The notes under the pieces were generated by a model. It was not told the origin of the DNA, did no database searches, and worked only from the letters and a program-made list of their open reading frames with translations. Source: Psammoneis japonica (Eukaryota). Taken from it: a stretch of DNA of 64,000 nucleotides. The DNA lies in NCBI GenBank assembly GCA_008632985.1, contig QPGO01000158.1, positions 1 to 64,000 of the forward strand, written 5' to 3'. Each line of letters opens with the position of its first letter. Positions within the stretch are counted from its first letter, which is position 1. Both the position numbers and the translations under genes were made by a program. Shown one piece after another: positions 1-64,000 of this stretch.

Positions 1-31
1 CGTTGCGAGTTGACACCAGTGCGTGGATTGG

Positions 32-283
32 GGTCGTGACCACTTGGGATGCAACAATGCACTGTGTAGGATGGAGAGTTCAGGACTCTTCTTCCGGAAG
101 AAATGTCCGTTGAGTCTTCTAGCGACAGCAATCGGAGTGACACACACGACCGTCAGGTCACAATGTCATCTCCAATCCCTCGTGAGATCTTCTCACAATT
201 CGCATCTTTAGCGCATCTTATTGGGCTCATAACCACTTGGGATACAACAATACACTGTGCAGGATGGAGAGTTCAGGACTCTC
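32..283 (+). repeat. ~58-bp direct repeat (about 32-89 and 225-283) interleaved with the inverted repeat
   Basis: accacttgggat(g/a)caacaat(g/a)cactgtg(t/c)aggatggagagttcaggactct occurs twice. Confidence 0.9.
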
Positions 284-468
284 TTGAGGTTGTGCAATAC
301 AACAGAGGATGATAAGAAGTGGTTTTGGGACAATAAGATACGCTAAAGATACGAATTGTGAGAAGATCTCACGAGGGATTGGAGATGACATTATGACCTA
401 ACGGTCGTGTGTGTCACTCCGATTACTGTCGCTAGAAGACTCAACGGACATTTCTTCCGGAAGAAGAG
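86..468. repeat. Inverted repeat with 138-bp arms (86-223 / 331-468), foldback or MITE-like
   Basis: The left arm ctcttcttccggaagaaatg...gcatcttattg is the reverse complement of 331-468, with 5 mismatches. Confidence 0.95.
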
Positions 469-516
469 ATCCATGACCGGAAGCGTCATCCGTGAATCAG
501 ACTCGGTTGTTGACTC

Positions 517-2954
517 GTGACTAGACCGCTTGAACTTGTCCTAAATGGTTCCAAGGTTGCGATTGTTGCTTATTCCAAGACAGGTGATTGGAAAACGTGG
601 GTGTCGGAAACGACGACTGTCTTTTTGTCCCAACAAAGTCACAGCATCAAGTTGCTGGCTAAGGAGAGCTTGGGTCCTAACGTCGACTCAATCTCTTTAG
701 TCCTCGTGGATACACCTTCGATTTCTACAACCTCCAGTCCTACCTCTTCTCCCACCTGGACACCTACGCGTGGGCCCACACTCGAAGACTTCCCGATTTC
801 TACCGTCCGTGTCCCACCTACCCCTGTCTTCTATGTTCCGCAAGATGCTCTTCTTCACAACGTCAAGCTTCTGCAGAGACACGATGGCTATGAAAGGGGC
901 GCATACGCAGATTACGATGATTTCGGATCTTTTCTAGAATGGAGCATCACAATTCCTGTATCAGGTATTTATGAGATCACCGTTCGCTACGCGTCTAAAG
1001 GGTCCCGCCCGCTGGATTTAATTGTTGAGGGCACCGCTCGACGCTCGATTGCTGGCGGGGCATCTGGTGATTGGACAAAATGGGTGAAGGAAACGCTGGT
1101 TCTCAATTTGAATGCCGGGACTTTTCCCTTGAAGTTGCTAGCTGCAAATAGTTCTGGACCAAATGTGGACTGGCTCTCTATCCAAGGCGCGGGGCAGCCA
1201 ATTCCCACTCTGAATCCCACACAAGCTACGACACAATTTCAAAGTACGCCTGCACCGTCCCATCTTGCCACGCCTACTCCCACTACGAAGTCAACACTAG
1301 CTCCTGTGAGCACACCTAGGACCACCGTCAAAACAGCTTTCTACAATCCGTGGGATGCCACCGCCTACAAGGTCGACGTCTTGCAAAACCACGGGGGCTT
1401 TCAAGGCAATGGATACGGCGACTATGCAGGATTTGACTCTTTTCTTTTGTGGTCCATTGATGCTTTCGACTCGGACATACATGAGATCGTTGTCCGATAT
1501 GCCGCAAAGAGCCCTCGGCCGCTGGATGTGATAGTGGACGGAGTGATTGAAGGCAGTTTTCAGTTTCAAAGCACCGGCGATTGGAATTTCTGGAGAGAAG
1601 AGTCCTTAATTTTGTTCCTGCAGAAGGGATTGCATTCTTTCAAGCTATTGGCCAGAAGCAGTAAGGGACCAAACATTAACTGGGTATCGATTCGTCCTAT
1701 CAATGACGGGGTGCGACGTGAGCCATCTCGAAGCCCAACTGTAGTTCCGACTTCAAGCCCATACCCAACCACTCCCATCCAATCATATGACAAAGCTGTC
1801 GTTATAGATTCTGGCAAGTATATATCCAGAGGAGATTTCGTATCTTCTCCTAATGGCAATTTTCAGGTTGGTCTCTCAAGTGGTGGAGACCTCGTCTTGC
1901 TTAACAAAAATTCTGCTCTCATTTGGTCTGCTGGTGTCTCTAATGGACACGGTGTTATATGCAGTCGGACGGAAATTTGATTGTCCGAGATAGCAACAAG
2001 AAAGCCAGGTGGTCAACCAAAACGTACAAGAATCCTGGCGCTATCCTCGTTGTCGACGACGGTGGGTATATCGCTGTGATGCATGAGGGGAACCTAAAAT
2101 GGTTTGACGGCGTCCCACGTGGGCAGTACGTTGGACCGCCAAACAAGGGTTTGTCATTTCCCGCTCGCGGCGTTTTCTACTATCCATGGTATCCAGAGAC
2201 ATGGACAGTAAATGGCAAGTATTCTCACTTTGAACCTACGATCGGGCGATACAGTTCCAGCGATCCTGAAGTTGCGGCCGGACACATTGATGCCTTTGAC
2301 TACGCAAATATTAATCTGAGCATTGCTTCGTGGTGGGGACCAGAGACAAATTTGGACCGAGCTCGTTTGACAATGCTGATGGATGAGACCCTTGCTCAAG
2401 GTTCTGAAGTAAAGTGGACCGTTTACCATGAAGATGAACGAGGAGGGGATCCGTCAATCCAAGCTCTGAAAGCTGATTTGGAGTACTTGAAAAAGTGGTT
2501 TGTATGGCATCCTGCATGGGCACATATCAATGGGAAACCTGTCATTTTTGTCTACAACGAAAGCGATTGCGAGGTTGCCAGTCGATGGATGGCAGCTGCC
2601 AATGGAGAATGGTTCATCGTTCTAAAGCTGTTTGGTGGATACAAGACTTGCAGTCCCCAGCCAAGCCATTGGCACCAGTATGGCGTGGGAAACGGTTACC
2701 TTGAATATGATGGCGCCTCGGCAACTATTGCTCCTGGCTTTTGGAGAGCGGACAAGAGCCAACCAAGTTTCCCACGACTTTCGCAGCTTGAATGGTGTAA
2801 TAATGTTGAGAAAATGGTGAAGAGTGGCGAGCCTTTGCAGTTGATCGTCTCTTATAACGAGGCAGGAGAAGGAACGATGATTGAAAGCTCGCGGAGCTGG
2901 AAAAGTAATACAACGTATGGGTACTACTTGGACTGCTTGCACCAGCATGCGTGA
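517..2954 (+). CDS. Multi-domain carbohydrate-active protein: CBM6/CBM35-like repeats, Pro/Thr linkers, bulb-type lectin domain and GH99-like glycoside hydrolase. The 5' end appears truncated and there is a frameshift near 1950.
   Basis: There are three repeats of 'VRYA...RPL...TGDW..W...GPN(V/I)DW'. The B-lectin motifs 'SPNG.F...GDLVL...IWS' and 'MQSDGNL...WST.T' are split across ORFs 517-1980 and 1959-2954. GH99-like motifs are FYYPWYP, YSSSDP, SWWG and SYNEAGEGTMIE. Confidence 0.75.
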
Positions 2955-3215
2955 TCCGCACCGACGACTTTATATCTGGAGTATCCATTCGCCTATTTTT
3001 CGTCTTGTCGCGCTGAGTGTTGCCTATAATGTTTCAGCTACTATAGAGCAGCTATTACGAACTGAGCAGACTCTGATCAATGTTTCGTTGTTGTTCTATC
3101 TTCAAATAGTGCCTGTAGCGGTGTGTGGTGACTGGACGAGCCACCAAGCCAGCAGCTTCTGTGTATCTCTCGTCGCCACGCTCATTAAACTTGCGCTCTC
3201 TAGATACAATGGGCT

Positions 3216-4046
3216 TCATTGAGAGCTGCCAAAGAATTCTTCTTTTCCTTTTTGAAAAAGACTGACGAGACTCAATACTATGCCGCTTGTAAAGAAAAGT
3301 ATGGATAGGCGCCCCATTGCGGTTCTTCTTTGTACCCTTTGGATCGCGAGCTCCGCAACTTCGCTCGTCATGGCAATCAAACTTGGCCAGCAATTCAGGG
3401 TACTGTTGACGTGCGCCACGAGAAAAGAATTGATGCTTCCGAAAAAGAGCATCATGATGGCTCCCAAACGTCGCCGAGACGGCTTGAGCAATTTGAATTC
3501 AACCAGTGTCCGCAACCCAATCGACGTTACAAAGGAAAACAACCCCACAAAGAAACTCCATCTATACACAAGACGATTAGGATTCTTGTATATGAAAAGG
3601 GAAATCAGATGAACTTTTGAAGGCACATACCTTGTCAGCACAAACTCAAAATTGAATTCTCGCTTCATAAAATGATACACATCAAACGCCATGCTGTCAA
3701 ACTTCCCGCCAAGTAAAAGCGCCGTGCTTGCTGTTGTAGTTGTGATGATTGTTGTGATCGATAGAAAGAAGGCAAAGAGCGAAAGAGCATGATAGAAGCG
3801 AAGCACCCAATGTTCTAGCGTTGTTGGCGGTGAAACTTCTGATGGCCGTTGGGTGAGAGCGAACAAAGTAGCCAAAGTGGACCCAGCAATGAGCGTAGCC
3901 GGAAGCCTTATTGACCCGAAAAATTGTATGGCCCCAGCTGTACAATCCACTAACGCAGCAGACGTCTGCGTACTGGAGGCACCAAACGACGCTGTGGCGA
4001 CTCTAGTCAGAGGCTGAATGCTTGCAAACGCCATTGCTTGCTTCAC
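3216..4046 (-). CDS. Multi-pass membrane protein of unknown function, with an in-frame 69-nt intron at 3562-3630
   Basis: The ORF has several hydrophobic segments. A GTATGT...AG intron is visible. 'AMAFAS' resembles a plastid-targeting cleavage site, so the true start may be slightly upstream. Confidence 0.6.
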   Translation of the reverse strand: MKQAMAFASIQPLTRVATASFGASSTQTSAALVDCTAGAIQFFGSIRLPATLIAGSTLATLFALTQRPSEVSPPTTLEHWVLRFYHALSLFAFFLSITTIITTTTASTALLLGGKFDSMAFDVYHFMKREFNFEFVLTRYVPSKVHLISLFIYKNPNRLVYRWSFFVGLFSFVTSIGLRTLVEFKLLKPSRRRLGAIMMLFFGSINSFLVAHVNSTLNCWPSLIAMTSEVAELAIQRVQRRTAMGRLSILFFTSGIVLSLVSLFQKGKEEFFGSSQ

Positions 4047-4302
4047 TGGCGAAAGAAAAAATCCACAAAACGAAAGAATCTGGAATCATAATCATCACAA
4101 ATCTGAAATCTGGATCCATGGCGCGCGCGACAATGCGCACGCGCGCGATCTTTTGGATCTTTCGTCTGTCAGATGTCAGACTGGCCATGAGCAACCATGA
4201 ACCATGAGAAAATGAGAACGCGTCAAAACACATACAGTAACAGCAACTCCATCAAGAGCAGCGACGACTTTTGACATTGCAAGAGTGGGTTCTTATAGTG
4301 CC

Positions 4303-5904
4303 ATGTCACTTCAGGAGGGACAAGATGACGATCCTTTTGCGTGCTTTGGGGACAGCGACGGCGAAGAGACTGCGGAAGTGGAACCTTCGCCTTCGACAGT
4401 TATCGCCAGCAGCCTCATGGCGCAAGCGAATGAACGAATGGCCCGAAACGACCGCGCTGTACCTGATTTCTCCAGCGATGCTACAAAAAAAAGACCCGGG
4501 GACAAAATCAAAGACGATACAGTCGATCGTGGTTCTCTAGATTTACGCAGCGAGCTGAATCTATGGCCCAAGTCGCAACCAAAGTACCTCGGCCCAATCA
4601 AGCTCGTTTCCTCTCTTGATTTCGGCGGTGGTCGTGGTTATGTAGCGACGAAAGCGTTGGATCCTGGAACGCTCGTTCTAGTAGAAGAGCCAATTATTAC
4701 ATGGCCACAGGAACAGCTTGGAAAAGAACTAGGACTTGTTTCGGTGCGTCACATTTTGCAGCATGATTCTGGCTCGGAAATTGTGAGAGACTTGGAAGTA
4801 TTTTATCCCACAAAACAGGAAGTGGACCAGGAAGGACAACAGCACGAGAGTAATCGGATACAAATTCATGACATGATGAAGTTATTGCGCGAAAAGCAAG
4901 ATGAGGATCAGCTAAATCAGTTGGTTCAACTATCAGGGGATCGTGGCATTACAAGTCAGAATGGGGAACCGCTCACTGCTCTTGATGTTGTTCGAATACT
5001 CTTGGTATTAAGATACAACGGCTTGGAAAGTGGAGTCTATCGCCATGTTGCCATGTTGAATCATAGTTGTCTCTTCAACTGTGTCAAGTATCAACCTATG
5101 GCTGGCAAGTCTTACTCCGAAGTGCGCACTACCAGAAGTGTGGCTGCCGGAGAAAGTCTTACCATTTCCTACATGTCGAGTCTCGTTTGTCATGCAACAC
5201 GAAGACGACACTTGTGGGAGCAGCATCGGTTTGATATTGGCGACTGCATAACCGATCCTGGCTTGTTGTTGATGGAGCTGGTGCAGAAGCAGTTGCCACC
5301 GTCCTCCGTTCAAAGTGTGGATGAAGCAGCTCCGACGTGGCGTGTTGAAGCCGCATGCACGCAGCTTGAAAAAATTTACAATGACATTGCTCCACTTGTA
5401 GCGAATGAGAACGAAATCATCATGAATGAGGACCTGATCAAACCTGTCTGGGACCAGCTGCATGCCCTAGAATTGTCTTCGTTGGAGTTGTACACAGAAG
5501 CAAAGCAACAACTACGGAACGATCATCATTTATTACTCATTCGGTGTTTAAAGCTACACATGGACACTTCGTGTGACGTGCTCAAAGACTCGCAATTGAA
5601 TTCATCCCAGAGAATCAATCTTTTGTGCAGGATGGCAGCGAGTGCCCACGGTCTTGTTGAGCTTCAAGCCATGTACTACGGAAAGGACCATTTCGATGTG
5701 GCTCGGACGTATCTGGATTTGGCACAAACGTTCGAAGAGCTTTTGGCCAGAGCACCTAAGAAACTACTCAAACTTAATTTGAAACACATGACTACCTTTG
5801 AAGAATGCGCAACTTTCGAACACACGGCACGAACCGAGTATCGACGAATTCAAGCACTGTATCCCAACGACTTCGAAGAAAGGCTAAAGGATAGAACATC
5901 ATGA
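4303..5904 (+). CDS. SET-domain (SMYD-like) protein lysine methyltransferase
   Basis: Motifs GRGYVATKALDPGTLVLVEEP, MLNHSC..NC and AGESLTISY, plus a C-terminal helical/TPR-like region (YYGKDHFDVA). Confidence 0.85.
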   Translation: MSLQEGQDDDPFACFGDSDGEETAEVEPSPSTVIASSLMAQANERMARNDRAVPDFSSDATKKRPGDKIKDDTVDRGSLDLRSELNLWPKSQPKYLGPIKLVSSLDFGGGRGYVATKALDPGTLVLVEEPIITWPQEQLGKELGLVSVRHILQHDSGSEIVRDLEVFYPTKQEVDQEGQQHESNRIQIHDMMKLLREKQDEDQLNQLVQLSGDRGITSQNGEPLTALDVVRILLVLRYNGLESGVYRHVAMLNHSCLFNCVKYQPMAGKSYSEVRTTRSVAAGESLTISYMSSLVCHATRRRHLWEQHRFDIGDCITDPGLLLMELVQKQLPPSSVQSVDEAAPTWRVEAACTQLEKIYNDIAPLVANENEIIMNEDLIKPVWDQLHALELSSLELYTEAKQQLRNDHHLLLIRCLKLHMDTSCDVLKDSQLNSSQRINLLCRMAASAHGLVELQAMYYGKDHFDVARTYLDLAQTFEELLARAPKKLLKLNLKHMTTFEECATFEHTARTEYRRIQALYPNDFEERLKDRTS

Positions 5905-6150
5905 CTCACTCTTATGCTAAATGCTTCTGCCTTTAAAAGCATCTCGAGATATTATTGTATGTACACGTGTTCCTTTGTCCTCGTAGAGTCGGGGTGTGGC
6001 CGCGGCTTCACATCATACTTCTAGTCGGATCTTCGTATAGCCACTTAGAGTAGAAGAGCGATTTAAAGTGAAAATTATCAATTATGAAATGTGTCAATAC
6101 CTAACTACTTGATTATTCAATATCCATACTCTGACAGAGTCATATACATA

Positions 6151-7023
6151 CTACCGTGGTGTCACATTGAGGTTCTCAAGCCTCAATCGCCGCCTCCTGA
6201 ACTTCCTTAAGCTCCTTGCTATTGATGCACCACCACTGCTCCTCCTCCTCTTCCTCATTTCCTTCTTTTCCTCCTTGATTTCCAACTCGGCCAAGTCCGC
6301 GATTTCTGCGTGACGAGACGTCTTGAGGATGTCCTCCTCGCCAGGCAACCAAGTCTGTCCTTTGGCCAGCATGTCGAGCTTCTTGTGGATGTCAGGAATG
6401 AGACTATCCTCCGGGATCTGTACAGCTCCATCCTTAAACAAGATGTCGGAGACGCTGGCATTCTTGCCGTAGAACTTGGTGTTCTTGGAGTTCTGTGCAG
6501 TTTCCAGCGTGTGCATCTCGAGGGTGACACCAACAAAGGCATAATGGGAATAAGCCAGAGTGATGGTCTTCTTGTGACGAAGGTCGATTCCTCGCGTCTT
6601 CTGGAAGCCAGACTTGCACAAGGTGGCAGCAGCCGTCGCTCCGATACGTGTCTGGGGCTGGGAGGAGAATTCTTTCATCGTTTTCTCGTCCATGATGAAA
6701 AGAAGAACGTTTTCGTCCTTGTATCCGGCGACAGCTCCCATGCCGTATCCTCCCATGTACACAGCCACGGGTGGACTCCACTTTCCTGTTTCCTTGTCCT
6801 TGGCCATCATGATCCCCGTAGAGGCATGAAATGAAAAGAACACGCCGCCTTTCACCAACGCCAGGAGGCAAATACCGTGACACTTCTCAAAAAGTTCCGG
6901 GGGGACCTGCTTGGTCTTCGGGTGCAAAGCTTCTTGAAGGGTCTCGTTCCCGTTCCAGATCATGCCAAGCATGTGGCTACAGATCGCAGAGCGACGCTGG
7001 GGAAGGGAGTTGTCTCCAGTCAT
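6151..7023 (-). CDS. Ysc84/SYLF (lipid- and actin-binding) domain protein
   Basis: Motifs VPPELFEKCHG...KGG....STGIMM...KWSPP, AYSH..FVGVTLE and N.KFYG. Confidence 0.8.
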   Translation of the reverse strand: MTGDNSLPQRRSAICSHMLGMIWNGNETLQEALHPKTKQVPPELFEKCHGICLLALVKGGVFFSFHASTGIMMAKDKETGKWSPPVAVYMGGYGMGAVAGYKDENVLLFIMDEKTMKEFSSQPQTRIGATAAATLCKSGFQKTRGIDLRHKKTITLAYSHYAFVGVTLEMHTLETAQNSKNTKFYGKNASVSDILFKDGAVQIPEDSLIPDIHKKLDMLAKGQTWLPGEEDILKTSRHAEIADLAELEIKEEKKEMRKRRRSSGGASIARSLRKFRRRRLRLENLNVTPR

Positions 7024-7742
7024 TGTCTTGGAAGTACGCTCGTTTTGACTTGTGTCGTTTCACTTCGGCTGTCGTTGTGTGACGGTGAATGTGCGAAAAT
7101 GGATGTGATGTTACGCTCTTCAAAAAATCTTCAAATTCGTTTGAGGTGAAGCAATGAAGCTTCTCGTGAGCAAGACATTTTTCCTACGAGTGCGCACGAT
7201 GGTAATAATCCTACAAGGATACTACACAGGCGTCAAAATTAGTTTATATGAATACGAATATTATATGAAAAATTACATTCAAGTGGATTGTATTCTATTG
7301 TTACATAATAAAAAGTCATTTGTCTTTGAGTTGTCACAATATTTGACGACAGCATTGAAAAAGACTGCACAGACGTAAATTCTTGGTCTTTTTCGTCTAA
7401 ATATTCACTATCAAAATTGAAAAAGACTGCACAGCAGCAATTTTTTTACCTCGCCGTTTCAAATTATTTAACGTTGACAGACATTATCTATTGCCAACCT
7501 AGTCTATGTAAACTTTGTCATTTCTCTCCATCAAGGCACAAGGTGTGCGAAGCGCGCAATGATCGGTCGACGCATAGACTCATCGAAACACCATGACACA
7601 TGACACGCCGCGCGCCGCACACACATCATCATCATCATCATGTTATTCATGATGTTGCGCCTGAGAGACAACCAATCAGCAGCTTACCATACACGGGGAA
7701 CCTTGGTGCTGATGTAGCGACATCTAATACCGTTTATGACAA

Positions 7743-9914
7743 ATGAGCCCAAATACAACGATTTCGTTTGAAGAACCGAGCGACGTTTCGGAGGACGGAT
7801 GGTTCTCATTCAACATTACCCACGCGGGTGGTTCTCATGTGCTTCAGATCTTGTATGCGTCGCCCAACTCCCGTCCTTGCAGAGTACGCATCGGTTCCCA
7901 AGTACAGTGGGTAATGGTGGCTTGCGGGACATGCGATTCGCCACAATGGTTCAATCACGAGGGAGTGTTTGACTTGGGCAAAAAAGGAACAGTCGAGGTG
8001 GCATTTCAATCTGTCAAGAACGCATGGCCTGAAATCCGTGCTTTTCGATTTGTTCCCGAACATAGCAATTCCATCAGTTCTTCATCATTGGGTACGGCTC
8101 GTACTGATCGTTACTCTTCCGGTTGGAGCCCAGGAACTTTCAACCCCTTCGCCTCGGTTACGTTTACGTTCGAGATTGGACTATCCTCGGAATACATGGC
8201 TACAGAACAGGATGTCGAGTACATTTCACTGTTTTTGCCGGGTAGGGCGGTCAAGTTCATGTTTGGTGAAGCCCATGACTGTTTTGTTATTGATGGAGAC
8301 CCCATCGGAGATCAGCAGGCAGGCGATAACTTTCCGCATGTTACATTTGTTGGCGACAACGATTTCATATCTACAATTACCATGGGGCTTTCCAATTGGA
8401 CTGACATGGACGGCGTTACTGGCTTTGCTGCGTTTACTGGACTAACGTTCGAACGACGGGGAAAGAAACGTGTGTTTGCAAAGAATCCTCTGGTGGGAGC
8501 AAGCCTAATGGAACCCACGTGGACGTACGATCGTAGAAGGTTGGGACTCAATCTATGGATGACATCTCTTTGCGCGCCAAGAAACAAGACGGTGTCAAGA
8601 TACGGTTTCACTCTGAGCTCTGACGATGAATTAGAATTTGATATCGGCCAATTTGATCGCTTCTGGGATTGGTTCACCCAAACAAAGGCACACATGGTGC
8701 AAAATTCAATCGAGAGTGTCAGAGAGAAACTTCAGCCAACATACCAATTTCTGGTTCGGTCCTTCTCCGGCAAACCATCAAACCCGCTTACGGCAGAAGG
8801 ATACCTCTACGGTACTCGAAGGCACATCAGCATCACTTACGACATTTTCTCAGTCCACATATACCGTCTCCCGAATGGGGAAGACTTTCAATCAACGCTA
8901 TTTGTCAAGGGGAGGCAGTATAACACTGACCGAAAGGGCATTGATGAAATTGCTTTATCTCGGACGCATGTACTTGCTCTTGCAATCAGCTATGCGCTGG
9001 CTGATACAGACTTGCTGTTCCAGATGGGACTGATTCGCCCGCAGGGTACCCGGGAAGGAAAGGATGTTAACGAAGTGGAGTTATTAAAACTACGCAAGGG
9101 CAAGAAACTGTTCAGGGGTGGAACCTTTGAAAACACAGAAATGGCGCGTCGGGTAATAAACATTTTGGCCTCGGCAGGTCTCCGACAAGTTGCGATTGAT
9201 ACTATTCTGGAGGATAAGAGCGGTTGGGATATTTATGATGTAGGCGCGGGGGCTGCGAGGATGTTTGCCCATCATCGCAAGTTTGATGTGTCGTTCGTAT
9301 CGGCCGCATTGGTCTGCAGTTTGATTCAGCTGCTACTCCCCATCTTGTTGATATGGCGAGGAGCAACTTCCGATAAAGAAGAGCTAACGTGGGATGTCTA
9401 TCTTGCTCGTCTTCTTTTCGGCCTGTACGCTGTGTTCTTTGAAAACAAAACGAGAGAGGTCGACAGCGGTGATAGGATAACGGGATTATTGTGCTTTCTG
9501 CCTGAGTTCGACACGAATAGACTCATGTTTGGTATCATGGTTAACAAGCTCTCGAAGCTGGTCATAAATGTTGCAATCATATTCCTCGTCCTAACAGGAT
9601 ACACAGTGGCTGACGTGACGCTCAACGCCCTTGCGCTATATTTCGTCTTTGACGTGGACGATGATCTTGTAGCCGATCGTGCCATCGAAGATATCCGACA
9701 GTTCCAGAAACGAGAGTATTTTGTTATCAAGTCCAAAACATCACTGGAATATACATCTGAACACTTTCCAGATGCTGAATTGCCTGCCATCGGAGATCTC
9801 CCCTCTGCATTTTTCGTGCTTACTTCCACCCCAATCCCCATTCTTGCCATAGGGCTTCTCTGCGCCGGATGTATCTGGATCTTTTTGGAGCCGTGGGTTC
9901 GTGGGTGGGACTAG
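7743..9914 (+). CDS. Hypothetical 723-aa protein with an N-terminal CBM-like fold and C-terminal multi-pass membrane region
   Basis: Long uninterrupted ORF. C-terminal hydrophobic helices include LNALALYFVFDVDD. Confidence 0.7.
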   Translation: MSPNTTISFEEPSDVSEDGWFSFNITHAGGSHVLQILYASPNSRPCRVRIGSQVQWVMVACGTCDSPQWFNHEGVFDLGKKGTVEVAFQSVKNAWPEIRAFRFVPEHSNSISSSSLGTARTDRYSSGWSPGTFNPFASVTFTFEIGLSSEYMATEQDVEYISLFLPGRAVKFMFGEAHDCFVIDGDPIGDQQAGDNFPHVTFVGDNDFISTITMGLSNWTDMDGVTGFAAFTGLTFERRGKKRVFAKNPLVGASLMEPTWTYDRRRLGLNLWMTSLCAPRNKTVSRYGFTLSSDDELEFDIGQFDRFWDWFTQTKAHMVQNSIESVREKLQPTYQFLVRSFSGKPSNPLTAEGYLYGTRRHISITYDIFSVHIYRLPNGEDFQSTLFVKGRQYNTDRKGIDEIALSRTHVLALAISYALADTDLLFQMGLIRPQGTREGKDVNEVELLKLRKGKKLFRGGTFENTEMARRVINILASAGLRQVAIDTILEDKSGWDIYDVGAGAARMFAHHRKFDVSFVSAALVCSLIQLLLPILLIWRGATSDKEELTWDVYLARLLFGLYAVFFENKTREVDSGDRITGLLCFLPEFDTNRLMFGIMVNKLSKLVINVAIIFLVLTGYTVADVTLNALALYFVFDVDDDLVADRAIEDIRQFQKREYFVIKSKTSLEYTSEHFPDAELPAIGDLPSAFFVLTSTPIPILAIGLLCAGCIWIFLEPWVRGWD

Positions 9915-9996
9915 ACATGCCAGCCAGTAGTATCGAATTGATAGATAATATAAGTATATTGTTTTAATGAACTAACTCTACATGATCAACCTGCGA

Positions 9997-11952
9997 TTAC
10001 TGATTGAAGCAGTCACCGTTATCTTCGCAGCAAATCGTGCAGCAAGGGCATACGACATCATCAATACAGTCAGCCGAAAGGAATGTGAGAAATGGGAGAA
10101 TGATATTCCCCGTGTCATCGCAAAAGAAAGACATATCTCCGGATAAACGATTCGCACTTAGGCCAAGACCTTCTGTGTCGAAAAGCGATGCGCAAGGGGA
10201 AAATGTTAACATGAGATTTCGAAGGGATCAGAAATCAGAATGGCGCTCAAAAACTTACGAAGAGATGAGAACCGTGAAAGAAACTCTGGTATTGTGCCTG
10301 TCAACTCATTTCTCAACAGCAAAAAAAGAGTAAGGGTCTGGGGAAGATTCTGAAACTCCACTGGAATGGGGCCACTGAAAAAGTTCCCGCTCAAGTCTGC
10401 CACCGTTAAGCTTGACATGTTCCCAAGTGATGGTGGCAGAGTCCCATTCAATCTGTTGTCTTGAACTGAAAACAGCGTGACATCTGTCAAACGGCCAATG
10501 TCACTTGGAAGGCTGCCAGTAAAGTCGTTGTCGGAGAAATCCAAAACTCTTGCTGAAGTCAAGTTCGATATTGTGCTGGGAATCGGACCAGTGAGGTTGT
10601 TGTCATGCACGCTTATAGATTGTAGGAAGGGAAGAGAACCAAGGTCAGAAGGTAGCGTGCCCGTCAGGCGATTAAGGTTTAGATTGAGAAAGTTGAGCGC
10701 CAACAATCTCGAAGGGAAGGATATGGGAAACCCAGTCAGACTATTGGAGTCCAGGGCGACATTTGAAAGTGAAGACAACTGAAGAAAGCTCTCTGGAACC
10801 GAACCACCAAGAGACGGGCTTCCTGATAATGTTATGGCCTGTAACCTTGTAAGCCTCCCGATCTCTGATGGGATACTCCCTGAGATTGTCGTTCCTGAAA
10901 ACCAAATCGCCACGAGGTTAGAGAGGTTACCAATCTCCGAAGGGATTGTACCAGAAATGCCATTTCTTGGCAACCACAAGAATTGCAGAGTTGAAATGTT
11001 AAATAACTTCGTGGGCAACGGCCCACTGATGCTGTTTGAGTTCAGTGCAAGGATCCTCAGGACCGATAATGCCCCTATTTCGGGGGGGAGGCTTCCCGTT
11101 AAGTTATTGTCCACTTCCAGATTATACGTACAATGGCCGAAAACAACGCGTGAGAATCGTTTTGTTACGGCACTATAGTAAACTTTCGTCATTCCGTCAC
11201 TCACTAAGTTCAATCGTTTCCACCTCTAGTTGAGGTGTGCATTGTGCAATACCAATCGCGCCGGTTATTGTCACGGCTCCTTCTGGCACAGCGTCTAACC
11301 ATTCGCATTCATGCGCGTCTGCCGAAAGAAATTTGGCTTGGTTTGTCCAACTCTTATCCCCACCAGTGGCGAAGTAAAACACAACAATTGCGTATCGCTG
11401 CATGAAACGTTCAGGAGCAACAGTATATAAATCCAAAAGAGTATCATCACGAGCGATCCATTCAGCAGCACGATACTGCGGCAAAGTAGAATCGTCAAGA
11501 GATATTCCAAAGGATGACTCCACCAGTGCCGCCACTTCTGCAAATGCAATGCTCGTCGGTGCGTCACTTGGTGCCACTGAAGGAAACACGGAAGGCGCGA
11601 CACTTAGCGTTGGTAGAGGCGTCGGAATGGGCACCAGCAGAGTTGTTGGCGTTGTTGGCGACACAATACTGCCTTCTTCTGAATCCAAAAGTCGCTGCCT
11701 GAACGTGCTGTGTTCATCTCGTTCTTCTTGAGAATCCACAATTTGTTTCCATAAGTCTTCGTATTGTCCTGTGTTCTTCTTGTGATTTGTGTGGTCATAT
11801 TCTCTCAGGAGTTTAGAGGAAGAAGTTTGCACCGCATTGCCGTTGTGAGCCTTTCTCAACGTTGACGCACGAACCGCATCATTCTTGGCTGAACCCGCCT
11901 TTGCCTCTGAGATGGCCACAAACACGACAAGGAAAAGCTCACTGAATCGCAT
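9997..11952 (-). CDS. Secreted leucine-rich-repeat protein, multi-exon
   Basis: Signal peptide MRFSELFLVVFVAISEA, LRR N-cap QRYAIVVFYFATGG..W, plant-type LRRs (LTGSLPPEIG) and a Cys-rich C-terminus (ADC...CPCCTICC). Confidence 0.85.
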
Positions 11953-12530
11953 TTTGTTTCCAGTGGTCCGTTCTTTTCAATAAAATAGAGCAAAAATTTA
12001 ATAGCCAATCTCGCCAAATTCAATTGCCAATCTCGTTGTCACCCATTGTTCGGCGCTTGACGCTTGATGCGACGAATTCTTTTCGCGCCTCGCTGATTTT
12101 GTGAGCGGAATTTTTCTTCAACGACGATCATCCGTTGGGATAACGGTTATAACCGCAAAAAATTCGTCCATTCTTTGTCAGTTTCCCGCCACCCAGCCAC
12201 GAGCCACCCTCATTTTTTTCATTTTTTGTATGTTTTCACTCTTTTCGAACGGACGATACCATGATGGCAAACGATGAGCCCTTGACAAAGAAACAACGGG
12301 GTCGGTTAAAAAAACTTCGAAAGAAACTATCCGAAATAAAAGAAGAAAGCGAAACAAGTGGCTTGACGTCTCGTCAGGATTCGGTCCGTACGTGAGGCTG
12401 CGACGAAACGTTGTAGAGACTGACTGACTGACTGACTGCTCGAACTGTCTGTCACTCTCTGCCATGGGTTTCTTTGTGAATCGTTTGTGCTGGACTTCCA
12501 ACAAAAAAAATTCTGGAAATCAATTTCACC

Positions 12531-12995
12531 TTTGAAAACAAAACGAGAGAGGTCGACAGTGGTGATCGGATAACGGGATTATTGTGCTTTCTACCTGAGT
12601 TCGACACGAATAGACTCATTTTTTGTTAACAAGCTCTCGAAGCTGGTCATAAATGTTGCAATCATATTTCTCGTAATTAAAGGATACACAGTGGCTGATG
12701 TGACGCTCAACGCCCTTGCTCTATATTTCGTCTTTGACGTGGACGATGATCTTGTAGCATATCTTGCCATTGAAGGCATACGACAGTTTCAGAAACGAGA
12801 GTATTTTGTTATCAAGTCCAAAACATCACTGGAATATACATCTGAACACTTTCCAGAGGCGGAGTTGCCTGTCATCGGAGATCTCCCGTCTGCTTTTTCG
12901 TTCTTACTTCCACTCCAATCCCCATTCTTGCCATAGGGCTTCTGCGCCGGATGTATCTGGATCTTTTTGGAGCCGTGGGTTCGTGGATGGGACTA
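12531..12995 (+). pseudogene. Duplicated 3' fragment of the 7743-9914 gene
   Basis: It encodes ADVTLNALALYFVFDVDD..., lacks the 5' part of the gene and has small frame-breaking deletions. Confidence 0.85.
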
Positions 12996-13076
12996 GACAT
13001 GCCAGCCAGACGCATTGAATGGATAGATCTAGAGTATATTGTTTTAATGAACTAACTCTACATGATCGGCCTGCGA

Positions 13077-15444
13077 TTACTGATTGAAGCAGTCACCGTT
13101 ATCTTCGCAGCAAATCGTGCAGCACGGGCACACGACATCATCAATACAGTCAGCCGAAAGGAATGTAAGAAATGGGAGAATGATATTGCCCAGGTCATCG
13201 CAAAAGAAAGAAATATCTCCGGATAGACGATTCGCGCTAAGGCCAAGACCCTCTGTTTCGAATAGTGATGCGCAAGGGGGAAATGTTAGCATGAGGTTTG
13301 AAAGGAAGAAGAAATCAGAATGGCGGGGTTGTCTGGTACCGATGCACTTAAACAAACTTACGCAGAGACGAGAAGCGAGAAAGAAACTCTGGTATCGTTC
13401 CTGTCAACTCATTTTCCAACAGCAAGAATAGAGTAAGGGTCTGGGGAAGATTCTGAAACTCCGCTGGAATGGGGCCACTGAAAAGGTTCCCGCTCAAGTC
13501 TGCTACCGTTAAGCTTGACATGTTCCCAAGTGATGGTGGCAGAGTCCCATTTAATCTGTTGTCTTGAACTGAAAACAGCGTCACATCTGTCAAACGGCCA
13601 ATGTCACTTGGAAGGCTGCCTGTGAAGTCGTTGTCAGAGAAATCCAAGACTCTTGCTAAAGTCAAGTTCGATATTGTGCTGGGAATCGGACCAGTGAGGT
13701 TATTGTCTTGCACGCTTATTGAATCTAGGAAGGGAAGAGAACCAAGGTCAGAAGGTAGCGTGCCCGTCAGGCGATTGAGATTTAGATTGAGAAAGTTGAG
13801 CGCCAACAATCTCGAAGGGAAGGACATGGGAAACCCAGTCAGACTATTGGAGTCCAGAGCAGCATTTGAAAGTGACGACAACTGAAGAAAGCTCTCCGGA
13901 ACCGAACCACCAAGAGACGGACTTCCTGATAACGTTATGGCCTGTAACCTTGTAAGCCTCCCAATCTCTGATGGAATACTCCCTGAGATCGACGTTCCTG
14001 AAAACCAAATCGCCACGAGGTTAGAGAGGTTCCCAATCTCCGAAGGGATTGTGCCAGAAATGTCATTTCCGGGCAACCATAAGAATTGCAGAGTTGAAAC
14101 GCCAAATAGCTCCTGAGGCAGCGGCCCACGAATACTGTTTGAGTTAAGTGCAAGGATCCTTAGGCTCGATAATGCCCCTATCTCAGGGGGGAGGCTCCCC
14201 GTCAAGTTATTGTCCACTGTCAGATTATACGTACAATGGCCGAAAACAACGCGTGAGAATCGTTTTGTTGCCAATACGAGTAAACTTTCATCATTTGGAC
14301 ACTCACTGATTTCAATCGTCTCCACCTCTAGTTGAGGTGTGCATAGTGCAATACCAATCGCGCCGGTTATTGTCACGGCTCCTTCTGGCACAGCGTCTAA
14401 CCATTCACATTCATGCGTGTCTGGCGAAAGAAAGTTGGCTTGGTTTGTCCAACTCATGTCCCCACCAGTGGCAAAGTAAAACACAACAATTGCGTATCGC
14501 TGTATGAAACGTTCAGGAGCAATAGTAGATAAATCCAAAAGGGTATCTGCATGAGCGATCCAATCAGCAGCACGATACTGCGGCGAGGTCGAATCGTCAA
14601 GAGATATTCCAAAGGATGACTCCACCAGTGCAGCCACTTCTGTAAATGCAATGCTCGTCGGTGCTTCGCTTGGCGCCACTGAAGGAAACATGGAAGGCGC
14701 GACACTTGGCTCCGGTGTACTTTCAACCGCACCGTCGTTGCTACTACTGCTGCCACGGCCAAGGACGATTCCTAGAGTCGTGCCCGCAGCAGCTGCGACA
14801 AGGACCACAAGAACTACCATGACCGTAATCCATCTCCGTTTGCGCCTGGATTTCTTGGGAACATCCGCTCGGACGTCCAAGGCCACTACGGCATTGCTGT
14901 CTAGAAATTCCCTCTGGCGTTGGACTTCCAAGTCTTGCGTCAGCACGGCTTCCAAAACAGGCTCGTCGGGGCCCGGAATCATGGGCGTATCAACAACCGG
15001 GGGAATTTGCTGTTCCGTGACGCTTGATCGCATCGGGGGGAGCGGAGCCAGGCCATCGTCAGGTCGTTGTGTGGATTTTGACATTTTGAAACGTGAGCGA
15101 GAAGATGTAAGCGTGACTGGTTGATCTATACCCGCTTCGGGTGCTCGTTGACTCCCTCTGATCCTTTCCCCTTTATGAACCATCATTGACACCTTTTTTC
15201 CGCCCTTGATTTCTCTCAGAGAATCGATACCGTGAGGTTCATCCTCTGCCTTGCTGGATTCCTTATGTACATCGCTACTTGTAGACGTGGGCACCATGCT
15301 TCTGCGATTGCTCTTTCGAGCGCCGGCGTTCTTTCCTTTGTCTTTCAGCTTTTCGTCGTCCATTTTACGTCTTGCTACGCTAATTCCAAATCTCGTCAAA
15401 GTGTATGCTTCTTTGACTTCGTTTCCTAAGAGAACATGCAACAA
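13077..15444 (-). CDS. Membrane-anchored (type II) LRR protein, paralog of 9997-11952
   Basis: Disordered N-terminus, then RRKRRW and a transmembrane helix, then an LRR ectodomain nearly identical to the upstream paralog. Confidence 0.85.
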
Positions 15445-15733
15445 CGTAGCTCTTGCTGTTTCCCTTTCGTTCTAGCTAGAGCTCAGTCCTTGCACTGTGC
15501 ACAACAGCATAGCACCGCGTGATGATCTCTCAGAGCTCAGAGTCAGTCGTGGTGACGTGGTGGGTCGCGGTTTGGGGCAACTTCAACTTTCACCGCGGAA
15601 AATGCGATGCAACGCAATGGAGTGAAGTTGACGGGTTTTCTTCTCCATTCCTTGCATTTTACGGTGTTGCGACATTAGAATTCGACTAGGGAACGCATCA
15701 GCTCTTTTCATTAGTGGTACACTAGCAGCAGTT

Positions 15734-17971
15734 ATGAAGAGAAACGTGAAAACGAATACGACAACGTCAAATAACGAACCCAACCGAGAAAGCAATCGTG
15801 CAGCAAGGTCCCAACAAGCACCAGACTCCATGGTTCCTAGTCACAGAAGCTCACGTCGTGGAGGCCCAGATATTTCAGACGACCATGCGACAAGGCCCAT
15901 TCCAGTTAATTCCAGGAATACACCGAGAAGGCAAGGAACCGACGAAGGAATTCCTGAGTTATTTCCTGAGACATCAACGCGTTCTGGTCTTTCGCGGGGC
16001 GAGAAGGAACAGGAAAAGATAAAGGCCTACAGCAAAAAGAGCAGGAAAAGTGCAAGAAGCATGGCTCGCGACGCGGCGCCTGAAGTTGTCCAGGACACTG
16101 TGGCTTCAAAGCGACGTGACAGGGAGCAAGAGAAGATAAAGTCCTACACCGGGGGAAGAAAAGCAGCACCAGGTCCGTGTCCAAGTCCTGGTGCAGCGGC
16201 TCCTGCCCTGACAGCCAAGATGTCACGTCGCTCTAAAAAAGCGGAAAATAGCGTGTCGAACTTGAAGCCATCGGTTTCTAGGCAAGTAAGAAAAGGTTCA
16301 ATAGGAAAGGGAGTAAAAGGATCCATCGCAAGTGGCAGTCGCGGCGGCTCGACGTTGAATACCCCAGAAGAAACTATCATGTCCCACGAGGACGGACTTG
16401 AAACTGGAGAGATGTCATCTCAGATTGTGGCTTCTGCTCAAACCGCTACTACGCCACATGTTGTGCCTGGAGCTGTTGCTATTGGAGGCGTGGGCATTAC
16501 CGACAGTGATGAGGAACAGGATGATCTACTTGTTGAAGATGAGACGGCCGCGGTTTCATCGTCGCCCCGTGCTCGTGGGCTCCCAGAGGCACAAGCTGTA
16601 GTTGACGAGGATGAGGAAGAATTGTTTAAAGATTTAGAGGAAGGAGAGTTGGTGCCTGAATCTGACCTGGCAGATGAAAAGGAACCTGGCATAAAGGGTT
16701 GGATCAAGAGGCACAAACGTCTCACTGCTCTCTTGGTTCTTGTTGTCATTGGCGCTGCTGTTGGTGGTGCGGTAGGGGCTACCGTAGGAGGGAGTGGTGG
16801 ACCTGCAGATCCCACAATGGCTCCTACGATAATGCCGACAGCTTCGCCAACCGTTTCTGGGTTTGAAATTCTGTCGCCTGTACTCTCCAGCCTTACTCCT
16901 CGCTCTGTCTTGGTTGACACTTCTACTCCACAGCATGCAGCCATGTTGTGGCTTCTTCGCGAAGATGAGTTTACGACGGACTTTACCAGTAATAATCCTA
17001 GACTGCTGCAGCGGTACGCTCTGGCTACAATCTATTTTGCCACCAACGGGCGCAACTGGACGTCACAGCTCAACTTTTTGTCCGAACAAGACGAGTGTCT
17101 GTGGAATGAATCCATTGGAGATACTGTTTTTGGAGTGGAGACGTGTAATGAACAAGGCATGATCACAGAGATGCAATTGTGTAAGTTTTTTGTCGTTAAT
17201 GACGATGAGCGTTTTTGATCCACTCTCAACTCAAAAATTTCGTGGTAATTTTCAGCCCGAAATGGTCTTGAAGGAACGCTTCCCAACGAAATTTCAGCCT
17301 TGTCTTCGTTAACTATATTTTCGGCAGCGATTAACGAGCTGGTTGGAGTGATTCCGGACAGCTTGTATACGCTGGGCAGTCTGAATGACATTCGACTGTT
17401 TCAAAACCAATTAGAGGGTACTCTTTCTGCTTCCTTTGGTAGTGATCTCTCCCGCTTGACGCATCTCGCCATTCACGAAAACGATTTATCGGGGTCGCTG
17501 CCAGAATCTATAGGGGCGGCACCGGAATTAACCACGCTAAGCGTAGGCAACAATCGCTTCTCGGGGCTACTACCGCCATCCATTGGGAATTTGACAAACC
17601 TGTTGAATCTGTTCATGGAGAACAACCAGTTCTCCGGCAACGTCCCCCAAGAAGCATCCAACATGGTTTCTTTATGTAAGTTGGTAAAGTATCAAGGCGT
17701 CCCCGTCACTCGTATTATAGTGGTTTGTACTAATCGTCTCATTTCCGTTTTTTCAGTGGTGATTGCATTGGAGGAAAATGACTTTACTGGTTCCATGGCT
17801 CCGTTTTGTGCTGACGGTATTTCGTTCAATAGCTTTCGCGCCGACTGTCTATCTCAAGTTCGACCCGGTGCTCCCGACATTATTGCCGAAGTGGAATGCG
17901 AATGCTGCACCACTTGTTGCGGTATCAATGTGAATCAACAACTTTGCTTACTGACTGTGCCAAGCGCATAA
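15734..17971 (+). CDS. Membrane-anchored LRR protein, multi-exon
   Basis: PGAVA motif, transmembrane helix (LLVLVVIGAAVGG), QRYALATIYFATNG.NW, LRRs and ADC...CECCTTCC. Introns are near 17181-17255 and 17676-17755. Confidence 0.85.
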
Positions 17972-18187
17972 GAAGATCAAGCTGCAACTATATGAACCGA
18001 CGAGTACGTGCAGGGCCCTTGTAGAGAGAATACACAAATTAAAACATGAATGCTGCACGACTTGCTGTGGTAACAATGTGAATCAACAACTTTGCTTACT
18101 GACTCTGCCAAGCGCATAAGAAGATCAAGCTGCAGCTACGAACCGACGAGTACGTATAGTAGATAGAATACACAAATTTAAAACATG
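17900..18187 (+). repeat. Tandem duplication (~148 + ~140 bp) of the LRR gene 3' end
   Basis: gaatgctgcac...caatgtgaatcaacaactttgcttactgact...aaaacatg occurs twice. Confidence 0.9.
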
Positions 18188-18204
18188 TGGTTGTCAACAA
18201 AATG

Positions 18205-19571
18205 CTACACAATTTCCGTGACACTCTTGACCATTCGTCCAGAACTGTTTCCACTTGCAGTTGATGCCGCACTACTGTTTGGATTTAATGGCATGAGCTC
18301 CATGGATGACTTATCTCGTTTTTGCTCGCTGGCATTGTTTTGCTTTTTTCGGCAATACCCAAAGATTTCGTCCCGTAGCGCACCCGGAAAGCAAACACGA
18401 GCAAAGGGTGATACCCAATCCATGCGAAACTTGGTATTGTGTTGCTTGGACGCAGTTCCCCGTGTACCGACACCAAAGACTTCCGTCACGCCGGGAACAA
18501 GTCGTTGCTTTGATAATGCCGAGTCGTGGTGTTGATAGTGGTGTCCCTTGAGTTTATCAATATGCGTCATGCTGCTCATGACAACATCAAACTGATCCAC
18601 CTTCATGCAACACGTGAATAATCCAAACAAAATAGCCTCAACCAACAAGAGCAAGATAAAAAACAAATCCAAGGGATCGTCCAAACAACGTCCTCCACCA
18701 CGCGTACCACCGCTTTGTCGTCCTCCTCGTAAATGACTTTTCGTCACACTCGAACAAGCCACAAAGCGCATGGCCAAGAGCGCAAGCGAGTAGAGACAGC
18801 TCAATGCCGTGTAAAAGACAAAGAGTAAAAAGAACTTGTGATTTCCAATTCCCACGCAATTATTGACCCAGGGACAGTGATGATCCATTTTGATAATGCA
18901 TCGTTTACAGACGCTGCAATGATGCGCTCGTTTGGGCTTAAAGCTCCCGCAACGTCTGCACATTCTTACGGTTCGTGTTGGTGTTGGAGCAACGATCGCG
19001 TCAGGTTTAGTAGAATTTGTTATCGGGTTCCAACAATCCCTTTTGTTGTTGCTGCTGCTGCGCTTGTGTCTGATTCGACGCGGCAGAAGCAGCACTCGCA
19101 TCCAAAAGTTCCTCGGGAGGTTCCGGCATGGCTTGGCATCGGGCGGAACAGCCCCAGGTCTGTCGTCATGGCTTTGAAATGCGCATAGCAGGCCAAGAGA
19201 GCCACGATACAAAATGCAGCCGAGTTGAGGTGCCCCGCCAGCGTGAGAGTCCGTCCGTGCTCTGGTGTGGTTTCGCTCATCCAGGGCGGAATAAGTATCC
19301 AGCATACGGCATAACAGCCATAAATGTGCAAGCCATACGTCAGCAGAGCACAAAATAAGCCACAACAGTCGACGTTTAACCAATGCTCATCGAAGGGACC
19401 CGTTCCGAATTTTTGTCTCTTGACCGTGGCAACCAGAGGCGGTGCGGCTGCTGCAGAAAGAGAAGAAGACCCAACCGCTGCAGCAGCCGAGTGGGGAGAC
19501 GTTGAATTGGAAGAGGATATTCCTCCGCCGCCACCAGCCACTTTTCTACGTGTTGCAGTTCCTTGTTGCAT
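18205..19571 (-). CDS. DHHC palmitoyl acyltransferase, frameshift near 19150
   Basis: C..C...KP.RAHHCSVCKRCIIKMDHHCPWVNNCVGIGNHKFF. The N-terminal half (DCCGLFCA...AMTTD) is in another frame. Confidence 0.92.
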
Positions 19572-20378
19572 ATTCTTATACCAGAGCGAGAATACTAAAT
19601 ACTGTAGCGTGGGTGCAGAGCGGCAATTGTAGCAACAATAAGGAAGAGCAACGTGCCGTGTTACGCAAACAAACAAGAAGCCAAGAAGCGGCGGAGAAGC
19701 GAGGGGAGAAATAAGCGGTGCGGTAAAAAGGTCAACGCAGCAATACTTCTCGTAAAGTTAGTGCAAACAAGACCAAAGCACGGCGCATGGTGTGTTGGGT
19801 GTTGGTGCTGCTTGTGCGTGCCGCTTTCTGGTTTTTCGCTTTGCTCAACGAAGCGGAGCGAAGCACGCACGCACGCACGCACGAGAGCGGAGTGGTATGT
19901 ACTTCTACAGTAATAATATGGTGCGAGGGGGCAATGTATTCCGTCACAAATGTCCTTACTGTACCTGTCTGTGTCCATCATACGGTGAACCATAATGTAC
20001 TGTGCGTACGATGATACGACATAAATGTCTCTGGATTGATTATTGAAATACCTCAATCTTGTATATTCTAAATTCAACTAGAGATATCGTCTTGCCGTCA
20101 CTCGAAAATACTTCTATTGAAAAATCGGATGACGTGGACGAAACCATGACAGCTGAGACCGGAAGAGCCATCAAAGCCTGCTGTTGTATGTTGGTGAAGC
20201 TCAAAGCAAGTCTCTTTCATTTTCAAAAGTGCTCTTTCACCTAAGTATCTCGTGTGTGTGTTTGAATTGGAGGGAAACATCGACTGTAAATTTGATTCGC
20301 TAGGCCTTTCCCAACACACACTGCATCCGAGCAAGTGACCGGCACGTAGAAAATCCTACATACTCTACACGCAAAAAG

Positions 20379-23086
20379 ATGTCTCGGGGTGGTGCCGACA
20401 CAGCCACCATGATGTTGTCGAATCGTCCAAGAACCAGACAACGGCAGTGGTGGATAATTGCATATACAATACTCTCCATGGGTTGTATAGAAACAGCAAT
20501 AGCCTTTCAGTCGACTCATGTGACGTTTGGAAAGATTCGAGAAGAACATTCCGGCATGATGCTACGTGCCTTTTTGCAAAGAGAAAAGCAAGAAAAGAAG
20601 CTCCACCTCACAGTACTGGAAGCGAAGAAAAGACGAAAACAAAAGCAGGAATGCAAACGTACAGTGCAAAATTCATTGAAGACAATGGATTACAAATTAC
20701 AAGTGATAAGGAAGGTCGGATTACCGCACGACCAAAAGAAGAATCAGCAGCAACAACATCTCCTTCAAAAACAACTTTTGCAAAACGAAAACGAAAGAAG
20801 CCTCCAATAATAAAAGAGCAGCCAGCTCAAGTGGTACCTGCTTCTGGTTTCAACATTGTCTTGACGCATTCTACAGCAGACTTTGATACACTCGCGTCGG
20901 CGGTAGGACTGGCCAAGCTCTGGGCGCATGACCACGAAAAAAAAAGACGATGACTCATCATTAGCCACGGATGGTGTCTACGATTCCGCTTCGATTCTTC
21001 CCACCTTTGTCGTTTTGCCACGAGGAGCGCACCCCAGTGTACAACGATTTTTGGCATTGCACAAGCACTTGTTTCCGATTCGATCCTCAAGTCCTTACCC
21101 AACGACTTGACCGGTTTGAATCGATTGGGATTGGTGGATGCGCAACGACGAGATCGGGTCGGTCCTGCCGAACACTTGTTGGGATGGGCCAAGCGTGTAC
21201 CATTGTCGATCATCACATTGATGGCGAAAGCGATATTCCCGAAGCGACCGACTATGTTGTGGACAAGGTGGGATCTGTATCGACGCTGATTGCCGAGCGA
21301 TTGGAAGCGGCGGGTATTGACTTGACGGAAGCCGAAGCGACACTGCTGGCTCTTGGTATTCATGCCGATACAGGGTCCTTGTGCTTTGATTCGACAACGG
21401 CTCGTGATGCACAGGCTTTGGCGTGGATCATGGGACAAGGTGCGAGTCAAGCAGCCATTGCCGAGCATGCTCAGGCATCTCTCTCACCGGAACAACAGGG
21501 GGTCTTGACGCAGGCTCTCATCAATACGAATTCAACCGATATTCATGGTGTCACGGTATCGACTGTACTCTTGACGGCCGATGGTTTCATTAATGGGTTG
21601 GCCGCCGTCACGCAGGATGCACTCGAGTTGAGTAGTTCCGATGTCTACTTGTTGGCGCTCGTGTACGAAGCACGGTCGGGTGGATCCAAGAAGAAACAAA
21701 AGTCAAAAATATTGACGCAGGAAAAGCTCAAGTTGCGACTCTTGGAAGAGAGCAAAAATGAAGTGCAACCCATGATGGAGACAGAAGCGTGGAAGGGAGG
21801 AGTGGAAGCCTTGCGTAGAAGACGTCTGTCGGCGTCGTTTGAAAAAAAGGATGTCGATGGGTCGGGATACTTGGAGAGAAGCGAAATTGCCGCCGCGCTT
21901 TCGTCGTCTGGAGTTGTGGCAAGTGAGGTACGATACAGTCGAAAATTGAACTTGAGCCGTCTCACCTTTCCTCCCCTCTGGACCCACTCATCAATCTCTA
22001 TCTTTTCGCCTATATTGTAGGAGGACATTGATTCGATAATGAAGGCCATTGACGCGGATGGCGATGGCAAGATCAATTTTGAAGAGTTTGTGGCTTTTGC
22101 GGATGATGCAGCAAAGCGTCAAGCAGAGCACGAAAAGCTGCTGGGTAAGCGGCCATCAACCATGATTGTTATTGGTCGTGTGAAGGCTGGCGTCAACCTA
22201 AAGGCGGTCAACTTGAACAAGCTCTTTGAGCCATATGGTGGCGGCGGCCATGCCAAGGCTGCCTCAATGACGTGTCGGCTGGGCGATGAAAGTGAGGCCG
22301 GGGACATCTTGCAGCGTATTGTGGACGATTTGATTGAAACGAGTTTGTTGAAACAACCGACGGTAGGAGACTTTATGACTTCACCGGTCCTCTCTGCCAA
22401 GCCAACAATGACTGAAAAGCAGTGGAGACTTGTTTACTCGTTATGACGTAAGGGCCCTTCCAGTAGTGGATGATGACAACAATGTCATTGGATTGGTAAC
22501 TTACAAGGAAGTGGCTGCGGCCAAACAACGACTATGGAATAAAGAACAAAAGAGGTTGAAGCAGGAAGCCGAGGCATCCAAAAAGAAGAAAGATAACGGA
22601 AGGGGTAACAAGGCTCACCAGCGCAAGCTTGGTAGCGCGCTAAAGGGATGGATGAAACAACATGTTCGTCTTATCGAGGCCAGTAGAACAATGGCGGAGG
22701 TCGAAGCCATGCTCCTTGAGAATGATGGTAAGTTCACTTTGTCGTACATGATGATCGTTTTCTGATTACGCGATAGCGGGAGTTCTAATGGCTGTCGATC
22801 TTCCATTTTTTAACTAGTTGGCTGCATACCAGTTGTTGCGGATGGAACGAAGCAGTTGCTTGGTATGGTGACAAGAACAGACGTACTTCGACAACATCGA
22901 TACTATCCTTCGCTACACTATCATAATAAAGGCTTCTCAGATTCGATTGCGGCAAGGTTGGTAGCTTCGTCTTGTAGAATGATTCTTATCGTGGAGTCTC
23001 TTGTTAACCTATCCATTTACTTTGTTTACAGGAAACCCATCATTGAGCTCAGGAAGAAGCTAAAGCAGTTTGATCTTGACGAGTAA
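20379..23086 (+). CDS. DHH phosphoesterase + EF-hand + DHHA1 + CBS-pair protein, probably plastid-targeted, with introns and frameshifts
   Basis: Motifs THSTADFD, VDHH, GIHADTG, EF-hands DVDGSGYL and DADGDGKINFEEF, GGGGHAKAAS, and CBS motifs VGDFMTSPV, ALPVVD and GMVTRTD. The presequence contains 'TAIAFQS'. One intron is at 21928-22020. Confidence 0.8.
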
Positions 23087-23397
23087 CTCGTTCTGGTCTT
23101 CTAAACACGGAGGCGATTTCTTCTAGCAGTTTCATGCACGTACTATCGGAATACGCGGCACGTTTTTGGCACATATGAAACTAGTCCATCGAGTTACTCC
23201 GTTTGCGAAGAGACTTCAGATTTCCTTGGGTCGGCATGGCTTTTTTCCAAGCCGTTGAGCACTTTCGAGACCATCAGTCCTCTAGCCAACACCGTTTTTT
23301 CACGTTGAAAGACAGTCGAACTGTACGCGTCGCGATTCTAATACCTCATAAATCCAAAATTTTTATCTAAACTTTATTTGATACAAAAATGGGTTTG

Positions 23398-26300
23398 TCA
23401 ATCCACGCGTGTGGATTTCTCTGTTGTAGTGCGTTGTCGTTGATATTGTTTACTCTTGCTCTGTGGAAGTCTCATTGGAGGCCTTGGCACGGAGGGCCGT
23501 CGAGAAACGCTCTGCCTTTTTGTCAACATTCTTACACGAATCTTGATAGCGTCACCGGCAATGTCGGTGCATTCCGACTTGTTGACACGGAGTCCATTGG
23601 TACCAAGAATGGCGTCAAGCTCGTCCGTATTGGGGAGTTCCACCATGACATTGTCATTCTCAATCTTGATGGGGAAGGTGAGAATCTTGAGGTCGCCTCC
23701 AATCTCGTCGCCATCTGCAAGTCCGAATTGCTTCTTGTGCAGAGGACATGCCACCTTGGCCTCGTCACTGACGCTTCCGAGGATACCCTGGACAAGACAA
23801 AGGCTTGCTTGTGGGGGCACATGTTTTGTGTGCAGTACCACTCGCCACGCTTCTCGTTGTTAAAGACAGCGAGCTGGGTCTCGCCGACAAGAATGGTAGA
23901 TCCGACATTGGGAGCAAAGTCTGATGTCTTACCGACAGTGACCCACGACTTTTCAGAGCGAGAGAAAACGTCGTCCTCGGGAGCTTGCCAGTTGGTTTGG
24001 GGTTGACCGTCTTTGGCCAATCGGCGGGGCGGAGCTGTCCACGCATATCGACAAACTCAATCATTTCGTCCTTGAGTTGATTCTCGTCCGTGTTGACAAA
24101 TTGCTTGAACTTGGCTCTCCTGGCTGGATCCTTGACAACCTCCGCCCATTCATCGTGGTAGGTGTCGACCAATGCTCCATGCGAGCATCGAGTTCGTCGC
24201 AGATGCCCAACGAATCTTCAATAATAACTTCCTTGAGGTGCTCAATCGGACCGCCTCCGTTCTTGCCCGATGGTAGCTTTTGTTGCCAAACGGCCGTACG
24301 CTCCAATTTGTCGGCTGTCAAGATGTAGTACATAATGTATCTGTCAAGGTACTTGAGGACAGTATCTTCGTCAATGTCAGAAGCAAAGAGCTGGGCATGG
24401 ACGGGGTTGGCTCCGCCGTTTCCTCCCAAGTAGAGATTGTATCCGTTCTCAGTTGCAATCATTCCGAAATCCTTTCCTTGGGCTTCGGCACATTCACGGA
24501 CACACCCCGACACGGCACTCTTCATCTTGTGAGGGGATCGGATTCCCTTGTATCGGTTCTCGACACGGACAGCAAAGGATACCGAGTCTTGGACCCCATA
24601 ACGGCACCAGGTGGAGCCGACACAAGACTTGACAGTACGGAGGGCCTTACCATAGGCGTGTCCAGACTCGAGACCAGCTGCTCCAAGCTCCTCCCAAATA
24701 TCAGGAAGCTGGTATTTGGCAGCACCAAACAAATCAATACGTTGAGCACCGGTGACCTTGGTGTAGAGATTGTACTTCTTGGCAACTTCTCCCATGACAA
24801 TGAGTTGCTCGGGTGTCAATTCACCGCCAGGAACACGAGGAACAACCGAATACGATCCGCCGCGTTGCATGTTGGCCATGGAACGGTCATTGGTATCCTG
24901 AAGGGCATCACGTCCCTCATCGATAATGACTCCATTGTTGAGAGAAGCCAGAATAGAAGCAACGGCGGGCTTGCAGACTTCGCAGCCGTCGCCGTGTCCG
25001 TGCTTGGCAAGAATCTTCTCAAACGAATCGACACTGGATGGATCGGCATCGGTCCTGACCAACGCCATGAGCTCGGGACGAGACATGTGGAAATGCTCGC
25101 ACATGTGGTTCGAGAGACTTCCACCGAGAGCTTCGAGTTCCTGTGCGAGAATGGTCTTGACTTGAGGTTCGCATCCACCGCATCCGGTACCGGCAGACGA
25201 GCACTTTTTCAGCTCGGCAAGTGTGCAGTCCTTTCCAATACTCTGAACAGCTTCGGCAATGGCTCCGCGGGTGACATCGTTACAGGAGCAAATCTGTGAG
25301 TTGGGGTCGGAAGAAACCTCATCAGAATCATCGACAACACCGCCTCTGGCCGATGGAGGAGCCAAAAGGTTGGCAGGGTCTTCAATGTCGGTGGGTTCGA
25401 CAACGGCAAGCTTGTGAAGGACGGCATAGTCGGAAGCATCTCCAACAAGGATACCACCACGAAGTCTTGTTCCAGCCTTGTTGAAAATCAACTTTCTGTA
25501 AACTCCCGAAAGAGGATCGTTCCAAACCATTTCCGTCACGTCGGTATCATCGGGCTGGGGTTGGTTGACCCCAAAGGATGCAACATCACATCCCAACAAT
25601 TTGAGCTTGGTGGACAAGTCGGCGCCCGTAAACTCCTTTTGCTCTGCATCAACACCAAGAGCCTCGTTGGCAACGGCACGTGCCGCAACGTCGGCCATGA
25701 CGTATCCGGGAGCAATAAGACCATAAATGAAATTGTTGTAGAGAGCAATCTCTCCAATCGCGTAAACGTCCTTGGCCGAGGTGTGCATGAGTTCATCCAC
25801 CACAATACCACCGCGTTCACCGATATCAATAGTGCCACAGTCCCGGGCGAGTTCATCCCGGGGCTTGATACCACAACTGACGACCACCATTTGAACCGGC
25901 AAGTCGTCCCAGTCCTCATTGCTGAATCGAAGAGCGGAAACGGGAGCGGCAGAGTCGTTATCCGTGGTACCGTCGGAACCAACAAAGGATTCCGTTCTGG
26001 CACCGCAATGCACCTTGAGGCCCATGTCTTCAATCTTGCCCACGAGTGCATCGTGGCCGCCTGAAAAGAAAACAAAAGGGGTGGAGCAAAGGTAAGATTC
26101 GATGTCGAGTGAAGCAAAAATCATAGCAACACGTCAATACAACAACAAGAACCAGACTCACCCTGATCAATCTGCCTGCACATGAGAATCGGAGCAAACT
26201 CAATAATGTGCGACTCGAGTCCCATATCAGCGACAGCCTTGGCTGCTCCAATCCCAAGAGTCCTCCACCAATCACGGCGGCGCTCTTGACATTGTTATCC

Positions 26301-26887
26301 TTGGCGTACTTGAGCATGTTTTCGAGATCTTCAATGGTACGGTAGACAAAGACTCCGGGTCTTTGCTTTCCTGGAATGGGCGGAACAAACGGAAAGGATC
26401 CTGTCGCCATGACGGCAACATCGTATGGAATCTCCTTTCCCGAAGCTCCCGTGACGGTCTTCTTGTCGGTGTCAATCGACACGGCCTTGTCATTGAGCAA
26501 GAGTTCCACGTCATTGTCCTGATACCACGCCGTTCTTCCGTCTTTATCGAATTCCGAAGTCATGGACAGCGACGTTGGATCGCGTGTTTCAAAGTACGAC
26601 GTGAGCTTGACGCGGTTATACGCCGCACGGGGCTCTTCGCAAAAGGTTGACAACTGACACGTCTTGTCCGTGTCGAGCTTGAGCATGTTCTCCATGAACT
26701 TTTGACCCACCATGCCGTTGCCAATCACAACGACGCGTTTCTTCTTTTCTTCAGCAAACAATTCAGACTTGGACGGAACCGGTGTCGTTCTTACACCGAA
26801 TCTGGACGGAACAAAGGCATTGCTCACGGTAAGGAGAGACAGGACGAGGACCGCCCGTCTACTAGTCTTGGAGTTTGACGGCATCAT
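23398..26887 (-). CDS. nirB: NAD(P)H-dependent siroheme nitrite reductase, NirB fused to a NirD Rieske domain, with a bipartite plastid presequence
   Basis: Motifs VIGNGMVG, IGGGLLGLE, STKLKLLG, BFD-like CSCN...GCGGC, KSCVGSTWC, SGCVRECA and Rieske CPHK...CPLH. The presequence contains 'VSNAFVP'. The intron is at 26061-26161. The exact 3' end is uncertain because of frameshifts. Confidence 0.93.
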
Positions 26888-27461
26888 GGTTCGATGATGC
26901 TCGTCCTTTCGATTATAAAATGAGATGGATCTATCTCGGCTGTGTCTTTTTTGTTGCGAGAAAAGGCTGGAGGGAAACGATTCCGAGAGCAGATGGGCGC
27001 CTCCTGTGCTTCATTCATGGCATAAATAAAAAGGAAATCTTCGTCTTCAAATTCGGGAAGTTGTGGCGTGATGATTCGCGTTTGCGCTGTCGTGGGGTGA
27101 ACTTTGGTGGCGGATCTCAATTTCTACGAAGGAATTGATACTTGATGTCATGTTGGTGGCACTTTGTGTCTTTCTTGTGATGGTAGAAAAATTACGTAGG
27201 AATGGTGTAGACTGGATGCCGGAATCCTGCCGGAAGAACATGCGACCATCCGGCATTTTGAACCATATATTTGAAGTTATTGGTATCTGAATATCGGTTT
27301 AGGGTGCATTGGGATTTCATTATTCAAACATTCGTACATGAGGCTTCTATTGAATTTTCGAATTCAAACCGAGCAGAGATCGCCAAAAAGACAGTTCTGC
27401 CTCCATGCATCCAAGCCAACACGACGACTCTCGCCACTTCATCAAACCACCGTCGGTCGCC

Positions 27462-28663
27462 ATGAGCATTGGACGCATACTTCTGATCACTGCAGTCTTT
27501 GGGACGGCCTTAATGTCCATATCGAGACTTCGTTTGATCGGAAACAGCGCACCGTTGCTCCGGAAAAAGGCAATCATGGCAGTGACGCAAGTTCTCCTTC
27601 GGACGACAAGCCGACCACTCAAGTTCTCGACGAATCGAGTTACATAAAGAGTCTAAGGATTCGTTAATCGAGACTCAAGCAATTACATACGAGAACAAAA
27701 CACAACCGTGTCTGACGGAACGTCCGAGATACACGTTTATGAGCCATCGTGGCAGGCAAAGTACAAGGAAAACGAATCCTTTCTTGGATTTATACGCATT
27801 CCGTTCACCAGAGCAAGCGTGGCGTTGGCCTTCATGGAGCAAGCCAGTGGACTTCGTTCTTTTCGGGAGTACCTCAACAACAATTATGACGAGAACTGCC
27901 AGGAAAATATCGACAAGCAACGCATGCCTGGCTGTGTGTATGCACCGACAAGCAAGAACTCCGAGCCTGCCACGATGACAACGATACTTACAAGAAAGTA
28001 TCTGATGTTGTCCAAGATGAACAAGAAGAAGAAGAATGCCCCAGTCTTTCTCTGGATACAATGGCCAAGTACTGGACCGAGTCACTGAAGTTTATGGATC
28101 CAATGCAATTCATGACGTACGACCCAGTCACCAAAAAGGCATTCTTTCAAACCAATCTCAAATTAATTGGAATGGTGCGAGATCCATTGTCAAGGTTGCG
28201 AGATGTCTTTGATCAGACTAAACAAGAACATTGTACAGGTCTTGTAGAGGGGGACACGGATAACGTTTCAACAGAGTTGCAATTTGACGGCATTTGTACC
28301 GATGATTTCCAGGGGTGGTTGGAATTACTAGCTGAGCAACAACAACAGCAACAAGAATCTACGATTCTTGATATGCTCAGACAATCTGACTTCTTCAATT
28401 TTAAATACGGTGGTTCTGGGACATCTATGATGGAGAATGACGATCCTCGTGTCTTTGTCATGTTGGACGAGTGTTTGGAGGAGTCGCTGCTCTTTATGGA
28501 ACGGAGATTTGCACTGCCACCCGGAGCGAGCAAGTCATTTCTTGATTCCCAACCAGAATCATTGAATAGACAACAAGACTCTTTTCCTTCAAATGACGAA
28601 AAGATACGTGAGATTGTCAAGGATTGTTTGATGATGAGTACCGGTTCTACAAGGCCGCGGTAG
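27462..28663 (+). CDS. Fragmented hypothetical protein, possibly sulfotransferase-like
   Basis: N-terminal signal or anchor and a 'GMVRDPLSRL' motif resembling the 3'-PAPS-binding motif. It is split over several frames. Confidence 0.35.
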
Positions 28664-28839
28664 AGAAATTTCGTGCACAGCTAACTTCGGTTGAGTTTGA
28701 TCCGTTGACAATGAATCATCCGTGTGCTCTTACAGCGGATCTGTAGTGGTGCTACTAGCAACGATTTGCCAGAGACTGTTGCTGTAGAACTTACAACCGT
28801 TCTAAACAACTTGTTCATAACTAGCTTGCGACTACTTTT

Positions 28840-31800
28840 TTACGCCCGGCGCTTCTTTGATTTTTTCGACGAAGACTTCTTACTCTTCTTCGACTTGTGC
28901 TTCTTCTCGCCCTTCGGCGTATCAATACCTGCTTCACGCTCAATGTCTTTGCTATCTAACTTTCGCTTCCCGGCTTGTGTACTCTGTATCTGTACAGTGC
29001 CAGAGCTAACGTCCACTTCCTTGTCTTTCAATGCTTTGGACCACTGCTCATCCGTGCCTTTGATGGCGTACTGCATGATTTCATCATCATGCATGAGTTC
29101 TGAAGGAAGCGGCTTGGAATTCTTTTGGCTAGAGTCTTGGAGCTTGGTCATTGCTGTCTGAGCAGCCTCTGCAACGTCTTCTTCCAAAGTTTGATGAGAG
29201 ACGTGCCGCATCTTGTCGGTAGCCTCCTGTGCCTTTTCAAGCTGCTCCTTGCCCAACAAATGAGCTTTTTCGCCCTCTTCCAGAATGGCATTCAGTGCCA
29301 CTGACAATTTACGCACCGCCTTGTTGAACATGGCTAACACTTGATTGGACGGAAGATTCAGTTCTGCCGTCAAGTGGTCAACGGACCTATTCTGAAGACC
29401 CATACCGCATAAAAGAGCAGCCTGCAAACTCGATAGCTTGACATCAGAGCCGAATCGTTCCTCAAAGTATAAACGACCTACGGCTGGCAGTAAATCCGTC
29501 ACGAGGTGATGATCACAAAGATTGCGACCATAGAGTTCCAAACGCTTCAAATCGTGTGGTGTCAAGAAGTAGTTCAACTCCTTTACGTCAATCTTGTTGT
29601 CCACAGAGGAGGTTGCGGTACCAGCGGCTTTGTCGATCAACCCTTCATCCACGTTCATATTTTCAAGCACAGCCAGTGCCAGACGAATCGGTAGGGACTG
29701 AAATGGACCACCCAGGAGAGCCACGAACCGTCGTTGAGTGTCCTTTAGAAAAGCGCTCAACCACTCGTCTTGAACATCGGTTCGTCTTGGTAACGCCCGT
29801 ACCATGATTGCTGAATGTTCTCCAGTTAGTTCGTTCGTAGTTTGCCTCAAGTACAATAATCGCATCCCTGCTTGCGACCAAAACTTGTGCAGCTGCAAAG
29901 TCAACCCAAATGACGTTCCGATCCAATCCAGTCGCGGCGCATCCACCTCGGTCAATGGAAGCAAAAGAGGTGGCAGTTCCTTGCGTGGCTTTAACTTTTC
30001 TCCTCGGATCCCCTTTTTCGAACCACTAGCATCATGACTATCGGATGCGCTACTCTGGTCATCATCTTCGTCTTGCTCTTCCTCGTCCGTACCATCTTCT
30101 TCATCGGACGCATCTCCCGTCAGAGAAATCATTTCACCATTGTAAAATCGAAACAAGAGCTCCATCGCACGTGTACCATATCCCATACCCTGAAGAGACG
30201 GATGGACGGCAATTCGAACGATTCGTGCACCACTCAACTGTGCAAACGTGGCGTCGCCAAACTGCTGCGAAATGGTCCACGGGATCATATCTCCCGCCGA
30301 TCGATGTCCCCGCGCCAACTGGGCTTGAACCGCCTTGCGCGAAATCTTTCCCTCCAAGGCAACTTGAATAACAGCCAACACGTCAGGAAGAGCACCGCCA
30401 TTGTCTTTTTGAGACTGCATGGGTGGCAACAGACAGAATACCGCATGAGCGGGTGCATCCGATAGCATTTGCAAATCGTTCGGTGAGTTCTTGTAGTGAG
30501 CGCTAGTGTAGAGAGCCATGAGCTTTTGCAGAAAGGATTCCGAAAGTTTGTGATGAGAAAAGAGTGCGTCGCGGTCGACACTGTACAATTCACATTCCGT
30601 GGGTGCCGGCGCGCCACCTTGCAGTTTCAAGTGATTCTTGATGGAGGATCCGCAGTCCAAACAGAGTAGCTTATTCAACCAGTTCTCAATAGCATCGCCA
30701 CTGGCATATCGAATCGGCGTTGACAATTCAAGCTCGGTCAATCCAGCAGCGGCGGACGACACATTGGCTGCGGCTTCGGCTGCTGCGGCCCATCGCGACT
30801 CATGAACCTTGGCTTCCGCCTTGTTTGACTTTGGTCCGGCAATGGCACTGGCGGCGTCTTGGGCAGCACTCTGCGTAGCGGACCTGATCCCCTTGGTATC
30901 ACGCAATTCCTTGATGAGCTTCAAACTCAGCGCCCTGCCCGTTCCTTCGTAGCCATTGACGGTAGAACTCAAAAAGACCAAACGATTGTTCTTGGTCAAG
31001 TTTTGGTTGGACAAGAGAGATGGATTGAGAATACTCTTTACAATAGGGAGTGGAATAGCAGCGGCTTCATCGACGGCAACCAATTCCGCCATGGCAAACG
31101 AGTCCAAGGATTGACCATTGACGGGAGGCGGAATGTATTGAATGACTTGACCATGAGTCTTGAATACATGAATGGCGGTGACGCACTTTGTCACTTCCCG
31201 ACCAGTCGCGTTGTTGTACGTGATGCTAAAATCCAAATGCTCTTGAAACTTGAGCGCCTTGAGTCCTCGAATCACAAAATCAAACACGGCCACTAGATTC
31301 TCAGGTTCTGGAGCGGTAACGACAATGTTGGAATACCAAGGAAATTGCTCCAGCTAGACACATGCCCATGGCAGCTGATTTTCCCCGTCCACGTGCCGCA
31401 GTCATGGCCAATGTGTTGTTGCCCGCCGTCATGCGTTTCTTGTTGTCATCGCTGCTGACGACATCCAAAAAGACCAGGAGCGCCTTGGCTTGATCGAGTG
31501 TCTTAGCCATGTCTACCAATACGCCAACGTGAGGTGTGTCCGCAAGTGATTCTTGCAAGCTTGATAATTCCTCCTTTTGTTTCTCAATTGCAGACGACGG
31601 CTGAACAATGACTTCGCCCCCGTCTCCCTTTTCATACGACACATTCTCCAAGGTTTTGAGTGCCGACTTGGAAAGGGGCAAGACGTTCAATTCATCGTCG
31701 CACACCAAACAACTCGTACACTTTCCAAGAGACAGAATGAACCGCTCGTTAAATCGCGGAACAACGTGTCCAGATGATTCCGTTCGATACCGAGCGTGTA

Positions 31801-32303
31801 CATCCATCGTCATGCAATACAGCTGTTTCAAGGACTGAACGCTCTTTAGTAGGAAAATCACCAGCCCACCACCCTCAACGGTTTCAATAGTTCGTGCCAA
31901 AATGTTGGGCGTGAGTGCTTCAAAGTCCTGCAACACGAGAATCCCCACTGTCGATCCCAAGACCCGATGCGTGTCCTTGTAGTAGCACCAATGAATGTCG
32001 GTACTACTAGAAACAGCTCAAAATTATCCATCGTCGACGCGTCTTCGTTGGCAAGACCTTTTGCTTTTTGTCGTTTAATCTTTTTCATTCGTTTTGACGG
32101 TGCGTCGAAAAGCCCAATTCCTTCTTGTAACACCAGAGCACCTTGGGACGGGCCTTGAGCGACGTTTTCGACAAGAGCAAGTGCAAATTGGGAACCTGAT
32201 CCTTGCCGTAGTCACCCACCAACACCAACATGCTCCGTTGGCCCGTCACCACTCCTCGTTCTAGTAGAGTACGAACTCGCTCATCTAGTTTCTTACGAAC
32301 CAT
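28840..32303 (-). CDS. NAT10: RNA cytidine acetyltransferase NAT10/Kre33, frameshifted
   Basis: MVRKKLDERV, LWCYKKELGFS, LQDFEALTPN, TAARGRGKSAA, DEAAAIP, STVNGYEGTGR, SAHYKNSPNDLQ and RIVRIAVHP. Confidence 0.95.
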
Positions 32304-32972
32304 GCTGTACTATAGAATGATTGAGGCTAAGCCATACAGTACTAGTCTGAGAACTGATAAGCAAGAACTGCGTGTTGGCTTGATGTTTGATGTTGTTGAT
32401 GCGTCGTCGGTCGTCGACGGTCGGCGGCAGAAAAATAAAATTGAAATTGAGTGGCAGGTTGACGGGGAGCTCATAACCAAAAAATTGACATGCGTGACTG
32501 ACGGTTTCTCAGTCGTGGATCGATGACGAGGACGACCAAACAAAAAAGCAAAAGAAAACCATGGTACATGAACAGCTGATGGACACTGTCATTATGAGAC
32601 TAGGCTTACAAAGTCTTTCGTTAAGGTCACAAATGCTTTCGAGCTGGATTGAGGACGATCACATATAGTGTTATGATCGAACGAGCCGATTACCTGTGGT
32701 CTGTCCGACCATCGATTTTGACGAGTTGCACGCATCTTGCATGCACAACCGCACAAATTTTCAAAAAATGAAAAACTCTCCACCCGACGCCCGACGCGAC
32801 GTTTCGCATCAGGCATACATACACCACTCCGCCGCCTGACTGGTTGCCATTTGCCATTCTTCGTCTTCCTGGACACTTTTACGATGGTCGAAAGCTTGGA
32901 CGAGACAAAAGAAAAGGCGCCATAAAGGCATTCTTTCCACAGCACACCGCTTGATGTTCGCCCTTTCCAACA

Positions 32973-33863
32973 ATGTCTAGAGACAGTAATGACGACGACG
33001 ACGACGATTCCTGCCTTGGTTTGGGATTCATGTTTGAGGGAGCCGAGGCCTCCGTGGTGAAACGCCTTCATTGGAAGATACCCAACGAAAACGACAATGA
33101 CGAAGAAGCGATTGAAGTTCTAGTCAAGGTTGTTGATGACGACCCCGGTGCGTTACAAAGCGGGCATTATCTGTGGCCAGGTGCACCGGCTCTAGCAGAA
33201 TACTTGCTGCTTTCTCGACGAGACAATGATCCTGAGATTCCTCCTCCCAAGTCAATCGTTGAACTCGGAGCGGGTTGTGCCTTGCTGTCTCTGACGGCAC
33301 TTTTGATATTTTCTTCATCACTTGACTCGGTTGTCTGCACAGATCATGACCCGGGAACATTGACAAGAGCCAAGGAAAATTATGAACTCAATCTGGCGGA
33401 ACTGCGTGACTTTAATGACATGGACGATCCGAGATGTGCAACTCTGGTGGAAAACGTCTCCTCTGTTCAATTTCATTTCGAGCCACTATCATGGGGAGAT
33501 GTCAATGCTGCCAATGCTCTTGTATCGGCAAATGGGAGTCGGTTCGACTGGATACTAGGATCGGATCTCATTTATTGTCAACAAGTCGTCGAACCTCTAT
33601 TCATTAGCGCATCCGCCTTGTTAAAAAGGGATTGTTCCAAAGGCGGCAAATTTATCTTATCTCAGAGCTTTGTGTACGACGAGGATACGGAACAAGAAAT
33701 TGAAAGAATGTGCGAAAAGCTAAACCTACAACGTATCGTCCGCGTAGACACACTTTCCGAAACAGCCGGCGCGGGAGTAAAAATTCAGGAGTTTTTACCC
33801 TTGCCTAGTAACAGTCAAAGAGCAGGTGACAATGTATTGCAAGGAACACTGCAGTATAAGTAA
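32973..33863 (+). CDS. Class I SAM-dependent protein methyltransferase (METTL21/Methyltransf_16-like)
   Basis: SGHYLWPGA, VELGAG, TDHD, LSWG and ILGSDLIY. Confidence 0.88.
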   Translation: MSRDSNDDDDDDSCLGLGFMFEGAEASVVKRLHWKIPNENDNDEEAIEVLVKVVDDDPGALQSGHYLWPGAPALAEYLLLSRRDNDPEIPPPKSIVELGAGCALLSLTALLIFSSSLDSVVCTDHDPGTLTRAKENYELNLAELRDFNDMDDPRCATLVENVSSVQFHFEPLSWGDVNAANALVSANGSRFDWILGSDLIYCQQVVEPLFISASALLKRDCSKGGKFILSQSFVYDEDTEQEIERMCEKLNLQRIVRVDTLSETAGAGVKIQEFLPLPSNSQRAGDNVLQGTLQYK

Positions 33864-34213
33864 AGGCGCTGACAATAGAGCAACGAGAATCATGCGGATA
33901 TGTATAATTGTCGTCTGGCTGCAACCACCTTCCAATTCAGCTTGCGCCGCCATCGCCACTCACATCGACACTTGCAGGCCCGCGATCCCACGATGAATTC
34001 GTTGGGGTGGATGACTCTTACGAGGACCTCGATTTTGACTGCAGTGACATTGAAGATGGAGTTAGCAAAGATATTCCTTCACATGCATCTGTCCAGAAGA
34101 GGGACCTGGCCTCTCTCTTCAGTTTTGTTGAGACGAGTGGGTTAAGTATGGCGAATAGGATCTTCTGCATTTCTTGTCTGGGTCTGCAAAGACTTTTACT
34201 ACTCTTTTTTTTA

Positions 34214-35100
34214 CTACAAGAGAGTAAAGACAGCCGCCATAGTGGTGAAGATGAGGTACAGTACAGGGTCACCATAATTTTCCCGCCGGCTCGAGGGCTA
34301 CTAGTGCAGGTAATAAGCTGATCCACCTCGGGACCCACCTTGTTGCAAGTGTGCTCGACACAGGGGACCTCCAAGTCATGCAATCCATCTTCTGCGGCGC
34401 CCGACAATGTATCGTGGGGACAATCATCATGGACGACTCGAAGGATCAGGTATTCAGTACCGCAGGCATCCGATGAACAGTCGATCAAACAACCAGCTTC
34501 CATAGCACGGGCATGGGCTTCATTACTACTGTCATCGGTGCAAGTAGCCGTAGGACAGTCCGGATTGTTTGGGTCGTGCTTGCGAAAAATTTTGCCGCCA
34601 TGACATTTCTGATCCAAGTCGTGAAAGCCGTCCTGCACCTCATGAGGGACATCGTCGGGGGCACAATAGTCATGGTGGGTCTGCGAAAAGAAGAAAAAAG
34701 GTCAGTCGTTTCACAGCGCACACAACTTGTCGGCTCGCATTATTAACTCACCTGCAAGAGTATGTAGTTCTTGACGCAGTCTGGGGAAGAGCAATCCGTG
34801 GAGCAACCGAGGGTCTTGGTAGCAGAAAGGGCGTCCAGCATGGCCTTATCGTCATCGCAGTGAGTCGCGAACCCCTGCTCCTGGGCCGCGCAAGCACACG
34901 AGATCTCATCATCGTCATGGTCGTCCTCGTGGCCATGGCCATTTGGCCTACAGAAGGCTTAAGGACAATCATATTTGGCCTACAGTACACACTGGTTTTA
35001 CGATACAGCCAGAAGAAAAAGCTGCTCCATCGGAAAGACGTCGTGAACGCGAACTTATGTGGATGGATCGAGAGAAGAGTGAAAGCTTGTCGTATATTTT
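34214..35100 (-). CDS. Cys/His/Asp-rich two-repeat surface protein, possibly metal-binding and GPI-anchored. The 5' end is uncertain.
   Basis: The repeat C..DCSS..C...Y..L...HD.C..D......GxHD occurs twice. There is a HGHEDDHDD tract, an intron near 34681-34751 and a hydrophobic tail (LYLIFTTMAAVFTLL*) after a frame change. Confidence 0.55.
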
Positions 35101-35154
35101 CGCCTTGCGACGGCTCTCACAAACTTGTGAGGTACGGTACGACTTAACCACACA

Positions 35155-35541
35155 TTGATTCGGCTTGGGAATGCTACGTCAATGCTGATGCTACTGCTGT
35201 TGCTCTTTCCTATCGTTGCCACGGAAGCTTCGGCGTTTCTTTCGTACACCCCCGAGACCACAGCTGCCACCGACGCGGCCCGGATGGATCTCGACGTGAG
35301 AAGTCTCCAAGCCCGGGTAGCCAAAAGCAATCAAGAAGGCCTGGACGAAGCCTTGCGTCTCTATACCCAAGGCGCCTTCTCCTCACCCGTGGCTAGACTA
35401 AGATTGTTGACACTTGCGGTGGTCACACTGGTGTACAGAAGCAAGCGCAAGCGAGGTGAGAAGGAATTGGACACGGCCACTATGGAGCAGCCCAACCCCG
35501 AAACGGCAACAGTGGAGGAACATGTGGGCACAATCACATAA
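35155..35541 (+). CDS. Short secreted protein resembling the N-terminus of FEA1-like low-iron-inducible proteins, apparently truncated
   Basis: Signal peptide followed by Y.P.T...D...MDLD...A..LYTQG. The resemblance is judged from memory and stops after about 80 aa. Confidence 0.4.
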   Translation: MIRLGNATSMLMLLLLLFPIVATEASAFLSYTPETTAATDAARMDLDVRSLQARVAKSNQEGLDEALRLYTQGAFSSPVARLRLLTLAVVTLVYRSKRKRGEKELDTATMEQPNPETATVEEHVGTIT

Positions 35542-35874
35542 TTAAACACGATTTATCAAACTTGTCATTTTTGTTGGCCCTGTGCTGTCTGAGAAGAAGA
35601 GACTACACTGTGATGCGCAGTGGATCTAATGCATATGAAACGTGCTCAGGTGTGTAGATCAGCTGGGGTTGCTAGAGACAAAACCTATTCAATCTATCTC
35701 GCTTGGCCCCCATTGCGACGAGTTAGAAACAAAAGGTGTTTTCGCTCGACAATCAAAGAGGCCCGCCAGTCCGTGTATCAGCTGGATCTAGTATGCAAGG
35801 AGCAATAGTTACGAGTAATAACGAGCAGCACAAATTTAATTTCCAAAAAAGAAAAGGCGCGGGAGGAGACATCT

Positions 35875-37338
35875 TCAATGTGCTCGTGTTGAATGAATTG
35901 TTGGTGGTTCCCTTGGCAATCGGAAATGAGAGAACGAAAAGGATTTAGGAGCAACAGGTTTCTCATCACCACTCAAAAGAAAGTGGTACATGCCATGAAT
36001 TGCCAGCCTGATGAACTCATTTGCGTCAAAGTGCGGTATCGTTCTTTCCAAAGGCTCGGCCGACTCGAATCGATAAGCTGTATGAGTGAAATGCGAGAAA
36101 ACAGTCTCAATCTTTTCCAGCCCGAAGCTCACACGCGACAAATGGGAAGCCATTTTCTTTTGACAAAGTAGCTTAGAGAGAATCAGCAGCTGTCGCGCTT
36201 CCCTCTTGTCTTGAGCAAACGATCTGAGAATCCTGGGATCTGTCTCCGGTCCCAAGATTCGAACATATGGCCGCCGAAGTGTGTGCCGGTGTTCGGGTTG
36301 AAAGAATTCTTTCGCAATGGCATACAGGGTTCCTACTGAGAGTGAATTGCTGTATCCTGCTGTGGCATGGAACACTCTCACCTCGCCATCAGTCCTGTCA
36401 AAAGTGCCAAAGGCAGCATGCTGAAGCCGCTCGGCAACATAGTCACACGGGACAATGTCCAAGCAGATTTCTTTCCTTGCGGATATGGTGTGGAGAAAGC
36501 CCAGGCCAAACAAAACAACAAATGCAGCGAAGGTGGCCTTAGAGTCAATCCATCCAGGCATGGGGTAGTTCAGGGAAGATGACACAATCGAGGGACGCAC
36601 AACCACCAAAGGTACGGCTTCTCGACGTTCTTCGAGTAGAATCTCCGCCATTGCCTTGGTGTAGGTGTACGTATTTGGAAAGCCAGTTTCCGAAAGTAGC
36701 TTAGCCTCTTTCTCAGTAGATATCCCATTCAAAATAATACGGTTGTATTTATCAGTAGTGCTTCCGTCTCACAGCAACACAAGTCTCTCATTTTCTTTGG
36801 CTGAGCCGTCATGTCGCGTTGTGACGAACGCGGTGCTACAGTGGACGAAAGAGATTAGCTTGGAGCACCCTTTGGCCAGTTCAAGGAGTTCAAGTGCCCC
36901 TGTCACGTTAGCTTTGGCGGCTTCTGAAAATGGGAGATCAAAGTCAACCGCTGCAGCCAGATTAATCACGTGTGTGACTAACGAATGCACTAGTTCGACA
37001 TCCTTCTCGCTCAAACCAAGTTGCGGTCTTGACATGTCGCCCTCAAGCCCCACAACACGGCCATCATTGAATGCAGACTGCACTTTCTTGAAACAAGGTT
37101 GTGTACGCAGTTCTTCAATGCGCTGCTCAGAGGATCTCTCATGTTTCGGCCGAACCAAAAGAAGCACACAACCCACGTTATCGCTTGCGAGCAGACTCTC
37201 GAGTAGGACTTTGCCGATGAATCCAGTACCACCTGTGAGGAGTATGGTGTGCTTTTCACTGTGTAACCGAGGGCAGTTTAACCCTTCACCTCTCGATGAT
37301 GATAGATGAAAGGAAGACGGGACACGAACACCCGTCAT
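35875..37338 (-). CDS. Fatty acyl-CoA reductase (NAD_binding_4 / male-sterility domain)
   Basis: LTGGTGFIGKVLLE, INLAAAVDF, HCSTAFV, PNTYTYTKAMAE, VRPSIV, PGWID and DIVPCDYV. There is a break near 36733-36770. Confidence 0.88.
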
Positions 37339-37846
37339 TGTTGATTTATGGGGCTACCCCGAGCGAGCCCATGCCGTACAACCAAAAAAAACTACTACAG
37401 TACCTACCGCGGGCGGGTCTCGCGCGAAGAGTTTCAAGGTTGAAGTTGGAAAACGCAGAGGCAAGCGCGAGCGACGCACAAAAACACCGCGATAAGCCAT
37501 CTGCCACATGCACCATATTATGAACTTTGGTCGCTCGTAGGCCTACCGGTACCGTACTCGGTGCCCATCCTATCAGAGGTAAGAAGGCCGTGATGGACTA
37601 CAGTAATTTTATCGTGAAAAACATGGTTATTGTGTTAGAATTTTTTATCCGCACCTCAGATTTTGGGTGTTTGACTACTTCGACTGCGAGAGAAGCATCA
37701 AAAATCTCATGGTTGTGTTGGTTTCTGTACTCATCTCATCTTTTGCGCGTTTGGTGCTTTGCAGGTGTGGCGCAGTTTTTCTCGCTCCTTCTCTTGTCTC
37801 GTACAGTAGGCGCTCCTAACTAGGAGTAGAGTACTAGGTCTACTCG

Positions 37847-39524
37847 GTGCCTGTTCCCGGTCGAAGGTTGTTTATGAAAGTAAGCAAAGGCGACATGACG
37901 TCGTTGTCTGTTTCTGTGGTCATTCCTGTTTTGAATGAACAAGACACGCTTCCATTGCTGCTTCGACACCTTTCCTCGTGCACTCCTCCACCATCCGAGA
38001 TAATTGTTTCTGATGGAGGTTCATCGGACGGAACAGTAGATGTTGCTAGAAAGGCCGAGGTCGTGGTGGTGGAATCAAAGGCAGCAAGCGGAACTCGTGC
38101 CTTGTCGCTGAACCGCGGTCTGGCCGCAGCAACGAGCGATTTGGTTGTCTTTGTACATGCAGACACGTTTCCGCCAGCGGACTTTGTAAGCCACATCCAA
38201 AATACCATGGCGGATGTCCGCGTTTCGCTTGGCGCATTTCGAGCAATTATTGCCAGCAGTCACGATGTTTCGTCAGGAAAAATGGTTGTGAATAGAATCA
38301 TCACGGCACATCACTACATCAAGACATACTACGGACCACTCTTTCTGTACCCTTATCAAATGCTAGTGCTGGGCTTGAGATCTTTCTTTGGAGACCAGTG
38401 TATGTTTGGTCGCCGTCAGCAGCTACTAGAGGTGGCGGGCTTTGACAATGTCCCAATCATGGAGGAGTCTACGCTCTGCAAGAAAATGGTCCGATATGGG
38501 CGGCAGGTTCTTCTGAGCGCCACTTGCACGACACTAGATCGACGCATTGCGCTATATGGAACACTGCGTATAACTCTTCTCCATCTCTTTATCGGCTTTG
38601 GCGCCGAGCTGGGTATTCCTCTAAGTTGGCTCAGTCCTCTCTACCCTCCACAACACGAACTGGAGGAGCGTCAACGCCTGGCCAAGATCAGGTCACGTAT
38701 TCGCGGCAATCGCTTTTTTGAACAAACTTTATATGGAACGAAGTGGTGAATGAGAAATGCTACCATCACGATAGAGTGAAAATTCCGTCAGTGGGTGCGA
38801 CGGTGATTGATGTTGGTGCCAACATTGGTATCTTTTCCCTGTGGACTGCTAATTGTTGCCAGCTCAAAGGCGCTACGATCCATGCTATGAACCAAGTCCC
38901 AGCACATTCAAGCTTCTTGAGGCAAATGCCACTGAGCCGTCGGTAGAAGCAATTTCTGGGAATCGTATAGTGACACACAATCTGGCCATGACATCGTCCC
39001 AACAATCAGAACAACGTTCCACCATGCCCCTTACTACCTACCCCAACTGTTCCGGGTGGGCAACGTTTCATCAGGACGAAGAAACGCTGCGTGAAGATTT
39101 GTGGTGTTTTGTTTCCAATAGCATTGGTGCGGGCATTGGAAACAACTTTATGATCAAACGTGTCGTACTTCCGATTTTGAAAGCTCTTGTTTACCCCTTT
39201 GCCTTCAAAGTTCTTACATTGGGTGCTGCACGATCCAATGTACAAGTCGCATGCCTGTCATCATTCATGAAAGAAAACTCAATTGATTTGGTCGATTTTC
39301 TTAAAATCGATGTGGAACGACACGAGTACCAGGTGTTGTTGGGCATATCCGACAATGACTGGCCCAGGATTGAAGCTGTTGCCGTCGAGACAGAGGTCAA
39401 CCATGCCGCAATTCGAGAGCTCCTAGAAACACACCATTTCCTTGTTGAGGAAAAGAAGGAGCAACGGTTGCAAGGTGCTCCTCATACCATCATTTGGGGC
39501 ATGCGCGTACCCAAGATGGACTAA
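37847..39524 (+). CDS. GT2 glycosyltransferase (TIGR04283-like) apparently fused to an FkbM-family methyltransferase, frameshifted
   Basis: SVVIPVLNE, DGGSSD, FVHAD, FGDQCMF and PIMEE, followed directly by VIDVGANIG, YEP and LKIDVE in adjacent frames. Confidence 0.75.
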
Positions 39525-42500
39525 ATGACGGTTTTAGTTGTCACTGTTCTTTCTTATATTCTATTGTTGCACTGCTGCAAATGAAACATTGGGGATTCTG
39601 CGCTTCCTTTCATTCTCACTTTCTCTAGTTACAGATGCCGATTCTGTTGTTATGTCATCCTTGTTCTCCGAGCTCTTGGGGGTTCAGCCCGAAACTCCTT
39701 GTCCACCCTTGAGCTCCAGAAAGATGATGCCGCATGCTCCGTTTGCTGCAACGCAAATCCACCTTATGCTCTCCACGAACCGGGTGTTGTCGCGCACGGC
39801 TCGAGTGTCAAAGCCGATCGAGGAACTGCATCTACATTTTTGGTGATGGGATTGACCCTGTTCCCAAAGATGACCAAGATGTGCGTCAAGTTCCAATTCG
39901 CATTGAAACATTTGGAATGCCAGAAAGCACGATCCATCACAAACATCCGCGGCGCACCCACATCTTTTTTTGCGTGCCACTGGCATGGACAGTTGATGAA
40001 TGCTGTCAGCAAGACGACATCGTGCAATCCAAAATTAAACAAGAACAAGGATGTGTGCATTGTTCTTTGGCCCTCTTTTTTTTAATGTTCCTTGAAGTGC
40101 CTGTTTTTGCCCCAAATCAGATTGAACCCACATGGTGTCATTGCCACAGCCATGAGACAGGCCTCCACAAGATTGACAATTTCTGCAAAGCCAATGAGCA
40201 TGACACCAACAAGCAGCAGCCACAGCAAGCTCTTGCTGTGCATCATGCCCCACACTTGGACTAAGATGCCCAGTGCCATGACAGTCCATTCCCCACATTA
40301 AAAACATGTGTGCCTCTCAAAAAGAAAAAACAGCAATGAGGCCTAGCAGCAGCTGCTCAAAGTCTCTTCTTCCAGCCCATCAAGAATGGTCATGTTCAAG
40401 CACATGGTGTGCCCTTGCCGGCCACCATCAAAGCAGTGCCAAACACTCCAAAGCTGCACCAAAAAAAGTGTTGGAGACAACTGTCCCAACACAGCAAAGT
40501 GCAGCGGCAGTCATGAATGTTGTGCCACATGCTGCAAGGCAGGGTGTGGCTCAAGCAAAGGAGCATTGTCACCGGGTCCATTCTTTGGGCTTCAACAGGT
40601 TTGGCTGCACCCAAGAGCAAAACATCCAAGTCAGCAGAAAGAGGATGAGAACAAAGTGCAGGTCAGCACCACTCCAACATGCTCTGTTCACTCAGCGGAA
40701 GTTGCCAAGTGAACAAACAGTGTTGCAATTTGGGGGGACACTCAACACCCACACACAGCAGGTGTGGGGGGGGGGGGGGGGCATGACTGGAGCACACAAA
40801 CACACTCAAGGTGTTTTTTTTTGTCACTTGTTTGTGCACATGTGCACGTGCGTGCAAAAGGGGCGTCGTCACTGTCAAAGTTGGCAACAGAGAAATTGGT
40901 CACGTGAAATCTGGGCCAAGCCAAGAGTTTGCACACATGGTGGCTCAATGGGGATTCCGTTGGCAACTTGACAAGAGCTCAAATGGGGCTAAAATCCGTT
41001 GTGCCATGACTCCTCTTCCTGCACAAAGGGAAAAACTTTGTGCTGTCAGCCACAACCCACAAACCAACTCAAACAGCCCCTTTTGTTCACATGCATGTGT
41101 GCCTTGCACCCAGTTTGTTCTTCTGGCTGTGTGTGGCGGCATCTGCCTTGGAATGGTTTGTTTGTTTGTTTGCGTGTGTGCACATGCAAGAGTGCACATG
41201 TGCAAATGTGCAAGTGTGTGTTGCCAACAAAGTTTGGCACAGAGAAGCAGGAGTTGGTCACATGAAGCAAGTCCTGGTTGTTGGGTTGGGAGTTTGCACA
41301 GCCATGATGGTGCATGGGAACTTCCAGCCCATGGTGGCTTGGCTCACTTTAGAGTTCAAATGGGGCCAAGACCTTGTGCAAGAACAACTCTTCTTGAGGA
41401 AAGGGCAGAGCTTTGCACTGTCAGCATTGACTCTGCACAGTGTGCTGTGCTCAGTTGTGCTGCTGGTGAAACAACATGGAACAGCCACCCCTTGTGTTTG
41501 CACATGTGCACACCTTGTGCCCAGTGTGTTCCATGAATGGTGGTCAGTGCCCCAAAGAGCTTGTCTTCCATGGCGATCATTTGCATCTTTTGTGGCAGTG
41601 TGCTGCCTGCTTCCAACTCCAACCAATGCCCCTCTTTGGTGCTTCACAGTGACAATGAGTCCACAAAAAGTCAACCTCAGCTTGATGTGAATGTTCAAAT
41701 GATGGCAATGCATGGAGTCCATGGATGACTGCAGAAGTTTTGGCAAGACACTTTTGTTGGCAAGTGTGAGTCATCTGCTGACAACACTGCAAGCTGAGCC
41801 AATGGTGGTGGCTCATCTGCTGTGAAACAGTGTGCCAATCCTTGTCATGAGGAGTGCCCAATCTTGACACAACAGAGAGCCAAAGGCAGGTGGTGATGCA
41901 GAGACAGTGATGAAGACAGAGACAAAGATGCCAATGAGTCAGATGGGTTTTTTTGGGTTCCCCAACTGCAAAATGTTTCTCATTTGCAGCATGACCCTTT
42001 TCTGCAGCAGAAGGTTGTGCGCAATGTTCCTGCAACATCAAGAAAGTGTGATCCTGTGTTGTTTGCAATTTTACATTGAGGGTTGCAGTTGATGACAATC
42101 TTTGTCCAAGTGCAACATTTTTGTTCAAAGCACACATTTGCAATGCCCAACCAAAACTCATTTGTGCCACATTGTTGCACGGATGTGTTTGTTGTCAACA
42201 TTTGCAACATGTCTCCCCAAACTGCAACGGGATGAAAAGTCGCTCTCAGCACACCAACCATCCCATGTCCAAACTTGTTTCTCTTGTTCCTCTTTGTTGG
42301 CTCAGTTGTCTTCCGTGCAATTGTGCAGAAAGCAAAAGGTGATTTTGACCGGGATGGCAGGGGCACTTGCTGTTGTTGCACAGAATGGCAGTGAGCACAA
42401 ACAAAAGGAACAAACAGTGTCATGCTGCAAGTGCAGCTCAGCTCAAACAATGGGCCAACAAAGTCATGGCTTTTTTCATTTTCAACAGCACCAAAGCCAT

Positions 42501-42740
42501 GCCCAGCACTGGTGTGCATGGGCCACTGTTTCTGCCTGAGAGAAACACCAAAGGAAACATGCAACTCTGGCATTCTCAGTGCATCAGGAATCACTGGTTG
42601 GGCAGCAGAGCTGGTGGATGCCAGGATGATTCACATCAAAAGAATCACCCTGGAAATGGCCCAGCATGACACCCATTTTTTTCCACAATTGTCATTCTTT
42701 GTTGGTTGTGTGTCGGGTGCGTTTCATGACAGAAACATTG

Positions 42741-43348
42741 GGCAGCAGGTTGATGGAGAGCTCACAACAAAAATTGGCCTGCATGACTCATGCCATCTCA
42801 GTCACAGATGGTGAGAACAGCCAAATAAAAAACAGCAAAAGAAAAGCTGTGGGCACATGAACAAATGATGGAGGATGCACTGTCAGCACAAGATTGTTTT
42901 TTTTACGTTGATGACTTGCTGTGGTGTGATCCAAGGCACACATCTCCTTGGTTCAATTTCATTTCAAGTCACTGTCATGGGGAGATGTCATTGCTGTCAA
43001 TGCTCCAGTCTTGGCAAATGGGAATCAGTTTGACTGGATGCTGGGATTGGATCTCATTTGTTGGCAACAAGCAACAAGTCATCTCCAACCTCCATTCATC
43101 AGTGCACCAGCTCTCTTCCTTGCTTGAAAAAGGGTTCTTGTTCCAAAAGATGCAAATCCATCTCATCTCATCTCAGAGCTTTGCACATGATGAGGACACA
43201 GAACAAGAAATTGAAAGAATGTGCAAAAAGCCAAAACTGCAATGCATTGTCTGCACAGACACACTTTCCAAAACAGCAATCACAGGAGCTGAGCCCAAGG
43301 AATTCTTTCCCAGTGCCTTTCAACCATCATCACAGAGCAGGTGACAAC
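42741..43348 (+). pseudogene. Degenerate copy of the 32973-33863 methyltransferase gene and its upstream region (42741-42893 ~ 32451-32600; 42951-43348 ~ 33465-33833)
   Basis: SQSFAHDEDTEQEIERMCKKPKLQCIVCTDTLSKTA matches SQSFVYDEDTEQEIERMCEKLNLQRIVRVDTLSETA, and the DNA aligns directly. Confidence 0.95.
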
Positions 43349-43699
43349 ACATCAAGATCAGGAGGGATCAGGAACATCACAGCTCAAGCACAGCTGCTGA
43401 AAATGTCAACACAAAAAGAATTCTCATGAGCAGCTGGGTTCAACAATGCAATGGGCCACAAGTGCTGCACATTCATTCGGCAGGGCAGCACATGTGGAGA
43501 GCATGCCCACACCCACAACATTTAGATTTCAGGTCTTGGACTGAGCTCACATTGGGCCATCCCCAGCATGGCAAACCAAGCAACTCAACAAATGCAAAAA
43601 CATGCTGAAACAAATTTTGCTGCACCCATGTGTTGTGCTGGAGTCACCTCAGCTCAAGTGGCAGTGCAAAAAAGCTTGGCTGTGAATCACTTCTTCTTT

Positions 43700-44400
43700 C
43701 AACACACAAAATGCAGTCTGCAGAAGATCTGAAGCAATGGGTGCACCCATGTGCCTCACTGGATGGCCCTGAGTTCTCCTGTGTGTTGTGAGCCCTGACA
43801 AACCATCACCCTTCCAAATTCTTCTGTGACCACAGTGACCTTGAGACCACTTTGTTGGGTGTGCACATTTTTGGTGTGTGCACTCCACTCCTGTGGTGCT
43901 CACCTCTGGATTTCTCTTGTGCTTGCAGGCTTCTTCTGAGTGCCACAGCCATTCTGTGTGCACTGGTTGGACTCAGCCACAAATTTTGTCCCATGGTCAA
44001 AAATGTGACCTGGGATTGTCGCAGGTGTCTGCATGACCAGGCTTGTTCTGCAGTGCCTCCTGCCACTGTGTCTGTGCATTTTGCAGTTGAAACTCTCTGC
44101 AGCCGGTGTGTTTGGCATGTTCTTGGCCATTTGACAATCATGGGGGTTGGCTCTGCACCAAGGCACTTGGTCCATTGCCACAAACCTGTGTTTGGCTCTC
44201 CAGTGCTCCTCACCACCAAGCTGGGAAACACACCATTTTCATTGGTGTGGTCATTGCAGTGGTCATGGCTGGGTCCAAAGCTGGGCTGCTGTGTTGTGAT
44301 GGCCTTTGAAATGGCATGGGCAGCAATGCACAGCTCTCCCATGTCATCCCATGGGGGCTTGATCTTCTCCTGTGCACACACCACCCTGCATGAGTGACAA
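43700..44400 (-). mobile_element. Degenerate LTR-retrotransposon (Ty3/gypsy-like) integrase remnant
   Basis: Across frames, AEQAWSCRH.RQSQV / IFDHGTKFVAE / KRNPEVSTTGVECTHQ resemble the integrase core W..RYP.P....DRG.EF...NPQAN..VER.H. Confidence 0.5.
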
Positions 44401-47400
44401 GTGTGCAAAGAGCAGCTGCCCTCCTGCTGTCTGTGCATCAGGGATGCACAGTTTTTTGTTGCTGGCTGTGATGCCCTCATGAATGAACTGATGATTTTTT
44501 TATGAAAAATGTGCTTTGAGACAAGTTGCAGTTGTCAGTGATGATGGTTGCATGTCTTGCAGTCATGTGGATTGGTGCAGAGGAGGTCTCTCAACATCAT
44601 GAGGCAATGCTTGTGGCAGCTCAAATTCTGTGGCAGTGCTGTTGGTGACTGTTGTTGAGAAGTGGTGGAGAACTTAGATTGCCTGGCCATGCACCTCACA
44701 TTTCTGTTCAACATGGCAGCAGTCATGGAGGTGATGAAATGAATGCAGTGGTGTGATGTGCACCCTTGGGATCATGGCAAAGAAAGAACAAAGAACAAAG
44801 ATCAGAAGAATTTCCAGAATTGGATGTGATTGATGTGGATCAGGCACAAAGAAGTGCTTTGAGCTCTGCTGGAGAGAACTCTGGACAGCTCCTCAGCATG
44901 AGCTGGCCTTCTGCACATTTGCTCACCACCCCACAATCTTTGTGCTCCTTGCATGAGAACAAATGACTTCAACCACCACATTGTGCAAATCATTTGTGGC
45001 AGCATTCAGTCACGCTGATGATCGAGCAGCAACTGTGCTTGCAGAATCTTTTTGAACCCTGTTGGAGGCATGTGGTGTGGTGAGCCACTCATTTTTTTTG
45101 TGCTGTTTTTCACAAGTTTTTGTGGTCATTGTCCCATCCATCAGAGTGAAGCAACAATTGCAAAGGTCTCTCAGACCAAAATGCACACTGGAGCACACAC
45201 CTTCATTGACTGGCTGACTCAACAAAAAATGGTGGTGTGGATGGAGCCACCCCCAGATGTCAGTGTTGGGTGGCCAAACTCAGATGCACTCTCCAGCCCC
45301 CCAGATGGTGACCCACATGTCATTTGGCGTGCAGGGTTCCACACGCAAGCTCTGCAGCATGAGAATTTAGTCCATGGACATGTTTGTCTTCAACAGCAAA
45401 CAAATGACCAAGTTTGTGGTGCAACTGTGCCTCTTGACACTTGCCAGGTGTTTTGAAGCTTTGCCTGCTGCTCTGCACCATTTTCAAGACATTTAAGAAT
45501 GCAGCACTGCAAAAATGTAGAAAGTTGTTGAGTGGATGGCCCAATGACTGCACCACAAGATGGCACAAATTGCACCAAAGTTGCACGAAAAATGTGCATG
45601 CATGACACATGGCCTGCAGATGAAAACATGACTTCAACATCACAGTCCAGCACTGCAAGCTGCAAGGTCCTGCCCAGAGCTGGAGTGCATCCTCAATGGC
45701 ATGAGCAACACAAAAGAACCTGGTGTCAACCAAGAGTCCCACATCACACAGTTCTTTTTGTGGAAAGAAGATCACAACATTTCTGGAACAGCTCAAAGTG
45801 AGTGCACTTTGCAGTGCCACTTTTGTCACAATTGCTTCAGAAACAACAGTCAAGAAGGAAAACCATTTGCTTCCCTCCCAGATGAGCAAGTGATTCAAGA
45901 TGACAGGGGTGCTTGTGCCAGAGCAAGAAGCTGAGTGAGTCACAAATGCCAGAGCAAAGCAGAGCATGCTGCAGCATCTTCTGGAGAGTCCATGCCCCCA
46001 CCATGCAATTGGGTTTTCCAGCACACCAAACACCCCTGGCACTGACAAAACTTCAACTGGTCCAGCCCAACTGGTGCTCTCCATTTGGGTTCTCCAATCT
46101 GAAGAAGGCTTTGAGAGTTGCACCTGCATCTTGCGTCAGCTCTGGATCCTCTGACAACAGCAACTTAACACAAATGCACCTTCTTCACTCTCTGCTTTTC
46201 TCAGCTGACTCTTGTTCCTGAGAGTCTTCATTCTTTCTTCACTTCTGATGTTCTGTTCTTTGTCTTTGACTTGTGTTCACCTTCACCTTCATCAACATCT
46301 GCATCTCTCTCCTCTCTTCAATTCTTCAACTCTTGATTGAGTGCAATGAACAGATGCAGATGAGGCATGCAGTGCCATGCATTCCAGAGAATGCTGGAGT
46401 TCAGCTGGGCCTCAACACAAAGACGTCACGTGTCGTCAGCTGTTTTTTGCATTTTCTGTTGTTGCCACAAAGCGTGCCCAGGAATCAGCGATGTTTTTGA
46501 AAGTGGCAAGTTTCCACGAATGTTCTACATGCAAGACAATGGTGTCAATTCTGCAGAGGAGGTGCACAAAATTCACAGTGATTGAGAAATTTAGCAACAG
46601 TCATGACTCAAACAAAATCTCTCCAAAAGCTTTTTCTTTTGTGCTTGATTTTTGATTGCAACTCATTGTCTTGCATGATGTGTTTGTTGCAGCACTTGTG
46701 GAATCTTGCTGTGCATGGTGATTCTGTTTCAACTGCAGCACTGTGTTGCAACTGCACGACTCGTCTGTGACAAAAATGTTGTGTCAAATTTGCACAAAGG
46801 TGCCTTGCACTTCCGTGTTGCAAGTGATCGCTTTCTCTGGACACACCTTCTGTCCACAGAGAGCAGCAGGGATTCACACCATCATCCATTGCACTGGTTG
46901 GTGGTGCCTTGTTTTGCTGTCGTTTCTTTTTGATTTGTTTGTGCGCATCTTGTTTTGTGTCAGCGGAGCTTGTCAGCAGTTCTGCTGCTGTGTTGCTGGT
47001 TGTGGCTCAGTCGGGGGCCCAATGCAAGTGCTCCCATTGAGGCAAATTCACACTGACCAGCTTGGTTTTTTTCTGCCAAACTCAGTTGTGTTTTTTGTTT
47101 GTTTGTGTCAAGAGCATTCCAGTCATCATGGTGTGTCCTTGCCAGCATGAAGTGCAGTCAACAACTCATGATGCACAGTGTCATTGGTTGCTCTGTCATC
47201 AATTGCATCAATCCTGCCTTCTGTGCTTTCTCAACTTTTCCCATTTGCTTTCCCCAAAGCTGGAGGATTGTCCCACTCAAATGTCACCACGTTTCTGGCT
47301 GAATTGGAGCCATGAAAGCAATCACCTTGAACAACCCCAAAGTTTGGAGGCATGAGAGCAGAGCTCTTGCCGAATGACACTTGTGAATGCCACTCCACCA

Positions 47401-49805
47401 ACAACTCCAGACCTCTGCACTTTTCTGCTGCACAAACAGCAAACCATTTTCTGGGATGGAATCCTGATGACTGAAGCCGTGCAGTCAAAGCTGCAAGGTC
47501 ATTCAATGCCAGGTCACATGTGGTGCTTGCAGAAGCCATCCAAAGTCAAAGTGATCTCATGAAGCCTCCACCGAAGGTTGTTCAAAGCCAAACAACTGTC
47601 ACCCCTTGGTGCAAAAGTGCAATGGCCTGCCCACAACAACCCAAAACAAACCCTTTCTTGCCTTTTCTTCAGAGCCATTCAATGCTTGTAGCCAGCCAAC
47701 AGCATTTCCTCCCTTGGTTTTCCCTTGCTGGAGTGCCATTCCTGACATCTGCACACTTAAAGCCCATGTCCCAACCTGTCAAGTCAGTGATGCAAGGAAT
47801 CATCACTTCCACCTGCTTGATTGTTGCCTCTGAGGACACCCACCAGCATGATTTGCTCTTTGGGATGGAGCCAGACTCTCTTTTATGCTTGAGCAATGTC
47901 TTGTGACTGCTCCAATCTGAGATTGCATTGAAGTGAAGCTTGTCACATTTCTTTGCAAGAAATGGATGATGCAGTGGTGAGGAGCAGTCCAAAGAATCAA
48001 GACCAAGCATTCTTGCATCGTGCACATGTTTTGTGCCGGTTTTGTCATCTGAACAATTTCAGCCTTGACCTGAAGATCAAAACATGAAAGACAAGTTCCA
48101 AGTCCTCACACTGGATTTGATTTGCAAACAAACAGAACATTCTTGGGAGCCTTGACATCTGTGCAGTGAAATGAAACCAAGTGCAGCTGAGAGAACGAGA
48201 AGCAAAAACACACAAGTTGAGCACTTGCAAAAGTGCAAACTCGCCGGCAGATGACAAGTCCCCCAGCATTTCCAAAACAATGGCATGCAATTTGTCTTCT
48301 CATTTGTGAATCTCTTCTCCTTGTTGTCTGGCCTTTTCATGAATTTTGTCTTCATCCACTTGATTTGCTTTTGAGTGCAGTGCTTTGCAGGAGATGGCAT
48401 CCTGCATCATCTTCCATGACATTCAAGCAAATCTTCAACTCCATGAGGATCATCAAATGCATCATGAATCACCAAGGCATGAACAATGCACACATCCACA
48501 AATGGTTGTCCATTGGCATTGCAACACATGCCACTTGAATCCATTCTGGCACACCATCTTCATGCTCTGCCACGGTTCCCAATGACAAGAGTTGCTGTTG
48601 CGCTGTTGTTTGGTGCTGTTGGAAGATGCCACCATGAGTCCATCCAGTGCTTGCAAAGGACCCTGTTCCAACAAACTCAACTGCAAATGAGATCCAATGG
48701 CAGCCGGCATCCCGCACCCCATTCATTTCAGTCGCTGCAATCAGCCCTTGCTGCAGCAATTTGTCCTTGCTCAAGACGCGTCCACTTGTTTTCAAAATCA
48801 TTTTTTAGACCATGTTCAACACTCGTGTTGTTTGTTGCAGTGTTGAACAGTCCACAAATGCAGCCACTTCCATTTCCATTGCCCGCAGGGTCTCCGTGTC
48901 TCTGCATCGACAACAGTGCTGCAGGCACACAGAATCAACACTTGCAGAGAATTTGCACTGGGCAGAAGAATCAAGGAGGAGTGCACCTGTCAGTTCAACT
49001 GGCCTGCCCCTCACTTTCCTCATCTCACCAGGTGGTTCACAAGATCTTTGGAGAGGCAGTGTCCAATCGGAGGACACAGACTGCAAGAAGTGATGGCTGT
49101 GAACGCCGTTGCTGTGGCCAAGATCGCACTGGACCAGCAAGCGGGTTGAGACTGCATCAACTGTTGCCATGTTGAAACCGCCCCACAACTGACTCTGTGG
49201 AATTGTGAGAAAGTGTGTTTGTTTGACGCTCTGGACCCATCCATGGTTGTGGATTGCTGGGACAAGCAGGCATGAATGAGCTCACCACAGGTGGCGGCTC
49301 AAACAATGAGTCGTGCAATTTGCGCAGGCGATGGTGGGCAGGCATCTTGCGGTCGGCGGTCTGTGCTCTAGTTAGAGCAGCTAGCTCTACCCTCTACTCT
49401 AGAGAGTAGAGAAGTAGTCTGCTCTACTGCTGCTAGCTAGTGCCGGCAGCAGCTGCTCTAGCAGTGGCTAGTAGAGACAGTCGTCAGAGAGTGTTGTTGT
49501 GAGCACACGGGTGTCGAAGCGCGCGGGAACCAATTTTCCATTATCCGGGTTCCACAAAATATCCAACCATGACAAAAGGCAAAGCGGCAAAAGCAAAGCC
49601 ACAAACAAACAGCCAAATCCATACAACAAGCCAAAGAGAGAGTAAAAATGGCGATACGGTAGACTCTGGGGAGAGTAGCTGTTACAAGCTGAAAAGTTGA
49701 ATTATGGTATTGTAAGTCAAACAAACTACGAGAGTTGATAAGATTTTTCGGCCCCCATTGGCTCCTGGAATACAGTATATGCAGGCGAAGAACAAGAAAT
49801 ATGTT

Positions 49806-50510
49806 TCAATCAAAGATGATCTCAAGAGTCGGAGTTTGGAAGATGTCAGAATCGAAAGAAACCATCAAGAAAGTGTCAGCCACGTCGGTTTTGGGGTTCA
49901 CCAGAGCCCATCCATGATTCGACTCGGGATCCGTGATGAATTGGGCAACGTCGTTAGTCACATCAAGCTCAAGGGAAGCTGGCTGCCCGTTATCTCCGTG
50001 TTCTGGGAGTTCAGCAAGGTCAGACGCTTCCAGCTCAGGAATATTGGCCCCTGTAGCGGTCGTGTCCCAAGGCGAAATCACGCGCTTCAGAGATACAGGG
50101 TCGCCGCCGGTGCCGGAAAGTGCAACGATCCGGAGGGTAGCAGACTTCACCGTCGCGTCAGTTGGGATACCTTGTGGCAAATCAAACTTAATCAAAGACA
50201 AGGCAAAGCCATTCTCTTCTACAGAAGTACCCGCCAGAGCACGGAGAAGGCCGAAATCAGGGGCGTCGGCGCCAGTAGTACCTTGAGCGCCTTCTCTTCC
50301 AGGACTGATCACAGAAATATCTATACCTGCAGTGAGGGTCAAGGGCGCCGTCGGGCAAAACCATGAGTCCTTCTTGCCAACCGCACAATGCTTTCCAGTC
50401 TTTGTCTTGCTCTTCTGTTTCGTGCCGTCCTTCGCTGGAGCTCCCTTTATCAAGCGAGCGTCACCCACGGAAATCAACGCAAGTATTGCTGGAAGAAAAA
50501 GGTACTTCAT
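49806..50510 (-). CDS. Secreted protein with a DNRLRE/CBM96-like beta-domain
   Basis: Signal peptide MKYLFLPAILALISVGDA, then LIKFDLP..IP..ATV.SATLRI, LDVT..V, NHGW and P.LEI. Confidence 0.65.
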   Translation of the reverse strand: MKYLFLPAILALISVGDARLIKGAPAKDGTKQKSKTKTGKHCAVGKKDSWFCPTAPLTLTAGIDISVISPGREGAQGTTGADAPDFGLLRALAGTSVEENGFALSLIKFDLPQGIPTDATVKSATLRIVALSGTGGDPVSLKRVISPWDTTATGANIPELEASDLAELPEHGDNGQPASLELDVTNDVAQFITDPESNHGWALVNPKTDVADTFLMVSFDSDIFQTPTLEIIFD

Positions 50511-51074
50511 TGCTACTTTTTTGTGTCTGCAGAGCCCGAAGTAAAAGACTTTCTGCAGTTGTTCTTGCGTGCGCCTTTCTGCGTTTTGATCATTCTTGGC
50601 GCCTTCGCGCTTGGGTCTTTCTTGGCGCCTTTCCTCAATCGTGACACCTTTCGCGATTGTTTCTTTCGTTCGCCTTTTCGCGCGGCTGTTCTTTCGTGGC
50701 GCCTTTCTGAAGCGGGTTGTTTCGTTCTGCCTTTTTCACAGTTGTTTTTGCGTGACGCCTCTGCGTCTTTACTCATTCTTGGCGCCTTGGCGCGTTTGTT
50801 CATCCGTGGCGCCTTGTCTCGTTTGTCCTTTCGTGACGTCGTTGCGCGTTTGCTCGTTCTTGGCGCCATCCGACATTTTCTCTTTCGTGGCGGCTTTCTG
50901 AGTTTATTAATTCATGATGCCTTTCCGACATTTTTGTTTTCGTAACGCCTTTCCCTTTTGCTCTGTCGTGGCGCCTTTCCAGTAATTAAGCTTTCGTCCG
51001 TGATCGAAAATCACGCTCGTTTCAAGGCTCACTTTCAAGCAACTCGACACACTTTTAACGGAGCTCATTTCACC

Positions 51075-53687
51075 ATGATGTTGTTGCACGGGTTGTCGTC
51101 GCGTAGGCTTGTCATTGCCTTGTCGATTATGCACGGCCTGTTTCTGTCACCCGCTTCACAAGTAGTGTCTGCGCAAGGCGTGTGCCTCGAAGACACCGGG
51201 AGTATACCGGAGGAGACTAGTCCCAAGACGTTTGTCAGCTGGGCTCGAAGACTGTGGACAAGGGATTCGGGTGTGCGAGAGATTCCATCGTTTCGGGCCA
51301 ACCAGTCGTTCCGCCCAACGAAGCGTGGAGAAATTGTTGATCTCATCAAACAAGCAGAGGAGGAAGGTGACCGCATCAAGTGGAAAGGAACTTTGTGGGC
51401 ATTTGAGGCCGTTGCAGTACCAGGAAACATGGAGTTTGGACCTGATTTGGACACATTTACAGATGGAACTGTGATTGAAAGCGATGGTATCAGTGGTGAA
51501 ATCGACAGGTCGCTGTTCCTTGCTAATTTAGAATTGACCGATCCAGAGAGTCGGGAGGAACTGAGGCATATCAAGGGTGGCACCAAGATTTACAACATGA
51601 ATCGCTTGCTTCATGGCCTCCCTGCCAGAGAAGAGCTCGCCAATCGTGACGACGAGAAGAATCTAGATTGCAATGATACCTCTCGCGCCTTTCCTACCCT
51701 GGGTGGCTCTGGTGGACAGTCAGTCGCTGGTTTGATTGCTACGGGATCGCATGGCGGCGATATTGGGCTACCACCAATGGCAGATTTCACGCAAGCTATC
51801 CATCTTATTGGACCTGGTGGTCAAGAGTTCTGGATCGAGCGATCAGTAGGAATGACTGCTGGAAGCGCTTCTGACACGCAAGCTGCACTGCAGGCTATCG
51901 TGGACGGAAATCCTGATGCTGCGTCCGAGATGTGCCGCGACATTATCGTCAAGAAAGATGACGACTTGTTCTATGCTACGCTCGTGTCAGTCGGTCGAAT
52001 GGGGTTTGTATATTCCATAGTTGTCAAGACCGAGCCTGCATTCAAGCTTCGCGAAGTACGACACGATGATACGTGGGAAGCTCTCCGTGACAGTCTCACA
52101 GCTCCAGTGTTTCCGTCGTTTGTGGAGAACAGATCCTTGCACTATTTTCAAGTATTCATCAACCCGTTCACCAAAGCCGACGGCAATCACGCGATTAAAG
52201 TTTTGAAAGAACCAAGATCGAGAATTGCGCAATTGCAGATTCATCGTCTCCCAGCATGGCTCCCAGCATGGCCCCTACTACTGATATCGGTGACAATATC
52301 TTCCGTTGGGTTTGCACTCGGCAGAATGCATCTGAGATTGCGCCGCTCATTCTTGGGGCAGTAGCGGGACTGTCTGTTGTCGTTGCTACTCTGTTCGCAA
52401 CGTTGGCAGGCCTCAACGTAACGTTGGGCTTGGTCCTCCCCATTCCTCTAGTTGGACCAATCATTGCTGGCGGGATAGCTGCAGCCATTGCAACGACTAC
52501 CGTAGCGATCGCTACAGCCACTACCGCCAGTGTCGCCTTGACCGCCCTTGCCACGTATGTCGCTTTTGGGGGTCTCGGTCGGAGGCCTGGCGAGCTTGTC
52601 GGTGAAATCTCGAATGTTCTTTTCGCCTTGGATTTGCCAGACCTGATGCGAGAGATATTGAGCATCTTGTTTGATCGTATCTATCGGACCCCATTCGATC
52701 ACACTGACGTTGGTTGGAAGATAATGGATACTTACCCGTATGAAAACGAAGATTTCTGCCAAAAGGTAGAGTCCATGGACGTGGCCTTTGACGTCTCCCG
52801 TGCCACAAGTGTCGATAGTGGGTATTTGGCGTGGATTACAGAAGTCTTGTCCATTTTTGACGGTCTGTACGCCAGGAAAGTTGCAGTGGCGGGTGTTTTG
52901 ACACTTCGCTTTACCTCCAATACCGAATCGTTGATTGGTATGTCCAAGTTCCCTTCCACCGTCCACATTGAAGTCCCTCTTTTAGAAGACTTTGCCGGCA
53001 ACGCCGAGTTTCTTGATCAAATCCAAACTGCCGCAATTCGTCATGGCGGTGTTCCCAGTTGGGGACAGCAAATGGCGTCCTATACCAAGTCCGACATTAG
53101 CGATCTACACGGTGAAGACCTCAAGACATGGCAGCGAAGTCTAGCGCTACTGATCGGTGAAGGCGGTGGCAATGACTTTACCTTTAGCAACGAGTTCACT
53201 ACGTTCTACGGCCTTGAACCGATTGCGTTTGAGGAGTTGCGCTTTACTATTACAGTTGGTAACGACCCTCTCGGCGACACTGACTTGCTTCGTAAAGATG
53301 TTAGCGAGGACTTTTGCACATTACATTCAGGACGACGAGGTTGTCACGAGCCCGTTGAACGAAGGGCGTGAGTGGCCTGCCTTCTCCACCAACACGCGCA
53401 TCGTCAGCCTTGGCCCGGGAAAGACGTTTGAAGATGTTGAAAGTATCCGTATTGAACACCAGGCTGCTGGAGGAGACATAAATGCTGATAATTGGGAAAT
53501 GAACAGCATTGTCGTGACATCCATTGCGGCCGAAGACGGCAGCGAGCAAGTTGAACTCACTCTTTCTGAAATCCTCTTTTCCAGTTCCAGAAGAACGCGA
53601 ACCAGATTTGGGAACAGAGGTTTGCATCTTCTCCCTGAGTTCGTGCCTTGTGTGATCCTTCACGATCCCTCACGCCGCAAGACATGA
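51075..53687 (+). CDS. Secreted FAD-binding oxidoreductase (aldonolactone-oxidase-like) with a C-terminal beta-domain, frameshifted
   Basis: PTLGGSGGQSVAGLIATGSHG, VSVGRMGFVYS, LRFT, HIEV, GGVPSWGQ and ADNW. It is split over ORFs 50958-52364, 52256-53371 and 53157-53687. Confidence 0.7.
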
Positions 53688-54333
53688 ATACTCTCATTAC
53701 ATACTTACTTCACTTTGTCCATAACTCGGAAACCAGAAGCATCGCCAATGTCATTCCGCTGTATTGAGTTTCTCATTTCCATAATCGAAATCGAAGCTGT
53801 CACCAGAATTGAGACTTCACATGTATAGCGATTACACTAGTTCAACGATTGATTTCACTGTTGGCCAGTTCTTCTGCTGTTTTCTAACTCCGTTCAGATA
53901 GAAGCTATAGAGCCCCTCTAGGTCGAAAATCTCTACTGAGCGATAGCATTTTTGAGTACTTTTCCTTTCNCGCGCTCGCACTTCTCTTGGTTTGTTTTCT
54001 GTGCTGCAAGCTGCAAGCAAGTCCAGCCAAACGAGCAGAGGTAGGTTAGGTCTCTAGAGCTACTCTCTCTAGTAGAGTAGAGTAGAGAGGTAGGTGTGCA
54101 ACAACAAACTTTCATCAATGTGCAAATTTAGTCTGGGACGGACGGACGGCACTCTTTGTGTCCGGGTTACATACCGTTCTGGCCGCGACACGCAAGAACA
54201 ATGCCTCGTCTGTAGTATCAATACCAAATTCTACACGATTCTTTCTCGCTCCGCCACCCGCCTGCCACCACCTACCGCACCACGAGCACACTGCATGCAT
54301 TCGTGGCCATGCACAACAAGCAACAACGCAACC

Positions 54334-56772
54334 ATGACAACGAAAATGCAAGCCGACGCCAACAACGAGAAACCGAGCAGCACCAAGGACGCCAAGAGCA
54401 AACCAGTGACGGGAGACGACGAGGAACGAATCCGAGAGCGTTTGAAACAAAAGCAAGAAGCGCGCCGTGCTTCGTCGGCCGCTGCTGCTGCAAACCCGGA
54501 AACCAACAAGAGCGACAACAAGAGGAAGAGCGACAGCAAGAAGGACAAGGACGAGACATCACCCTCCCATAAGAAACGCCGTCGTCATCGAGGACACAAT
54601 AGCAATCGACACGGAGACCGTCACCACCGTCCTCATCACGGCGGCGGCCATCATGGTCATCGGCGCGGCGGCCCACCTCCTCCGCCCGAGTGGAGAGGCC
54701 GAGGTCCTCCTCCGCACATGATGCCTCGTCATGGAGGAAATGATCGTCACTGGAGAGGAAGAGGAGGTCCGCCACCTCCGCCACCGGAATGGAGAGGACG
54801 CGGTCCGCCGCCTCCTCATTATCGTCGCGATGTAGGCCCGCATTATCGCGAAGGAGGAGGAGGTCGCCGTAGTCGGTCCATGTCTCGCAGCATGAGTCAT
54901 TCACGGTCGTACAGTCGCTCCAGGAGTCGGAGTTACTCGTCGTCATCATCGAGATCGAGGAGTGTGAGCAGTAGCAGAAGTAGGAGCGAGTCGTCGAGAT
55001 CGAGGAGTTATAGTCGCAGTCGATCGCGCTCTCGTGATAGACGCCATCGTCGACACCGACGCAGTCCTTCGTATTCCGACATGTCGACCGACGCGTCTTC
55101 GGCTTCGTATTCTTCCTCTTCGTCCGAGTCGGATTCGGAAGACAAGAACAATACCAAAAATGCCGCGGACGACCTTACCAAGGACCAGCGCACCGTGCTT
55201 GTATCGCAGCTAGTCATGCGCACCACGGAACGGGATGTCAAGAAGTTTTTTCGCAAGACTCTCAAACTCAAGGTCAAGGAAGTCATTTTGTTGCGAGACC
55301 GACGGACCAATCGTCACAAGGGTATTGCCTATGTAGAACTGGCAGAGCTGCAGGACGTTCAGAAAGCTATTGCCGCGAGTGGCGTTGCTCCGGACTTTCA
55401 ACGCTTTCCCATTCTCATCAAGGCGTCTGAAGCCGAAAAGAATTACTCTGGAACAGCGGCGGCGACCGTGGCTCCGGCAGGTCCCATGGTGGATGCCGCT
55501 GGCAAACTCTACGAGGCACAACGGGTCTATGTGGGTAATTTGGATCCATCCGTTGGCGCAGAACAACTTCAAACAGTCTTTGTCAATTTCGGGGCGCTTC
55601 ACAAGGTGGCGCTTCAGACCGAGCCATCGACGGGGGTGTCTAGAGGATTTGTATTCTTATCCTTTTCCGATCCCAAGGCTGCCAATCTTGCCATTCAGGC
55701 AATGGCGGGACAAGTGTGGGCAGGACGAGCGATGTAAGTACTTATTGCTGTTGTGGATGGATTGAAATTATTTTTTTGAGCTGGTTTCTAACCCAACGTT
55801 TACCATCATTTATCTGCGTTTCTCTTTCAATACAGAAAAACAGGCTGGGCAAACCACACGTCGTCCATGCCGGGTGTCGAAATGCGCACTTCGGATGAGT
55901 TCCCCGACGATGCCGCTGCAAGGATTCAAAAGGCACAAATGTCGCTTGCGCAAGTCCAAGCCTTGGGTGCCGCCACTCCTGCTGCCGGCGTGCCATCCGC
56001 AGCCGTGTCGTCTGTTGCCGAGGCTGCCATTAATGCGGCTCTTGGACTGCCCATGCCGTCGAATCTTGCTGCCGTCGCCCCTGCGGCTGCTGCTCCTGCT
56101 GCGGTTGCCCCGGCCGTAGTTGCTAGTGTACCAGTTGCAGCTCCTACAATCCCATCGGTATCTGCTCCAAGTATTCCTGTTGCTGCTCCTACAAGTAGTA
56201 CAACCGCTGCTGTAGCTGGTAGTGAGGATGCCAAGACAGTCCTCGGTACTCCGTCAATGCATTTACTTGTTCGCAACATGTTCAACAAGGACGAAGAAAC
56301 CGAAGCTGGTTGGGAAGAAGAGATTCGTTTAGACTTTGAAGAAGAGTGTCAGAAGTATGGCAAAATGGATTATGTACAGGTCATGTCGAGCGAGCCGGGT
56401 GGTAAGATTTACGCAAGTTTCACTACATTGGATGGAGCTAAAAATTGTGCTGTTAGTCTTGCAGGTCGATGGTTTGACAAGCGTCAATTGCGGGTAGAGT
56501 ATGTTTCCGAACAAGACTTGCCCAAGAATAGTAAGATCAAGAAAGAAGAAGATGCCTGTACACCAGAGGCCAAGATGGTACAGGACGTGAAGAAGGAAAA
56601 CGGCGACGCCTTACCCGTTATTGAGGTCGTCAAGAGACAGGACAATGGTTCTCTAGACAAAGCGGTCAAGGCGGAGAACGATGGACCATCTGGATCTGTT
56701 GTAAAGGAGGGAGGCGACGAATCTCCAGCGACTGCAGTAAGGAAGGTCGACGACGTCAGAAAGGAGGAGTGA
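54334..56772 (+). CDS. RBM39: RBM39/CC1-like RS-domain splicing factor with two RRMs and a UHM
   Basis: RS tract, DQRTVLVSQL...KGIAYVEL, VYVGNL...SRGFVF, and LLVRNMF...EEC.KYG...GRWF. The intron is at 55734-55835. Confidence 0.88.
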
Positions 56773-57535
56773 AAAGCTACGTAGACTTTTTCGTTTTCTT
56801 TTTGTTTCATCACGGCAGGGAGGAAACAACGGAAAGGGTGGTATAAGTAAGGGGAGAATGCGTGGCTTGACAAGATGACGATTGAAGAAGATATCAAGGA
56901 GAGTCGCACAAGAAGGACTTGCCTAGTCATCCAACATTGTGGATTTTCATGAAAGAGTCAAGTGTTTCACACCCATGTGTGTTTTTTGTTTTAGATTTGT
57001 ACAGAGCGGTATTTGTACGGTGTGTTCGGAGCGTCAACGGTTTTATCCTTTTAACGCTTCCCCTCCAACGGTACATTACTTTGTAAGATTGTTTGTAAAA
57101 GAGTAGATGAATGTTACTGCCAGCCTGTTGTTCGGCGGTTTGAGAATACTGCATCGCTGACGTCAGTAGCGTTGAGTGAATCACAGGTCGTCAACGCCAT
57201 TATACTACGGTATAGGCTTGGAAATAGTTTCAAAATCGAAGACAATTTTTCATAAGCCCTGCGCTTGATTCATCCACAGACACCCATCCATCCCAACTGT
57301 CGATGGTCCACCATGTCGGACGAAGGAATGCCTGTGAGTGGCGGAAAGAAGGAACACAAAACAAGCACAGTTGGGGACAAGGCGGAGATGGGCGTTACAG
57401 GACATTATAGTAGACTAGTTGATCGTTATGGTAAGGGACGGTCCATGGCGCAGTAACTATTAGCTTGTTTCTAATTCAGATTGTAAATTACCTAAAGCAT
57501 GAGTTTCACTTGTCATGACCGGGATCATAATATGC

Positions 57536-59128
57536 TTACCGATAGTAGCGCGGGTGCCCGTAGGGGTGGGGACTTTCGGCGGTTGTGTTTTGCGGTTCGT
57601 TGTGACCGTCGACGCCTCCATAGTAGCTTGGGGTGTCATTGTTGTCCTGCGTCATTCCTCTGTAGTCCCCACAGCGATTGTCTTCGGAGCGACGATAGTA
57701 TGAATCATACTCGAAGTGACTACGGTCGCCATAATGGCTGTCATACGCGCATTCGTCTCTGGGGTAGGGGCTGAATACCTCTCTGGCATAAGGACGTCTG
57801 GAATCACAATTACCATTGCTGCCATAATGCCCCCCATGGAGATGCCGATAGCCGGTTGGGCGGAACCTCTTGTGGTCCCTACGAGAATATACATCGCAAT
57901 CGTCACGCTCATGATGCTGTTTGATTTGCGTTTCGAGGTCGGCAGTCCTCTCGCGTTCACGAAAATACGCGTCTTTGTATTTGTCCTTCTCCTTGGTCAA
58001 TGCCATTATGTTGTTGAGTGCCGCATTATGGGCCTCTCTCACAACCCGCAGCTCCTCCTTTTCGTCACACAGGATCAAGCCCATGTCCGACCCTACCAAC
58101 TTGACACACTCCTCCCACACTTCCACCCACTCGTCCACATTCTGCACACCACCACCATAAGGTTGATTTTGTCGGGGTCGCGAATCCACAATATCGTCGA
58201 CATCAAATTTGTGATGAAGTTGATTATTTGGAAAGAGGAGTTTTCTTAGACGCGATTCAATATCGAAAGCCTTTCCAGGAGGATACAAGCTCCTGACCGC
58301 CAAGAATTTTTTCCAAACTCCATCTGGCTTGACAACGGAATGAACAACATTGGGATCACCGCTAGCCTCCGCCTTTTCAATGAACATTTGCTCGAGAAAT
58401 GCCATTGCCCGTGAGGTAGCCTGGTACTTGTCCGAAGTGACAATACAAAATCCATCAGTCCTAGCCATGTTTTCGGATGGAGCGTTGTTGTTGGTAACGG
58501 CGGTTGCATCATCGTGGTTCTTCTCGGCGTCCTTCTCGACTTCGCTGCTAGCCAAATCGATATTGCTCTGATCGCCGTCACTCTCGTCTACTAGGCTTGG
58601 ACAATCAACTATGGTCTTGGCTTCTGGAGTCGAGTTGTCAAGCGATGGTCTTTCTCTTGCGTTGACGGCATCCACGGCAATGTCTGTTACAAGGCCTGTA
58701 GTACTGACACCTTCTCCATGAATGTCTGCTATGGTATCAAGGCGTTCCCCTTCATGTGCCTCGGATCTGCGAACCTCATCATTCACAGCATTGAAAGCCT
58801 TGGTTGTAATCTTTGCTACAATGCCCGCACCCTTGGCATGAATGCTCTTGATGCTTTCCAAGCGCTTATCTTCCTTATTGACAGTCACTTGAACTTTCTT
58901 GACAACAATTCTCTTGCCTTTTTCTGCTGCATTGGCCTTATACTTCTTCGTCCAGATCTTTCTCTTTTCCTTGTGCTCAGCTTGCACTTCAGGAGGGGCC
59001 GTCTTTAGGCGCTCACGACGTAGAGCTTGCCTCTGTGCGTCTGTCAGCGCATCAGCCTTTCGCTTCTGGCCGCGTGGTTGTTTCTCGTTGTTCTCTTCCA
59101 TTGTTAGCAATTGAAACAGCTTTGTCAA
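57536..59128 (-). CDS. Hypothetical 530-aa protein with a basic N-terminus, coiled coil and Tyr/Arg/Asp-rich tail
   Basis: Long ORF with no recognised domain. Confidence 0.6.
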   Translation of the reverse strand: MTKLFQLLTMEENNEKQPRGQKRKADALTDAQRQALRRERLKTAPPEVQAEHKEKRKIWTKKYKANAAEKGKRIVVKKVQVTVNKEDKRLESIKSIHAKGAGIVAKITTKAFNAVNDEVRRSEAHEGERLDTIADIHGEGVSTTGLVTDIAVDAVNARERPSLDNSTPEAKTIVDCPSLVDESDGDQSNIDLASSEVEKDAEKNHDDATAVTNNNAPSENMARTDGFCIVTSDKYQATSRAMAFLEQMFIEKAEASGDPNVVHSVVKPDGVWKKFLAVRSLYPPGKAFDIESRLRKLLFPNNQLHHKFDVDDIVDSRPRQNQPYGGGVQNVDEWVEVWEECVKLVGSDMGLILCDEKEELRVVREAHNAALNNIMALTKEKDKYKDAYFRERERTADLETQIKQHHERDDCDVYSRRDHKRFRPTGYRHLHGGHYGSNGNCDSRRPYAREVFSPYPRDECAYDSHYGDRSHFEYDSYYRRSEDNRCGDYRGMTQDNNDTPSYYGGVDGHNEPQNTTAESPHPYGHPRYYR

Positions 59129-59978
59129 GTCGTGTAAGCTCTTAAAATGAAAGAGTTTCTTCGAGTCGCCAATCCCAAAAGGCCGGCAACGTTTTCTCGC
59201 TCATGGCTTCGTGTGAACGTGTCGTCGCATTGTTTCGAAACAGTTTCAAAACATTTCAAAATGATTTCGAACGGGGTTGTTCAAATCACCAGCTCAGCTG
59301 GTATTGTCTTCTGGTGGAGACGACGAGGCATAGACAACCATGGTGGTTATTCCTTACGTCCATAATGGTGGCCAACCGGTCAACCTGAGCAATAGTCGTC
59401 GGAGGGCGTAGTTGCAGCAATGCGGGTTGCGGGTTCGACGGACCGTTACGATTTACGATTTACGGCTGGCTTCGGATTTCGCAACCTATTTTCGCTTGTT
59501 TGGGGGTATTTCGTAAATTTTCTCGAAAAACAACTGAATTAAGATATGATTTTATACAATTACGCAAGAATTATGGGATAAAAGAGCAAACGGCTTGTGC
59601 CGCGAGTTCAGCTTCAGTACGCACATCACACTGCAAATAGACTCTACTGTACTCTACTCTACTAGAGTAGAGTCCACTTTACTCCTACTACACCAGCTAC
59701 TACCGGTAGCCTAGCTATGGTACTACTAGTAGAGCTAAGGGTAGAGAGAGAGAGAGCTGCTGCTGCTGCACTCTCTACGCAGGGATGAGGGCCCTGCGGC
59801 ACTCCAGCTGCCTGCTGATGGCCAAAATCTTGTCTGGCCGCATGGCCATTGATGCCATACACAGCGACCCCGACACCCCGACGCTCTCTCTCTCTCTCTC
59901 TACGGGCCCGAGCTACCTGTGGCTATCTAGTAGAGAGTAGGTGCCATACTACAGTATGGGCCGTTGAATTCGTCTCTC

Positions 59979-60300
59979 AACGCATGAACAAGCCGTTGAA
60001 TCTGCAAATTTTCGTGACTCGCGGCCGGTGAGTCACGAAAAAAACACTCTTTGCGCGTCAATCGCGCGCAATTCTCACCCTCTGCGCGACCTTCATGCGC
60101 GCTTTTCAACGCACGAGCGGGCCGTTACACGCACGAGCGGGCCGTTAAACGCATGAACGGCCCGTTGAATCTGCAAATTTTCGTGACTCGCGGCCGGTGA
60201 GTCACGAAAAAAACACTCTCTGCGCGACAATCACGCGTGCTTGTCAACCTCTGCGCGACCGTCTTGCGCACTTGTCAACGCATGAGTGGGCCGTTGAACG
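59979..60300. repeat. Direct repeat of ~80 bp (period 169 bp) containing a palindrome, plus ~20-bp subrepeats
   Basis: ccgttgaatctgcaaattttcgtgactcgcggccggtgagtcacgaaaaaaacactct occurs twice, and acgcacgagcgggccgtta occurs twice. Confidence 0.9.
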
Positions 60301-60334
60301 CATTCCGTACTACCGGTACCGGAGGACACGTACA

Positions 60335-60659
60335 GTACTACGAATTGCTGAACAATTGCGCGATACACGTGCCCGAAGCTCGAATATCGTTGCCCGAAGC
60401 AACAATCATCGTTCGCGCAGATGTCCATTCTACATAGTATATGGTATTGAAAATACCATTGGAGTCGTATGAGTCGTCGAGGGAATTTCAGGAAATGACC
60501 TCTGTGGTACGGTGCTACGTGATCTACACAAATCGGACATTCTCGAATGCTGGTACATATTCTACGGTCTCTACGTGCGCGAAGCTCGAATTTCGTGCCC
60601 GAAGCAACAATCACCGTTCGGGCACGTGTATCGCGCAATTGTTCAGCAATTCGTAGTAC
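60335..60659. mobile_element. MITE-like element with a 43-bp terminal inverted repeat
   Basis: gtactacgaattgctgaacaattgcgcgatacacgtgcccgaa (60335-60377) is the exact reverse complement of 60617-60659. Confidence 0.65.
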
Positions 60660-62309
60660 GTACGACACTAACGGTACGTGAACTCCTCTATCTCGTTGAG
60701 CCATGAAGCATGCAGGCCGTCGCGACAAAGGAGCCGTCGCCCCCGCCAGAGCCGCCATGGCTGTTCCGTCACGGGGCCTTCCCGGTCGCTTGCTATTGTC
60801 TCTTCCCCTCCTACGTCTGTAGAATTATGTAGTGTTCCGGTTCACTTCCAGTTCAAGAATTACAAATGTCAGGCATCTTACATGGCGATGATGGATGATG
60901 GTGCTTCAGACTCAAGACGTTGCATCGGTAGAAAGGAAAACGCGCTTTAGAATCACCGACTGGGACTGCTACTTTAGCGTTGCAGAGGGAACAAGCCAGA
61001 CGCGTTCCAGAGCAAAGTAGGGCTCGAGAACCTCTCCTGAATCCTGCAAATGCGTCTGCTGACAGCATTTCTCCCAAATCCCAAAGTTCCCAACTGTCTC
61101 AAGCGGTTCGTGAACTATGTAATACACGATATCCTCCCATGTATGCGGTTCTGGGGACACGTGACCAAATAATGTGCGTCCACCCAAGGTGAAAACAACT
61201 TCAACGTCAATTTCTGGTGCTTCGGCGCCACTCTTTGTTGTCCTCTGGGTTAGCCTGAATATGGAGCAAGTGTCAGTGAAGACAAAGTCGCTGCTGTTGG
61301 TGCTCTCATGGATGCGTATCCAAATATCGCTTTCGTGAAAATTCGTGTGACACGGAGCATTCACCGCTGTCACTAGCTTGCATGATGAAGCAAGGGGCTC
61401 AACGACATCAATCTTGAAGCTTTTTGTGAAATATGATGAATACAAGGATGATGAAAAGACATGCATCATTTCAAGCCCGTTAGAGATGTTGTTCGACTGC
61501 AAGTTTCAATGGAAATCCTTGAAAATATTACTCTGGAACAAAAATGGCTACTACGGATCCAGCTTTTGGGGTGAACTGTTCACTCGGTTGCATCCACTCA
61601 ACTACAATCCTTTGGATCTGGGAATGGGAGACATTCCTCCTCATGAGCTACGGGCGTTTCTCAGCATGGGAATAAGGGCATATCCAGAAGACGTGCGAAC
61701 ACCCGGCCCAAAGACATTGATGAAACTGAAGAATAACACTCGTCTTTGGCATGCCACAAGTCCATGGCGCTTCTTGCGTTGATCACAGATTATCCTGATG
61801 CGACGTACTGCAAGAATTAAAAGAGATAGACGTCAATAACTCTTGCGCTAGGTACTGGAACACCGTCGGAGTGTGGCATGATGAAGTTGATGGCTCCAAC
61901 AGCATTCATCAAAGCACCTCGCGAATGCAATCGGAAAGAGCATTGGCTTGCGGTCGTTTTGTTCAAAGATCATGTAGCAGCTAATGTTTCTGTTGAAGCA
62001 TCATGAGCTGTTGCCACAGAATTCGCATGTGTTTATGGACTTCTGTTCCTTGCACAAGAATCCCTGTGGGATCAATCGGTCTTTTGCTGCCTCCCTCTGC
62101 TTTTGGTACCATCATTTTTGTAGGATCTAAAATTTTCGTTGCCCAATCACAACGCGCTGTGATGAGCACCTGCCCTTCTGATCTTCGGATCATGATGATT
62201 CTTCGAAAAGCGTTGAATGCTCTCCCGGTGCCGCTTTTCAAAAAGCTGAGAAAGATTACGGTTCTTACAATATTTTTTCCAGTGGTTTATTTCCACTTTC
62301 AAGAAACAA

Positions 62310-64000
62310 TGTCCAGGTCGTTGCGGTGTGGCCAGGAAGCTCGCTGTGACCGAGAGTCATTGCTAGAGGCAGAAATGGCCAAGCGCGGTTTATGTGGATA
62401 TCAATCTTTCCTGTATCGTAGCGAAGAGGCTTGCTGGGGCACGTACGAGGAGAACGAGGCTTTTGAAGACCTTGTGAGTGATTATATGTCGACGGGATAT
62501 CCTAGTCTGAAAGAAGTATGCACGGCGTTGGCTCCGCATGTTCGAAAGATAATGCTCATAAAAGCAGATTGTTGGAACGAGGAGGACTCGCGGTGCTTTG
62601 AGTTCGCAAGTGGTAAGAGCGACTCACCGACTCTTGATACTCTACGAGAGCTCATTGTGGCAGAAAGAGCTAGGAGGAAAGAGCAAGTGAATGCTTTGGT
62701 TGAAGAGCGTGGAATCTCACCGGAGGCACGGGAAAAGTTGGTTCGTTTCACGTATGAGGTTCAGGCCCATGTCAATTCGTTTGTGCGCTACGGCGTTGGC
62801 AAAGCAGATTGGCTTGCCAATGGCGTTGCTACTACTGCGCGTCATGTAGAGTTGATGTCATCTTTTAAACGATTCAACTTGAAGGAGCCGCTCATTGAGA
62901 TTGGTTTGAACATTCTTTTGCAATGCAACGCAGATTGTTTTTCTGAAGCCTTCAAACGGTCGAATACCGACTGTGATGAAAGGATTGTGGACTACATGCT
63001 ACAGACTCCAACTTGCTCCGTCAGTGCCTGGGAGCTTTCTACTGTCTTCAAAACTGACTGCGTCTCTCGTCAGCAGGGTGTTGATACCATGGCAGCGGAC
63101 CTGTGTCTAGATCTTAATGCGCTTCGGTCAAAGCGTGAGTACTCACAGGAATGGCGAAGCCTCGATACTTATGTGGACAATAACACTGGCGAACCCGCAC
63201 TTATTCTTGCTCAGATTGCGCTGGACCAACGTATGCGGGAACATAAACACCCCCGTTTAAGAGATTTTCTTAAGAGGTTGCCTGCGATGGAAGAGCTCGT
63301 TAAAGAATTTGGACGCGGCGATTCCAGCTCCGTTGAGGACTTAATTCATCAGTTGGTCGTTGATCAGGCGACTCGTCGTAATGACCTTCACGCTGCAGCC
63401 GCATCCGTGCTCGAGACCCGAGATAGAAGGGGCTGCTCTCGCTGGCGCTCATGCGCTGAAAGTGTCCGACCTGGACAAATGCGACTACATTTTATTTGGA
63501 ACAGGAACGTTGGCAGCTGCTTTAGAAGCATTTCTTAGGTCTCTTAGAACCCTCGCACTACGGACCTCTTATTTTGAGGTGTCCTCTCCACGATCCACCT
63601 CATTTAAGTAACGAGAAGGAAACGACCCGCGCTTTAAGGAATTCACCTCGGGATTGAGCTCATATTCCAGTCCACGCGAGCTAGTTGCGTGTTGGCAAGA
63701 ACAAGAACGCCGTCGAACTGACGAGATCGCTGCGCTCACGAGCTTGCAAGCAATGGACGTTGAGGAGTAAGAAAGCGGTGGCTATCTTCCGCGAAGCTAT
63801 GAAGCGTACATTTCGGAAGGAGTTGGTACAGCTGAAGAAGTGGCGCTTGAATTGTCGAAGTGTAGCCGTGAGTGGCTTCTGCGAACCGAGCTTCGGAAAA
63901 CAGACCTAGGCTCTCGCCTTGCATACCGCTACACAGACGAACCGCGTTGCAAAAGCCTTCATTGACGGAGACAGCACGTGGCCTACTGTTGAAGCACTGG
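62310..64000 (+). CDS. Hypothetical helical-repeat protein, probably frameshifted and continuing past 63538
   Basis: Long ORF 62003-63538 (ATG at 62310) with plausible continuation in other frames. No domain recognised. Confidence 0.5.

Follow-up and report, generated by a model that had tools for sequence, protein, structure and literature searches.

Copies of a short, high-copy repeat in the diatom Psammoneis japonica differ from each other mainly by exchanges between TpA and either CpA or TpG, and these exchanges are specific for one trinucleotide and one strand. The repeat is located at the left end of the window analyzed here, which comprises positions 1 to 64,000 of contig QPGO01000158.1 (assembly GCA_008632985.1, forward strand). 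The chances are about even that the mismatches between the two arms of an inverted repeat within this element originate from variants of the repeat family, with A-to-G at T-A-C as the likelier direction of change. The features of this region are as follows.

1 to 522, no strand assigned: high-copy non-coding modular repeat, one copy or the right-hand part of one (from contig depth; the left end lies beyond the window).
27 to 89, plus strand: first copy of module A (A1), the 63-nt unit of a direct repeat; 57 of its 63 positions agree with 220-282.
86 to 223, plus strand: left arm of the inverted repeat (module B), with CpA at all five mismatch sites (repeat search and comparison).
89 to 102, no strand assigned: 14-nt palindrome TTCTTCCGGAAGAA, situated at the outer end of the left arm and with a mirror image at 452-465 (self-complementary match).
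220 to 282, plus strand: second copy of module A (A2; repeat search and comparison).
283 to 330, plus strand: spacer, containing a degenerate partial copy of module A (alignments).
331 to 468, plus strand: right arm of the inverted repeat (module B'), with TpA at the five mismatch sites (repeat search and comparison).
469 to 522, plus strand: tail, with which the repeat ends sharply at 522/523 on its right side.
523 to 2954, plus strand: gene of a CBM6-repeat, lectin-like and GH99-like protein (Pfam CBM_6, 9e-16; Glyco_hydro_99, 4e-14).

The Pfam matches of the window are of eukaryotic type. A NAT10 gene fragment on the minus strand (31,305-32,135) has its best relatives at 59-67% identity, and all of its organism-labelled matches are diatoms, which include Chaetoceros, Cylindrotheca, Pseudo-nitzschia, Nitzschia, Epithemia and Mayamaea. 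The reading frame of this conserved and essential gene changes three times, near 32,100, 32,008 and 31,335; the changes lie partly in short homopolymers and leave no room for introns. The assembly thus appears to carry small indel errors, so that some letters may be wrong. Two further repeats of the window are a 2.2-kb direct duplication with genes of LRR proteins (9,437-11,608 and 12,530-14,710), which is 91% identical and has a mixed mismatch spectrum, and a 169-nt tandem repeat (59,979-60,302; 1.9 copies, 87% matches) with nested repeats of 20 and 31 nt, which contains no differences of the CpA/TpA type.

Across positions 1-3000, the repeat search found only one inverted repeat. Its arms (86-223 and 331-468) are each 138 nt long, 96% complementary and 107 nt apart, and the 3' part of the spacer extends it imperfectly by about 14 nt. 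The initial annotation had stated that the arms differ at five sites, all of them CpA versus TpA. Direct comparison yielded exactly these five mismatches (129/425, 154/400, 161/393, 203/351 and 214/340); in each case, the C of a CpA in the left arm corresponds to the T of a TpA in the reverse-complemented right arm. The counts given for the two dinucleotides were likewise reproduced: five of the eight TpA of the right arm differ from the left arm, and all nine CpG of either arm are unchanged. No indel occurs in the alignment of the arms or in that of the 63-nt direct repeat.

The 2.2-kb duplication, in which 23 of 124 flank-identical mismatches are of the CpA/TpA type, served as the background spectrum. 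Compared to this background, the finding that all five arm mismatches belong to the CpA/TpA class has p = 2e-4; for the arms and the adjoining direct repeat taken together, in which nine of 11 differences belong to this class, p is 1e-5. When five random substitutions were simulated on the arm, all fell into the CpA/TpA class in a fraction of 1e-5 to 2e-4 of the 200,000 trials, and in none of these trials were all five additionally found on one arm and one strand. Other repeats of the window have mixed mismatch spectra. For TpA, the observed-to-expected ratio (o/e) amounts to 0.32 in the left arm compared to 0.76 in the right arm; the genome value, 0.54, falls between the two. The arm mismatches are real and statistically solid, and their description as a non-random, strand-coherent class that leaves CpG untouched agrees well with these numbers.

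The adjoining direct repeat displays the same class of change. A1 and A2 differ by G33C, G36A, G38A, G51A, G59A and T67C. Three of these six differences are TpG in A1 versus TpA in A2 (38, 51 and 59), one is TpA versus CpA (67/260), one is CpG versus CpA (36/229) and one is a transversion (33/226). Hence, four belong to the class seen in the arms and one is at a CpG. The layout of 27-522 is A1 - B - A2 - spacer - B' - tail, so that there are two pairs of module A (63 nt) with module B (138 nt), namely A1 plus B (27-223) and A2-spacer-B' (220-468), from which the 138-nt inverted repeat results. In the first pair B is inverted, whereas the order A-spacer-B' is that of other genomic copies: a 543-nt contig (record 2) of the independent sequencing run X1 spans 233-463. 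In a further contig, 89 is linked to 223 with a switch of strand, which places the end of A directly onto inverted B, and in five X1 contigs the match ends at 223, beyond which they are unlike the window.

For the assessment of neighboring bases, every site was written in the orientation that puts a purine after T at the variable position. All six T-R-C sites (TGC versus TAC) differ between the copies, three of three in the arms and three of three in the direct repeat, compared to three of the 30 other T-R-N sites of both repeats (Fisher p = 4e-5). Broken down by trinucleotide, the differing sites are 6/6 for TAC, 2/11 for TAA, 1/11 for TAT and 0/8 for TAG. The specificity is thus not one for TpA in general, as had been proposed initially, but one for the trinucleotide T-R-C. 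In the whole of 27-522, 14 of 18 T-R-C triplets vary, either from copy to copy or within the family, versus eight of 92 others, the variable positions having been entered by hand from the copy comparison and the contig variants. The 2.2-kb duplication has no such preference (6/85 T-R-C versus 17/308 others; 6/85, 9/106, 2/91 and 6/111 for N = C, A, G and T, respectively). The differences are also coherent with respect to strand. If copy 1 is taken as A1 plus the reverse complement of B and copy 2 as A2 plus B', nine of the 11 differences in element orientation are G in copy 1 versus A in copy 2; one is T versus C and one is a transversion.

The number of copies in the genome was estimated from contigs of three runs, all of one sample and one study, which were placed on positions 1-1500. 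In every bin of 1-550 the summed contig depth was between 1,014 and 11,290, compared to 52.5 in 750-1500; the repeat is covered at 19 to 215 times the single-copy depth and its high copy number is evident. From run X1, 131 contigs were placed, 41 of them with a likeness of at least 99%, 37 with 95-99%, 34 with 90-95% and 19 with less than 90%. This implies that 1-522 is a member of an old and diverse family with a copy number of roughly 20-200. No further copy was detected in the 64-kb window, and this included a purine/pyrimidine-coded scan for transition-masked copies. Two 21-nt motifs of the repeat had no matches in metagenome contigs, and one of the two also had none in genome contigs and none in viral contigs. 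A protein search with the 80-residue frame that runs through the repeat (70-309) gave no relatives, a tRNA search of the repeat found none, and no Rfam family scored above threshold on it.

Among the variants listed, five positions of 1-522 carry an alternative letter with at least 5% of depth.

38: G to A, 100% of depth.
294 (spacer): G to A, 85% of depth.
299 (spacer): A to G, 38% of depth.
399: T to C, 36% of depth.
428: G to A, 84% of depth.

With the flanks of the window, all five are TpA versus TpG or CpA, and at all five TpA is the majority state, which need not be the ancestral one. The G38 of the window is not supported by any X1 contig. None of the five positions is one of the five arm mismatch sites. 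At the ten arm-mismatch positions and at the other differences of the direct repeat, no alternative letter with at least 5% of depth is among the variants listed; these variants are seen via X1 contigs of one sample, which were possibly placed only on the best-fitting arm. Both arms are covered at a depth above 1,000, and mirrored bins of the right and left arm have depths of 3,032 versus 1,372, 7,550 versus 3,822 and 4,609 versus 1,014, i.e. a ratio of about two. We read these depths as indicating that both arm types are common in the genome. Because both types are abundant among the copies, the mismatches probably predate the present copy and stem from two family variants. The initial annotation had regarded the mismatches as an early snapshot of a strand-coordinated process. 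The strand-coordinated class stands; an early event at this very locus is not supported, the region being one copy of a high-copy family in which both arm types are abundant.

The right boundary of the repeat falls inside the first CBM6 repeat of the adjacent gene. Two X1 contigs match the window up to 522 and then diverge, whereas an X1 contig from the same locus (record 6) and a paralogous contig (about 85%) from the low-depth run X2 match from 523 onward only. Upstream of 523, the X2 paralog reads in frame VTIRYAAKTN, including the RYA motif of CBM6. The ORF that starts at 517 contains a first CBM6 repeat without its N-terminal half, which is exactly the half present in the X2 paralog. Since the half that is missing from the first CBM6 repeat is read upstream in the paralog, the 1-522 repeat interrupts or truncates the CBM6 gene. 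Further downstream, the CBM6 and lectin ORFs overlap out of frame at 1,959-1,980, another apparent sign of small indel errors in the assembly.

The same-locus X1 contig (depth 52.5) has seven differences from the window in 978 nt, six of which are listed. Four of these six belong to the CpA/TpA class, namely TAC in the window and TGC in the contig at 766, 966 and 989, and TAG versus TGG at 819. In run X2, the letters at 819, 966 and 989 are those of the window, and both states are present at 766. At position 989, the X1 contig has TGC where the window has TAC, the tyrosine codon of the RYA motif that the other CBM6 repeats retain.

A process that eliminates TpA can be observed elsewhere in the window. 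In an island of 9.5 kb (about 39,750-49,250), the o/e of TpA is 0.01-0.10 (about 0.03 overall) and that of CpG is 0.02-0.31 (about 0.14 overall), compared to 0.54 and 0.97 in the rest of the window. CpA and TpG occur at about twice their expectation, and the borders of the island are sharp. The island contains a decayed copy (42,737-43,277; 72-77% identical) of a segment of the Methyltransf_16 gene, which is located at 32,446-33,766. The clean differences were counted from the longer of two aligned pieces (33,454-33,766 versus 42,940-43,277). There, all 15 CpG-type differences are CpG in the gene and TG or CA in the island copy, and all 12 TpA-type differences are TpA in the gene and TG or CA in the island copy; the same piece contains five transversions and four other transitions. 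As all clean differences point to TG or CA in the island copy, the removal of TpA from the island, whether by a process or by a constraint, is real and of known direction, which is in line with the TpA-removing process postulated initially. Because the TA-free zone extends beyond the CpG-poor zone at both ends, the losses of TpA and CpG look separable, as the postulated independence from CpG decay demands. A total of 23 TpA remain, 19 of them in TTA/TAA contexts, and survival relative to expectation is 18% for TAA, 9% for TAG, 2.4% for TAC and 1.7% for TAT.

No strand runs were found in the CA/TG series of the island (z = -0.16). In the short island paralog, a hand count that is only suggestive gave 14 TpA changes in four runs versus about 7.4 expected. 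None of the 12 ORFs of at least 150 residues that overlap 39,800-49,600 had a Pfam match. At the right border, 49,360-49,480 is a CTAG-rich and partly palindromic low-complexity block, and 21 TAG/CTA triplets occur in 49,251-49,500. Outside the island, TAC is rare compared to TGC in 54,251-54,750 (1 versus 26) and in 19,001-19,500 (5 versus 32), which may reflect codon usage in GC-rich coding sequences.

We infer that the arm mismatches would have been inherited from two family variants and not have arisen as new mutations at this locus. These variants would be separated by one strand-specific and trinucleotide-specific burst of transitions, which may have occurred on a single-stranded intermediate or on one DNA strand. 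The direction of the burst was more likely A-to-G at T-A-C than the reverse, as in the clearing of TpA from the island. We lean to this direction because the order of contexts in the island parallels that in the repeat: TAC and TAT are lost most and TAA least in the island, and TAC is the context that differs at all of its sites in the repeat. A-to-G is also favored by TpA being the majority state at the five family-level positions and by the Tyr codon TAC at 989. The same holds for positions 154/155, where the left arm has CA and the right arm either TA (64% of depth there) or TG (36%): two changes account for this three-state step if TA was the original state, and every other original state requires more. 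Two results speak against this direction. Strand runs are missing from the island as a whole, and in the complete genome TAC is the least depleted TAN trinucleotide, with a TAC/(TAC+TGC) of 0.395 compared to 0.29-0.35 for the others, which does not agree with a general pressure from TAC to TGC.

The opposite direction would apply if a RIP-like or other cytosine deamination had acted in place, which we consider possible but rather unlikely. It would have been a bottom-strand pass over 220-468 with C-to-T changes at CpA, mostly in G-C-A, that made TAC from TGC in A2 and B', possibly via a RID-like DNMT4. The chemistry is ordinary, and the nine plus-strand G-to-A changes lie in one contiguous block (220-468), including CpG to CpA at 229, with a single change in 27-223. 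The genome-wide retention of TAC is consistent with it as well. RIP is commonly indicated by TpA/ApT above 0.89 and (CpA+TpG)/(ApC+GpT) below 1.03. For B' alone, these indices are 0.73 and 0.83, so that the second one speaks for RIP; for the element 1-522 they are 0.47 and 1.09, and neither reaches its threshold. RIP in Neurospora has a repeat-length threshold, and with about 200 nt the present repeat unit is short for it. Furthermore, only G-C-A sites were hit consistently (6/6), compared to 3/30 other CpA/TpG sites, and with both arm types abundant in the family the event need not have taken place at this locus. The one process in the window whose polarity is established removes TpA rather than making it.

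In RIP, which presupposes a RID/DNMT4 gene and a sexual cycle of the host, and in the present repeat alike, transitions affect CpA/TpA in repeated DNA on one strand per copy; here, nine of 11 differences are at CpA/TpA and all but one are transitions, although the hints from the island and the family lean away from C-to-T. The preference for CpA and the sparing of CpG correspond to what is described for Neurospora (PMC2621366). The differences are that the host is a diatom, that one trinucleotide (G-C-A / T-G-C) and not CpA in general is affected, that the repeat is short and present in many copies with both states abundant, and that the island in the same window loses TpA, which is the opposite of the RIP product. 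RIP is described as fungal-specific (PMC2621366). A DNMT4 related to fungal RID is reported for diatoms, where it is present in 31 of 60 species, and the function of this RID-like enzyme is called unknown in the same source (PMC9998398). In the parts of a kingdom-wide preprint on RIP that deal with stramenopiles, these serve as outgroups only. Full-text literature searches turned up neither RIP-like nor TpA-specific hypermutation from diatoms or other stramenopiles.

An artefact of sequencing or assembly would consist of A/G miscalls at T-A-C and T-A-G, or of polishing with reads from other copies; we consider it improbable. Nanopore miscalls affect the same trinucleotide class, with TAG>TGG followed by TAC>TGC as the most striking mismatches (Weirather et al. 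2017, PMC5553090), and A/G substitutions are reported to be three to five times as frequent as transversions (PMC8486125). The small indel errors indicated by NAT10 and the lack of any X1 contig with G38 point in the same direction. However, a miscall that depends on context should recur wherever the context recurs, and this was not found: A1 and A2 differ at 51/244 and 59/252 despite identical flanks, where such a miscall would hit both copies, and the two arms offer the same contexts to reads of two strands. Both states exist within the independent run X1 at 294, 299, 399 and 428. At 766, 819, 966 and 989 the window has TAC or TAG and X1 has TGC or TGG, whereas an A-to-G miscall in the window would give the reverse. 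The complete lack of indels in both the 138-nt and the 63-nt alignment also argues against an artefact.

Even less probable is selection on a hairpin RNA transcribed from the minus strand, in which only those changes that preserve pairing by G.U wobble would survive and the mismatches would consequently lie on one strand. The predicted minus-strand hairpin does accommodate the five sites as G.U pairs in an unbroken 138-nt stem (-319.8 kcal/mol), whereas the plus strand would have five C.A mismatches (-308.0 kcal/mol). Among five transitions, however, a one-strand G.U pattern at all sites has a chance of 1 in 16, and neither the CpA/TpA class nor the T-R-C specificity is explained in this way. 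Moreover, the same class of change occurs in the direct repeat, where there is no self-pairing. Rfam gave sub-threshold matches only, to MIR839 (60.8 bits, gathering threshold 200) and MIR869 (48.4 bits, gathering threshold 330); both are long plant miRNA hairpins, and at these scores the element does not qualify for a miRNA-precursor family. Ordinary transitions in a young local duplication that look specific by chance are hardly credible: the total is only 11 differences in a case picked from a very large scan, but p is 1e-5 for nine of 11 in the class and 4e-5 for the trinucleotide preference, and the class recurs in five of five family variants and in four of the six listed differences from the same-locus X1 contig.

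Strand-coherent hypermutation of repeats in a specific sequence context is known from fungi (RIP) and from the editing of animal retroelements. In the latter, APOBEC-type G-to-A and ADAR-type A-to-G clusters occur; APOBEC and ADAR are animal families. The repeat described here shares with these deaminase footprints the single type of transition on one strand of the element and the preference for certain neighboring bases. The natural target of TadA is U-A-C-G in tRNA-Arg, which resembles the T-A-C-R of the repeat. tRNA adenosine deaminases (TadA/ADAT2-3) can deaminate A as well as C in DNA (PMC10354150), and a dual deaminase of this kind would match the loss of both TpA and CpG from the island. 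The amphioxus ADAT2 enzyme, however, prefers GAA and TCG (PMC10354150), in contrast to TAC and CpG here.

With respect to its architecture, the element resembles MITEs and foldback elements: it is short and non-coding (no ORF with relatives), it exists in many copies as judged from a depth of 19-215x, and it contains long internal inverted repeats. It differs from them in that the 138-nt arms (86-223 and 331-468) are internal to the 1-522 block and not terminal; the block itself runs off the window at the left, and it is not known to have a transposase relative. The sharp boundary inside a coding sequence is reminiscent of introners, which sit in coding exons and are spliced out at sites supplied by the element and its target duplication. 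In diatoms, introners are reported from Thalassiosira oceanica (PMC12130899). An AG is located at 523-524, at the repeat boundary in the first CBM6 repeat. The intron at 26,030-26,110 (minus strand) has a pyrimidine-rich 3' end, which is absent from the 1-522 repeat.

Besides the origin from family variants, which we favor, a more far-reaching proposal is possible, albeit tentative. A diatom mutator or editor may remove TpA by A-to-G changes at T-A-B, with TAC being lost first and TAA last; the repeat family would then represent an early stage, limited to one strand and to TAC, and the island the end stage. Such an activity would have single strands of DNA that is repeated or silenced as its substrate and would not depend on CpG decay. 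It would resemble a genome defence whose product is opposite to that of fungal RIP, and might be due to a TadA/ADAT-like or other deaminase. Should the T-A-C/T-G-C signature originate from the sequencing platform, it calls for caution in scans of long-read assemblies that rely on dinucleotides. If it is biological, the T-R-C sites of one family and a TA-free island together provide a countable read-out, which could serve to search for the enzyme, to date repeat activity and to explain the strong TpA deficit of this genome (o/e 0.54).

What the first reader, a model, noticed from the sequence alone, without database searches (positions are those of the whole stretch)
39650..49366. ~9.7-kb domain purged of both TpA and CpG: a candidate regional hypermutation or genome-defence system
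Seen: flanking genes use TA and CG freely, but here both nearly vanish and TG/CA dominate. Known: 5mC deamination explains CpG->TpG/CpA, but it creates rather than removes A/T, and fungal RIP (CpA->TpA) enriches TpA. Inference: a second process converts TpA to TpG/CpA (A->G on either strand) in a silenced, transposon-containing block. Adenine deamination or error-prone handling of a modified A at TpA could do this. I do not know of a described pathway that does.
Basis: partly seen in the sequence, partly recalled or inferred. Interest (0 to 1): 0.95.

Follow-up and report, generated by a model that had tools for sequence, protein, structure and literature searches.

The report
TA- and CG-purged pseudogene block in diatom
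A 9.7-kb stretch of a diatom chromosome made of dead gene copies has had almost every TA and CG step rewritten to TG or CA, which points to a targeted TA-specific DNA mutation process that has so far been reported only once, in an unrelated alga.

Summary
In 39632-49365 there are 26 TA where 358 are expected, and 103 CG where 579 are expected. TG and CA are doubled and GC content is almost unchanged.

It is a mutational record, shown in three ways:
- A fragment inside the block copies a normal gene 10 kb upstream. All 20 parental TA and all 28 parental CG are gone; 16 and 23 became TG/CA. 54 of 63 parental TG/CA are kept.
- An old internal duplication shows TG in one copy against CA in the other at 17 of 65 aligned steps.
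- A frameshifted PPIL4 pseudogene has family-invariant Arg turned into Gln/Cys/His and Tyr into Cys.

TA loss is uniform, sharp-edged, and bounded by a 9-bp direct repeat. CG loss is patchy and spares both shoulders. That indicates two processes.

The organism is a diatom. I found no transposon; the identifiable content is host-type pseudogenes.

TpA-to-TpG/CpA hypermutation of silent integrated DNA was measured directly in Bigelowiella natans (2026 preprint). The process therefore has a precedent, but not in diatoms, not at saturation, and not combined with CpG decay. Raw reads could not be checked.

The parts
39623..39631 (+). Left copy of the 9-bp direct repeat CTCTAGTTA, immediately outside the purged block
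   Evidence: The word occurs only twice in the 64-kb window, at 39623 and 49366. A shared word of 9 bp or more turned up in 1.9% of 3000 random window pairs at the same spacing.
39632..49365 (.). TA-purged block (candidate insertion, 9734 bp). TA loss is near-uniform, apart from more residual TAs in the left ~700 bp.
   Evidence: 26 TA against 358 expected. TG and CA alternate at random (runs z = -0.3). The left ~700 bp holds 7 of the 25 residual TAs counted in 39652-49368.
39632..40021 (.). Left shoulder: TA purged but CG at normal density
   Evidence: Position lists. The 39632 bin has 17 CG per 300 bp against 17.9 expected.
40022..48570 (.). Core: both TA and CG purged. CG loss is patchy, with partial retention around 40832-41131 and 46232-47131.
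   Evidence: CG o/e 0.12 and TA o/e 0.04. 300-bp profile.
40810..41566 (+). Old internal tandem duplication: copies 40810-41163 and 41155-41566
   Evidence: 341 aligned columns: 237 identical, 81 transitions, 23 transversions. Aligned Y-R steps: TG/TG 29, CA/CA 19, TG-versus-CA 17, CG-versus-TG/CA 7, TA-versus-CA 1.
42737..43354 (+). Fragmentary copy of the upstream Methyltransf_16 gene region (two pieces: 42737-42885 and 42935-43354)
   Evidence: blastn 73-74% identity. 88-89% identity in purine/pyrimidine space, 426 and 133 bits against a decoy maximum of 64. tblastn E down to 5e-24. Site fates.
32446..33863 (+). Unmutated parent of that fragment: lysine methyltransferase gene and its upstream DNA, in the normal flank
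   Evidence: Pfam Methyltransf_16, E = 2.2e-10. TA o/e 0.54 and CG o/e 1.05 in the 33001 bin.
48049..48901 (-). Frameshifted pseudogene of a diatom-type PPIL4 (cyclophilin + RRM) gene
   Evidence: Five collinear profile hits hopping between three frames, E from 5.5e-9 to 2.5e-10 plus one weak hit. The only phmmer hit among 1.84 billion representatives is a PPIL4. Invariant Arg/Tyr are replaced as the purge predicts.
48573..49365 (.). Right shoulder: TA purged, CG about half-normal. It covers the 5' part of the PPIL4 pseudogene and the DNA upstream of it.
49366..49374 (+). Right copy of the 9-bp direct repeat CTCTAGTTA
49366..49480 (.). CTAG-dense palindromic cluster abutting the right edge (possible insertion target or boundary)
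   Evidence: 7 CTAG in 120 bp, the densest spot in the window, where the average is 1.7 per kb. Six short inverted-repeat pairs.

Best explanation
The block is a roughly 9.7-kb piece of non-functional DNA in a diatom chromosome. It lies between two convergent genes and is probably an old insertion flanked by a 9-bp duplication. It is built at least partly from dead copies of host genes.

Two mutation processes have acted on it in place.

(1) A TpA-specific transition process.
- It changes TA to TG or to CA, which is A-to-G on one strand or the other.
- It hits both strands at random.
- It stops after one hit, because the target dinucleotide is then gone.
- It covers the whole block up to its junctions.
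- It has stayed active until recently or is still active.
- Its signature matches the regional TpA hypermutation measured in Bigelowiella natans.
- The most likely chemistry is enzymatic deamination of adenine in duplex DNA at TpA. This step is inferred, not shown.

(2) Ordinary decay of methylated CpG to TG/CA. It operates in the methylated core of the block and spares the two shoulders.

Shown: the direction, specificity, saturation and extent of the changes.
Inferred: silencing, methylation, the enzyme, and a defensive or silencing role.
For: Parent versus copy:
- 20 parental TA became CA 11, TG 5, other 4, kept 0.
- 28 parental CG became TG 12, CA 11, other 5, kept 0.
- 63 parental TG/CA: 54 kept.
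- 399 other bases: 352 kept (27 transitions, 20 transversions).
- No TA-to-CG or CG-to-TA double change.
- Outside TpA there is no AT-to-GC bias: A>G plus T>C = 14, G>A plus C>T = 13.

Copy versus copy inside the block:
- 17 of 65 aligned Y-R steps are TG in one copy and CA in the other. My own estimate from the residual transition rate is about 1.5 expected.

PPIL4 pseudogene:
- R181Q, R187C, R190H, R280H, R322C, R333Q, Y175C.
- Six-frame tyrosine content is 0.06% against 2.12% in the flanks, with His and Cys raised.

Composition and extent:
- Y-R steps are conserved and the in-silico conversion fits.
- TG/CA order is random.
- TA and CG loss have different extents.

Timing:
- A single early purge would have let about 205 TA re-accumulate. 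26 are present, which equals about 10% of the background divergence.

Literature:
- TpA-only A>G/T>C hypermutation at about 6e-7 per site per generation in silent integrated DNA of B. natans.
- Diatom methylation is mainly at CpG and lies in discrete, poorly expressed blocks (PMC5124317, passages read).
Against:
- No genome was available. I cannot show other such blocks, a functional PPIL4 copy, methylation, silencing, or any candidate enzyme.
- The known precedent targets viral DNA. Here the recognisable content is host-type, and no viral or transposon gene was found (an insensitive test).
- About 7 kb of the block is unidentified.
- Residual TAs are strongly flank-biased: YTAR 15 of 25 and RTAY 0 of 25, against 22% and 25% simulated. 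I cannot explain this. The paralogue sample gives no strand rule (YTAY: 3 TG, 3 CA).
- GA, GC and AT frequencies deviate from the simple conversion model.
- The 9-bp repeat has about a 2% chance expectation and was noticed post hoc. It lies in a CTAG-rich repeat-like context.
Confidence: 0.72

Rival explanations
1. Sequencing or assembly artefact. The block carries heavy base modification (for example 5mC at CpG and a modified A or T at TpA), and the base caller or polisher misreads it, so the true sequence still has TA and CG.
For: Modified bases are known to cause systematic transition-like consensus errors on some platforms (recalled, not from a call). Every line of evidence here rests on the one assembled sequence.
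Against: - Outcomes are strictly one change per site. 0 of 20 TA became CG and 0 of 28 CG became TA. Symmetric modification with per-position consensus errors should also give retained or doubly changed sites.
- The block also shows frameshifts, indels and about 12% ordinary divergence.
- CG loss is patchy while TA loss is uniform.
- Residual TAs in the aligned part are new arrivals (parental CA at 42826).
- The same signature was obtained from mutation-accumulation lines in another alga.
Confidence: 0.05
2. One process, not two. A single enzyme or repair bias acts on both self-complementary pyrimidine-purine steps (TA and CG) and drives them to TG/CA.
For: Both targets are Y-R palindromic steps and both end as TG/CA, in roughly equal shares. 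In this window both losses occur only in this block.
Against: TA loss is complete where CG is at normal density (39632-39931) or half-normal (48632-49231). CG loss is patchy inside the core while TA loss is not. The B. natans process is reported for TpA only, and 'CpG' does not occur in that text. CpG decay has a sufficient known cause in methylated diatom DNA.
Confidence: 0.12
3. Duplication-triggered, RIP-like premeiotic mutation. The block was mutated because it contains repeated sequence.
For: The block holds a copy of a gene region 10 kb away, a probable second copy of PPIL4, and an internal duplication.
Against: - The parent copy is untouched (TA o/e 0.54, CG o/e 1.05), whereas RIP mutates both copies.
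- The chemistry is the reverse of RIP: TpA is destroyed rather than created, and GC is kept.
- The purge covers 9.7 kb uniformly, yet within this window only 0.6 kb of it is paralogous to the flanks.
Confidence: 0.06
4. Selection rather than mutation bias. TA and CG are avoided because the block, or an RNA made from it, must escape a nuclease or sensor. Or the block is foreign DNA that natively has this composition.
For: UpA and CpG are both under-represented in many RNA viruses (search listing and abstracts only).
Against: - The identifiable content is dead: frameshifted PPIL4 with invariant residues destroyed and a truncated gene fragment.
- Its nearest relatives are this genome's own neighbouring gene and diatom PPIL4.
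- Duplicated copies resolved the same ancestral sites differently.
- Depletion to o/e 0.04 is far beyond viral suppression.
Confidence: 0.03

Closest known systems
Regional TpA hypermutation of integrated viral DNA in Bigelowiella natans (Mettrop et al., bioRxiv 10.64898/2026.01.13.699255; abstract, passages and sections 6, 11, 12 read)
   Same: - Transitions confined to TpA, giving TpG or CpA depending on strand.
- Confined to a discrete, silent, single-copy region.
- Long-term signature of TpA depletion with CpA+TpG gain.
- The rest of the genome is normal.
   Different: - Different supergroup lineage: diatom (stramenopile) versus chlorarachniophyte (rhizarian).
- Here the purge is saturated (TA o/e 0.04 against Rho 0.45 for their NCLDV region).
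- The recognisable targets here are host-type pseudogenes, not viral genes.
- It is superimposed on CpG decay.
- Rates here are inferred from substitutions, not measured.
Methylation-driven CpG decay (5mC deamination) in methylated blocks; diatom CpG methylation of silent or repeat blocks (Traller et al. 2016, PMC5124317, passages read)
   Same: CG to TG/CA on both strands. Block-wise, patchy, with spared shoulders. Associated with non-expressed DNA.
   Different: Methylation of this block was not measured. CpG decay alone cannot remove TA.
Fungal repeat-induced point mutation (RIP)
   Same: Irreversible inactivation of redundant DNA by dense, dinucleotide-specific transitions on both strands.
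   Different: RIP converts CpA to TpA, enriches TpA and A+T, needs duplicates and mutates both copies. Here TpA is destroyed, G+C is kept, and the parent copy is intact.
ADAR-type A-to-I hyperediting, copied back into DNA through retrotransposition
   Same: A-to-G changes with a preference for a 5' U/T neighbour.
   Different: ADAR also edits ApA and gives strand-coordinated clusters on one strand of an RNA copy. Here AA is not depleted (o/e 1.24 against 1.16) and TG/CA outcomes are interleaved at random on both strands.
Pack-MULE-like or other gene-fragment-carrying insertions with 9-bp target-site duplications
   Same: 9-bp flanking direct repeat. The cargo includes host gene fragments.
   Different: No terminal inverted repeats survive, even with transition-tolerant scoring (score 62.5 against a null mean of 60.9). 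No transposase was found.

Membership tests
TpA-specific regional hypermutation (B. natans type) | Changes are A-to-G / T-to-C transitions at TpA, giving TpG or CpA | tested here: met
   16 of 20 parental TA became TG (5) or CA (11), and none was kept.
TpA-specific regional hypermutation (B. natans type) | No comparable AT-to-GC excess outside TpA | tested here: met
   At non-target bases A>G plus T>C = 14 and G>A plus C>T = 13, out of 399 bases.
TpA-specific regional hypermutation (B. natans type) | Confined to a discrete region, with the neighbouring genome normal | tested here: met
   Sharp edges at 39651/39652 and 49368/49369. The flanking 300-bp bins have normal TA counts.
TpA-specific regional hypermutation (B. 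natans type) | Target is integrated viral or otherwise foreign DNA | tested here: inconclusive
   Only host-type remnants could be identified. About 7 kb is unidentified. A 9-bp flanking repeat suggests an insertion.
TpA-specific regional hypermutation (B. natans type) | Directly measured elevated mutation rate; transcriptional silence | not testable with these tools
Indirect only: few TAs have re-accumulated.
5mC-driven CpG decay | CG to TG and CA in similar numbers | tested here: met
   28 parental CG became TG 12, CA 11, other 5, kept 0.
5mC-driven CpG decay | Cytosine methylation at CpG in the affected DNA | not testable with these tools
   No methylation data. The patchy profile with spared shoulders is compatible.
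Fungal RIP | CpA to TpA, with TpA and A+T enrichment | tested here: not met
   TA o/e 0.04, CA o/e 1.9, GC 0.478 against 0.488 in the flanks.
Fungal RIP | Both copies of a duplication are mutated | tested here: not met
   The parent at 32446-33863 has normal TA and CG.
ADAR hyperediting of an RNA intermediate | Strand-coordinated A-to-G clusters, with ApA also edited | tested here: not met
   Runs test z = -0.3 for TG/CA order. AA is not depleted.
DNA transposon (MULE-like) insertion | Target-site duplication | tested here: met
   CTCTAGTTA at both junctions and nowhere else in the window. Chance about 1.9%.
DNA transposon (MULE-like) insertion | Terminal inverted repeats and a transposase | tested here: not met
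   TIR alignment score is within the null. No Pfam family in six frames (that scan also missed the two known pseudogenes, so it is weak evidence).

The most novel reading that the evidence does not exclude
Diatoms have a chromatin- or junction-delimited DNA-editing pathway that erases TpA from silenced duplicated or inserted DNA. It acts on duplex DNA on both strands and works alongside CpG methylation. It is the same pathway as the one just seen in Bigelowiella. That would make it an ancient genome-defence or gene-killing system, spread across the SAR supergroup, that is functionally analogous to fungal RIP but chemically opposite. It would also be able to inactivate redundant host genes permanently, not only viruses.
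Probability: 0.45. Interest if true: 0.9.

Novelty: new variant of a known kind. Interest (0 to 1): 0.8.

Why it matters
- **Rarity.** In the held library, TpA-directed hypermutation of DNA appears in one 2026 preprint on one rhizarian alga, with no enzyme identified. None of those searches found it in diatoms.
- **What this locus adds.** It shows the same signature in a diatom, taken to saturation. A built-in parent/copy control reads out the specificity of the process site by site.
- **How it is targeted.** TA loss stops at the junctions of the block, whereas CpG decay does not reach them. This hints that the TA process recognises the unit as a whole.
- **Consequences if general.** It would be a new class of eukaryotic genome defence or pseudogenisation. 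It would also be a natural source of a duplex-DNA, TpA-specific A-to-G activity.
- **Practical use.** Purine/pyrimidine-space alignment gives a simple way to find such blocks and trace their origins in algal genomes.

Tried and rejected
- **Pfam, six read-through frames.** No family at E <= 1. The scan also missed both pseudogenes found later, so its negatives are weak.
- **Direct, inverted and tandem repeats.** None at those settings. The diverged internal duplication was found only by low-stringency blastn.
- **Rfam.** Nothing.
- **Purine/pyrimidine period-3 test for fossil coding.** Low in the block, but also low over the PPIL4 pseudogene. It is therefore not informative, and I withdraw my early 'noncoding' reading.
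- **Home-made codon log-odds detector.** It failed its positive control, and its top windows were artefacts of CG codons. Dropped.
- **phmmer of the three minus-strand frames against PDB sequences.** No hit. It misses PPIL4 too, so I did not run the plus frames.
- **Right-edge ORF as a copy of the neighbouring CBM96 gene.** E = 0.12; rejected.
- **Block as a tandem duplicate of the upstream 9.7 kb.** Rejected. Only 0.6 kb matches the flanks in purine/pyrimidine space or at protein level.
- **Terminal inverted or long terminal repeats.** Scores within the null.
- **A flank rule for which strand is hit.** The sample is too small.
- **Second example elsewhere.** I scanned 76 metagenome loci (477 kb, 1641 windows). 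The lowest TA o/e was 0.09, in a 70% G+C contig carrying an apparently intact multi-exon PPIL4 with normal CG. That is general TA poverty, not a purge.
- **Earlier scan notes.** Nothing for this genome; only phage cases of TG/CA or TA bias.
- Whole genome, sequencing runs, cluster members, protein atlas.


Full report
**1. The observation**

In 1-kb bins the window has TA o/e about 0.35-0.9 and CG o/e about 0.75-1.5 everywhere except 40001-49000. There TA o/e is 0.01-0.10, CG o/e is 0.02-0.31, and TG and CA reach 1.7-2.1, with G+C unchanged at 0.45-0.49.

From flank frequencies, 39632-49365 should hold 358 TA and 579 CG. It holds 26 and 103 (log10 P = -115 and -131). The longest TA-free run is 1097 bp, against 297 bp in the flanks.

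The two depletions do not coincide:
- TA is missing from 39652 to 49368.
- CG is at normal density up to about 40021 and returns from about 48573.
- Inside the core, CG is retained in patches.

**2. The composition fits a simple conversion**

- The sum of pyrimidine-purine steps is the same in flanks (0.241) and core (0.247). TA+CG falls by 0.087 and TG+CA rises by 0.093.
- Converting every TA and CG of the flanks to TG or CA at random reproduces the block's table: CA 0.1195 vs 0.1192, TG 0.1216 vs 0.1155, AA 0.0805 vs 0.0812, TT 0.0809 vs 0.0836. GA is lower, and GC higher, than predicted.
- TG and CA follow each other in random order (runs z = -0.3). There are no strand-coordinated clusters.

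**3. The organism and the setting**

- The window is gene-dense eukaryotic DNA: NAT10, NirB-type nitrite reductase, DHHC, SET and LRR proteins.
- NAT10's best relatives, at 60-67% identity, are diatoms: Chaetoceros, Cylindrotheca, Pseudo-nitzschia, Nitzschia and Thalassiosira. The species itself is not in the protein collection.
- An apparent in-frame stop in the neighbouring acyl-CoA reductase sits at a GTGAG and is probably an intron.
- The block lies between the 3' ends of two convergent genes: an FkbM-type methyltransferase ending at 39524 and a CBM96 protein ending at 49806.

**4. Direct proof of mutation, line 1: parent versus copy**

Low-stringency blastn showed that 42737-42885 and 42935-43347 are copies of 32446-32591 and 33449-33832. 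The latter is a lysine methyltransferase (Methyltransf_16) gene in the normal flank. Identity is 73-74% in four letters and 88-89% in purine/pyrimidine space, with scores of 426 and 133 bits against a decoy maximum of 64.

Site by site:

| Parental state | n | Fate in the copy |
|---|---|---|
| TA | 20 | CA 11, TG 5, other 4, kept 0 |
| CG | 28 | TG 12, CA 11, other 5, kept 0 |
| TG | 31 | kept 25 |
| CA | 32 | kept 29 |
| other bases | 399 | 352 unchanged (27 transitions, 20 transversions) |

- No TA became CG and no CG became TA, so each site took one hit and was then immune.
- Outside the target dinucleotides there is no AT-to-GC bias (14 vs 13).
- The parent copy is compositionally normal.

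**5. Line 2: copy versus copy inside the block**

An old internal duplication (40810-41163 vs 41155-41566) has 237 identical columns, 81 transitions and 23 transversions. Among aligned Y-R steps:
- 29 are TG/TG and 19 are CA/CA.
- 17 are TG in one copy and CA in the other. My estimate from the remaining transition rate is about 1.5 expected.
- 7 are CG against TG/CA, and 1 is TA against CA.

This is what independent resolution of ancestral TA/CG after the duplication, in place, should give.

**6. Line 3: a dead conserved gene**

- A read-through of the right-hand 3.6 kb (minus strand) gave a single hit among 1.84 billion representatives, at E = 9.5e-4.
- That hit is a cyclophilin + RRM protein. 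Its family is diatom PPIL4: named relatives come from Seminavis, Nitzschia, Cyclotella, Thalassiosira and Discostella.
- A profile built from 30 family members then gave five collinear minus-strand hits that hop between the three frames:

| Profile positions | Window coordinates | E-value |
|---|---|---|
| 52-81 | 48815-48901 | 0.0057 |
| 78-174 | 48535-48825 | 5.5e-9 |
| 176-219 | 48398-48529 | 3.7e-10 |
| 248-302 | 48210-48374 | 2.5e-10 |
| 290-330 | 48049-48162 | 5.4e-8 |

- At family-invariant or nearly invariant positions the pseudogene reads R181Q, R187C, R190H, R280H, R322C, R333Q and Y175C. 'IYG' has become 'ICG'. These are exactly the products of CGN-to-CAN/TGN and TAY-to-TGY.
- Over all six frames, tyrosine is 0.06% in the block against 2.12% in the flanks. 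His, Cys and Gln are raised and Arg is more than halved.

**7. What the block is**

- I found no transposon or viral gene. Pfam in six frames is empty, but it also missed both remnants above, so this negative is weak. About 7 kb remains unidentified.
- The word CTCTAGTTA occurs only twice in the window, at 39623 and 49366, hugging both edges. Window pairs at this spacing share a word of 9 bp or more in 1.9% of trials. This suggests a 9734-bp insertion with a 9-bp target-site duplication. The caveats are that it was noticed post hoc and lies in CTAG-rich sequence.
- Transition-tolerant alignment finds no terminal inverted or direct repeats.
- The 120 bp outside the right junction is the most CTAG-dense spot of the window and is built of short palindromes.
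- The block is not a tandem copy of the upstream 9.7 kb. Only 0.6 kb matches.

**8. Two processes, and timing**

- TA loss is complete where CG density is normal (left shoulder) or half-normal (right shoulder, which includes the 5' part of the PPIL4 pseudogene and its upstream DNA). CG loss is patchy and TA loss is not.
- I therefore read CG loss as ordinary decay of methylated CpG. Diatom methylation is mainly at CpG and lies in discrete, poorly expressed blocks next to unmethylated gene-rich DNA (PMC5124317, passages read).
- TA loss is a second, independent process.
- Given the background divergence in the pseudogene (11.8%), a single early purge would have let about 205 TA return. The 26 present correspond to about 10% of that divergence. 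So the TA process has stayed active until recently or still is.
- In the aligned part of the copy, the one TA with an aligned parental dinucleotide (42826) is a new arrival, with parental CA.

**9. Comparison with what is known**

- RIP is excluded. Here TpA is destroyed rather than made, G+C is kept, and the parent is untouched.
- RNA-level ADAR editing of a retro-copy is excluded by the random interleaving of both strands' outcomes and by normal AA.
- Four literature searches found one matching phenomenon: Mettrop et al., bioRxiv 2026 (abstract, passages and sections 6, 11, 12 read).
  - In mutation-accumulation lines of Bigelowiella natans, 231 of 302 nuclear point mutations fall in two integrated viral regions.
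  - They are almost exclusively A>G/T>C, and all fall on TpA.
  - The rate is about 6e-7 per site per generation, in some lines only.
  - The genome holds 124 TpA-poor, CpA+TpG-rich clusters.
  - The authors propose an ADAT2-like adenine deaminase, untested.
  - 'CpG' and 'diatom' do not occur in that text.
- Nothing comparable for diatoms turned up in these searches. The diatom mutation-rate paper (PMC6604790) was seen only in the search listing, with zero occurrences of 'TpA'.

**10. What remains open**

An artefact of base calling on modified DNA is unlikely but not excluded. The evidence against it is the one-hit-only outcomes, the frameshifts and ordinary divergence, the patchy CG loss against uniform TA loss, and the flank-biased residual TAs.
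- Residual TAs are YTAR in 15 of 25 and RTAY in 0 of 25. The flanks give 16% and 31%, and uniformly simulated new arrivals give 22% and 25%. Either TA flanked by purine on the 5' side and pyrimidine on the 3' side is the preferred substrate, or new TAs arise mainly by C-to-T at dipyrimidines. The paralogue sample is too small to decide.
- A scan of 477 kb of metagenome DNA around PPIL4 relatives found no second example. That sample is far too small to bear on frequency.

**11. Verdict**

The transposon content, the silencing and the chemistry are not shown.

It is best filed as a new variant of a barely described kind: the Bigelowiella-type TpA hypermutation, here in a diatom, at saturation, on host-type pseudogenes, and layered with CpG decay.

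Noticed in passing
window 49366-49480: Cluster of short palindromes built on GCTCTA/TAGAGC and CTCTAC/GTAGAG. It has 7 CTAG in 120 bp, the densest spot in the window, and sits immediately outside the purged block.
   Followed up: partly
window 39652-49368 (residual TA sites): All 25 surviving TAs have a pyrimidine before or a purine after, so each forms TAA/TAG on at least one strand. None is RTAY, although 31% of flank TAs are.
   Followed up: partly
window 39652-40350: The left ~700 bp of the block keeps 7 of the 25 residual TAs. The TA purge is therefore less complete at the left edge, while the right edge is abrupt.
   Followed up: no
window 59611-59780: The most TA-dense spot of the window: up to 21 TA in 120 bp.
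   Followed up: no
window 40768-40815: A run of about 15 G, followed shortly by a run of about 10 T, inside the block next to the internal duplication.
   Followed up: no
window 36769-36771 (minus strand): In-frame TGA splitting the fatty acyl-CoA reductase (NAD_binding_4) ORF. It lies in a GTGAG, so it is probably the start of a short intron rather than a recoded stop.
   Followed up: partly
window 53970: The only N in the 64-kb window.
   Followed up: no
L075:2001-6000: A 70% G+C metagenome contig with TA o/e 0.0-0.3, normal CG and an apparently intact multi-exon PPIL4. This is general TA poverty of a GC-rich genome, not a local purge.
   Followed up: partly

Follow-up and report, generated by a model that had tools for sequence, protein, structure and literature searches.

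The window analyzed here is a 64-kb stretch of DNA from the diatom Psammoneis japonica (assembly GCA_008632985.1, contig QPGO01000158.1, positions 1–64,000 of the + strand). It is gene-dense nuclear DNA, with open reading frames (ORFs) that contain nitrite reductase, NAT10, DHHC, SET, LRR and glycosyltransferase domains. Two of its genes, a nitrite-reductase-type gene (24064–26887, minus strand; Pyr_redox_2, Fer2_BFD and NIR_SIR domains) and a reductase gene with the NAD_binding_4 (“male sterility”) domain (35878–37338, minus strand), are each represented by two neighboring ORFs, which are probably separated by a short intron rather than by breakage. A single N is present in the window, at position 53970. 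The gene at 32973–33863 on the plus strand, hereinafter the donor, encodes an intact protein of 296 amino acids with a Methyltransf_16 (lysine methyltransferase) domain (PF10294, E = 2e-10). This protein has 147 homologs, with 48% identity to the closest; a few of them are named and come from diatoms (Epithemia, Proboscia and Odontella). The donor ORF is unbroken and conserved, and its CG and TA levels are normal.

The 9.3-kb tract at 40022–49368 nearly lacks both CG and TA, and in it TG and CA are doubled. The G+C content is unchanged, at 0.46–0.47, as expected if the loss of G+C through the conversion of CG to TG or CA is balanced by the gain through the conversion of TA to the same two products. 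The 8.2-kb core of the tract (40351–48572) contains 55 CG (observed to expected ratio, o/e, 0.12) and 17 TA (o/e 0.03), with a TG+CA o/e of 1.91, and the two products are evenly represented in the tract (966 TG and 988 CA, o/e 1.88 and 1.93, respectively). The corresponding o/e values outside the tract are 0.98 for CG, 0.54 for TA and 1.17 for TG/CA. All of the 25 longest CG/TA-free runs of the window are located within the tract, the maximum being 572 nt; outside it, the longest of 5221 gaps is 69 nt. No 300-nt window with three or fewer CG+TA occurs outside 40022–49368, so that there is one such tract in the window.

The left border is sharp for CG, with 24 CG in the 497 nt that precede position 40022 but a complete absence over the following 329 nt; this edge (40022–40350) retains five TA (to 40344), counts so small that an offset between the two depletions is unclear on this side. 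On the right, the core is followed by a 796-nt zone (48573–49368) that is virtually free of TA (1 TA, o/e 0.02; TG+CA o/e 1.77) but in which CG is half restored (25 CG, o/e 0.46). TA reappears abruptly at 49369, so that the TA-poor zone extends 0.8 kb beyond the CG-poor zone. We take this offset as the best evidence here for separate processes of CG loss and TA loss that operate in overlapping domains. The TA-free tract is immediately followed by clustered GCTCTA(G)/TAGAGC words arranged in nested inverted repeats (49361–49477, ~115 nt, with ~14 TA in ~100 nt). This cluster might represent a boundary element, one end of a mobile element or part of a promoter. The cluster includes a near-perfect 20-nt palindrome (49392–49411) that is unique within the window (0 expected by shuffles).

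The sharp left border, the unusual inverted repeats at the right end and the length of the tract, about 10 times that of the usual intergenic gap in the window, would be compatible with the arrival of a mobile or viral element, or of a segment moved out of silenced DNA, that carried a captured fragment of the methyltransferase gene and had acquired its composition before landing. The content of the tract does not point in this direction. Only two components are recognizable, the copy of a part of the donor gene described below and an internal tandem duplication, and 8.5 kb of the tract have no partner in the window. The tandem duplication (40808–41603, plus strand; 40808–41197 versus 41150–41603) has a score of 250.5, compared to at most 107.5 in 174 control pairs. 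Its halves differ mainly by transitions, and in blocks of at least 15 columns, they agree at 31 pyrimidine-purine (YR) steps and show a swap between CA and TG at 15.

A Pfam search started with the 72 stop-to-stop ORFs of at least 70 amino acids in the tract yields no credible match and, in particular, no viral or transposon domain; the hits to Metallothio_6 (E = 0.017) and BofA (E = 0.046) do not reach the curated cut-offs and were regarded as chance matches. When the six frames of the tract are read through, with X at the stops, no Pfam family is detected at E ≤ 0.1. Transposase, reverse transcriptase, integrase and capsid domains are lacking in both the ORFs and the read-through frames. The long ORFs of the tract (up to 271 amino acids) are to be expected, given that TAA and TAG stop codons are impossible without TA. 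An Rfam hit to snoZ17 (24 bits versus the gathering score of 44, E = 0.88) is below the threshold and was likewise considered spurious. Direct or inverted repeats, whether exact or near-exact, are absent from 39500–49600. Recoding of the bases as purines and pyrimidines (RY space), which makes transitions invisible, also reveals no terminal repeats of the tract, but only the internal tandem duplication. An RY-space coding score trained on 19 flanking genes has a median of 0.35 in the tract, compared to 15.0 in coding and 4.4 in non-ORF windows, although it is low for the known pseudogene block too and is thus too insensitive to exclude decayed genes. A scan of a metagenome sample (20 loci, 104,358 bases; too small to be informative about other diatoms) with the methyltransferase alignment identifies no sequence with more than 40% identity, and the same 20 loci contain no 1-kb window that is TA-poor and TG+CA-rich.

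When the tract is compared in RY space with all other DNA of the window, two real matches are detected, both to the donor region, whereas the next best one, at 64 bits, is at the noise level. The first block of the copy (42737–42872, plus strand; 133 bits, 89% over 142 columns) corresponds to non-coding DNA at 32446–32583 (plus strand), that is, 390–530 nt upstream of the donor start codon. The second block (42940–43354, plus strand; 426 bits, 88% over 415 columns) corresponds to the 3′ half of the donor coding sequence (33454–33839, plus strand) and is disrupted by indels and by an in-frame TGA, codon L217 having changed from TTA to TGA. The sequence-only reading of this DNA had proposed a pseudogene copy of an intact gene, and the two aligned blocks identify it as a truncated, dead copy of the region 32446–33839; the strings quoted in that reading are indeed found at 33539–33566 in the donor and at 43025–43052 in the copy. 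The copy lacks the 870 nt of the donor region between the blocks (32584–33453), in which the DNA next to the promoter and the 5′ half of the gene's coding part are located. In their place are 67 nt (42873–42939), the first part of which is still weakly similar to the donor, which argues that the copy was formerly longer and later underwent an internal deletion. Given that the copy contains upstream non-coding DNA of the donor in addition to the 3′ coding part, and is located 9.2 kb away in the same orientation, it is a DNA-level duplicate and not a retrocopy. The same arrangement fits a local duplication rather than the capture of a gene fragment by an element that arrived from elsewhere.

The direction of change is clear from the comparison with orthologs. 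The donor was aligned with 40 orthologous proteins, mostly from diatom-like sources, and the copy was mapped onto this alignment codon by codon. The 128 aligned donor–copy codons include 46 that differ in the encoded amino acid, and the orthologs carry the donor residue in 38 of these, the copy residue in 5 and neither in 3. In several cases, the change in the copy falls on an invariant or nearly invariant column of the ortholog alignment (S197, TCG>TTG; Y201, TAT>TGT; L209, CTA>CCA; R254, CGT>TGC; and two others, TAC>CAT and TTA>TCA). Because the orthologs agree with the donor at 38 of the 46 codons, the CG/TA state is ancestral, and the change proceeded from CG and TA to TG and CA. The premise that the intact ORF is ancestral and that TpA was lost in the copy is thus upheld by an outgroup that does not make the TG/CA state ancestral.

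The substitutions were tabulated for the 507 columns of the donor–copy alignment whose neighbors are also aligned (78.7% identity). None of the 28 CG of the donor survives in the copy: 12 became TG, 11 became CA and 5 were changed otherwise. Similarly, none of the 23 TA survives, with 13 converted to CA, 5 to TG (asymmetry of the two products, p = 0.10) and 5 to something else. Altogether, 41 of the 51 sites were lost through a single transition to TG or CA and 10 through other changes. The claim that all differences are CG or TA conversions accordingly holds for the 28-mer quoted in its support but fails for the copy as a whole, given these 10 sites and a C>A transversion in a 30-mer that was also quoted. 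The transition rate per base is 0.446 in CG and 0.413 in TA, compared to 0.077 for all other bases; for transversions, the respective values are 0.107, 0.109 and 0.054. In the tabulation by dinucleotide context, which had been set beforehand as the test of the TpA claim, A>G and T>C changes are enriched about 6-fold at TpA, with transitions at 19 of the 46 bases in TA (41%) versus 15 of the 233 other A/T bases (6.4%; Fisher p = 1.2e-8). The corresponding numbers for C and G are 25 of the 56 bases in CG and 16 of the 172 others (p = 2.8e-8).

The two strands were hit in an interleaved manner. The 41 single-transition events form 16 runs by strand, compared to 20.9 expected (P = 0.08), and the dispersion of TG versus CA among 100-nt bins of the tract does not exceed that in the flank (chi2/df 1.25 and 1.37, respectively). 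The pattern resembles ADAR/APOBEC hyperediting in the A>G changes with a 5′ U/T preference (for ADAR, see the Discussion of 10.64898/2026.01.13.699255) and in the presence of C>T changes, but hyperediting acts on one RNA or cDNA strand and produces strand-biased runs, whereas in the tract the strands are mixed site by site. The absence of long one-strand runs and a TG/CA dispersion that is no higher than in the flank disfavor the editing of single-stranded RNA or cDNA and favor independent hits on duplex DNA. A hyperedited retrocopy was rejected for this interleaving and also for the inclusion in the copy of DNA 390–530 nt upstream of the start codon.

Both depletions are close to saturation. 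The complete loss of the donor dinucleotides translates into lower limits (95% bounds) of at least 2.1 events per TA and at least 2.3 per CG, versus 0.13 substitutions per other site. From the core counts, the removal of TA is estimated to be ~58 times, and the removal of CG ~18 times, as fast as the creation of these dinucleotides from TG and CA, under an assumed mutation balance and a single plain transition rate. Methyl-CpG decay usually entails an excess of the same order as this ~18-fold one. The tract resembles methyl-CpG decay also in the nearly equal conversion of CG to TG and CA (12 and 11 of 28), the regional CG o/e of 0.12 and the continuing CpG polymorphism described below; this process explains, however, no more than half of the signature. 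Of the TA, 18 survive in the tract (within 40351–49368), mostly in TTA or TAA (15 of 18, compared to 37% of the TA in the flank, p = 8e-5). This bias could reflect a wider target motif in which TTA and TAA are poorer targets, or else a recent origin of the survivors in T-runs, or a process that has since stopped. TTA is not immune, as several TTA of the donor are converted in the copy.

The tract is supported by sequencing reads. The public run X1, which may represent the sample from which the window itself was obtained, contains 81% of the sampled words of 41000–47000, whereas almost no words of the tract are found in the public runs X2 and X3. Contigs derived from the X1 reads, at a word depth of ~55–66, are ~99% identical to the tract, and 30 of 30 depth bins are covered. 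The left border is spanned by an 8338-nt contig that starts in the normal flank at 38500 and reaches 40781, with 5 differences, and the TA border by a second one that covers 49255 to 50500, with 3 differences. Hence an assembly or base-calling artefact is very unlikely, even though X1 is not an independent sample. Contig joints at 43071/43192 and 43277/38500, which might have been read as a rearrangement, were taken to result from the donor cross-matching the copy, their depth of 54.9 being that of the flank contig. Summed X1 depth rises to ~4100 at 45317–45717, ~770 at 46520–46920 and ~290 at 48124–48524, compared to ~55–66 elsewhere, and 110 of 200 contig pieces are only 90–95% alike, many of them short, with loose ends that contain CG. 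Parts of the tract may resemble sequences that are multi-copy elsewhere in the genome, or these may be chance matches of TG/CA-rich words.

Among the 93 differences between the window and the contigs, 40 are listed, and 36 of these fall within the tract. Half of the listed tract differences (18 of 36) oppose CG to TG or CA, with the CG in the contig at 12 sites and in the window at 6. The CpG change at this locus is still under way. None of the 36 listed tract differences removes a TA that is present in the window, which speaks against current TpA activity; those that touch TA are one CA/TA site and one swap between CA and TG at a site where the donor has TA. At this latter site (43186–43187), the window has CA and the contig has TG, for which the shortest account would be a single TA resolved twice independently. 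The 15 swaps between CA and TG in the tandem halves require a CG or TA intermediate, which implies that the process outlasted the tandem duplication. The differences from the contigs and the swaps between the tandem halves show that the process acted at this locus, and a composition acquired entirely before landing is improbable, considering also the lack of terminal repeats and of mobile-element domains. The claim that host DNA was rewritten in place can be retained with regard to the host origin of the copy; “in place” is only partly borne out, by change at the level of the locus, and most of the conversions may have occurred either before or after the copy arrived.

The same data bear on the notion that the pattern reflects selection, with CG and TA being cut or sensed, or else errors of sequencing or assembly. 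A joint shortage of CpG and UpA is known in RNA viruses, and the 12 to 6 excess of listed sites with CG in the contig and TG or CA in the window might be read in favor of such an explanation. This skew is not significant (p = 0.24), and the contigs reproduce the tract and span both of its borders. Furthermore, there is no coding signal in the tract, and a dead gene copy offers no reason for selection at 51 of 51 sites. We regard this explanation as extremely improbable.

In several respects, the tract is reminiscent of the repeat-induced point mutation (RIP) seen in ascomycetes: the transitions are dense, regional and dinucleotide-specific, they affect both strands, a duplicated gene is destroyed, and the order of purines and pyrimidines is kept. 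A defence of this type, in which duplicated DNA is recognized by homology and then mutated, would agree with the fact that all identifiable content of the tract, the gene copy and the tandem repeat, is duplicated DNA. As a lead at most, DNMT4 enzymes that group with fungal RID are reported to be widespread in diatoms, and their function is described there as not known (PMC9998398). However, RIP changes C:G to T:A, mainly at CpA (PMC2621366), so that it creates TpA and lowers G+C, whereas the tract has lost TpA, includes A>G changes and has an unchanged G+C content. RIP also mutates both duplicates, whereas the donor has remained intact, and 8.5 kb of the tract have no partner in the window. 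The tract was accordingly rejected as an instance of RIP, and a RIP-like, homology-directed defence appears very improbable.

The closest parallel comes from the chlorarachniophyte Bigelowiella natans, in which integrated DNA of giant viruses and virophages was recently reported to undergo regional hypermutation at TpA (Mettrop et al., bioRxiv 10.64898/2026.01.13.699255, 2026). According to this preprint, the mutation rate of two integrated viral regions in mutation-accumulation lines exceeds that of the remaining genome ~1000-fold, 230 of the 231 de novo substitutions in these regions are A>G or T>C, all 230 of them at TpA, and 124 genomic clusters are depleted of TpA and enriched in CpA+TpG; its authors propose an ADAT2-like DNA adenine deaminase as the enzyme. 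The main text of the preprint makes no mention of CpG, diatoms or stramenopiles. The two systems share A>G and T>C changes at TpA, the formation of both TpG and CpA and the confinement to a discrete nuclear region, and the long-term trace predicted for B. natans, the loss of TpA with a gain of CpA+TpG, is the pattern of the tract. There are also differences. B. natans belongs to Rhizaria, whereas the host of the tract is a stramenopile. The viral targets in B. natans still hold TpA (Rho_TpA of 0.45 for the NCLDV region, as given in the preprint), whereas the tract is saturated, with a TA o/e of 0.03. Unlike those targets, the tract contains no detectable viral or transposon domain and includes host-derived DNA. 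The tract also has a CpG component, which is not among the features reported in the main text for B. natans. Finally, the rate in B. natans was measured in mutation-accumulation lines, whereas the tract is known from its end state alone. Defence against foreign DNA, to which the process is linked in B. natans, would be only a possible role in the tract, where the one identifiable piece is derived from the host. In a search of the literature, no report of TpA hypermutation in diatoms was found, the Bigelowiella preprint being the only relevant one. A mutation-accumulation study of Phaeodactylum describes a GC>AT bias and CG, CC and TG as mutagenic contexts, and its available text mentions no TpA process (PMC6604790).

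These observations are best compatible with two context-specific transition processes, methyl-CpG decay and an A:T>G:C hypermutation specific to TpA, that together drove a gene-free 9.3-kb tract near completion, a reading to which we assign a probability of about 60%. Both processes would act on both strands, site by site. The first, C>T change at CpG, most likely would involve the deamination of 5-methylcytosine in a methylated, silenced domain, as the parallels with CpG decay suggest; in diatoms, CG methylation of transposons is documented (PMC9998398, PMC6604790). The second would be an A:T>G:C change confined to TpA, with TpG or CpA produced depending on the strand hit. Most likely, it would result from an enzymatic modification of DNA bases, the leading candidate being the deamination of adenine to hypoxanthine, and it would be aimed at a chromatin domain, presumably distinguished by some mark, rather than at a sequence. 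A possible lead is the enrichment of 5-hydroxymethyluracil at TpA in dinoflagellate DNA, for which our search of the literature returned no supporting report.

A single deaminase or modification-repair pathway that erases CpG and TpA, the two self-complementary YR steps, in a marked domain by attacking the C of the former and the A (or T) of the latter, in which case the CG loss would be no by-product of methylation, has several points in its favor. The two depletions coincide in the same 8.2-kb core, both are near saturation, the per-base transition rates of CG and TA in the copy are nearly equal, and the deamination of A as well as of C in DNA has been reported for ADAT2-type enzymes (cited in 10.64898/2026.01.13.699255). 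A single activity is more difficult to reconcile with the unequal footprints on the right-hand side, with the unequal residual levels in the core, with the polymorphism of CG between the window and the contigs, where no listed difference removes a TA of the window, and with the occurrence in B. natans of a TpA process for which the main text of the preprint reports no CpG part. On balance, we consider a single system unlikely and prefer two overlapping processes.

Regional TpA hypermutation is of a kind already described in B. natans. What is new here is the diatom host, the saturation of both the CG and the TA loss, a duplicate of a host gene among the targets, and the presence of the ancestral sequence nearby. 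If the TpA process in the tract is the same as in Bigelowiella, it would be documented in a second, distant lineage, and the tract would provide the first view of its saturated end state and, thanks to the donor gene nearby, the first case with an ancestral sequence that can be read base by base. More tentatively, and with clearly less confidence than we place in the two processes themselves, diatoms might possess a chromatin-directed defence, a functional counterpart of RIP, that rewrites silenced DNA of any origin by erasing CpG and TpA; its TpA arm would be the Bigelowiella machinery, which would then be old in the group that unites stramenopiles, alveolates and rhizarians, and would include a natural enzyme that changes A:T to G:C in double-stranded chromosomal DNA. 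A natural activity of this kind, directed at a two-base motif, would be of interest to the builders of base editors. For genome annotation, ordinary similarity searches miss the dead genes and mobile elements that such tracts conceal, whereas a search in RY space recovers them, as in the present case. Nor does the target have to be viral, so that the question moves from the recognition of foreign DNA to the marking of chromatin domains.

Follow-up and report, generated by a model that had tools for sequence, protein, structure and literature searches.

In a diatom-like nuclear genome, a domain of some 9.3 kb that is present as a single copy has probably been rewritten by transitions at CG and TA through two components with different footprints (we put the probability of this reading at roughly 0.6). 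The scope of the analysis is this one domain in one window, that is, the whole 64,000-nt stretch of DNA studied here. The domain extends over approximately 40022–49366, contains no recognisable genes, and occupies the gap between two convergent genes (Table 1). On this reading, the domain was once ordinary DNA, to which at least one piece of a neighbouring gene belonged, and conversion of CG to TG or CA and of TA to CA or TG rewrote it, every site being altered singly and with either strand equally likely; GC content, the pattern of purines and pyrimidines, and the remaining dinucleotides stayed normal. The direction and specificity of the changes, their strand symmetry, and the different footprints are shown by the data, and methylation, the chromatin state, the enzymes, and any present activity are inferred. 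The first component, a CG loss that is patchy, graded on the right, and still polymorphic, would reflect silent chromatin in which methylated CpG is deaminated. The second would be a separate and fuller purge of TpA (T:A to C:G) with a sharp right boundary, probably because T or A at TpA is modified or deaminated within the limits of the domain.

Composition of the domain and searches for its origin

The observed/expected ratios in the domain were 0.16 for CG (80 sites), 0.03 for TA (18 sites), 1.93 for CA, and 1.87 for TG, against 1.00, 0.56, 1.16, and 1.16, respectively, in the flanks. CA and TG were almost doubled, and the total of pyrimidine-purine (YR) steps was unaltered at about 48–52 per 200 bp in both domain and flanks; GC content was also kept (47.7% vs. 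48.8%), and TpA/ApT in the domain was 18/508. In 300-bp windows, (CG+TA)/YR had a mean of 0.040 and a maximum of 0.132 within the TA-purged interval, compared with a mean of 0.398 and a minimum of 0.177 in the flanks; a threshold of about 0.15 thus sets the domain apart from every flank window of this size. The loss of TA was near-uniform through the domain (18 left in 9,022 bp), and that of CG was patchy, with survivors clustered at 40847–40997, 42180–42350, 46424–46964, and 48573–49357. An earlier note on this DNA had described the core as lacking both steps, and the counts bear this out: 41000–48572 held 44 CG against 449 expected and 16 TA against 277 expected. Thirteen of the 18 surviving TA lay in TTA, compared with 21.6% in the flanks (P = 6e-6), and from this excess the TA purge is dependent on context.

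Table 1. Features in and around the domain, in positions of the window
Feature	Position	Strand	Details
Intact parent gene, Methyltransf_16 (lysine methyltransferase) family	32973..33863	+	296 aa; normal CG and TA content
Left neighbour ORF, FkbM-type methyltransferase domain	38853..39524	+	3' end toward domain
Possible outer TA-poor zone, normal CG, marginal	39652..40021		22 CG, 2 TA
Left-edge zone, reversed order	40022..40344		CG 0, TA 5
CG-depleted interval	40022..48572		Abrupt left start, patchy survivors within, gradual recovery at right
TA-purged interval	40345..49366		18 TA in 9,022 bp vs. 330 expected; sharp step at right end
Decayed copy of methyltransferase upstream region	42700..42896	+	Parent 32391-32602; purine/pyrimidine-alphabet seeds and transition-tolerant alignment
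Decayed copy of methyltransferase 3' half	42908..43422	+	Parent 33412-33891
Short pieces matching many other contigs of run X1	45374..45666		Summed depth up to 5,882 vs. ~55; unaligned contig ends CG-rich
Right-edge zone	48573..49366		TA 1 vs. 29.1 expected, CG 25 vs. 47.1 expected (half retained)
CTAG/TAG-rich low-complexity stretch just outside right border	49367..49480		14 TA in ~105 bp
Right neighbour ORF, CBM96 domain	49806..50510	-	3' end toward domain

Searches for function or ancestry gave little. The window yielded nothing in scans against Rfam and for tRNAs, and among the 119 stop-to-stop six-frame ORFs of at least 50 aa in 40000–49500, none matched Pfam above the curated cut-off, 11 weak matches lying below it (E 0.017–0.095). 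The Pfam scan overlooked a true gene relic (see below) and is therefore hardly informative on the ancestry of the domain. When former coding frames were sought by codon usage, the same relic fell outside the top 25 windows. Protein searches with the ORFs 45323–46135 (minus strand) and 40038–40316 (minus strand, longer proteins) returned no match. The ORF 48472–49281 (minus strand), with one TAA read as X, gave three weak matches to long repeat/immunoglobulin proteins, which recurred along the targets' own repeats and were judged spurious. Long repeats, terminal or inverted, were sought in a conversion-blind encoding, and only alternating pyrimidine-purine low complexity was detected, in a short run at 40825–41550. 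The best relatives of NAT10 in the protein database, metagenomes included, were only 66% identical, so that close relatives are unlikely to be found in metagenomes.

Direction and independence of the changes

The direction of change could be read from a decayed copy of a methyltransferase gene within the domain, whose parent is found at a distance of 10 kb in the window (Table 1). The copy was recovered with a purine/pyrimidine-alphabet search; it lacks the middle part of the parent (32602–33455, roughly 850 bp), and at the protein level the relic at 42908–43422 retains 40% identity to the parent (E 4e-18). The 38 aligned CG of the parent had become TG in 16 cases and CA in 13, with 2 kept and 7 otherwise changed, and its 29 aligned TA had become CA in 16 cases and TG in 8, with none kept and 5 otherwise changed; the two TA fates were interleaved along the sequence. 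Meanwhile, parental CA was unchanged at 36 of 43 sites and TG at 31 of 43, and other sites differed at 10–16%. In the best-aligned core, CG was lost at 23/23 sites (18 to CA/TG) and TA at 17/17 (15 to CA/TG), compared with differences at 18 of the 180 sites outside pyrimidine-purine steps. Every context tested in the copy converts, TTAA and CTAG included. The word "decay" in the earlier note had the direction right, both steps being converted to CA/TG in this comparison. Seven of the 43 TG look as if flipped to CA, but changes on the parent side could account for this as well, so that these sites are no proof of a persistent process. The identified parent covers about 710 of the approximately 9,300 bp, and the same history is assumed, from composition alone, for the remainder.

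To compare these changes with the whole domain, all CG and TA of the flanks were randomly converted to TG or CA. The converted flanks closely resembled the domain in CA (119.4/kb vs. 119.9 observed), TG (121.6 vs. 117.0), AA (81.0 vs. 80.6), and AC (57.0 vs. 56.8), and across 164 four-letter words the correlation with the domain was 0.85 for converted flanks and 0.49 for unconverted ones. CA and TG were almost equally frequent in the domain (1,082 vs. 1,056), and their outcomes were unclustered (runs z = -0.43 over 2,138 steps), as in the randomly converted flanks. The changes are strand-symmetric and independent from site to site; together with the simulation and the parent-copy comparison, this shows that the composition is caused by mutation in place.

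Borders of the two depletions and support from sequencing runs

The two depletions differ at both edges of the domain. At the right edge, about 13 CG and no TA had been reported for 49081–49366, and recounting gave exactly 13 CG and 0 TA in these 286 bp. At flank rates (59.3/kb for CG and 36.6/kb for TA), 17.0 CG would be expected, making the observed number approximately normal (Poisson P(≤13) = 0.20), whereas the expected number of TA is 10.5 (P(0) = 2.8e-5). The TA-free run exceeds this span, reaching from 48807 to 49368 with 562 bp between successive TA; none of 52,578 flank windows of 562 bp was TA-free, and the 11 TA-free windows among 53,130 of 286 bp were all located at one GC-rich gene. 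Over 48700–49366 as a whole, there was 1 TA against 24.4 expected, and CG was partially depleted (23 against 39.5 expected), rising toward the border. The TA depletion ends in an abrupt step at 49366/49367, and the CG depletion is a ramp that fades over roughly 48600–49800. The CTAG-rich stretch at 49367–49480 folded no better than shuffled sequence (z = -1.03), and its core word showed no repeat elsewhere in the window.

At the left edge, the order was reversed. CG was absent from 40022–40344 (19.2 expected; P = 5e-9) and, more widely, from 40022–40418 (23.5 expected), and no CG-free 323-bp window occurred among 53,056 in the flanks, while TA kept 5 sites of 11.8 expected in 40022–40344, four of the five in a TTA/TAA context. 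As background for the marginal TA-poor zone at 39652–40021, 198 of 52,962 flank windows of 370 bp had two or fewer TA. The segment 40230–40309 was about 90% alike to another contig of runs X1 and X2, which has CG where the window has TG. The proposal of two separable processes in the earlier note is upheld insofar as the CG and TA depletions differ in footprint and texture; its suggestion that the TpA process is faster or spreads further holds at the right edge only and fails at the left. Uniform rates combined with younger edges would predict the same lagging dinucleotide at both edges, and since this is not the case, at least one process varies in space. The staggered borders are the best current evidence for two activities, or for one activity with two substrate requirements.

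The stretch was found in one public run (X1), from a single study, and no RNA run containing it is listed. Contigs of X1 covered the domain at a depth of 55–66, compared with 52–55 in the flanks, bridged both borders, and differed from the window by only about 0.2–0.8% with the same composition. This depth, the bridged borders, and the low divergence indicate that the composition is that of real DNA rather than an assembly artefact. Contigs of run X2 covered the flanking genes and, of the domain, only short, roughly 85%-alike pieces, a result that carries no information on expression. Among the differences between window and X1 that were listed (40 of 129), 36 were in the domain, of which 20 create or destroy CG and 1 destroys TA; by this share of CG changes, the loss of CG is probably recent or ongoing. 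The summed depth was raised to 130–347 at 47674–49341 (vs. about 55), which suggests that close relatives of the right part of the domain exist elsewhere in the genome, and 45374–45666 is the relic of a high-copy repeat.

Alternative explanations and comparison with known systems

One machine acting on both dinucleotides is a possible but unlikely alternative. A reader or enzyme for symmetric 5-methylpyrimidine pairs at self-complementary YpR steps would treat the T in TpA as the 5mC in mCpG and change one pyrimidine (mC to T, T to C), by TET/JBP-type oxidation followed by mispairing or as a reversible deaminase. TA would always be a substrate, so that its loss would mark the true domain, and CG would be a substrate only where previously methylated, making its loss patchy. 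Consistent with this idea, both targets are self-complementary YpR steps that end as CA/TG in a strand-symmetric and site-autonomous manner, and TA loss is more uniform and complete than CG loss, whose survivors are clustered. T and 5mC are analogous in their 5-methyl group, oxidised thymine is mutagenic, and thymine hydroxylation is TpA-biased in trypanosomes and dinoflagellates; the idea draws on these three points, for which our literature search returned no paper. At the left edge, however, CG is fully lost where TA persists, which would require spontaneous mCpG decay beyond the domain of the machine, and we know of no enzyme of this kind that drives germline-type hypermutation. We regard as improbable a mosaic of ages, in which rates are uniform and the edges are younger insertions or duplications with shorter exposure, the zonation then recording history rather than footprints. 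The domain is indeed of mixed origin, with a gene copy, the approximately 90%-alike fragment at 40230–40309, and the repeat relics at 45374–45666, and the raised depth at 47674–49341 fits as well; but the dinucleotide that lags is CG at the right edge and TA at the left, and CG recovers along a smooth ramp of more than 1 kb, not blockwise.

Fungal-type repeat-induced point mutation (RIP), acting on duplicated DNA through a RID-related DNMT4, is quite improbable despite the duplicated gene fragment inside the mutated domain. RIP would yield only C:G to T:A changes and an enrichment of TpA, but roughly half of the changes here run from T:A to C:G, with TpA erased; moreover, the parent copy is untouched, so that duplication alone is no trigger, for most of the domain the window contains no detectable duplicate, and strand-coherent runs are absent. 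In its favour, DNMT4 enzymes related to fungal RID, of unknown function, are reported to be widespread in diatoms (31 of 60 species; PMC9998398). Selection on a functional domain (structural or RNA), or for avoidance of TA and CG recognisers (a nuclease, TA-targeting transposons, or RNA decay, for example), appears very improbable: the sharp right border does adjoin a peculiar CTAG-rich stretch, but none of the 119 six-frame ORFs of the domain matched Pfam above cut-off, neither an Rfam family nor a tRNA was found, and a dead gene fragment forms part of the content. In non-coding DNA, selection would also need an implausible strength to act on some 850 individual dinucleotides, and the outcome, in which neither TG nor CA is preferred, is exactly that expected from neutral transitions. 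It is hardly credible that the domain is foreign DNA of unusual composition or that an artefact arose in sequencing, base calling, or assembly. The presence of the stretch in just one public run of one study would allow this, but the X1 contigs, slightly divergent and of the same composition, show flank-like depth and bridge both borders, and the domain carries a copy of a gene from the same window.

The preferred reading, rewriting at CG and TA by two components, describes a eukaryotic nuclear domain in which about 97% of the expected TpA was lost via T:A to C:G, CpG was lost too, GC content was kept, and no strand bias remains. To our knowledge, all cases of local, context-specific hypermutation of silent DNA (fungal RIP, methylated CpG decay) push toward A:T, and we know of no enzyme or process that gives T:A to C:G specifically at TpA with nearly 100% efficiency. 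Our search of the openly accessible literature turned up neither a purge of TpA to CpA/TpG nor domains free of CG and TA. The CG loss looks like ordinary methylated-CpG decay, and the different footprints of the TA and CG purges at the right edge suggest a hitherto undescribed form of local DNA mutation. If general, this would imply either a mutational activity at TpA or a chromatin-linked base modification that is new, with a possible role for RID-like DNMT4 or other unassigned diatom DNA-modifying enzymes, and in algal genomes sequence alone would suffice to map silent domains and hidden pseudogenes. It is also conceivable, and in our estimate distinctly unlikely, that diatoms or this lineage own a domain-restricted mutator that erases both self-complementary YpR steps, reading T at TpA like 5mC at mCpG and converting one of the two symmetrically paired pyrimidines (mC to T, T to C). 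If so, this would be a hypermutation linked to genome defence or heterochromatin whose specificity and whose direction (A:T to G:C) are known in no organism; its footprint would be the TA-free domains, and CG loss would report only prior methylation.

Several known systems share single traits with the domain. Like the centromeres of Phaeodactylum tricornutum, it is a gene-free region of a few kb without repeats, located between genes. Those centromeres are described as having low GC with long AT runs (10.1101/096016); the domain has 47% GC, and 41.8% in its lowest 500-bp window. A:T to G:C transitions with T (U) preferred before A also recall other activities. ADAR-type A-to-G editing has a 5'-U preference, and polymerase-eta errors fall at WA motifs in antibody hypermutation. 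Those systems are strand-coherent or hit AA, whereas the outcomes in the domain are strand-symmetric and unclustered and leave AA untouched: the one-strand clusters of ADAR-like hyperediting with retrocopying are absent (CA 1,082 vs. TG 1,056; runs z = -0.43), and AA, which polymerase eta would also hit, stands at 80.6/kb against the 81.0/kb predicted from CG and TA conversion alone. Very-short-patch repair of E. coli depletes CTAG via CCAG/CTGG and is the sole textbook case known to us of a repair bias that removes TA from a short word by converting T to C. This bacterial process, however, acts genome-wide and on a few longer words only, and it is far weaker than the loss of about 97% of all TA in the domain.

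The closest parallels are found in RIP and in methylated-CpG decay. RIP in fungi changes only C:G to T:A, prefers CpA, and creates TpA, leaving CpA/TpG depleted; it acts on duplicated sequence, mutates both copies, and needs a RID/DNMT4-type enzyme in the sexual cycle. As in ascomycete RIP and RIP-like fungal CpG hypermutation, the transitions in the domain are dense, dinucleotide-specific, and confined to a presumably silent stretch that contains repeats and pseudogenes, with neighbouring genes intact and coding relics unrecognisable. Unlike in RIP, TpA is destroyed by T:A to C:G (24 of 29 parental TA became CA/TG), CpA/TpG is the end product, GC is kept, and strand coherence is lacking; the RIP indices are the inverse of the fungal signature (TpA/ApT 18/508; o/e of CA 1.93, TG 1.87, and TA 0.03). 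The one duplicated fragment in the domain has an intact, unmutated parent of normal composition, and the rest is without a partner in the window. Methylated-CpG decay, as seen in vertebrates and methylated transposons, matches the CG component: parental CG changed symmetrically to TG (16) or CA (13), 29 of 38 in all, CpG o/e is about 0.16, the clustered CG survivors recall unmethylated islands, and CG sites dominate polymorphism (20 of 36 domain differences, among the 40 of 129 differences listed). Methylation of the domain would be deduced here from sequence, and TpA, which is spared in methylated-CpG decay, is the more extreme depletion of the domain.

Composition and setting of the depleted domain

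The CG- and TA-depleted domain (approximately 40022–49366, 9.3 kb) was the only one of its kind in the window and was flanked by two convergent ORFs, carrying an FkbM and a CBM96 domain, whose 3′ ends face it. CG and TA in its TA-purged interval fell far short of the numbers expected from the flanks, the rest of the window (see the table), whereas CA and TG were equally numerous and raised (observed/expected [o/e] 1.93 and 1.87). Pyrimidine-purine (YR) steps were constant along domain and flanks, at approximately 48–52 per 200 bp; the share of CG and TA among them, in 300-bp windows, averaged 0.040 in the domain (maximum 0.132) and 0.398 in the flanks (minimum 0.177). The GC content was 47.7%, compared with 48.8% in the flanks, where the o/e was 1.00 for CG and 0.56 for TA. 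The flank ORFs are long, of eukaryotic type, and densely packed, and encode a NAT10 RNA acetyltransferase, an NAD(P)H nitrite reductase, and SET, LRR, RRM, GT2, FkbM, and CBM domains. The closest relatives of the NAT10 ORF in the protein database were diatom sequences with at most 66% identity; the window is nuclear DNA from a diatom, or from a lineage close to the diatoms, without near kin in the databases.

The domain is real DNA. Contigs of X1, a public sequencing run, covered it at a depth of 55–66 (flanks, 52–55) and bridged both borders: one contig joins the left flank to the domain as far as 40781, and a second extends rightwards from 49255 into the flank. Because these contigs differed from the window at approximately 0.2–0.8% of sites, including 1-bp indels outside homopolymers, X1 represents another haplotype or isolate with the same composition, and an artefact is a less likely source of that composition. 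Contigs of X2, a much smaller run from the same sample, lay over both flanking genes and ended at approximately 39556 and 49602, positions that, should X2 prove to be RNA, would mark the 3′ ends of both convergent transcripts.

Neither an Rfam match nor a tRNA was found in the domain, and a Pfam search of its 119 six-frame ORFs returned zero families above the cut-off. Three short pieces were matched by many other X1 contigs, with summed depths far above the usual value of approximately 55, and the unaligned ends of these contigs were CG-rich; the pieces probably descend from high-copy repeats that have escaped the purge elsewhere.

Positions of the features discussed, with observed dinucleotide counts (expected counts at flank rates in brackets)
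Feature	Position	CG	TA	Remarks
Parent, upstream region	32391–32602			Copy at 42700–42896
Parent, 3′ half of gene	33412–33891			Copy at 42908–43422
GT2 glycosyltransferase and FkbM-type methyltransferase ORFs	37847–39524			Adjacent, left of domain
Gradual TA thinning	~39650–40345
Outside left CG border	39652–40021	22	2	CG normal; TA marginal, 198/52,962 flank windows equally TA-poor
Inside left CG border	40022–40344	0 (19.2)	5 (11.8)	CG, P = 5e-9; 4/5 TA of resistant TTA/TAA type
Second relic	40230–40309
TA-purged interval	40345–49366	80 (535)	18 (330)
G run	40766–40782			~17 G
Alternating pyrimidine-purine low complexity	40825–41550			TGTGCACATGTGCACGTGCGTGC-like; direct and inverted internal similarity
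Clusters of surviving CG	40847–40997, 42180–42350, 46424–46964, 48573–49357
Repeat relic (probable)	45172–45588			Summed X1 depth 5,882
Repeat relic (probable)	46423–46839			Summed X1 depth 891
Repeat relic (probable)	48091–48507			Summed X1 depth 347
Right-edge zone	48573–49366	25 (47.1)	1 (29.1)
Full TA-free run	48807–49368		0
Part of right edge in earlier note	49081–49366	13 (17.0)	0 (10.5)	CG, P = 0.20; TA, P = 2.8e-5
Right-border stretch	49367–49480			CTAG/TAG-rich, low complexity, short imperfect palindromes
TA-poor stretch outside domain	50504–50942	normal		TA gap 228 bp; adjoins CBM96 gene
Single N	53970
TA-poor stretch outside domain	54233–54832	normal		TA gap 297 bp; within GC-rich RRM-protein ORF

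The two TA-poor stretches to the right were the only ones outside the domain.

Mutation in place

Three lines of evidence indicate that the domain arose by mutation in place. When each flank CG and TA was randomly turned into TG or CA, the simulated frequencies per kb came close to those of the domain for CA (119.4 vs 119.9), TG (121.6 vs 117.0), AA (81.0 vs 80.6), AC (57.0 vs 56.8), and CT (61.6 vs 62.8), and the correlation of four-letter words (n = 164) between flanks and domain rose from 0.49 to 0.85. The misfits at GA, GC, and AT are of the kind that a largely coding reference, such as these flanks, should show against non-coding DNA.

Furthermore, a search in a purine/pyrimidine alphabet revealed, inside the domain, a dead gene copy that the Pfam search had missed; its parent is an intact 296-aa Methyltransf_16 gene approximately 10 kb to the left. 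The copy runs from the upstream region to approximately 30 bp beyond the stop codon, with some 850 bp of the middle deleted, and the two proteins share 40% identity (E 4e-18). The 38 aligned parental CG steps had become TG (16), CA (13), or other (7), with 2 kept; the 29 TA steps had become CA (16), TG (8), or other (5), with none kept. Parental CA and TG were retained in 36/43 and 31/43 cases. In the best-aligned core, 18 of 180 sites outside YR steps differed, whereas all 23 CG and all 17 TA were lost, 18 and 15 of them to CA/TG. With a working gene of ordinary composition as the parent, the change must have run from CG and TA to CA/TG, and it did so in every context tested, including TTAA, TTAG, and CTAG. 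The second relic is approximately 90% like another contig of X1 and X2, in which two of the window's TG steps are CG. The identified parent covers approximately 8% of the domain, and one locus was studied.

Separate borders of the two depletions

The earlier note had proposed, from the right edge, that TA loss and CG loss are separable and that the former is faster or reaches further. Its count there, about 13 CG and no TA, was exact, and given the expected numbers CG is about normal and TA is missing; the actual TA-free run is longer still. No TA-free window of 562 bp occurred among 52,578 in the flanks, and those of 286 bp (11/53,130) were all at one GC-rich gene. TA loss ends as a step (none in 48807–49366, then 14 in the next ~105 bp), exactly at a low-complexity border stretch that folds no better than its shuffles, whereas the CG share of YR steps, per 200 bp from 48401, follows a ramp: 0.02, 0.12, 0.08, 0.12, 0.15, 0.18, 0.11, 0.26, 0.32. 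At the left edge, CG ends abruptly at 40021/40022, with the next CG at 40419, and TA persists. Separability was thus borne out, but the greater reach of TA loss holds at the right edge and fails at the left. At this single locus, TA loss is sharply bounded at the right and graded at the left, and CG loss the other way round; inside, CG loss is patchy and TA loss uniform. Were both rates uniform and the edges merely younger, one and the same dinucleotide would be expected to lag at either end, and hence at least one process must differ from place to place; a mosaic of ages is a less likely account of the zonation.

Processes behind the two losses and known systems

The CG component is most likely decay of methylated CpG, with methylation that we infer: symmetric transitions, an o/e of 0.16, clustered survivors, and CG-dominated polymorphism fit this in every respect testable here. 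Among the differences from X1 that were listed (40/129), 36 were in the domain, and 20 of these create or destroy CG, with the CG on the X1 side in 14; the list also includes a pair that forms a CA-to-TG flip and one difference that removes a TA. On this evidence, CG loss appears to be recent or ongoing and to proceed far faster than change at other sites. Both versions share the TA-free state, which thus predates their split.

With 18 TA against 2,138 CA/TG steps, the TA component needs T:A to C:G change at TpA at perhaps 100 times the rate of TA re-creation from CA/TG. We know of no process giving such an excess, and none of that kind was found in open-access papers and bioRxiv. Context has some influence on the purge: TTA made up 13/18 surviving TA (21.6% in flanks, P = 6e-6), TTA or TAA 15/18, and TTAG 6/18 (3% of flank TA), suggesting either protection of the step by a neighbouring T/A or a different origin of these TA.

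Outcomes were strand-symmetric (CA 1,082, TG 1,056) and unclustered (runs z −0.43, n = 2,138 steps; randomly converted flanks, −1.75 to +0.38; copy, P = 0.053 and 0.63 under two strand definitions), a pattern that speaks against a deaminase moving processively along a single strand, retrocopying of edited RNA, and transcription-coupled damage; the untouched AA is evidence against a WA bias of the polymerase-eta type. Depletion by selection is also less likely. The best reading is that two chromatin-restricted activities, one for CG and one for TA, would have acted here. A bolder alternative is one activity to which the symmetric pair of 5-methyl groups in TpA looks the same as that in mCpG; it would account for TA loss being the more uniform mark but, at the left edge, needs additional assumptions. 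The enzymology of either is conjectural.

A centromere of the Phaeodactylum tricornutum type is excluded by the composition. Among named systems, RIP comes closest, and RID-related DNMT4 enzymes are present in diatoms (PMC9998398). However, the domain shows the reverse of the RIP signature, and here the parent gene copy is untouched.
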